IMG/VR virus record: IMGVR_UViG_2799112916_000002
Length of the DNA: 37,819 nucleotides
Direction: 5' to 3' (one strand)
DNA from: a virus
A program made the translations under genes and the position numbers. Each line of letters begins with the position of its first letter. The first letter of the stretch is position 1. Positions 1 to 37,819 of the stretch are shown here, piece after piece. The notes under the pieces were generated by a model that was given only the letters and a program-made list of their open reading frames with translations, had not been told where the DNA came from and searched no databases.

Positions 1-1140
1 ATGAATGACGAGCTATTAAAAAATATGTCAATAACCTGTAACCATTCAAAGGGGACAGCGTTGAATTATGTACATGCTTTGAGAAAGTACTGTGACTATT
101 TTGATATGGAACTTAAAGACTTTCTTGCTGAAGCAGAAGAAGATGAGAATAATGGAGTAAAATGGAAACATAGTCGCTTAAAATCAAGACTTGTTGAGTT
201 TAGGCATCATTTAATGCAAGGTTATGCTTTTAGCAGTGTTAAAAAAGAAATGAATTGCATTAAATTCTTTTACAAATTCTATGACATTGAAATATTGGAT
301 TTACCTAAAGTGAATGAAAAAGCTATTAAAAAATCAGCTCCTATATACTTTAAAGATTTGCCAGATAAGGCAGTAATAAGAGAAGCTTTTAAAATTGCTT
401 CTCCTATGATGAAAGCTGTTATACTATTTGGTTGTTCTAGTGGTTGTGCTAGAGCCGAAACATTGAGTTTGACAGTTGGTGATTACATTGATGCTTTGTC
501 TGATTATTTACCAAGTCGAAATATGGATATCTTTAAAGTAATTGACTATCTCAATGATGTTGATGATGTTGTTCCAACCTTCAGTGTTTTGAGGAAAAAA
601 ACAAACAAATATTATCTCACATACTGTAGTCCTGAAGCTGTAAAAGCTATCAATGCATATCTATTGTTACGTGATAAACCTTTAACTAACGAATGTCCCT
701 TATTTGATATTAGTCGTACACACCTGGTGCGATTATTTGAAGACATTAATGATACTTTAGGTCTAGGAAGGGTAGGTCCATATAGAAGATTCAGAACACA
801 TATGCTCCGTAAATTCCATGCAAGCGCATTATATAATGATGGTATGAGCATAGACAAAGTCAATGATTTACAGGGCAAAGCCAAAAACAAAACCGATGCC
901 GCATATTTCTTGACAAATCCTGAAGATTTAAAATTTGAATATATTGAGCATCTACCGGCAGTAACAATCAACACTGATGTTGAAAAGTTATCTATCAAAT
1001 CTCCGCAGTTCATTCAAATGGAAAAAGAAAACGAATCATTAAGATCCGATGTCGGAAACATGAGAAAAGAACTTGATGAGATGAAAGCATTGAAAAAAGA
1101 ATTTTATGATATTCTTGATAAGGTTGGAGAAGGTTCATAA
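1..1140 (+). CDS. Tyrosine recombinase/integrase
   Basis: SSGCARAETLSL (Arg box), RKKTNK (Lys), HMLRKFHAS (HxxR), LQGKAKNKTDAAYF (nucleophile Tyr); N-terminal core-binding region and C-terminal coiled coil. Confidence 0.9.
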   Translation: MNDELLKNMSITCNHSKGTALNYVHALRKYCDYFDMELKDFLAEAEEDENNGVKWKHSRLKSRLVEFRHHLMQGYAFSSVKKEMNCIKFFYKFYDIEILDLPKVNEKAIKKSAPIYFKDLPDKAVIREAFKIASPMMKAVILFGCSSGCARAETLSLTVGDYIDALSDYLPSRNMDIFKVIDYLNDVDDVVPTFSVLRKKTNKYYLTYCSPEAVKAINAYLLLRDKPLTNECPLFDISRTHLVRLFEDINDTLGLGRVGPYRRFRTHMLRKFHASALYNDGMSIDKVNDLQGKAKNKTDAAYFLTNPEDLKFEYIEHLPAVTINTDVEKLSIKSPQFIQMEKENESLRSDVGNMRKELDEMKALKKEFYDILDKVGEGS

Positions 1141-1329
1141 CCTTATGAAAATTAATAATGGTAACATTCGGCATTTTTTAATATGTGTTGGATGCTATCA
1201 ATATTAATTTTTTATCTATTTTTTTCTATATTTATCCCATTAATTTATTACTTATTTTATATAAAAAATATAATAAATAATATAATAAAAAATATGAAAT
1301 GATTATTATGGGAATTGCTGATTATATTA

Positions 1330-1355
1330 AAACTAGATTATTAAACTAGATTATT
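1330..1355 (+). repeat. Perfect 13-bp tandem duplication AAACTAGATTATT x2
   Basis: Copies at 1330-1342 and 1343-1355; creates TAG at 1347-1349 in the frame of ATG 1308. Confidence 0.97.
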
Positions 1356-2622
1356 GAATAACCGTGTGGAACAGTATAATACTAAGCGTAGCTATTGGGG
1401 AGAAAATGAAAGGCAACCAAGAACTGATGGAATCAATACTGGCCTTGACTTGCCAGATGCGCTGCCACCAGTGATTAATAAAACTATAGCTAATGCCCGT
1501 TATGCCGTTAAACTTGACGGCTACACTTCAGGTATTTTGAAAAACAGAATCGATAAGGCCAATGTCAATATTGTGCTTGTGGACAAGGATAACAAACTCT
1601 CACAGGAACAGAAATTGACTTTGATATTATGGGCTCGCAGAATTGACATCCGCCAGGTGGCTAAAGAGATCCTGCAGGGCGGAATGGTTGACGGTGAGGG
1701 GGTAATCAAACCGGTTCAGCGTTGGGATAAAAAAATCGGCAAATACATTAAACCGGTATTTCTTGAAATAGGTGCACACGGCTATGGCCTCAAAAAGGAA
1801 TTCAACGATGACAATGAGGTGCAGCTATACCTTCATGAGATGCCTAAGGATGTTGTTAATGGATTTCCAGAAGATTTTAATAATTTCATAAGTGTGGAAG
1901 AGGGAACATTAACGGTTAAGTATGAAGCAGGCGAAGTCATTAACTTCATGTACAATGAGATTTACGGCGAAGCTCAAAGTATTATCCTGAATTGCCTTGA
2001 TGACATTTACCACAAGTGCAATCTGGAACGCAATCAGGTTGAGAGAATCAACAAGGACAATATCATTGAAGTCAAGCCATCACTTGATGCAAACGGTAGG
2101 CCATATATCATGGAACTCTCATCAACTGCAAAAGAAAATTTATACGCTGATTACGGGACTACAGCTGACAGTAATGTAGCTATTGTGCCTCCAGGTATTG
2201 AGAGTAAAATTCTTGGTGGTAACAACTACCAGTCCGACTATACAAGACAGACTGAAATCTTCAGAAATAACATTTTAAGAACTTTTGTAACTCCTCAGTC
2301 ACAGGCAGGTAATGAACGTTCCAATCAGAATGTTGCAGAATACATTAACGACTCAGCAATCACAGGGTTCATCGTTAATGTGGCCAATGACCAGAAATGG
2401 GTGCTGAAGTACTGCAATATGTTGTTGAACATGCAGCTGGAACTTATGGGAATTGACGAAACATTGAATGTCTATTTCAGCTATTCAAGGGATGACGTTT
2501 TAAGATACATTATGGAACTTACAGCTGAAGGTGATGAAATCTACAAGAATTATTTAACCAACTTTGAAGAGGAACAACCGGTCGGTGAAAGGATTGTCAG
2601 TGACAGCGGTGTTGAAATATAA
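1354..2622 (+). CDS. Viral portal-like protein; probable native ATG at 1308 is out of frame because of a duplication, so possibly a pseudogene
   Basis: About 420 aa directly upstream of protease/scaffold; portal-like segments DGEGVI, GEAQSIILNCLDDI, VAIVPPGIESKILG, ILRTFVTPQSQAG. ORF track starts at a TTG with no RBS. Confidence 0.65.
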   Translation: MNNRVEQYNTKRSYWGENERQPRTDGINTGLDLPDALPPVINKTIANARYAVKLDGYTSGILKNRIDKANVNIVLVDKDNKLSQEQKLTLILWARRIDIRQVAKEILQGGMVDGEGVIKPVQRWDKKIGKYIKPVFLEIGAHGYGLKKEFNDDNEVQLYLHEMPKDVVNGFPEDFNNFISVEEGTLTVKYEAGEVINFMYNEIYGEAQSIILNCLDDIYHKCNLERNQVERINKDNIIEVKPSLDANGRPYIMELSSTAKENLYADYGTTADSNVAIVPPGIESKILGGNNYQSDYTRQTEIFRNNILRTFVTPQSQAGNERSNQNVAEYINDSAITGFIVNVANDQKWVLKYCNMLLNMQLELMGIDETLNVYFSYSRDDVLRYIMELTAEGDEIYKNYLTNFEEEQPVGERIVSDSGVEI

Positions 2623-2675
2623 TAAAAGTTTATATAAAATAAGTAATAAATTATATAATAAATCTTATAATAAAA
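2617..2675 (+). promoter_or_regulatory. AT-rich promoter with repeated TATAATAAA units upstream of protease/scaffold
   Basis: TTTATATA box; AAGTAATAAATTATATAATAAA (2641-2662) is identical to 21858-21879. Confidence 0.5.
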
Positions 2676-2685
2676 TGTGATAATC

Positions 2686-3666
2686 ATGAAACATGAACTT
2701 TTTGAAGTAGGACTATACGACTATTCTGATTTGGATGATCGCCTTACAAAACCTGTCAAATGGACAGAAGACGATCTAAAGCAGATTGCAGAAAACTACA
2801 GAGGCGGAATTCCTTTAACCTCAGAACATGACAAGGTTTACATAGGCATTGGAAATAACATTGTTTTTGAGGAGGATAAGGGAAAGCTGTTCATTGAAGT
2901 TCCTGACGAACTGGACATGAAAGGAAAAGGCCTGTCACCTAAAGTGGATGTTTTACTTAAAGATAACGGAGATACATTTGGAATTGATACTATGAGCTTA
3001 ATAGATGTTGGCGTAACCAAAAGCCCAAGAAAAATAACTTTGCTGAACTCAGAAATAACCGGCGAGACTGGAGAAACCGGAGAGACCGGTGCAACCGGAA
3101 ATCCCGAACCTGCACCACAGCCGCCTACTAGTGAAAATCAGGATGTTAATGTGGCAACCAATCTGCTCCTGGAAAAACTTCAGGGCAAGGATGCTGAAAT
3201 CGGAAAACTGCAGGATGAGATTAATAGCTTAAAAGAGGAATCTGAAAAATACAATGAGATTAAAAAAGCTATTGAAGAGAACAAGGAATTCATTGAAAAC
3301 AAGGAAGATATCCTAAAGGAATTATCTGAACTCAGAAAACATGAAAACGAAAGGAAAATTAAAGAGTACGAAGCCAAATACAACTTCAACTATAATGAAA
3401 ACCAGCAGGACAAGGAGATAATCGATAAATTATTGTCCGGGGATGTTGATATGGAACTTATGGAGAAACTGGCCGAGAGAAGAATTAAAATCGAAGCCAG
3501 TAATGACGGTTCAACACCTGGAGGAAGAAATCCCCAAAACTCCGGTGATGTAATTGAAACCGGATCAACCGGCAGCACCGGAGATGATGATAAACCTTCA
3601 TTTACAACTCGTGAAGAATACAATAAAATCCTAAAGGACATGGGTTTCAACAGAACAAGAATCTAG
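2686..3666 (+). CDS. Prohead protease-scaffold fusion (Mu gpI-like architecture)
   Basis: N-terminal domain with candidate catalytic His (TSEH) and Ser (GLSP) and LIDVGVTKSP; then TGE/TGA linker, long acidic/Lys coiled coil and low-complexity tail. Start moved to ATG 2686 after GTGATAATC; follows portal. Confidence 0.65.
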   Translation: MKHELFEVGLYDYSDLDDRLTKPVKWTEDDLKQIAENYRGGIPLTSEHDKVYIGIGNNIVFEEDKGKLFIEVPDELDMKGKGLSPKVDVLLKDNGDTFGIDTMSLIDVGVTKSPRKITLLNSEITGETGETGETGATGNPEPAPQPPTSENQDVNVATNLLLEKLQGKDAEIGKLQDEINSLKEESEKYNEIKKAIEENKEFIENKEDILKELSELRKHENERKIKEYEAKYNFNYNENQQDKEIIDKLLSGDVDMELMEKLAERRIKIEASNDGSTPGGRNPQNSGDVIETGSTGSTGDDDKPSFTTREEYNKILKDMGFNRTRI

Positions 3667-3737
3667 CTATGATGGTGTTTTTTGCTTTTTCCACCGGAGC
3701 TAGTATTTATTCATTGAATTGCTCGTTGTTTAGTTCA

Positions 3738-3765
3738 GGGGGAGTGTTGATGTGTTCGCTTCCCC
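3738..3765. terminator. Hairpin downstream of scaffold gene
   Basis: GGGGGAGTG (3738-3746) pairs with CGCTTCCCC (3757-3765) with two G-U pairs. Confidence 0.45.
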
Positions 3766-3789
3766 TCATTTTCATAAACTTAACCCAAC

Positions 3790-3904
3790 GGAACCGACCG
3801 GCAAGGGTCGGTTCCTCACTATAACCTATGCTCGCCAATTCTATACACCAGGCCTCCACACACGCCTCGTTTCACTCGGCGTGGTTCCGGCCTGGCGAAT
3901 TGGC
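3790..3904. repeat. GC-rich palindrome cluster (REP/MITE-like or structured RNA)
   Basis: GGAACCGACC/GGTCGGTTCC (3790-3815); nested GCCAATTC/GAATTGGC, CCAGGCC/GGCCTGG and CACGCC/GGCGTG (3834-3904). Confidence 0.7.
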
Positions 3905-4088
3905 TCGCTTATAACATGAGTATAATGAAGTTAACATTATCAAGAAATCAATTTTCAGCAATTAAATAAAAAGTATTTTTATTACTTTAAATTAGTGAAA
4001 GATTGTTGATATCTTTCACAAATTAATTTGTTCATTAAGTAATGCTATAATTTTTAAATAACTTTTTAGTTGGTAAAATTAAAGACGA

Positions 4089-4568
4089 TTACCATTCCCA
4101 ACCTTGAAGAATCATAAATTCATCAAAATTAAAACATTCTACATCCATTTGTTCACATACAAAAGGAATTTTACGTTTTGGATGTTTGTCAGCTGTTTCG
4201 TTTGTGACAACTGTACTCCCATCAACAATTCCTACTGCAATCAGATACGGATCTGCCCAATATTTTTTATTTTCTCCGTGTTTTTGAAAAATATCAAATG
4301 ATTCTAAATCTTCCATTGCAGACCAATATTCCAATGAATTATCTTTTTCAGATAAATCAACAAAAAAACCAAGATTATTATGTATTTCGTCCCATTTTTC
4401 TTTGACAGAATCATCAATACTTGATATTTCAAGCTGCACTTCTGGAACAGAATAAATGATGTTTTTATCAACCATGTTGTATAAATTATTCCATAATGAC
4501 TTAAATACTGCGGGATTGAACTTTTTTAAATTGATAATAACATCAGTATCAAAAACATAAGTTTCCAT
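4089..4568 (-). CDS. DUF4411-like PIN-domain protein
   Basis: YVFDTDVIIN, SVPEVQLE, ADPYLIA, TVVTNE, KIPFVC; 7 bp downstream of XRE-ImmA gene, the usual pairing for this family. Confidence 0.85.
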   Translation of the reverse strand: METYVFDTDVIINLKKFNPAVFKSLWNNLYNMVDKNIIYSVPEVQLEISSIDDSVKEKWDEIHNNLGFFVDLSEKDNSLEYWSAMEDLESFDIFQKHGENKKYWADPYLIAVGIVDGSTVVTNETADKHPKRKIPFVCEQMDVECFNFDEFMILQGWEW

Positions 4569-4575
4569 TTAATAA

Positions 4576-5733
4576 TCACCCAAATAATTGTTCAGATAAC
4601 TCATTCACATGTTTTAATCTAAGACCTATCCCTTGTGAGAACTCCACACCTGACAAAATACCTGCTTCATAAGCAGATAGTAATAATGAAGAATATAATT
4701 TTCCATTATATTTAACTTGATTACGAACAGGGCTCCCCCCTCCACCTGATTTTTTGTCTTTTTCCTTTTTGAAGTCCTCATCCCATTCTCTTTTAAAAAT
4801 ATCATAGGATTCTTGATGAGCTTTATTTAAATTGATTAATCTAAGTAATATTGAATGTTTACTAACACCATATTCATTAGATAAATCCCATAACTCTTTA
4901 TTTGTCCATTCTTTTGAAATATTATTTTTAACAATTGATTTATTTAATAAATCCTCTTTTGGAATTAAAAATTGTGCTGCTACGGAATTACATAACCATT
5001 CTTTAGAATTATTTTTATCAACATCACAAATTGCACTTTCACCTAATAATAAATGAGTTAATTCATGGAATAATGAGAATATTCTTGCATTTGGAGAATC
5101 AGCACTATTTAATAAAATAATAGGATATTCATCGTAATAAATACATAATGCTCTCATTTCATCTAAAGAAACTCTTGGCACTTCAAATATTAGAATTCCT
5201 AATTCTTCACTAAGTTTATCTTTCCATTGATTGAGGAAATTATAATGTTTAGTATTTTTTCTATTATTAACATATAACCATGATTTTTGCTCTTCTAAGT
5301 CTACATTTAATATATTTCTAATGTGATTTGCCAATGTATAAACATTATTAGAATTTAATTTAAATTTTGAGAATGAAGTTTTAGGATAATGCATATCATC
5401 CAATAATTCAATATACATATCTCTTTTAGCAATTGCATCATGTATACCTAAGGTTAAATTAGGTGACCTAATTTGACATTCTAAATTATCTAACTTCCGA
5501 TATTCAATAAAATCTAATGTTAAATGTTCAGGTAAATTTTTTCTAAAAAAGAATGCAGAAGGTCGTCTAAAATATTTACTAATGTCACATAATTGTTTCC
5601 AAGTAGGCATAGTCTTACCAGATTCCCATTCTTCAAATTTTGGTTTAATCTTATTAGGTAAATTGGAATAATCATAACCAGCTTCTTCTCTAGCCCACTT
5701 TAAAGCTTCAGGATTAATCTTTACTCTACCCAT
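4576..5733 (-). CDS. XRE-family HTH fused to ImmA/IrrE (DUF955) zinc metallopeptidase
   Basis: INPEALKWARE...WESGKTMPTWKQL HTH; FHELTH (HExxH); EWLCNSVAAQFLIP. Confidence 0.9.
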   Translation of the reverse strand: MGRVKINPEALKWAREEAGYDYSNLPNKIKPKFEEWESGKTMPTWKQLCDISKYFRRPSAFFFRKNLPEHLTLDFIEYRKLDNLECQIRSPNLTLGIHDAIAKRDMYIELLDDMHYPKTSFSKFKLNSNNVYTLANHIRNILNVDLEEQKSWLYVNNRKNTKHYNFLNQWKDKLSEELGILIFEVPRVSLDEMRALCIYYDEYPIILLNSADSPNARIFSLFHELTHLLLGESAICDVDKNNSKEWLCNSVAAQFLIPKEDLLNKSIVKNNISKEWTNKELWDLSNEYGVSKHSILLRLINLNKAHQESYDIFKREWDEDFKKEKDKKSGGGGSPVRNQVKYNGKLYSSLLLSAYEAGILSGVEFSQGIGLRLKHVNELSEQLFG

Positions 5734-6037
5734 AAACCATGCCTCCTTTTAATTCTATAATTTAATTTATCTTTAATTAATATAAAGTAATTTTCTATTT
5801 AATTTTTTCAACTACTTTTTTTGTTCGTTAAGTTTGAATAAATCATTCTTAACCATCAACTTTGTTAAATTCTGTCTTTGGCATTTTATATATTTTTTAA
5901 AGATGATGATATTCTATTTTTTTCATTTTTATTTTATCTTTTGGCCATATTTAAACGTTGTACTGATATAGTCCTGATTAATAATATTACTATTTTTATT
6001 ATATTATTTATATAAAAAGGATAATAAAATATTAATC

Positions 6038-7228
6038 ATGACATTGCAAGAAGAATTACAAATCAATATTGTAATTAATAATTACACTCTAAGAAGTGGT
6101 AGCTATTCATCCAACTATGATTATATATTGTTGGATTCACTATCCAATAGTTTTTATTCAAGTTTATTCAGAAATGACTTGAAAAATCTAAAGATTAAAA
6201 CCTGGAACAACAGTGAATGTAAAGTTTTGTACCTTCCAAGCTATGGATCCCAACCTGCAGCAATACTTGTCAGAATTCCTGTCAGCAAAATCTCACAGAC
6301 AACAAAACTATTATTGGAAGTTCATAACAGATCAACAACATTTTCAAGCACTTTAACAACAGGCGGCGAAGTGCTGATGTTTGATGCAAACCATGATACA
6401 TACCAAGACTTTTTCATGAGTTACTCAGGCTTAAGCATCAGCAATGACTCAACGGATGGCGGGAAATTCCTGAGGGCAAGATACGTTCCAAGCATCGACG
6501 GAAGTTCACCGACAAGTCTATTTACCAAAGTCGCTTCTGGCGTGAGTTTATCAAATAACCGTGTCACTGTTGCAAGATTCAAAAGAATCAACGGCTGTGT
6601 CAACACCAATGATAATGCAACATATCATGGAACAACAACCGGAACAAACATGATGCAGATGGATGGAAATCTCACCATTTATCAGGAGGATTTAAAAGTC
6701 ACATCCTTGAATTGGGATGGTCAGAAATCTTACCTGATGTTTAAGGGCTCTGAAACATTGGTGCAGGTCAATTCAAATGATGCCTATGCTTCAGGAAGTG
6801 ATGATGAGGGCAATTATAAACAATATCATTTCCATGGAAGGGTATCAAACGGCTTCAGCAGTGACTCAGATTATCTGGAAGGCTTTGACAGGAACAACCC
6901 GACCAAAATCTATGACAACAATTACCATGAAGTGGAGATTGCTCCGGCATGGTTTTTAACAGATGAATTCGAAGAATACAATTACGTTGATTTAAAGTGG
7001 CTATTAATCTTTCCATCACCGATACTGGCAGCTAATGCAATTCCACAGATAACAGTAACGGAAAAGAAATCTAAAACTGGAATTCGGTTATACAAGGGAA
7101 GCCATGAATATCCAAAGGCATATAAAGGCTCAACGTTACTGTGGGATGCCAATGACGAGACAATGGATGATACCGGACTTCACATTCCGGATAAAATAAT
7201 TAATCACAATTGGGACTGGGTGTTTTAA
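6038..7228 (+). CDS. Putative virion fibre/adhesin protein (DUF2341-like N-terminus, beta-rich body)
   Basis: FRNDLKNLKI...ILVRIP...LLLEVHN resembles DUF2341; Ser/Thr/Asn-rich; C-terminal IRLYKG...AYKGSTLLWD fibre-type motif; first gene of the fibre cluster. Confidence 0.45.
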   Translation: MTLQEELQINIVINNYTLRSGSYSSNYDYILLDSLSNSFYSSLFRNDLKNLKIKTWNNSECKVLYLPSYGSQPAAILVRIPVSKISQTTKLLLEVHNRSTTFSSTLTTGGEVLMFDANHDTYQDFFMSYSGLSISNDSTDGGKFLRARYVPSIDGSSPTSLFTKVASGVSLSNNRVTVARFKRINGCVNTNDNATYHGTTTGTNMMQMDGNLTIYQEDLKVTSLNWDGQKSYLMFKGSETLVQVNSNDAYASGSDDEGNYKQYHFHGRVSNGFSSDSDYLEGFDRNNPTKIYDNNYHEVEIAPAWFLTDEFEEYNYVDLKWLLIFPSPILAANAIPQITVTEKKSKTGIRLYKGSHEYPKAYKGSTLLWDANDETMDDTGLHIPDKIINHNWDWVF

Positions 7229-8005
7229 ATGATTACAGATTATGATTTTGATTCAACAATCGGACACGGCCGTGGATATCCCACAGGATTGGAACATTCA
7301 GATAAAATGGATGTAATTGCTTGTCTTCTGGATGAGGGCAAAAGGACATATGTCAATGAGGAACATACTGCATGGATTTCCTCAAATCGCTGCGGAGTAG
7401 GCGAAATGGTAACGCTGGACGAGTCATCAACAATGGAACATACTGTTGTCAGAAAAGCCAAGGAGGGCGAACTTGCTTTCGGATATCTTTTAGGCAAGGT
7501 GCAGATTCGTTCTTCAGGCCATACTCTTGTTACTGTGGCCGTGCTTGGTGATGTCTTCAGACTGAAACTCAAACGGCCCGCACCTGCAGACATATTGCCG
7601 AATACAAGAATCTACATTGACAGTGATGGTGAATGTAATCCAGTTCATGGCCATGATTTAAGATTACTTTCAATTGTCAATTTAACTGAAAACGAAGACG
7701 TAGAATACATCAGGGTTTATCGCCAGATGTCTGAAATTGAAATGTATCCGGAATCCCAGAACTGCATTGATCTTGCAGACTGTAGCTTCGAACAGGATGA
7801 GATAACACACGTCGTCAATATGATTGTGCCTACAGAATCAAACATCATGGCTCAGGCCAATTACGTCAAGGATGCAGACGGCGTCACATACTGCGAGCTT
7901 CCGGATGTAGCTATTATCAATAACGTCCGATTCGTGTGGGAAGACAACAAGCTATACATGGAATGGGACGGTTGCGATGATGATGAAAAAGTATATTTTA
8001 TATAA
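7229..8005 (+). CDS. Capsid decoration/cement paralogue with acidic C-terminal extension
   Basis: Shares LLDEG, VTL, V(R/K)K, VLGxxFRLKL and YI(R/E)V(Y/F)R with the 9387 and 21914 products. Confidence 0.55.
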   Translation: MITDYDFDSTIGHGRGYPTGLEHSDKMDVIACLLDEGKRTYVNEEHTAWISSNRCGVGEMVTLDESSTMEHTVVRKAKEGELAFGYLLGKVQIRSSGHTLVTVAVLGDVFRLKLKRPAPADILPNTRIYIDSDGECNPVHGHDLRLLSIVNLTENEDVEYIRVYRQMSEIEMYPESQNCIDLADCSFEQDEITHVVNMIVPTESNIMAQANYVKDADGVTYCELPDVAIINNVRFVWEDNKLYMEWDGCDDDEKVYFI

Positions 8006-8072
8006 AATAAATAATAAAATATATAATAAATTATATAATAAAAAATATAATAAATAATAGTGAGGCAAAACC

Positions 8073-8264
8073 ATGACCATAAGGAAGCTTGTAGGAACAC
8101 TTGAAAACAAAGGACCATACATCGATCAGTCAACAGGGCACTGGTTCTACTGGAACGGAACCAAATACGTCGATTCAGGCTATCCTTATGCTGTCAAACC
8201 TGTAATTCAATTCAAAATTGAAGATGGTATTCTTTACTATTCAATTACTTGGGAGGCACAATAA
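8073..8264 (+). CDS. Small fibre-associated protein
   Basis: 63 aa, RBS GAGG; GPYIDQSTGHWFYWNGTKYVDSG resembles collagen-fibre linker motifs; FKIEDGILYY resembles FVWEDNKLYM in the 7229 product. Confidence 0.5.
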   Translation: MTIRKLVGTLENKGPYIDQSTGHWFYWNGTKYVDSGYPYAVKPVIQFKIEDGILYYSITWEAQ

Positions 8265-8266
8265 GA

Positions 8267-8518
8267 ATGATTTATGAATTTCTAGAGAAAAACAGAAAGG
8301 ACATTGACATATTGACTTCATTTCTGGTCACAGCTATTCCAATCGTCATGTTATACTCAGAGGCACTAGGCATTACAGAAAATACAATTCCCTACTGTAT
8401 CCTTATGATAGTGTTAGGTATAGCCAGTCATTATGCAAGCAGGATAAGGGGCGAAGGAGATGTTGAAGACGCAAAACAGAAAGCTAAAAGAGTTTTGGGT
8501 TTCCCTGAAGAAAGATAA
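8267..8518 (+). CDS. Small membrane protein, holin-like
   Basis: Two hydrophobic segments, charged C-terminus; GGAGG upstream of ATG 8267. Confidence 0.5.
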   Translation: MIYEFLEKNRKDIDILTSFLVTAIPIVMLYSEALGITENTIPYCILMIVLGIASHYASRIRGEGDVEDAKQKAKRVLGFPEER

Positions 8519-8542
8519 AATTCTTTGGAGGATATTGTTATC

Positions 8543-8800
8543 ATGAACGAATTAAAAAAGAAGATTGTTATCTGCAACTTTACCAAAACAATTTCAAGTG
8601 CCGTTTTAACAGCTGTAGCTATCAACATCATCATGACCAATGCAACAAAGTATGCTTTAATCGAAGGTCTGATACCATTTGCTTTAGCTATTGTTATTGT
8701 GGCCATGATTGATTTGTATGAGTATAGATGTCAAAAAGAGGATATGATTAATTTGGATGATTTGGAAAGCAGAGTCGAAAAACTGGAGAGTGAAAAATGA
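8543..8800 (+). CDS. Small membrane protein, holin-like
   Basis: Two hydrophobic segments, charged heptad-like tail (LDDLESRVEKLE); GGAGGA upstream of ATG 8543. Confidence 0.5.
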   Translation: MNELKKKIVICNFTKTISSAVLTAVAINIIMTNATKYALIEGLIPFALAIVIVAMIDLYEYRCQKEDMINLDDLESRVEKLESEK

Positions 8801-9386
8801 AGATACTGATTGCAGTTCCAACCTTTGAAAACATCAAACCGGAATGCTTCAAAAGCATTTACGGTTTAAAAAGACCGGAAGGATATGATCTCTATTTTGA
8901 TTATGTTGCAGGCTATGACTGTGCCAAGGCCAGAAATCAGATAGCTAAAAATGCAATGGCTGGAAACTATGATTACGTACTTATGGTTGACTCAGACATT
9001 CAGCTTCCAAAAGATACATTAATCAGGTTACTGGAATGCAAATCAGATATTGCTCTTGGATGGTATTATCGAAAGAGGACAAAAACCAATCAGACAGTAA
9101 TCTTCACTTTCGGAAAGGACTTCAACGATGAAAACTGCATCAAAGGCCGTACAATGATTCATGAGATTCCAAGGCCGATTGAAGTCAAAGGTGGAGGACT
9201 GGGAATTGCATTGATTAAAGTCAATATCTTTGAAAAGCTTCAATATCCATATTTTAAGTTTGTAACTTATCCTGATGATTCAGTACTCTCTGAAGATTTA
9301 TATTTCTGCAATTTAGCTAGTGGAAACGGGTGTGATATTAAATGTAACCCAAGTGTAAAAGGAAATCATATATTTGAAGTGATAAT

Positions 9387-9390
<4 letters not shown>
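8797..9390 (+). CDS. GT-A fold glycosyltransferase (GT2-like, phage type)
   Basis: ILIAVPT, ARNQIA, YDYVLMVDSD (DxD), GLGIALIKV, SEDLYFC; ATGA overlap with the upstream gene. Confidence 0.85.
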
Positions 9391-10919
<1,529 letters not shown>

Positions 10920-10944
10920 ACTAAATCCATTAAATCCCTAAATT

Positions 10945-10976
10945 AAGGAAGTGCCGTGCGTACTTCCTTTTTTTTT
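10945..10976 (+). terminator. Hairpin plus T-tract terminator
   Basis: AAGGAAGTGC / GTACTTCCTT (10 bp, one G-U), 5-nt loop, then a T run. Confidence 0.7.
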
Positions 10977-11000
10977 AAAAATTCATAAAGGTGATAAATA

Positions 11001-11342
11001 ATGTCATGGGTAAATGTAGGAAACATAAAAGGAGATACAGGAGAGACAGGTGATGACGGATTCTCACCATACATCACTGTAGACAGAGCTCACGGATTTA
11101 TCGTCTTTGGCGATGAGGATTCAGAGCAGACCGTATACTTCTCAGACCTGAAAGGACCTAAAGGCGATACCGGAGCAACCGGCCCTGCAGGTCCAGTTAA
11201 TGTGACTTCAACTTTGGATACAGCTGACAATACCAATGTGGTTGTCAACAGTGCAATAGCTACAGCCATTCAAAACGTCAACAATCAGATAGGGACAATA
11301 ACAGCTGCACAATCAGCCAACTTAACATTACTTGGGAGCTGA
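11001..11342 (+). CDS. Short collagen-like fibre adaptor
   Basis: [17 protein letters not shown]; GFSPYITV...TVYFSDLKG motif shared with the 13305 product; helical C-terminus; RBS AAGGTG. Confidence 0.75.
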   Translation: MSWVNVGNIKGDTGETGDDGFSPYITVDRAHGFIVFGDEDSEQTVYFSDLKGPKGDTGATGPAGPVNVTSTLDTADNTNVVVNSAIATAIQNVNNQIGTITAAQSANLTLLGS

Positions 11343-11347
11343 TTGAC

Positions 11348-12208
11348 ATGGCCTTCACTCCTCCAGACCTTTCAGAAATCTTGACCAACGAACAGGAATT
11401 AAACAGCAGATTAATCTCATTAAGGACAATACTGCGAAACCAATGGACAGCAATAGGAGACAGCTATTCTACCAATGATTCAATAAATAAATTAGTCACT
11501 GACATGTCAAATCCCCTTCCTTTTGTTGTGAAAAGAAATTCTGAGTATAAGGAGGGCCAGCTCGGAACCAGAGTTGCAGTTACAGGATGTGACGTATATT
11601 CCTGGAACCAATACAATCCGGCAACATATAATGATAATGACTACTGGTATCTGCAATCCTTATCAAAGGCCAAAACCAGCAATACTGCCGTAGCATGGGG
11701 CCAATTCAATACCGGTTCTGTTTTACCAACAGATAAGTTTGATTTAGTCATGTATGGTAGAGATATGGAAAACTTCAACAACGGAGCTTTTTCAGGTGTA
11801 GGATTTACATACACTGTTCCAGCAGCAGAAACTGCATTTTCAGGATTGTTCATAGGAATCACATTGGATTCAGGAACCTATCATCCGGCATATGCAATAT
11901 TCAACAACAGCACCACTCCAACATCAATTGTTAAAATGGATTATGGAACATATCCGTCAGCATCAACTGAATTCAGATTGCTGCTTCAAAACGATCCGGA
12001 TGGTGATTGGCTGAAGCTCTCATGGTATAAGGGAGATGGGGGTGAATTTCTATGGAATGACTTCATAGACTATTCTGATTTGCCTTCCGGTTTTAGTCAG
12101 GTGGAAAATCTTGTATTCGGTAATGTATGTTATGGAACTGGGCTTGGAAGGATGTCTTATGTTCCAAGGTTATGTTTTGCATCCCCATGCAGGTTCAATA
12201 TTTTATAG
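11348..12208 (+). CDS. Putative fibre tip/receptor-binding protein
   Basis: Helical N-terminus with YSTNDSINKL, then aromatic beta-rich domain; within the fibre cluster. Confidence 0.45.
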   Translation: MAFTPPDLSEILTNEQELNSRLISLRTILRNQWTAIGDSYSTNDSINKLVTDMSNPLPFVVKRNSEYKEGQLGTRVAVTGCDVYSWNQYNPATYNDNDYWYLQSLSKAKTSNTAVAWGQFNTGSVLPTDKFDLVMYGRDMENFNNGAFSGVGFTYTVPAAETAFSGLFIGITLDSGTYHPAYAIFNNSTTPTSIVKMDYGTYPSASTEFRLLLQNDPDGDWLKLSWYKGDGGEFLWNDFIDYSDLPSGFSQVENLVFGNVCYGTGLGRMSYVPRLCFASPCRFNIL

Positions 12209-12220
12209 GAGGTAATGTTA

Positions 12221-13303
12221 ATGTCAATTGCAGGAAATGTGGTGGATACAAATAACAAATTAGCTATTGTAAGGAATAACTTGAAAGCATTATTGGAAGA
12301 ACACGGAATCGTATATTACAGCACTGATGACATATTCACATTGGCAAGAAGAGCGTGGTTTCTGGTATATCCTACAAACGGTGCACAGGGCGGAAGCTAT
12401 TCCACAGATGCGGTTGTGGGACAGCCAATCAATTTCAATGTGACTATGAGAGGAGATGATGACAACGATTTGCCGGACGGTTCCGTTGCGGATTTTTTCG
12501 TAAGTGTCAACGGAGGTGGTGAGATTCATCTTATAGGCAAATCTCTAAACGGGGAGGCAAGCTGCCCGTTTGTTCCTCAAAATTCCGGAGATGTCCTGCA
12601 TGTTAGAAGTATGGTCAATGACTGGGCAGGTGTTAATACGGACATTGATGTTTATGCATTCAGATATGAGGACGGATGGGAAGTGAACACTGATGATTAC
12701 ACATTAGTCAAATATCCGACTTCAGCTACCGTTAATGTCATTGAGGTTGATGAATTCAACAGTGATTATGACTATGCAAACGGCATTGAGGTTTCAAAGA
12801 CATACGGAGCACCGCAGGCAGCATACATTATTCCAACAATATTGCTTGATGGAGTTGACTTGTCTGATACCGGAATTCATTTTTCGGCAGTTGTAAGTCC
12901 TATGTATTCATCTTCAAGCGGATGGGCTTGCGGAATATGTCTCTTGAATTCCAAAACCTTAACTCATTGCCGTGACAATAAGATTCTGGAATTGGGTGCA
13001 TATCCAGGCAAAAAAGGATTGAAATATTCAGGAACAGACCATACAATAACGGAAATAAATACAACATCCGGACAGCTGACAATAAACGGAGCTTTCAGAT
13101 TCGACTTGTGGTACGATGGTAGCTATGTTAAAGCTGTAATTGAGCATTACTGGAACGGTACTGTTTATTACAGTTATGAAAGTTCATCTTTACCTTCAGC
13201 AATAGCTGATATGGATACTGTCTTTCCTGCATTCATGATTTATGACTACGGCGGAAAAATAAGATTCAGGGACACATTAATTGAACCATGGAGCAGTGAT
13301 TAA
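12221..13303 (+). CDS. Putative fibre tip/receptor-binding protein (Ig-like plus lectin-like domains possible)
   Basis: Helical N-terminus with YSTDDIFTL resembling the 11348 product; beta-rich remainder; GGAGGT upstream of ATG 12221. Confidence 0.45.
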
Positions 13304-13304
13304 G

Positions 13305-14486
<1,182 letters not shown>

Positions 14487-14521
14487 ATTACTAACAAGTG
14501 AATGTATAAGGAATTGAAATT

Positions 14522-14779
14522 ATGGATGAAAACATAGTGGATGATATTATAAATTTCTTTGAGAGATTTGGTGCGTCTAATGAATTGAGTAAAAGGAATT
14601 TTGATACTGGAGATTTCTTTTCAGAAGAGTATTGTAATTTTATTTTAGATCTTGGAAAAAAATATGGATTATATGATGAAGTTGAAGAAGCAAAAGATGT
14701 CAATTATATTCTAAATTTAGAAGATGATTTATCGGACTTTTTTAGAAAAAAACTTATCACAGCATTCAATGTTGAATAA
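14522..14779 (+). CDS. Small acidic hypothetical protein
   Basis: 85-aa ORF immediately upstream of the wHTH gene; no motif recognised. Confidence 0.5.
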   Translation: MDENIVDDIINFFERFGASNELSKRNFDTGDFFSEEYCNFILDLGKKYGLYDEVEEAKDVNYILNLEDDLSDFFRKKLITAFNVE

Positions 14780-14791
14780 ATATGGGATAGT

Positions 14792-15058
14792 ATGGAATTT
14801 TCAGATGAAATGTTAAAAGAAATGAGTTATGTAAAGATTTCTAAGTACAGAACTAAAGTAATGAAATCTTTAGTGGGTGAAGTTAAAATACCGACTGTCA
14901 TTGCTAAAGATTCAGAAATTAGACCAAATCATATTTCAAAAGTTCTAGCGGAATTAAAAGCACATGAACTTGTTGAATGCATCAATCCGGAAGTTAGAAA
15001 AGGTAGATTGTATAGGTTGACTGATAAAGGCGACGAGTTAGTTAAAAACATTGATTAA
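14792..15058 (+). CDS. Winged-helix (MarR/ArsR-like) DNA-binding protein
   Basis: KIPTVIAKDSEIRPNHISKVLAELKAHELV...KGRLYRLTDKG. Confidence 0.85.
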   Translation: MEFSDEMLKEMSYVKISKYRTKVMKSLVGEVKIPTVIAKDSEIRPNHISKVLAELKAHELVECINPEVRKGRLYRLTDKGDELVKNID

Positions 15059-15095
15059 TTTCTTTTTTAATACCTCATTTATAGAAGGGATGTAT

Positions 15096-15518
15096 ATGGT
15101 AGACAAATTTAGCAAGGAGACTCGTAGTTATGTCATGTCACGGATTAAGGGCAAAGACACCAAACCTGAAATTCTTGTTCGTAGCTATCTGTTTTCGAAA
15201 GGTCTGAGATTCCGAAAAAATGACAAAAGATATCCTGGCAGTCCTGATGTTGTACTTCCAAAATACAGGACAATTGTATTTGTTCATGGATGTTTCTGGC
15301 ATCTCCATGATGGATGCAAATATGCAAAAATGCCAAAATCCAATGTTGATTACTGGGAGAAGAAACTTTACAGAAACAGGGAACGTGATGAACACAATCA
15401 GAAAGAACTTGAAGAAATGGGTTGGAATGTCATCACTGTGTGGGAGTGCGAATTGAAAAAAGACAAACGTGATCAGACGCTTGAGGAATTATATGTCCAA
15501 ATAACCTCTAAAAACTGA
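15096..15518 (+). CDS. vsr: Very short patch repair endonuclease
   Basis: MSRIKGKDTKPE, LPG-type YPGSPDVV, IVFVHGCFWHLH, NRERD, VITVWEC; start moved to ATG 15096 after GAAGGGA. Confidence 0.95.
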   Translation: MVDKFSKETRSYVMSRIKGKDTKPEILVRSYLFSKGLRFRKNDKRYPGSPDVVLPKYRTIVFVHGCFWHLHDGCKYAKMPKSNVDYWEKKLYRNRERDEHNQKELEEMGWNVITVWECELKKDKRDQTLEELYVQITSKN

Positions 15519-15846
15519 GATACTGAATTTCACTATCTTTAGTAATGTAGACATTTACATTTGAAATGATATCTTCTTTTCAAGCATATTTTAAATCTTT
15601 AACATTTATTAAATTCGGTGGAGACCATATAAACATGACAAATTTATCACATAATTTAAACGAGTTGTTACCATAATTCCAAAATTATTTATACCATAAC
15701 TTATATTATTTTAAATAAGAAAGTTTTTTTATTTTCAATAATATTTTAAAGGATACTTTCATCTGGTTTTCATATTCTTTATAATATTCTGAAACTTTCA
15801 AGGCAAAACCATATGTCAAGTTTAAAGAAACTTAGGAGACATTAAA

Positions 15847-17454
15847 ATGAATGCGAAAAGTACAAAAATTAATGAATTCTTCCAAGGAAGAAAACAACAT
15901 ATAATACCTATACATCAAAGAAAGTATAGTTGGACTAAGAACGAAGAATGTAAACAGCTTTTTGACGATATATTGACCAGTGGCCAAACACCATTAGAAT
16001 ACAACGAAAAAATGGGCGAATATGAAGAAATCCCACATTATCTTGGAGCTATTGTATACAAAGATATAAGTAAAAGTGGTGAATCTTTAATTAAAAGAGT
16101 TGTCGAAGATGGACAGCAAAGAATTACTACATTAACCTTATTAGTATTGGCTATGGTAGAAAATATTAAAAAGCATCCTAAAGCTTGTGCAATTAAAGAT
16201 ATTAATAATGTTGATCAATTACTTGAAGACTATGTTATTAATCCTTACTCAAAAGGAGAGGAATATTATAAATTAATTCTTAATGAGAGTGATAAAAACG
16301 ATCTTAAAGAATTAATTGATATGATTGTTTCTGGCGAAAGTATTGATTCAAAAAAGATTAAAATGCATAATACAAGCAATATTTTTGCTAATTTTAATTT
16401 CTTTAGATCTAAAATTAATAAAAATAATATTAATGATTTATATCAGGGGTTACTTAGATTACAAATAATTGAAATTTATCTAGAAAGATATGATATTGAC
16501 CAAGTAATTTATGAAACTTTAAATTCAACTGGAAAATCTTTAAGTATTGTGGATCGTGTTAGAAATTATTTGTTAATGGGGTTACCTCCTGAAGAGCAAA
16601 CTGAATTATATGAACATTATTGGAGGAGTATGGAAATATTATTTGAAGAGTATAATCCAATATACTTTGATAGGTTCATAAGATATTATTGCATCATGAA
16701 ACTTAAAAGGGGCGTAAAAACTGTTAATGTTTATAGGGATTTCAAAAAACTCACAAATAACTATAAAGATGCCACTTTGATTGTTAAGGAATTATATAAA
16801 TATGCTAAATATTTTATTAATATTCATTTTGATGAAGAAGATGAAGAAGATTTAAAATATTTATTTAAAGATTTTAGTGAATCCAATCCGATGGAATTTT
16901 CACCATTCCTTTTGAAAATATATGCTGCATATGAAGATGGAAAAATTTCAAAAGAAGAATTTGTTAATGTTATTAAATTATTAGATTCTTACCTTATGAG
17001 AAGGGGCCTTTGTGGTTTAAGTGGAAATACAGGTTCTGATGGTACCGTTGTTAGGATAATGAGGGTTGTAGACATAGATGATCTTGTGAATTCTTTTTCC
17101 GAGTTCCTTTTAAGTATTAAAGGAAATTTAAGATTCCTATCAGATGAAACAGTCAGGGAAACACTTATGAATAAGGATTTCTGTTTATTTAAAAGAAATA
17201 GATTCGTATTAAATAAATTGGCTAATGATGGTAAAAATACTCATGTTGATTTTTCTGATTTGAAAATTGTTAGGCTTAAAGTTGATTCTGATATCGATGA
17301 GATGTATCTAACTAAAATTGGTAATTTAACTCTTGAAGAAATAGATTTGTGCATGGATGTTGATGCGGAATCTGATGAAGAGTTTATTGATAAAAGAAGC
17401 GAGTTGCTTATCGATAAAATTATTGATATATGGAGTTTTCCAACTTTATCTTAA
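15847..17454 (+). CDS. DUF262 (GmrSD-like) protein with degenerate DUF1524-like C-terminus
   Basis: IIPIHQRKYSW, HYLGAIV, EDGQQRITTL, IYETLNSTGKSLS, VRNYLL; C-terminus keeps IGNLTL but lacks the EHxxP and following Asn motifs. Confidence 0.85.
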   Translation: MNAKSTKINEFFQGRKQHIIPIHQRKYSWTKNEECKQLFDDILTSGQTPLEYNEKMGEYEEIPHYLGAIVYKDISKSGESLIKRVVEDGQQRITTLTLLVLAMVENIKKHPKACAIKDINNVDQLLEDYVINPYSKGEEYYKLILNESDKNDLKELIDMIVSGESIDSKKIKMHNTSNIFANFNFFRSKINKNNINDLYQGLLRLQIIEIYLERYDIDQVIYETLNSTGKSLSIVDRVRNYLLMGLPPEEQTELYEHYWRSMEILFEEYNPIYFDRFIRYYCIMKLKRGVKTVNVYRDFKKLTNNYKDATLIVKELYKYAKYFINIHFDEEDEEDLKYLFKDFSESNPMEFSPFLLKIYAAYEDGKISKEEFVNVIKLLDSYLMRRGLCGLSGNTGSDGTVVRIMRVVDIDDLVNSFSEFLLSIKGNLRFLSDETVRETLMNKDFCLFKRNRFVLNKLANDGKNTHVDFSDLKIVRLKVDSDIDEMYLTKIGNLTLEEIDLCMDVDAESDEEFIDKRSELLIDKIIDIWSFPTLS

Positions 17455-17671
17455 ATAAATTTATTATTGGTTAATATTTGATTATTTAATCATAATATTA
17501 TCTTCTTTTTTTTGTTTGATACAATGACTTTTCTTTTGTCCACATATAGTATGTCTATTGGCAGGTAATGATTATTGGGGTTTGAATAATTATTTAACTT
17601 TATTTTTAACAAAACATTTATATACTTCAAAAACATAATATACTCTAATTAAACTCAAAAGTGGTGCAAAT

Positions 17672-17845
17672 ATGAGTAAAAGAATACAAGTTAATTTCAC
17701 TGATGAACAGTATGACCTTCTTCAAAAGCTCAAGGGAGAGCTTGGAAGTAGCGATTCAGATGTTGTAAAAAATATAACTATATCTTGGCTTACAGAAAAG
17801 TCATTCATATCAACAACATTAAAAGAAAAATTATTTGGAGAATAA
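17672..17845 (+). CDS. CopG/ribbon-helix-helix regulator (57 aa, below the ORF-track cutoff)
   Basis: Translated by hand: MSKRIQVNFTDEQYDLLQKLKGELGSSDSDVVKNITISWLTEKSFISTTLKEKLFGE; RBS GTGGTG; ends 3 bp before the MTase ATG. Confidence 0.8.
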   Translation: MSKRIQVNFTDEQYDLLQKLKGELGSSDSDVVKNITISWLTEKSFISTTLKEKLFGE

Positions 17846-17848
17846 ACC

Positions 17849-19141
17849 ATGAAAAAGAAAATGATTAGTTTATTTACAGGTGCTGGGGGTCTTGATTGGG
17901 GATTTCACAACAGCAATAATTATGAACTTGTAATAGCTAATGAAATCTTAAAACCTCACCTGAAAACATATGCAGACAATCATAAGATAAAATTGATTGA
18001 CATTAAAGAGTATAACAATGATGATGACGTAGCTGTTTGTGGAGATATACATGAATTAAGCGTTCCATTAAAAACAGACATCATCATGGGAGGTCCGCCA
18101 TGCCAGGACTTTTCTGTTTTAAGGGGCAGTGACAACAGGGCAGGTTTCACTGTTAGACGTGGAAAATTATATGAGCAATATCTAAGAATTATAGAATCAA
18201 CCAATCCAGATGTGTTTGTTTTTGAGAACGTCGTTGGAATGGTTTCAGCCAATAAAGGTGCAGCTTATGAAGCCATCCAAGATGACTTTAAAGATGCAGG
18301 ATATGATTTAGTTTTTAATGATATTTTAAACATGTCAAATATAGGAGTTCCACAAGCTAGAAAAAGATTAATCATAATAGGCATTAATAAAAAGCTTAAA
18401 ATCGATGAAAATAAAGCTAAAGATATAATTAATAAATATCTCTGCAATCCTATTCTTGAAAAATATCCATTAGTCCCATTAGAAGTATTCGAGGGTAAAA
18501 TATTAACTGACCTTCAGGATTCTTATGTTAGTATAATGAAGAAGTATTCTGATTGCATGAATGGCATCGATAATGAATATTCAGAAAAATGGAAAAGCGA
18601 ATATGAATCTTTAACTTTTGATATAAAAGAGGATTATTTGACTAATAACAATGTTCAAGATTATGATGATGCAGAATTTGATCATGCCATGAAAGAACAT
18701 GAAAATATACTTAAGATATTGGGCTATTATGGCAGAAAAGTTGATGAACAAACATTTATTGATGATACCAACAATAGGGGACGTAAAAATAGGAAAGTTA
18801 CAGAAAGGATGCACCACATCCCTCCGTATTATAATTTTAAGGCTGTTGACAATACTGAATGGAAAGTCAAAGGTTTAATGAGCAATATTTATAAAAGAAT
18901 TCATCCATTAAAACCTTCCCCAACGGTGATTGCCTATGGTGGGGGAGGAACTGGAGGTTATCATTATGAATATGATAGGCAGGGGTTAACTAATCGTGAA
19001 AGAGCCAGATTGCAGACATTCCCTGATAATTATATATTTAATGGTAAAACTACGGAGATTAGGGCTCAAATTGGAGAAGCAGTTCCTCCATTGGCCAGTT
19101 ATTGGATTGAAAAAGTTGTTCATGATATTTTGAATTTATAG
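17849..19141 (+). CDS. dcm: DNA (cytosine-5)-methyltransferase (dcm is a family-level label; specificity unknown)
   Basis: Motif I LFTGAGG, IV GGPPCQDFS, VI FENV, VIII PQARKR, IX RERARLQTFP, X QIGEAVPP. Confidence 0.95.
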   Translation: MKKKMISLFTGAGGLDWGFHNSNNYELVIANEILKPHLKTYADNHKIKLIDIKEYNNDDDVAVCGDIHELSVPLKTDIIMGGPPCQDFSVLRGSDNRAGFTVRRGKLYEQYLRIIESTNPDVFVFENVVGMVSANKGAAYEAIQDDFKDAGYDLVFNDILNMSNIGVPQARKRLIIIGINKKLKIDENKAKDIINKYLCNPILEKYPLVPLEVFEGKILTDLQDSYVSIMKKYSDCMNGIDNEYSEKWKSEYESLTFDIKEDYLTNNNVQDYDDAEFDHAMKEHENILKILGYYGRKVDEQTFIDDTNNRGRKNRKVTERMHHIPPYYNFKAVDNTEWKVKGLMSNIYKRIHPLKPSPTVIAYGGGGTGGYHYEYDRQGLTNRERARLQTFPDNYIFNGKTTEIRAQIGEAVPPLASYWIEKVVHDILNL

Positions 19142-19220
19142 CATACCATACAAATTTGAAGAAGTCTTAGTCGAAATAATTATATTAATCTTTTAATTAT
19201 ATCTATAATTAGTGTTTATT

Positions 19221-20297
19221 ATGGGTGGAAATATTAAAAAGATTAAAGTCGACTTAACTGATGACTTTCTTAAAAAGGCAATATATTGGATTATTTGTAA
19301 GTATGATATGGATGAATTTAAAAGAGAACAGTCTTCCTCAAAAAGAGCTTTATTGGGCGGTTTCATTGACCGTTGGATGAATAAAGCTCCAGAATTTTTA
19401 ATTTTCGATGAACTGCTGAAAGATAAAAATTATTCAGCAGTCAATGATACTTTTTTTTACACTAAGGGGGAATCAAAAAACGCTCCGGACATTTTGGGAT
19501 TGATAGATAGTAATGGAAAACAATATCCATTTGCACGGTTCAAAGACAACAAATGGGAAGTTGTTGAGGGAACACCATTCATTGAAATGAAAACATTTCG
19601 TAGCGACCAAAGTTTAGTCACTATCCCATATACTCAATTCGATGATGATCATTATTATGCAATTGTCGAATCTCATCTTGAAGAAGATTATTTGCTTTCA
19701 CTTTTTGATGATGAATTATTTGAGAATGACGAATATTACAATTCCATAACCAGTTTGAAAGAAGATGAATTTATTATTTCAAATGACGAAGGCATTATTA
19801 AAAAGCCAGATAAATTAACTAAAAATGATGTGTTGGGTTATTATAATCTGTTTGGAATCTATAGAGGTATTGATTTGAGGAAATATTCTCAGATTGTTGA
19901 ACAGGGTGACAATCCAATGTATTTTTCTGAAGAAACAGAACCTCCATCCAGATTTAATAGTAAAAAGATAGTCAATCCTCCAATCAGATTAACAACGGGA
20001 ATTTATTATTTTAATGATGATGAAAATAATATTCCAGTCGATATTAAAGTATTTGAAGGTGGGGAATTATTAATCAAACATAAAATTAAAAGTGCATTGG
20101 ATGTTGAAGTAAATGGACATGTTGAGGTTGACGGCATTAAGTTAAGTCAAGGCATGAGGCGTTTAGCATTTAAAAATTTCGAAAAAAATGGTAGCATCAA
20201 AGAAATCGCAATGACAAAAACAATCTTGGAATGTTACAATGAAGAGATTTCAGCTATTGATGAATTAATACTTGAATTTGAAAGCATTGTAGAATAG
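19221..20297 (+). CDS. Putative PD-(D/E)xK restriction endonuclease
   Basis: APDILG...FIEMKT candidate active site; directly downstream of the C5 MTase. Confidence 0.55.
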   Translation: MGGNIKKIKVDLTDDFLKKAIYWIICKYDMDEFKREQSSSKRALLGGFIDRWMNKAPEFLIFDELLKDKNYSAVNDTFFYTKGESKNAPDILGLIDSNGKQYPFARFKDNKWEVVEGTPFIEMKTFRSDQSLVTIPYTQFDDDHYYAIVESHLEEDYLLSLFDDELFENDEYYNSITSLKEDEFIISNDEGIIKKPDKLTKNDVLGYYNLFGIYRGIDLRKYSQIVEQGDNPMYFSEETEPPSRFNSKKIVNPPIRLTTGIYYFNDDENNIPVDIKVFEGGELLIKHKIKSALDVEVNGHVEVDGIKLSQGMRRLAFKNFEKNGSIKEIAMTKTILECYNEEISAIDELILEFESIVE

Positions 20298-20308
20298 ATA
20301 TTATTAAT

Positions 20309-21067
20309 TTAAATTTCTTCATTAATTTTTTCTAAATCGAGAATGTCATGCATATCTGCTATATGACAATAGTAATTCTGTGCATCCATTCTTGTTTTTC
20401 CATTAAGCAGATCTCCCCTATTGATGATGAATTTATTATTGATCAGATATTTTAAATCATCATGGGTCAAGTATCCTGGAATGTCAAATGCCCAGCTATT
20501 GCTTTTAAATTTATCCCATAATTTTGCTTTATCACAGATCTGTGAATAATATAGTCTGTTTCTTTTCATAGTTTGTTCGATTTCATCTTCTAAACGAACC
20601 ATTATTGTAATGTCATAATGTTCGTTATTATTGGGAATGTATTTTGCATCTAAAGTCCAATCTTTAGTTTCTAGTAATAATAATTGTCCAAAGTACTTTG
20701 TGGATTTAATGGAAGTTATTAAATCATCAATTTTAAAATCGTACTTGTCCCATTTTCCTAATTCGTAAACTTCCAAATCAGGTTCGTTGATGTCATGAGT
20801 TTCATTTAATGTTTGATAAACAGCAAATTCACATAATTTTCCTTGAAATGTATTTGCAAATATTTCACCATTTTTTCTTCTGTGTCTACCTCCGCTTCTG
20901 TAGGCTCTGTGCTGTCCTTTACTGCCGAAAGTCATAGAATAAGCAAATTCAAATGATTTCTTAACATATTCATCTTTAATTTGTCCCATTTCATCAAAAT
21001 ACTTCTTTACAGAAATATATTTAATTTTTGGATTGTCTTTATCAACTTCCAATCTATTGAACTTCAT
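20309..21067 (-). CDS. Putative PD-(D/E)xK endonuclease
   Basis: QGKLCEFAV...KYDFKI...SIKST pattern; convergent with 19221-20297. Confidence 0.55.
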   Translation of the reverse strand: MKFNRLEVDKDNPKIKYISVKKYFDEMGQIKDEYVKKSFEFAYSMTFGSKGQHRAYRSGGRHRRKNGEIFANTFQGKLCEFAVYQTLNETHDINEPDLEVYELGKWDKYDFKIDDLITSIKSTKYFGQLLLLETKDWTLDAKYIPNNNEHYDITIMVRLEDEIEQTMKRNRLYYSQICDKAKLWDKFKSNSWAFDIPGYLTHDDLKYLINNKFIINRGDLLNGKTRMDAQNYYCHIADMHDILDLEKINEEI

Positions 21068-21229
21068 TGCATATAATTTTATATTTTATAATTAAAATAG
21101 CTACTTTATTTCATGTACATTGCAATATTGATTTAATCGTGTAAAATTACAAGTTGAAAGCAATAATGCATTGGACTTATATCAAAAAGCTTTTATAGGT
21201 CTTTATTCAATTAATAATTAGTGATTATT

Positions 21230-21631
21230 ATGAATAAAGAAAAAATAAGAACATATGATGAACTTGAAGATGATGAAAAAGAAGTTCTTGATAGTTTCAG
21301 GAAAATGAAGCTAATGTATGATCATGCCAGATTCAAATTGCATAGACTTCATGTTGAAGATCTAATTAATGATTATGGGCAGCTAAAGAAATTACGTGAA
21401 GAAATTCAAGTCAAATACTTTTCAATTTATGAAGAGTTGCTGGCTGAAGATTTAATCGAAGGTGAACTTGATGCAAGTGTTTGGGGAATTACTCGTGAGC
21501 ATGAAAATGAGGTCTGGGATTCCGAAATCAGACTGATGAGCGACATCAAAACCGATTTTGACATTGCCATTGCCATGATTGAAAGTGGCGAAGCCGAGCA
21601 GGCAATCATTGACGATGAAAACAATTTATAG
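21230..21631 (+). CDS. Acidic helical hypothetical protein
   Basis: ORF with GTGATTATT before ATG 21230; no motif recognised. Confidence 0.6.
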   Translation: MNKEKIRTYDELEDDEKEVLDSFRKMKLMYDHARFKLHRLHVEDLINDYGQLKKLREEIQVKYFSIYEELLAEDLIEGELDASVWGITREHENEVWDSEIRLMSDIKTDFDIAIAMIESGEAEQAIIDDENNL

Positions 21632-21829
21632 TATAATCAACATATATTGTAGTGGAGACGGAATCATTATTGGCTGTTTTTTATAGAAATGGGCCGATTT
21701 AATTTCAAAATTAAACCTCAACAATATTAGTTTGTTTTCCGAGCTCATTTCTGTTCTATCTCCATGTATTCTCTTTTTTCAAAATCCTAACCATCAATGT
21801 CACTCCTCACTTAACTTTAAAAAAAGTAG

Positions 21830-21895
21830 CTATAATATATAAATCTTTATATATTATAAGTAATAAATTATATAATAAAATATATAATAAATTAA
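21830..21895 (+). promoter_or_regulatory. AT-rich promoter with repeated TATAATAAA units upstream of the decoration-capsid operon
   Basis: Shares exact 18-22 nt strings with the 2641 and 8016 regions. Confidence 0.5.
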
Positions 21896-21913
21896 GTGGA
21901 GGACATTAACAAA

Positions 21914-22393
21914 ATGCCAGATTCAATTGTTTTATTAGAAGAGCGTAAAGAAGTAACAACTTTCCTTCTGGATGAGGGCACAATCACCGCAACCACCGTG
22001 ACAACTCCGACCGGAGAGACTCCGGGATACGAGTATTCAGGAAACAAAATCAGGGTCGATGACGCCGTGACACTGTCAGCAAACTCAGACATCGGAAAGC
22101 CTACAGTCAAGAAATACACTGCAGCCGAGGGCGAAATCATACTGGGCGTTGCAGTAAACGACCCTGTCACCATGACCGGAGGAAGAAGAAAAACCTCAAT
22201 ACTTGTATTGGGCCATCTCTTTAGATTAAAACTTGCATCAGGACTTTCAAACATTAAGGTCAACGACAGGATAGCACTGTCAAGCACAGGAGCCATCAAA
22301 TCCGACAACGGCGAGTTCATCGCAATGCATCCGGTGGAAAGCTCAGACGACTACAACTACATCGAAGTGTTCAGACCCTATGACATAACATAG
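21914..22393 (+). CDS. Capsid decoration/cement protein (DUF2190/lambda gpD-like position and size)
   Basis: About 160 aa, beta-rich, immediately upstream of the capsid-like genes; GGAGGA before ATG 21914; paralogous to the 7229 and 9387 products. Confidence 0.6.
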   Translation: MPDSIVLLEERKEVTTFLLDEGTITATTVTTPTGETPGYEYSGNKIRVDDAVTLSANSDIGKPTVKKYTAAEGEIILGVAVNDPVTMTGGRRKTSILVLGHLFRLKLASGLSNIKVNDRIALSSTGAIKSDNGEFIAMHPVESSDDYNYIEVFRPYDIT

Positions 22394-22412
22394 AAGCGGA
22401 GGAAATTAGATA

Positions 22413-23351
22413 ATGATTACAAAGGGAAACGATACCAAAGTACAGAATGAGGTAATAGCTCAGACCATTACCGACGAGTCAGCCAAAAGGCTGAGGCTGG
22501 CAAGACTCTTTCCAAAGCAGGAAATAAAGGAGAACTCAGACTACTATACCTACTTCAGGCAGAACATCAACCTTGACGAAGCCATTAAACGTGGTCTTTT
22601 AGGCGAGGCAAAGGATTTAGCCCCTGGGGCATCCTTACAGGAATTAAACATTAGAAAGCCGGTAACCGATACAATCTCAATAGACACTGTCGGTGGTGTC
22701 CTGAACGTGAACAAGGATGTCTTTGACAGCGACAGGATCTCCTTTGAGGACTTGCTGGCGGATGTTGCAACACTCATCGCCAACAAGATCGAATACAACA
22801 TCTACGACACCATCGTAAGCTCACCGAAGGTTCCCAAATACAATACCACACAGACCGAGGACACCATGGAGGCATTCGGTCAGTTCGTCATTAAAGCGCA
22901 GGAAGCATTTAAAGGAAAATCCGGTGCAGGCGCCGATTTGACAATAATGGTCGAGTCATACAGGACATTGAGCTACATCAAGCAATTGGCCTATATCTCA
23001 AACAAGTCAGTCCAGCCGATAGAGGAGATTCAGGCATACTACGGTGTTGACAACATTGACTTTTTAGGGACAACCCATGCGGACGGTGGATCAATGCTCG
23101 GCGAGAAGGACTACATCGCATTCGACATAAGAAATGCCCCATTGACCGTTTTGTATTCCAAGTCTTCAGGAACAACCGTTGCGCCAATCACATCCGATCC
23201 GGAGATTGCCGACTTTTATCCGATCATTGAAATCATGAGAAAGGACATCTACGATGAGCTGCCCCAGTACACAAAGCTTTTCATACAAAGCAAAGTGGGC
23301 GTACTGTTGAACAAGCCGCATCTTGCACTGACAGGAACATGCAGGCCATAA
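22413..23351 (+). CDS. Major capsid protein-like, copy 1 (HK97-type inferred)
   Basis: 312 aa; RLFPKQE...YYTY...LAPGASLQE...TISIDTVGGVLNV...LIANKIE pattern; follows the decoration gene; RBS GGAGG. Confidence 0.65.
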   Translation: MITKGNDTKVQNEVIAQTITDESAKRLRLARLFPKQEIKENSDYYTYFRQNINLDEAIKRGLLGEAKDLAPGASLQELNIRKPVTDTISIDTVGGVLNVNKDVFDSDRISFEDLLADVATLIANKIEYNIYDTIVSSPKVPKYNTTQTEDTMEAFGQFVIKAQEAFKGKSGAGADLTIMVESYRTLSYIKQLAYISNKSVQPIEEIQAYYGVDNIDFLGTTHADGGSMLGEKDYIAFDIRNAPLTVLYSKSSGTTVAPITSDPEIADFYPIIEIMRKDIYDELPQYTKLFIQSKVGVLLNKPHLALTGTCRP

Positions 23352-23367
23352 ACGGAGGAGTGATAAA

Positions 23368-24294
23368 ATGTTAACCAAAGGAAATGACGCTAAAGTACAG
23401 GATGAGGTGATGGCCCAGATTGTAGCCGACACTTCAGCCAAATGGATGAAATTCACAAGACTTATCCCAAAGCAGGAAATCGAGGAAAACTCCCAATACT
23501 ACACTTACATGTCCCAGAGAGTCAACATCGATGAGATAATTGACAAGGGACAATTGGGCGAGGCAAAAGACATCGCTCCCGGTGCTACCTTACAGGAGCT
23601 GAACGTGAGAAAGCCTGTAAGCGACACCGTGTCCATCGACACCATCGGGGGAGTGCTGAATGTATCTGCGCAGATGCTGGATTCTAATTTGATAAGTGTC
23701 CATGACATGCTTCAGGATGTCGGGATACTTATTGGTCGCAGCATCGAGCAGGCAGCCATAAACATGATTTTAAACAATGACAAGGTGCCGACCTATAACT
23801 ATACTGCCGGTGACGACTCAGGAGTCACAATCCTCAAGGCCCAGGAGAAGTTCAAGGAGTCAGCGGGAAGTTATTGTAATCTAAACAGCATGGCAGTCAA
23901 CTACAAGTCCCTGACCACCCTGAAATCAGACATGTTCGCAAACAACAAAAAGGTCGAGCCTATCGAGGTCATAAGGTCATATTACGGTGTGGACAATATC
24001 GATTTGTTGGGAACTGCTGTCTGTGACGGAGGATCTGAAATCGATGACAAGACCTATATCGGAATGGACTACCAGAATCCCGGAATGAAATTATTATACT
24101 CAAGGATTTCCGGAACAACCGTTGCGCCACTCGGACCTGACGGTGACGTGTATGATTTCTATCCGCTGATTGAATTCATGCGTAAAGATATTCGAGATGA
24201 ACTGCCGATGTATACAAAGCTATTCATACTCACCTCAGTAGGTGTGCTGATGAATGCGCCTAACAGAATCATCAAAGGCAAGTTCAGGGCATAA
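23368..24294 (+). CDS. Major capsid protein-like, copy 2
   Basis: 308 aa, colinear with copy 1 end to end (TKGND.KVQ, LGEAKD.APGA.LQELN.RKPV, YYGVDNID.LGT, SGTTVAP, E.MRKDI.DELP.YTKLFI); RBS GGAGGAG. Confidence 0.65.
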   Translation: MLTKGNDAKVQDEVMAQIVADTSAKWMKFTRLIPKQEIEENSQYYTYMSQRVNIDEIIDKGQLGEAKDIAPGATLQELNVRKPVSDTVSIDTIGGVLNVSAQMLDSNLISVHDMLQDVGILIGRSIEQAAINMILNNDKVPTYNYTAGDDSGVTILKAQEKFKESAGSYCNLNSMAVNYKSLTTLKSDMFANNKKVEPIEVIRSYYGVDNIDLLGTAVCDGGSEIDDKTYIGMDYQNPGMKLLYSRISGTTVAPLGPDGDVYDFYPLIEFMRKDIRDELPMYTKLFILTSVGVLMNAPNRIIKGKFRA

Positions 24295-24303
24295 TCTCTT
24301 AGA

Positions 24304-24329
24304 GTTAGTGAAGTCTTCTCTTCACTAAC
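24304..24329. terminator. Perfect hairpin after the capsid operon
   Basis: GTTAGTGAAG / CTTCACTAAC, 6-nt loop, 10 bp after the copy 2 stop. Confidence 0.65.
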
Positions 24330-24384
24330 ACATTAACTCATAAATATGCAGAATGGCTATATTATATAAATAGGAGCTATAAAA

Positions 24385-24783
24385 ATGAAACTGATTCTGG
24401 ACAGTGAAAATTCACATCCGACAACAATAACGGTCAAGGGAAAGGAAATAACATTGCTTTTGATAGAATCCAGCATTCTAATCGATTCAACACAAATTGC
24501 AAAGATATTTGATAAAAAGGAAAAGACAGTAGCTACCAAAGTCCAGAAATCCGGGCTTGAGAAATACGAAACCGAAAACGTTAAGCTGCTTAAAAATTAC
24601 GGACTGATGCATCCCGATGCCGTTAAGCCAAGGCCGTTTTATGACTTAAGACAGATTTTGGAAGGGCCTGCATATTATTATTTTGAACAAACGGATGAAA
24701 CAGATCTGATTGATGTCATTGTACGTGTGGCTATAGGTAAGCACCGTGAATGGATTCATAACAGGGACATTGATGAATATTAA
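24385..24783 (+). CDS. Hypothetical protein, possibly DNA-binding (antirepressor-like)
   Basis: RBS AGGAG; IDSTQIAKIFDKKEKTV resembles a helix-turn-helix; weak resemblance only. Confidence 0.4.
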   Translation: MKLILDSENSHPTTITVKGKEITLLLIESSILIDSTQIAKIFDKKEKTVATKVQKSGLEKYETENVKLLKNYGLMHPDAVKPRPFYDLRQILEGPAYYYFEQTDETDLIDVIVRVAIGKHREWIHNRDIDEY

Positions 24784-25073
24784 CCTTAACATTGTATATT
24801 TTTTAAGAAAAAACTATTAAAATAAATTTAAAGCTTTAACTTCAGATATCTATCTATTTTAATCTATCTCTTCAGGTTCTATGTCTATTCAACAATTCTA
24901 TTTCTTTATGGGATTTTTTAAAACTTTAAACTTTCAATAGCCATAATTTGACTATTTTAAATTCATTCATATTTGGAATAATAAAACTTGTTTTAAATGT
25001 TGTTCAGTGAATTTAAAATTTATATAACAAGTTTGATATAATATATATCAGTTAATGTTGTTGAGGTTAAACG

Positions 25074-28000
25074 TTGAAAAAAATATTCTTAATATTTTTA
25101 GTGGTTATTTTCATATTGTCCGTTAATGTGTCATTTGCGGATAATAATACATTTTATGTAAGTACCAATGGTAGCGATAGCCTTGGCGACGGATCTTTTG
25201 ACAACCCTTACCAGACAATTAATTATACTGTAAGTAAGGCATCCAACAATTCAAATATCTATTTAACAAGTGGTGTTTATGAATCCAGTTGTGATATTGA
25301 CAAATATATTTCCATAACTGGAGTTGGGGATGTTTCCATCGATGCATCTTCCAATCAAAAAATATTTAAAATAAATGAAAATTCATCTCTTACTATAAAC
25401 AATCTTAATTTTGTAAACGGATTCGCCGATTTGGATGGTGAAGTATTATCTCCAATTGTAAATGAAGGAAAATTGACAATATTAAATTCCACATTCAATA
25501 ATTTCACAACAATTACGGGCGCTATTAAAAATATGAATAGTTTAACAATCAGCAATGTTAAAGCAACCAATTTAAACATCAATAAAAGCCCTTATGGTGA
25601 ATTTGTTACAAATATTGGCGAATGTGATATTCTAAACTCAAATGTCTTATCTTCAATATACAATAATGGAAATTTAATTATCAACGACTCATACATTGAT
25701 ACTTATCTAACAGGCATAGACTATGTCCCACAAAATGTCACCACAATCATCGACAAATCAAAAATAGCTCTTTTAAGACTTAAAAATTCAAATCTGGTCA
25801 ACATTTCAAATTCAATAATCGACTGTAAAGATTACCACACGATTTCAGTTAACCGAATCAATTTATTCAATTCAACATTTAATCCTGATAAAGATTCAAA
25901 ATATCCATTAAGTTTCGATGTTGCTAATCTGACTGCTGTTTCATGTGTCTTTAATTACATAGTAATGTTCAGCGCAAACTCCAACATCAACATAACCTAT
26001 TCCACATTCAGGGATTATGTAAACACTGCATATTATTCCAATATTTACCTAAACCACAATTGGTGGTGTGACAACAAAGGCCCAAAAATCTATAAAAATG
26101 AATACTCGAATATTATCGCTGATGATTGGATTGTAATGACATTATTAAACGAAACCAGCGACATTATCAAAGTTGACTTTGCCCACTACACTGATGGAAG
26201 CAACATCAATGATTTGGAAAACCCACAATTATTCACTCCACGTTATGTTAGTGTAGAAACCGAAAGCGGACACTTCAACCAATCAACAGGATATCTTAAA
26301 AACTCCGTTTTCAAAGCACATTTAATAGATGCCAATACTAATACAATGATCTACGCAACAGCAGACAATCAAGTCTTAAGACTAGCTATTGGAGAAGGAA
26401 ATACAAACTACGCATGGTATGTATCCGATACAATAGGCAATGATTATTTTTATGACGGATCACAGGAATATCCATATAAAACTCTCAAAAAAGCAATATC
26501 CTCAGCTCTTAGTGGAAATACAATTTACATCAACGAAGGAACATACACATTAAGCTGGAATGCAAATTTAATAATCTCCAAAAACCTGACATTCATAGGT
26601 CTAGATGGAGCAATACTTTCAAGACCAAACAACCGCAATATATTCATAGTCGATGAGAAAGGAGAATTAACTATTTACAATCTGACTTTCACAACATATA
26701 CAAAAGATTACTACACCAATCCTTTAATCCACATAACTGGAGGTAATGTAAACATTAAAAATTCCATCTTTTATGACATTAGACAAACCACCGGCGTAAT
26801 TTCAACAGAAAAGCAAGAAAGCAATATTTATCTCGATAATGTAACTTTCGACAATATTGTAGGCTCAGCAATTAATGGAAATGCAAGCAATATTCTAATT
26901 AACAATTCAAGATTCATCAACGGCTATGATGGAACTGCAGAAGACGGATCATACATCTCCGTAAAATCAAATTTAACCATATTAAACTCAAAATTTGAAA
27001 ACAGCACACAATCAATGATATCAATCAACAGAAAAGGCTACTATCAGCCTGAAACATCCTACATAAATATTGCAAATACAACATTCATAAACAATAACTT
27101 GCAGAAAAAAGATTTCTTCGGCCTTGACATCGGCATTGGAAAATACTTTGCTGGAAGATACTCTGTAGTGGATAACTGCACATTTATTAACAACACCGGC
27201 CACTTAATATTTGCATGTGAAATATTAAACTCAGCATTTATTAATAACACCTGCATTCCGTTTGATACTGAATTCGGCAGTGGCACAATTGCTGCAAATT
27301 ATCCGAAATCACTTATTGAAGCAAGCAGGTTAATTAACAATTCCTATTTTGAAGGCAATTCATATATTTCAAAATCATTTGAGGATAAAATAATATATGC
27401 TCCAAATGTTTATTATTCAACATTCGTTTCAAATACTGCAGCTTATGGTGGAGCATTGAACAATGCAAGTCAGGTACACTACTGTGTTTTCCTAAACAAC
27501 ACCGGAATTTACGGAGGAAATGACCTGTTCCTTTATTCAGGCAATTTGGATGCATCAAGCAATTGGTGGGGATCCAATCAAAAACCGGACACAAGCAGGA
27601 TTCAGGTATTCATCGGAAATCTGACTATCGACAATTGGGTCATAATGGGTTTGGATGCAACACATGATAAGATAACCGCTACACTTGATACATTGCTTGA
27701 CAACAATAGAAACTATCACAAGCTAAATCAGATTTTACCATCAAGGGAAGTTTCATTTTCAAGCACTGGAGCACTGATTAGTCCAGATAATTTAAAGTTA
27801 TCTAATAATGCAGCACAAGCAATAATGCTGAAAAATACATCAAATGATTTTAATGTATATGCACAGATTGACAATCAGATAATGAGCCTGACAGTTTATA
27901 ATAACTCCACACAAATAATAATCAAAAACCAGACATTTTACGGAAAGGACAATCTTTTCAATATTACACTAATCAACATTAACGGTCATAAAATTTCAAA

Positions 28001-31000
28001 TCAGGACCTGAACATTCAAATAAAATCAGAAGGAAACGTTATTGACGCATACACTTTAAGCACTGACGTCAACGGTGAAACCCAAATCAACATCAACTAT
28101 CCGATTGGATCATATGAAATAACTGTAACCTATCCTGGAAACGGATACTTTGAATCAACATCCAATAGGGCAATAATAAAAGTCTCAGACATCCAAACAA
28201 GATTAACATCATTGAATTATACATACTGGGGCAAGAACAATAAGTTCTATGCAATTCTAACCGATAAAAACGGAAAATATATTTTAAATGAAAAATTGAC
28301 ATTGAAAATCTATGACATGAAAAATAAGCTAATCAGCACAGCTGAAGTTAAAACAGGTCCTGGTGGACGTGCTGATATATTATTATCACTCGATTCTGGA
28401 AGTTATAAGTTAAGATGGGATTATTCAGGTAATGATTGGTATTCAAGCAGCTATTCCGAGTCTTACATTGAAATAAAACCGGTCAATACCTCCATAATAC
28501 TTCCAAACTCAACAATATACGGAAAAGGAAACGATTATAAGATAACATTCAAAGATGCCTATGGAACATTAATATCTGATGAGACAATTTCACTCAAGAT
28601 TTCAAACGCAACAGATTCCAGAACATTCAATTTAAAAACTGAAAAAGGAATCGCATCAATCAATATCAACCTGCTTCCAGGTGCTTACAAATTGGAGGCA
28701 ACATACAAGGGCGATGATGTTTATGGTCCTTCCAATGCAAAAGCAACATTAACAATAAATCCAGTATTCATAACATTCGACTTCAACTCCCATCCGGAAA
28801 TACCGATTAATGGAGTATTCACAGTAATCTTAAAAGACATGTACGGCAGGAAAGTATCTGGAGAGAATCTGACACTGGAGTTATATGATGATGGGCTTTT
28901 AAAAACATATACTGCAATTACCAATGCAGCAGGTGAAGCCGACTTCAAAATCGATGCAGCAGAAGGCAAATACTTCGGAATAATTAATTATGATGGAAAT
29001 GTATGGTATGAACCGTCAACCGGAGCAGCCACAATAACAATAAGTCGAGATGTTATAATAAATAATGTCTACATCAACGCTAATGATTTTGTAGCATATT
29101 ACGGTGAAAACAAATACTATGTTATTGAGTTCAACGACACAAACGCATACTCCCTGGAAGATAAAATCATCAATGTTTTAATTTCATCATCCGATTGGTC
29201 CAAGTCATTTGAAGTTCCATCCGATATTTTTGGAAAAGCAAGACTTCAGATAACACTTGACCCAGGAAGCTATAATATAACTTATAAATACTCAAATGAT
29301 TATTATAATATTCATGCTGAAGGTTCTAACTCAATAGTTATTTATAAAATGCCAACAACCCTAACAGCGTCCAACATGATTGTAAATGTTGGCCAGGCAC
29401 GCAACTTTGAAGTTAAACTTACAAATGACAAAGGAAACGGATTGGCCAATCTGCCAGTCAATATAACTATCGATGGAAAAAAATATAATCTAACTACAAA
29501 TGCAAATGGAATTGCAAAAATACTTGTTAACCTTGATTTAGGCCTTCATAATGTCTCATGCTCATTCATTGATAAAAACTATGAAAAATCAACATGCAAC
29601 TCAACAATCTTAGTAGTCGATTCAGCTAAAATCGCAACAAACATCGAAGCTAGTGACATTAATGGAGTCGAAAACGAAAGCATTGTTATCGAAGCATTAC
29701 TAACAGACTTAATTGACAATCCAATAGCATCATCAGAAATTACACTGGCTATTGATGATTTGGATAACCTGACTGCATATACAGACAGCAATGGTGTTGC
29801 GAAATTCAACGTCAAACTTCAATACGGCAATTACAAAGCAAAATTGAACTATAACGGAAATGACATAAAATTGGAAAGCTCAAAAACAATCAACATATAT
29901 GTTAAAGCAGGAGAAAATGTTACAGAAACAATACTCTTTGGAAATGACTGTGAAATAATAAATGGAATATCTCCAAATTACTTCGTTGTTTTAACAACAC
30001 TTGATGGCGAATTTATCACAAACCAAACAATAGAATTCAAAATTAAAAATCAAAGCTATAAAGTTTTAACCAACGAATTTGGAAGAGCATATTTAAACAT
30101 CCCATTAAAACAGGGATCATATGAAGTGGTTTCAACTTTCAACGGTTCAAACAACTTAACCAGAGCTTCAATTATTAATCATATTTCAGTTTATGGAAAT
30201 GTTGTTAACCTATACTCACAGAACATTATAAAATCATATAATAACGCAACACATTACTACGTCGGATTAACCGATGCAAATAATAATCCATTAGCAAATA
30301 AGATAATCAAATTCCACATTAACGGCAAGTCTTATGAAGACATCACTGACAGTGAAGGTTTTGCCTGCTTTGAAGTATGGTTAAATCCCGGACATTACCA
30401 AATAACAGCCGAGTACAATGGCGAGTTTGAAGATGAACATACAATCGTTAAGAATAACATTACAGTTTTAACAACAGTTTTAACCAAGAATGTTGAAAAA
30501 TACTGGAACGGAAAGACAATATTGTCAACAACATTCATGGACAGCAACAACAATCCTTTAGCAAATACCAAAGCCTACTTCATATATAACAATCAAATTT
30601 ACACAATTAAAACAGACAAAAATGGTAAAGCTAGTCTAAATCTTAATATGGGAGTAGGAACCCATAAAATTATTGCTGTTAATCCTAATACTTACGAAAA
30701 TAAAACATTTACAGTAAAGATATTGCATACCGTAATTTCTAAAAACATGGTAAAGTATTATGGCGATAAAACTAAATTCCGTGTGAAACTGCTTAATTCA
30801 AATGGGAAACTTCTAAAGAATACAAAAATTAAAATCACAATCAATAAAAAAACCCATACAATTAAAACCAATAAAAACGGCATTGCTAGTTTAAAAATCA
30901 ATCTAAAACCTGGAACATACAAGATAATTACTTACAATACAAAAACAGGTGAAAAACGCACCAACACAATAACTATTAAATCAACAATAATCACAAAAAA

Positions 31001-31235
31001 TAAAGTAGTAAAATCATCTAAAAAGACCAATTTCAAAATAAAGATTCTTAACTCAAAAGGAAAAATCATTAAGAATGCAAAAGTCAAAGTTAAAGTTACC
31101 AAAAAGACATATGCTCTTAAAACTAATAAAAAAGGCATTGCAACTTTAAACATTAAGCTTAAAAAAGGAACTTATAAGGTAATTTCTTCATATAAGAAGT
31201 TACAAGTTACAAACAAAATCAAGGTGGTGAAATAA
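25074..31235 (+). CDS. Adhesin-like surface protein (beta-helix plus Ig-like repeats)
   Basis: Signal peptide; two YVS...DGS...PY.T DUF1565-like motifs; GGAL and NWWG motifs; repeated T.TD.NG.A Ig-like units; Lys-rich C-terminal repeats. Confidence 0.9.
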   Translation: MKKIFLIFLVVIFILSVNVSFADNNTFYVSTNGSDSLGDGSFDNPYQTINYTVSKASNNSNIYLTSGVYESSCDIDKYISITGVGDVSIDASSNQKIFKINENSSLTINNLNFVNGFADLDGEVLSPIVNEGKLTILNSTFNNFTTITGAIKNMNSLTISNVKATNLNINKSPYGEFVTNIGECDILNSNVLSSIYNNGNLIINDSYIDTYLTGIDYVPQNVTTIIDKSKIALLRLKNSNLVNISNSIIDCKDYHTISVNRINLFNSTFNPDKDSKYPLSFDVANLTAVSCVFNYIVMFSANSNINITYSTFRDYVNTAYYSNIYLNHNWWCDNKGPKIYKNEYSNIIADDWIVMTLLNETSDIIKVDFAHYTDGSNINDLENPQLFTPRYVSVETESGHFNQSTGYLKNSVFKAHLIDANTNTMIYATADNQVLRLAIGEGNTNYAWYVSDTIGNDYFYDGSQEYPYKTLKKAISSALSGNTIYINEGTYTLSWNANLIISKNLTFIGLDGAILSRPNNRNIFIVDEKGELTIYNLTFTTYTKDYYTNPLIHITGGNVNIKNSIFYDIRQTTGVISTEKQESNIYLDNVTFDNIVGSAINGNASNILINNSRFINGYDGTAEDGSYISVKSNLTILNSKFENSTQSMISINRKGYYQPETSYINIANTTFINNNLQKKDFFGLDIGIGKYFAGRYSVVDNCTFINNTGHLIFACEILNSAFINNTCIPFDTEFGSGTIAANYPKSLIEASRLINNSYFEGNSYISKSFEDKIIYAPNVYYSTFVSNTAAYGGALNNASQVHYCVFLNNTGIYGGNDLFLYSGNLDASSNWWGSNQKPDTSRIQVFIGNLTIDNWVIMGLDATHDKITATLDTLLDNNRNYHKLNQILPSREVSFSSTGALISPDNLKLSNNAAQAIMLKNTSNDFNVYAQIDNQIMSLTVYNNSTQIIIKNQTFYGKDNLFNITLININGHKISNQDLNIQIKSEGNVIDAYTLSTDVNGETQININYPIGSYEITVTYPGNGYFESTSNRAIIKVSDIQTRLTSLNYTYWGKNNKFYAILTDKNGKYILNEKLTLKIYDMKNKLISTAEVKTGPGGRADILLSLDSGSYKLRWDYSGNDWYSSSYSESYIEIKPVNTSIILPNSTIYGKGNDYKITFKDAYGTLISDETISLKISNATDSRTFNLKTEKGIASININLLPGAYKLEATYKGDDVYGPSNAKATLTINPVFITFDFNSHPEIPINGVFTVILKDMYGRKVSGENLTLELYDDGLLKTYTAITNAAGEADFKIDAAEGKYFGIINYDGNVWYEPSTGAATITISRDVIINNVYINANDFVAYYGENKYYVIEFNDTNAYSLEDKIINVLISSSDWSKSFEVPSDIFGKARLQITLDPGSYNITYKYSNDYYNIHAEGSNSIVIYKMPTTLTASNMIVNVGQARNFEVKLTNDKGNGLANLPVNITIDGKKYNLTTNANGIAKILVNLDLGLHNVSCSFIDKNYEKSTCNSTILVVDSAKIATNIEASDINGVENESIVIEALLTDLIDNPIASSEITLAIDDLDNLTAYTDSNGVAKFNVKLQYGNYKAKLNYNGNDIKLESSKTINIYVKAGENVTETILFGNDCEIINGISPNYFVVLTTLDGEFITNQTIEFKIKNQSYKVLTNEFGRAYLNIPLKQGSYEVVSTFNGSNNLTRASIINHISVYGNVVNLYSQNIIKSYNNATHYYVGLTDANNNPLANKIIKFHINGKSYEDITDSEGFACFEVWLNPGHYQITAEYNGEFEDEHTIVKNNITVLTTVLTKNVEKYWNGKTILSTTFMDSNNNPLANTKAYFIYNNQIYTIKTDKNGKASLNLNMGVGTHKIIAVNPNTYENKTFTVKILHTVISKNMVKYYGDKTKFRVKLLNSNGKLLKNTKIKITINKKTHTIKTNKNGIASLKINLKPGTYKIITYNTKTGEKRTNTITIKSTIITKNKVVKSSKKTNFKIKILNSKGKIIKNAKVKVKVTKKTYALKTNKKGIATLNIKLKKGTYKVISSYKKLQVTNKIKVVK

Positions 31236-34200
31236 TGAGAAAAGCAGCTATCATTGCAATCGTTCTCGTGCTATTCGCATGTTTGTCAGTTAGCTATGCA
31301 GATGATAGTTTGGATAATGCAACATTAACAACCACCGATGAAGACGTTATTGCTTTGGAAAGCGATGATGTTTTAGAAGACACTTCAGAAATTTCAGTAA
31401 CGGATGACAATTATGACCAATACTTTAACAAGTACACGGGTAAGCTGAATGATGATGTCGGAAGCGTTTCTACAGTTAAAATAGGTAATGTTACAGATAA
31501 GCTATTTACATTCGACAAACCAGTTGATGTAATGCCTTTAAGCGAAGATAGTCAAATCAAAAATGGCGTAATTCATTTGATTGAAGGCAGTGACGGATCA
31601 AGTGTATGTAATCTGATTATTAACAATACTAAAGGAGATGTGATGAAAGACGGAATGTCAGTATCTAAATTGCATGGTGTTTGGCTTTCAAACTCAAGCA
31701 ATAACTTAATTTCCGGAAACACCATTATCATTGCAGAAGAAGAAGGATGCTATGCAATGCCTATGGGATATTCATCCAATAACAGAATTGTATACAATAA
31801 TATAACATCCCATATTACTTCCTGTTTAGTAATGGGCTCATGCAATAACAATACAATTTCATACAATAGAATTAGAATGTTAAGTGTTAGGGATATGGTT
31901 ACTTCGAATTTGATTTACTTTAATGGATATGGGCATGCTGATTATCAGGGTCCTGCCGACTGTGTTGGAAATATAATCTCCAATAATTATTTTGAAGGAT
32001 TTTCAAACTCAATATGGTCCGTCATCGTTAAATGTGACGGAAAATCTGATGATACACAAATAATTAACAATACCATTATTAAAGGCCATGAAGGAATCCG
32101 TGTTCTAGATGATATACTAACAAATTATGGTATACAGGCTAAAAATGTTTTAATTAAAGATAACACGATTATTAATTCCACTTTATCAATTTTAACGGGG
32201 TCTAACAATGTGGAAATTTTAAATAATCATATTGTTGGTTTTGCACAAACTGAAGGAATATTTGCAGAGAACTTTAAAGATGGAAATGTTTCCATTCATG
32301 ACAATACAATTGAATACACAGATTTGGGTACTGGGATTCATGTTGCATCAGACAATGCTGAAATTTATAACAACAAAATTAAAATTTCAAGATATGGTGA
32401 TGGAATAATTATCGAAGCAGATAATGCAAAAGTACTTAAAAATGATATAAAAGTCACACAGGATACTGCAATAGGAATTCACGGTTCAAATACGGCTATA
32501 GAAAATAATGTCATATATTCATTTGGAAAGGGAATTGTTAGTGCAATTAATAGGGAAAGTGAAAAAGTTTATAATACAAAAATTATCAATAATAAAATTT
32601 TCACTGATGACTATGCGGTTTATATAGATGGATATGTCTTCAACACTACAATTAAAGATAATACTGTTGAGACAAATCAAAGCGAAGCATTCTACATTAA
32701 TATTATTGATACTTTGGAAGATAAGCAACATGGAAGTATCGCTGATAATAATGTAAATGGTGTAATTGAAAATACAGAAACCTTAATAATCGATGACAGT
32801 AATTTTTATGATTATTTTGATGAAGATGGATATTTCACATACGAATTCAAGCCAAACTCAAAAAATATAATCTTTTTCACATTCTTGACAAATAAAGATG
32901 TTCATTTCACAGACCAGATTATCCTAACAAGCAACAAGATGGCTAATTTGCTTTATAACGTATCAATTACTTTTAGTGGCGACGCATGCGATTCGTCCAT
33001 AAGTGATCTTAAATTCTATAATATAGACAAATCAAGCATAATTCTAGATGGTGTTGAAAATGTGGACATTAAAAATAACGAATTCACAACCATTGGAAGA
33101 AATATATACTCAATTTCAACAATTAAAGCGCAAAGAGGATGTGTAGGTTGTAATATAGTTGGAAATGACATATTTGTTACATCATCCTCAGATTATGCAT
33201 TCGCAATTTCACTTACCGAACCTGAAAGCGTCATTGCAAAAAGATTCTCTAAAAACTTTGACATTTCAGACAACAACATTTTAGTTAAAACAACTGGTGT
33301 TGGCGAGGGAATTTACATCGACGCATTAATTGAAAGCGATATCAAAAACAATCACATTAATGTAATATCTGATGATTCAGCATATGGTATATCAATATGT
33401 AATGTTATGGGAACTCCTCATGATATCAACATAGATTCAAATGAAATAATACTCAATTCAAAAGAAATGAGTTATTTGGTAGAATTGTATATGGCGGATG
33501 ATTGTAAAATTATAAATAACTACCTAAAAGCTAAAAGTAATGGAATCTATGCTGTTGCAGCTTATAGGTCAAATGGAATTACTATAGATGATAATGAAAT
33601 AATTATCTCCTCAAAAGGATTGACTAGTTCTGGTGTTTCAGATGTGATTGGAAAAGGCGAGTCTGCAATTAATATTAATAGGGTTTCACAAATCACAAGC
33701 ATTTCAAACAATAAATTTGATGTTGAAAAGGCAAGCGTTTTAACAAAAGATGGTTCAATCATTAAAAAATATGCAAATAACAGTTATGTTATTTCACCTT
33801 ATAATTATGACTTGTACTTTAATAGTCAAAATAAACTAGTCAATGGCATTATTAAGGATGATGAAACTATATTATTTAAGAATTTCACAACTTCTAAAGT
33901 AATGGACATTAACATTCCAGTTACAATTAAAGGTTATGAACATTTAAATGAATTTAAGGCGGTTTTAATTCTATCCGGCATGGCAAATGATGCAAATATT
34001 TCTGGAATAATCTTTAATAATGCTGATGTTAAATTAGATGGTGTAAACAATGTAGCTATTGGCAATAATTCATTTATTTCAACATCAATCAAAGATATTG
34101 GTGGAACTAACAATACAATTGAGTCAAACCTATTTGATGGTTGTGATGTTCTTTTAGAAAATGCTTCAAATGATACATTCAGGTTAAATAATGTTTCAAT

Positions 34201-36817
34201 CAGTCGTGATTTTATTAAAATTGTAAATTCAAGTAATTTTAATGTTTTATATAATTCAGTGAATGCATCTGGAAGCGTCATAATCTCTCAAAATTCTAAA
34301 AACAATTCAATCATTTCAAATACTATCACAATCAATGGTGATAAGGATATTTGTGCATATAAATCCATAAGCAGTGATGATTCAAATATTTTAAATAATA
34401 TAATCAACTCTTGTGTTAGCTCAAATAAAGCCGTGATTTATGGTGATGATGAATCTAGAAACAATGACATTGAATTTAATAGGATTGTCTCCAGATCCGA
34501 TGATGGGGCTGATTTTGCAGTTGTCTTTGATACAAAATCTGACTTGTCAAATGTTATTGCAAACAATTACTTAACTTCATCTAATGGCAGTTTATGTGGA
34601 AATGATGCCGTCATGGCAGTAAATGAACTGGTATGTAATAATACTCCATTTAATCTTTATGTTTCAGTTGATACTAATGGGAGCGAAGATGGAAGTATGG
34701 CTCATCCATACTCAAGTATTTCAAAAGCAATCGAAAATTCATTAAGTGGAAGCATCATATATGTACTGCAAGGTTATTATAATGAAAGCAATTTGGTAAT
34801 AGATAAAAATATTACAATAACGGCTTTAAATAATGAAGGAAATGTTTATGTTGATGCTTTAAATGACCGTTTATTTAATATAACAAGTAGTGGTGCTTTG
34901 ACTGTAAATGCATTGAGAATATTTAATGGATTTAGTGAACTTGGAGGATCACTATTCTATAACCAAGGAAAACTGATAATCAACAATTCAATGATATACA
35001 ACTCATCATCATATTATGATAACTCAAATCCTACATTCACAGCTAACAAATACGCTTCAAATACATGGGACAGTCATGATTGCTCTAACTTAGGTTTAGG
35101 CGGAGCAATACTTAACTATGGTGAGCTATTGATATCATCATCTGATTTATTTAACAATTTTGCACATAAAGGCGGTGCTTTAGCTGATTTTGGAAAAACA
35201 ATAATTAAAGACTCTGTAATTTCTGATAATGTTGGTGTACATGGAGGAGCCATATATACAAATTCAAATCAGACATTAGAAATTGTTAACAGTGAATTTA
35301 TAAATAACTTGGCCATTACAACATTGGATTATTGCAGTATTAAAAAAACAGGCCAATTCCCACCATATTTGTATTTAACAAATTGTGAAGAGGAATGTGG
35401 TCATGGAGGAGCAATATATTCAAATACTTCCATGGATATTAAAGATTCATTATTTGAGAATAACACTGCAAAATCAGGTGGGGCCATTGCAATCCCAACA
35501 AAACTGGTTCAAGAAAGATTCAATGATTTAAGCTATAAGCAGAGTGATGATTTTGGCAGCATTGACTTAAATATTGAAAATTCTGAATTTAGATATAACG
35601 AAGCGAAAGATACGAGATGTGGAAACCAAACAATGCTTAAAAATCCAAATTCCTTGAGTGTTGATAAATATGCAAAAGGATTCAATGGTGGGGCAGTATT
35701 TGGTAGTTTGGATGAAATGCATATCTATAATTCATTATTTGAGCACAACACTGCACATGGAAATGGTGGAGCGTTATGTGTTCAAACAAGAGACTCAACA
35801 ACAACTTCATCTAAATTCCTTAACAATACTGCAGGTGAAAGTGGAGGAGCATTAGATATATTTGGAAACTCACAGGTATTCAATACTGAAATTCTTGACA
35901 ATAATGCTAAAAATGGTGGAGCTATACAATATACTTCCTATGAATATTATTCACATCTTCAAAATAATATGAATTTATTCAACGTTACTGTGGCCGGAAA
36001 TAAAGCATTGGATAAAGGAGGTGCTTTTGCAAACTCTGGAAACTTTGCAATAACACATTCAAATATTTATGGAAATTCAGCTCCGAATGGTGCAACATTT
36101 ACTGGTGGAGGAAATGTAGATGCACGTAGCAACTGGTGGGGATCAGTTGATGGGCCGGATGATTCAGTATGGAATTTAAACAATGTGAGATTTAGAACTT
36201 GGTTAAATGATAAGGTGAAATGGGATGCAGTGCCTGTTAATGATGGAGAATCTGGTAATGGAAATAATGGTAATGGAAATAATCCTGGCAGATATTATAA
36301 TCCATCAAGTTCCACAGGTTCAGGCGTTAGCACCGGTTCAACATTATCTGGAAGAAACTCTAATACTAGAAGTTCTAGTGGTTTTTCACTTCCTGGAAGT
36401 TGGCCAAGTGGAAATGGAAAAAGTGGAAAACTTGATTTAAATGGTTATCTATCTAATGATGGGAAAAGTAATGGTAAAACAGATTCAAATGGATATTTAT
36501 CTAATAATGGGGAAGGTAATGGTAAAACAGATGTGAGTGGAAATCATCTAAATCCAAATAGTTTAAGTAGAGTTAACAGCTCTAATGTTAATGATTTGTC
36601 TTCAGTTGGAATGAGTGCAAATGCGGCAGATTCATCTTCAAGTTCTGGAGGAGCAATGTCTTCAGGGGTTGATGATACAGTAAAAGCATATGAGATTACA
36701 AAAGAAGTTAATAAAAAACTCGATTTAGAAAATAATCTAATGAATATTATTTTTGTATTAATTGTATTAATGTTACTAATCATTGGGTATTATAGAAAAT
36801 ACCAAACTAAAGATTAA
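31235..36817 (+). CDS. Adhesin-like surface protein with parallel beta-helix repeats and C-terminal membrane anchor
   Basis: Signal peptide; many I.NN.I beta-helix repeats; GGAI/GGAL repeats; NWWGS; Gly/Ser/Asn linker; hydrophobic C-terminus ending YYRKYQTKD; TAATG overlap with the previous gene. Confidence 0.9.
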   Translation: MRKAAIIAIVLVLFACLSVSYADDSLDNATLTTTDEDVIALESDDVLEDTSEISVTDDNYDQYFNKYTGKLNDDVGSVSTVKIGNVTDKLFTFDKPVDVMPLSEDSQIKNGVIHLIEGSDGSSVCNLIINNTKGDVMKDGMSVSKLHGVWLSNSSNNLISGNTIIIAEEEGCYAMPMGYSSNNRIVYNNITSHITSCLVMGSCNNNTISYNRIRMLSVRDMVTSNLIYFNGYGHADYQGPADCVGNIISNNYFEGFSNSIWSVIVKCDGKSDDTQIINNTIIKGHEGIRVLDDILTNYGIQAKNVLIKDNTIINSTLSILTGSNNVEILNNHIVGFAQTEGIFAENFKDGNVSIHDNTIEYTDLGTGIHVASDNAEIYNNKIKISRYGDGIIIEADNAKVLKNDIKVTQDTAIGIHGSNTAIENNVIYSFGKGIVSAINRESEKVYNTKIINNKIFTDDYAVYIDGYVFNTTIKDNTVETNQSEAFYINIIDTLEDKQHGSIADNNVNGVIENTETLIIDDSNFYDYFDEDGYFTYEFKPNSKNIIFFTFLTNKDVHFTDQIILTSNKMANLLYNVSITFSGDACDSSISDLKFYNIDKSSIILDGVENVDIKNNEFTTIGRNIYSISTIKAQRGCVGCNIVGNDIFVTSSSDYAFAISLTEPESVIAKRFSKNFDISDNNILVKTTGVGEGIYIDALIESDIKNNHINVISDDSAYGISICNVMGTPHDINIDSNEIILNSKEMSYLVELYMADDCKIINNYLKAKSNGIYAVAAYRSNGITIDDNEIIISSKGLTSSGVSDVIGKGESAININRVSQITSISNNKFDVEKASVLTKDGSIIKKYANNSYVISPYNYDLYFNSQNKLVNGIIKDDETILFKNFTTSKVMDINIPVTIKGYEHLNEFKAVLILSGMANDANISGIIFNNADVKLDGVNNVAIGNNSFISTSIKDIGGTNNTIESNLFDGCDVLLENASNDTFRLNNVSISRDFIKIVNSSNFNVLYNSVNASGSVIISQNSKNNSIISNTITINGDKDICAYKSISSDDSNILNNIINSCVSSNKAVIYGDDESRNNDIEFNRIVSRSDDGADFAVVFDTKSDLSNVIANNYLTSSNGSLCGNDAVMAVNELVCNNTPFNLYVSVDTNGSEDGSMAHPYSSISKAIENSLSGSIIYVLQGYYNESNLVIDKNITITALNNEGNVYVDALNDRLFNITSSGALTVNALRIFNGFSELGGSLFYNQGKLIINNSMIYNSSSYYDNSNPTFTANKYASNTWDSHDCSNLGLGGAILNYGELLISSSDLFNNFAHKGGALADFGKTIIKDSVISDNVGVHGGAIYTNSNQTLEIVNSEFINNLAITTLDYCSIKKTGQFPPYLYLTNCEEECGHGGAIYSNTSMDIKDSLFENNTAKSGGAIAIPTKLVQERFNDLSYKQSDDFGSIDLNIENSEFRYNEAKDTRCGNQTMLKNPNSLSVDKYAKGFNGGAVFGSLDEMHIYNSLFEHNTAHGNGGALCVQTRDSTTTSSKFLNNTAGESGGALDIFGNSQVFNTEILDNNAKNGGAIQYTSYEYYSHLQNNMNLFNVTVAGNKALDKGGAFANSGNFAITHSNIYGNSAPNGATFTGGGNVDARSNWWGSVDGPDDSVWNLNNVRFRTWLNDKVKWDAVPVNDGESGNGNNGNGNNPGRYYNPSSSTGSGVSTGSTLSGRNSNTRSSSGFSLPGSWPSGNGKSGKLDLNGYLSNDGKSNGKTDSNGYLSNNGEGNGKTDVSGNHLNPNSLSRVNSSNVNDLSSVGMSANAADSSSSSGGAMSSGVDDTVKAYEITKEVNKKLDLENNLMNIIFVLIVLMLLIIGYYRKYQTKD
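36440..36535 (+). repeat. Imperfect 48-bp tandem repeat x2 in the adhesin linker
   Basis: Encodes NGYLSNDGKSNGKTDS / NGYLSNNGEGNGKTDV. Confidence 0.85.
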
Positions 36818-37141
36818 TTTTAACTCATGTTAATTCAGTTTATCATTTAAACTACTGTTATTCATTATACTAATACAATTTTAATTCTTTCTATTTAAAA
36901 TTAGGTAAACTCAATATGATTAGTGGGAAAAACGTTATTGTTGAGTTAATAGTTTACTTTATATTTTTTTATTTTATTGTAAAAATTTTATGCAATCTTT
37001 TTTTAAGCATATCTTTTCAATTTTTAATTATAATTTATTCAATTTAGTTTTAGAAATATTTAAGTATTTTTCCACATATAGTTTAATTATATATTAATTA
37101 TTAATTAATATGTTGTAATTTTTTATAAAGAGGTAAAATCC

Positions 37142-37819
37142 ATGAAGAATTATAGAATATTTATAATTTCTTTATTATTGTTAATTTTCATGATTGGCGC
37201 AGTAAGTGCTACAGAGGAAAATTCAACTGATAATTTAGAAATTTCGGGTGATATAAGTATTTCAGAAGAGACTTTGCCTTCTGTTGATAATATGGGGGAA
37301 GATCAAAGTTCTAGTTCTGATGATGTTTTAGGTGTAAGTACTGAAGATTCAACTAGTGATGATATTATTGCTGATGGGGGAGAATCTTCTCCGTACAAAG
37401 CTGTTGCTAATGTGACTAGCTATAATGTTGTGGTTGATGATGGTAGTAGTGTGAATCTTCAATTTTTATATAAAGAGGATGATTCTCCTGCTGCTGGTAA
37501 GAATTTCACTGTTTGTTTAGTTGGGCATGATGCTGAAGACAATGTTATTATTAATAACTATAATTTTATTTCAGATAGTAATGGTGTTGGTAGTTTCTTG
37601 ATAGATGTTCCTGAAGGTTACTATGAGATTCAATCAATTTATGATATAAATAATTGCATTGTTCGATTACCTGATGGGGTTTATATTTCTGTAACTGTTA
37701 CATCTACTATTCTTAAGAACACTATTGTTGCTGATAATGCTACTTTCACTGCTGGCGGTTCTATGGATTATGAGGTTAAATATTTGGATGAAGATGGTAA
37801 TCCATTAGTTGGTGAAGAT
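37142..37819 (+). CDS. Adhesin-like protein, 5' part (runs off the window)
   Basis: Translated by hand: MKNYRIFIISLLLLIFMIGAVSATEENSTD..., acidic linker, FISDSNGVGSF Ig-like motif; RBS GAGGT; no stop before 37819. Confidence 0.85.
   Translation, partial: MKNYRIFIISLLLLIFMIGAVSATEENSTDNLEISGDISISEETLPSVDNMGEDQSSSSDDVLGVSTEDSTSDDIIADGGESSPYKAVANVTSYNVVVDDGSSVNLQFLYKEDDSPAAGKNFTVCLVGHDAEDNVIINNYNFISDSNGVGSFLIDVPEGYYEIQSIYDINNCIVRLPDGVYISVTVTSTILKNTIVADNATFTAGGSMDYEVKYLDEDGNPLVGED

Follow-up and report, generated by a model that had tools for sequence, protein, structure and literature searches.

The shell of a tailed virus integrated in the genome of a rumen Methanobrevibacter is probably built from two related proteins. 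The virus lies in IMG/VR record IMGVR_UViG_2799112916_000002, of which the whole stretch of 37,819 nucleotides (hereafter, the window) was analysed, and the proteins are encoded by two adjacent genes for major capsid proteins (MCPs), here called A and B. The basis for this reading is the HK97 fold, a viral gene context, a shared operon, long co-retention of the two genes and strong selection on both copies, and a two-protein shell, whether heteromeric or divided between hexamers and vertices, would best account for these observations. We further infer, with a probability of roughly 45%, that A and B co-assemble in one shell, in which A would make up the hexamers and B the vertex pentamers.

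ORF calling with translation table 11 returns A and B as full-length frames of 312 and 308 aa on the plus strand (Table 1). The original prediction, made from the letters of the window, had described them as colinear and roughly half identical, and an alignment by BLASTP confirms this, with 168 identities over 311 positions (54%), a single 4-residue gap, an E value of 9e-123 and colinearity across residues 1-311. This likeness is far beyond chance. The longest identical nucleotide run common to the two genes is 18 nt. That the pair is major-capsid-like, as had been proposed, is borne out for B by a Pfam match to PF25209 (Phage_capsid_4; 28.5 bits vs a cut-off of 27) and by the fold of its structural model, and for A by its 54% identity to B. 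The same Pfam entry is matched by 8 of 19 family members, and A searched alone gives no Pfam match at E <= 0.1. Neither protein matches the Gp23 family of Pfam or any entry in PHROGs, and sequence searches of the PDB, queried with B by itself and with a profile of 19 sequences, returned nothing meaningful.

Structure prediction depended on gathering enough relatives. An exhaustive profile search of 1.84 billion cluster representatives yielded only 82, which together with further homologues gave the 42-sequence alignment on which the AlphaFold2 (AF2) model of B was built (pLDDT 82, pTM 0.79); AF2 on a 6-sequence alignment gave a pLDDT of 30 and was unusable. With Foldseek, the model of B matched HK97 gp5 at an E value of 3e-12 and a probability of 1.0, and also archaeal HFTV1 and many phage MCPs, while a search of BFVD matched viral MCPs at an E value of 6e-14. 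In VIA-align, encapsulins and phage MCPs both scored Z 15-17.6, with about 230-257 residues aligned. B as modelled has the HK97 fold, which is the outcome that the original prediction had expected of such a check, and A is predicted to share it on account of its 54% colinear identity to B. Judged on the model, a fold search alone cannot tell a virus shell from an encapsulin.

Table 1. Features of the window (positions are those of the window), with the basis of each assignment.
Feature	Coordinates	Strand	Basis
Tyrosine integrase, left end of the provirus	1..1140	+	Phage_integrase Pfam match below cut-off
Portal gene	1308..2622	+	Homologue of the gene after TerL in L020 and of the vir323 'portal protein'
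Prohead protease homologue, the sole one	2677..3666	+	Matches the L037 305-aa protein, itself matching vir323 CDS 1508-2476 'prohead protease'
Collagen-like tail-fibre module	9387..14486	+	Pfam Collagen and Phage_tail_C; PHROG tail-fibre families
Variable cargo island between fibre and head modules	15051..21067		Pfam: Vsr, GmrSD, C5 DNA methylase, and two unknowns
Promoter-like block before the three-gene head operon	21820..21869	+	TATA-like TTTATATA at 21846-21853
159-aa decoration/cement-like protein, first gene of the operon	21914..22393	+	Homology to genes upstream of single MCPs
MCP-A, predicted HK97-fold paralogue, 312 aa	22413..23351	+	54% colinear identity to B; vir323 homology
MCP-B, HK97-fold paralogue (model), 308 aa	23368..24294	+	PF25209, AF2 model, fold matches
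Hairpin after B, 10-bp stem, 6-nt loop	24304..24329	+	-13.9 kcal/mol, z -4.6

The element that carries the pair is an integrated, temperate, vir323-like tailed virus. In a tblastn search of the GenBank phage collection, a single virus was matched, Caudoviricetes sp. vir323 (BK063679.1 / NC_133304.1), a circular record of 34,179 bp from a goat faecal enrichment, with Methanobacteriales given as the host. Its annotation includes portal, prohead protease, tail and tail-fibre proteins, a DNA methylase, a 'preneck appendage protein', a pseudomurein endopeptidase and a large terminase, and it gives 'major head protein, HK97-like fold' to two consecutive CDS, 17941-18879 and 18896-19822, which are 85.6% identical to MCP-A and ~85% identical to MCP-B, respectively. 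Through this annotated record the two-gene arrangement is already public knowledge; our full-text literature searches, whose scope did not extend to the vir323 catalogue paper (Nat Microbiol 2023), found no discussion of the duplication in vir323-like viruses. Common to the window and vir323 are the order of the operon, in which a small protein precedes A and B, and genes for portal, protease and fibres. The window differs from vir323 in being integrated, in its cargo (Vsr, GmrSD, Dcm and adhesin-like giants), in the frameshift at the start of its portal gene and in a much higher GC3.

Upstream of the window lie host housekeeping genes, including IleRS, PurL and MoeA. The two copies of a related element in a complete genome (G126) share with the window the conserved blocks 1242-3708, 5977-14486 and 21110-24784, and in both of them the cargo island is swapped for other genes; provirus sizes in the vir323-like group vary with cargo. 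No terminase is found within the window, whose contig stops at 37819. Both G126 copies and vir323 encode the large terminase (TerL), and the assembly that contains the window has TerL homologues on two other contigs (C18, C43), with 93-94% identity to the G126 genes, the genome having two TerL and two integrase copies. Portal and maturation protease homologues in the window, together with TerL in its relatives, thus supply the gene company of a Caudoviricetes MCP. A tandem duplication of 13 bp puts the natural start of the portal gene, ATG 1308, out of frame with the homologous part at 1354-2622; the provirus may be recently disabled and no longer making particles, or the extra 13 bp may stem from misassembly. 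The capsid genes of the window are without damage, unlike the frameshifted portal.

The head operon opens with the small decoration-type gene, for which the mechanical ORF start is GTG 21896; the preferred start is the ATG listed in Table 1, which has a GGAGG at 21898-21902. Its 159-aa product is 51% identical to the protein encoded upstream of the single MCP in L037 and 31% identical to its counterpart upstream of the single MCP in L023, the latter with weak Pfam matches to Phage_cement and XM1_gp53, and it is the homologue of this protein that is named 'preneck appendage protein' in vir323. A GGAGG stands 9-10 nt ahead of the ATG of both A (22398-22402) and B (23354-23358), and the spacers of 19 nt between the 159-aa gene and A and of 16 nt between A and B leave no space for internal promoters. 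The promoter-like block sits about 45-95 nt before the ATG of the first gene and is conserved across 12 vir323-like loci with variable flanks, and we read it as a putative archaeal TATA-type promoter. The hairpin after B, which was equalled by 0 of 200 shuffles and is not followed by a T-run, may be a terminator or an RNA-stabilising end. A ribosome-binding site (RBS) for each gene, a shared upstream promoter-like block and a shared downstream hairpin had all been claimed for the pair at the outset, and all are present. Assembled RNA-library contigs from related strains in two studies cover both genes and bridge the end of A and the start of B, giving a weak hint of co-transcription in which DNA carry-over is possible and no levels are readable. 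The RBS of A and B are equally good and their GC3 is similar (0.58 vs 0.57).

The tandem pair is patchily distributed and kept wherever it can be assessed. Within the host family (Methanobacteriaceae), the genes occur in 8 of 151 genomes, seven of which have the tandem pair, while the eighth (G114) shows no more than a fragment, where a contig begins; one of the eight holds two pairs. A scan of species-representative genomes found 46 loci, almost all of them in MAGs of ruminant Methanobrevibacter, and a search of IMG/VR found one related contig only. B comes 13-20 nt after A in every locus whose contig continues, and both copies are intact and gap-free in 29 loci. Damage was seen in four, with a stop in A (L075), a break in A (L082) and hits to both copies (L079 and L080), and no loss of a single copy was found among about 36 assessable vir323-like loci.

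More distant family members (L020, L023, L033, L035) have ordinary head modules with one MCP. L037, a contig of 32.9 kb, has the same gene order as the window virus (portal, protease, 250-aa protein, fibre, decoration-type gene, MCP) and a single MCP that is 47-48% identical to both A and B. A lineage that is very common in Methanobrevibacter smithii (236 index blocks) encodes a separate tandem pair, with products of 310 and 309 aa. Identities among A, B, both M. smithii proteins and the single-copy clade are 45-56%, and together they form a polytomy in the tree; AU tests reject neither the topology in which A and B are sisters (p 0.48) nor that in which the M. smithii pair are sisters (p 0.34). 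Signature sites lend no support to positional orthology with the M. smithii pair (8 vs 5). One ancient duplication and two parallel ones would both be compatible with the AU tests and the signature sites. The nearest single-copy relatives fall within the one small archaeal-virus family. One protein in the databases, P0203, is a chimera of A and B and may reflect misassembly rather than natural recombination.

Both copies are under strong purifying selection. Across 60 locus pairs with 0.05 < dS < 1, many other pairs being saturated, the Nei-Gojobori dN/dS has a median of 0.037 in A and 0.028 in B and never exceeds 0.08, so that the comparison across homologous loci proposed at the outset shows no relaxation of either copy. 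At the sites where A and B differ, the ancestral state is kept 23 vs 19 times, and divergence from the single-copy relatives is approximately equal; neither A nor B is decaying or fast-evolving. Of the aligned columns in nine genomes, 144 are invariant in both paralogues and 75-76 are fixed differences between A and B. Mapped onto the secondary structure of the AF2 model of B (B numbering), the fixed differences cluster at residues 101-200, comprising the spine helix and the axial-domain helices, at 237-256 and in the C-terminal dozen residues, and the best conserved parts are the E-loop (61-100), 197-216 and the P-domain strands (257-296). A carries a derived 4-residue insertion in the axial-domain loop before the first axial-domain helix, B having the ancestral length, and in the M. 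smithii pair the longer loop is likewise in the upstream copy. In HK97-type shells, the E-loop, N-arm and P-domain contact neighbouring subunits and capsomers, while the axial domain packs round the capsomer axis (bioRxiv 10.64898/2026.07.24.740622). Conserved contact regions combined with a differing axial domain fit two subunits that dock in one lattice and pack differently at the axis. A decaying duplicate was considered as a candidate and rejected on the strong purifying selection and the intact pairs. A fold other than HK97, a copy under relaxed selection and absence of a copy from related loci were the findings named beforehand as speaking against the original prediction, and none of them was encountered.

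In the arrangement that we favour, one transcript would give A, B and the small decoration-type protein, and A and B would be assembled into one icosahedral head. The upstream protein A, with its slightly enlarged axial domain, would form the hexamers, and the downstream protein B, of ancestral length, would form eleven vertex pentamers. The proposal draws on the role of paralogous HK97-fold proteins in T4 (gp23/gp24) and Jabs (MCPh/MCPp), and the need for both copies is suggested by the many loci with both intact, the lack of any with one alone and the low dN/dS. A counter-point is that equal RBS and GC3 fail to predict the ~6.5:1 ratio of a T=7 split. This is also where the main rival to a hexamer/pentamer division finds its footing, namely mixed hexamers in which A and B take different quasi-equivalent positions (e.g. 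alternating as A3B3) to give a truly heteromeric shell. Equivalent RBS and codon composition suggest similar amounts of the two proteins, their divergence from the ancestor is symmetric and the constraint on them equally strong, and two-component shells of HK97-fold paralogues exist in the Family 2B encapsulins (PDB 9bje/9bix); the A/B conservation pattern would fit mixed hexamers too. Against this, both solved dual-MCP cases, T4 and Jabs, are hexon/penton splits, pentamers would still need one of the two proteins, and we know of no HK97-MCP hetero-hexamer shown for any tailed virus. Mixed hexamers are rather unlikely in our view, and equally doubtful is a heteromeric HK97 lattice in a ~34-kb archaeal tailed virus that arose or was kept in parallel in the vir323-like and M. 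smithii lineages.

Each paralogue could instead build a whole head alone, with one, the other or a variable mixture being used, possibly for antigenic or defence escape or for packaging genomes of different lengths. The variation of provirus size with cargo is in keeping with this, and the A/B chimera P0203, if real, hints at interchangeable parts, although it may be an assembly artefact. With redundant copies, loss of one should be common, yet it is seen in none of the assessable loci, and dN/dS is about 0.03-0.04 in both; moreover, the syntenic single-MCP relative L037 has a contig close to the vir323 genome in size. We give redundant shells a small chance, and the alternative capsid sizes raised in the original prediction find no support. 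Very unlikely is a role for one copy outside the shell, whether in assembly in the manner of a scaffold, as a decoy, or as a dominant-negative protein that poisons the capsids of competitors (superinfection exclusion). Competition is plausible, as several Methanobrevibacter genomes have more than one related element, G126 holding two copies and the window's genome two TerL and two integrases, but both proteins are full length with all fold elements kept, both conserve the E-loop and P-domain, which make the lattice contacts, better than their other parts, neither evolves faster and both lie in the late structural operon. A subunit acting as a dominant-negative or redirecting size against a helper virus, as first envisaged, likewise finds no support, with vir323 being a full virus genome and TerL present in both G126 copies. 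What stands of that interpretation is a pair of intact, selected and co-retained HK97-fold shell proteins; the helper-directed subunit and the alternative capsid sizes are without support. That the genes do not make a virus head at all, and belong to an encapsulin-type compartment, a domesticated gene-transfer-agent-like particle or a helper-dependent capsid-forming satellite, is extremely improbable. Encapsulins do top the VIA-align list (Z 17.6) and the window is without a terminase, but encapsulins and phage MCPs lie within 1-2 Z units of each other, which makes the list non-discriminating, and the distribution across Methanobacteriaceae genomes is patchy. The element has integrase, portal, protease and tail fibres, its relatives have TerL and a circular 34-kb genome, and no cargo-type gene adjoins the pair. 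An encapsulin was rejected on these neighbours, the decoration-type gene among them, and a capsid-forming or size-redirecting satellite (of the cf-PICI or P4 type) was rejected on the TerL, fibres and pseudomurein endopeptidase of vir323 and the two full copies in G126.

To our knowledge, nearly all HK97-fold heads have one shell protein that serves both hexamer and pentamer positions, and a split of the job between paralogues has been shown only for T4 and, very recently, Jabs. A small-genome archaeal virus with two selected shell genes would be an independent natural experiment on two-subunit lattices, with a parallel pair in viruses of the dominant human-gut methanogen (M. smithii), and the identity of A and B, at 54%, is still high, so that the changes that matter could be mapped. 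Practical value is limited for now, since the virus group is without an isolate and the genes are already annotated publicly; stoichiometry and positions could yet reveal a heteromeric lattice.

Several known systems combine two HK97-fold shell proteins. The Family 2B encapsulin of Streptomyces lydicus (PDB 9bje, 9bix) builds one shell from two HK97-fold paralogues, and each chain matches the B model at a Z of about 16 in VIA-align, but it is a cellular nanocompartment without portal, terminase or tail, whereas the context of the window is viral. The Ekchuahviridae are tailed viruses of ANME-1 archaea with genomes of 70-80 kb and two HK97 MCP genes, each MCP having its own maturation protease and the second having been acquired from another virus group (PMC9894754). 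The window virus is like them an archaeal tailed virus keeping two HK97 MCP genes, but here there is a tandem duplication, a single protease (in both the window and vir323) and a 34-kb genome; A and B belong to a single clade, whose members share 45-56% identity with one another, and are not a dual MCP of the Ekchuahviridae type.

Among public records vir323 comes closest to the window, and in mechanism the nearest systems are T4 and Jabs, both with a demonstrated division of labour. [quoted passage not shown] As in the window, the Jabs genes are adjacent, and the spine helix, axial domain and C-terminus are where the two proteins differ; in Jabs the hexon gene comes first. The Jabs proteins, however, are 18% identical and of 594 vs 257 aa, in a disulfide-linked head, whereas A and B are 54% identical and of equal length, with a decoration-type gene present. 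Set against the Jabs pair, with its 18% identity and major structural divergence, the differences between A and B are subtle, a counter-point to a hexon/penton division. T4 likewise has paralogous HK97-fold proteins, with gp23 in hexamers and gp24 in vertex pentamers (bioRxiv 10.64898/2026.07.24.740622); as in the window, the two shell genes lie side by side in the genome of a single tailed virus. T4 differs in its large prolate head and its 169-kb genome, vs about 34 kb here, and its duplication is independent, with no Pfam Gp23 match in A or B. The A/B pair arose independently of the T4, Jabs, Ekchuahviridae and Family 2B encapsulin pairs and is no descendant in sequence of the T4 or Jabs pair; it may nevertheless work like T4 or Jabs, outside their gene families.

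The tandem capsid paralogues MCP-A and MCP-B belong to a head-gene block that stands at 46% GC, as against ~30% for the genome. We compared GC3 across 29 loci, the window and 28 related ones (L039-L078), and the window gave the highest values for both genes, 0.58 for MCP-A and 0.57 for MCP-B, where the related loci span 0.20-0.51 and 0.32-0.46, respectively; in most of the 29, GC3 is higher in MCP-B than in MCP-A. The window's two proteins match their counterparts in relatives at up to 99% identity, even where the DNA is only ~85% identical, so that the changes separating them are nearly all synonymous.

One database protein, P0203 (312 aa, from a Logan contig of 13,884 nt), is by sequence a chimera of the two paralogues, with residues 1 to ~205 being ~100% identical to the window's MCP-A and the remainder 93-100% identical to MCP-B. 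Either P0203 is a natural recombinant, in which the pair has collapsed to one gene, or it is a chimera of assembly; the longest identical run between the window's two genes is 18 nt at most.

A second virus lineage carries a tandem MCP pair of its own, as illustrated by a Methanobrevibacter smithii metagenome contig (L031, 5062-6930), where the two proteins, of 310 and 309 aa, share 56% identity. Here, a 167-aa decoration-type gene precedes the pair and a Peptidase_C39-like gene follows it; this lineage, with 236 index blocks, is very common among M. smithii of the human gut. In L037, a syntenic relative with a single MCP, the decoration-type protein matches the window's 159-aa decoration-like gene (21914-22387) at 51%, while also matching the N-terminal part of a fibre-module gene (9387-9848) at 44%. 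As one protein matches both genes, the decoration domain serves again as the beginning of the window's collagen-like fibre protein.

Three further gene groups of the window are listed below. The defence-type island lies between the fibre and head modules, a position occupied by different genes in relatives. The DUF4411/M78 pair probably represents a module of regulatory or toxin-antitoxin type; it occupies a low-GC insert that separates the protease gene from the conserved gene after it.

Further gene groups of the window
Feature	Coordinates	Content or position
Defence-type cargo island	15051-21067	Vsr endonuclease, GmrSD, C5 cytosine methylase and two unknown proteins
Paired DUF4411 (PIN-like) and M78 (ImmA/IrrE-type) peptidase genes	4089-5733	Minus strand
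Giant adhesin-like ORFs	25074-37819	2053 aa, 1860 aa and a third cut by the contig end; downstream of the head operon

Similar adhesin-like ORFs are found at the end of contig C18 of assembly G000 (30000-56495; L026, L027), where they adjoin endopeptidase-like, 277-aa and TerL genes. If contig C31 joins C18, the provirus would measure at least ~47 kb, versus 34 kb for the related virus vir323, a length that would either exceed what the same head can take or point to rearrangement. G000 holds two TerL copies (C18 and C43; L024-L029), 93-94% identical to those of G126, a complete related genome with two copies of the element, and C43 also carries a second integrase with 72% nucleotide identity to window positions 1-1031. 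Despite these, the G000 assembly yielded just one MCP pair.

The portal gene of the window is interrupted near its beginning (1308-1356), where a 13-bp tandem duplication throws the natural start out of frame. Reading from this start gives MGIADYIKTRLLN and then a stop, with the rest of the protein lying in another frame. In vir323, by contrast, the portal reads through the same region without interruption.
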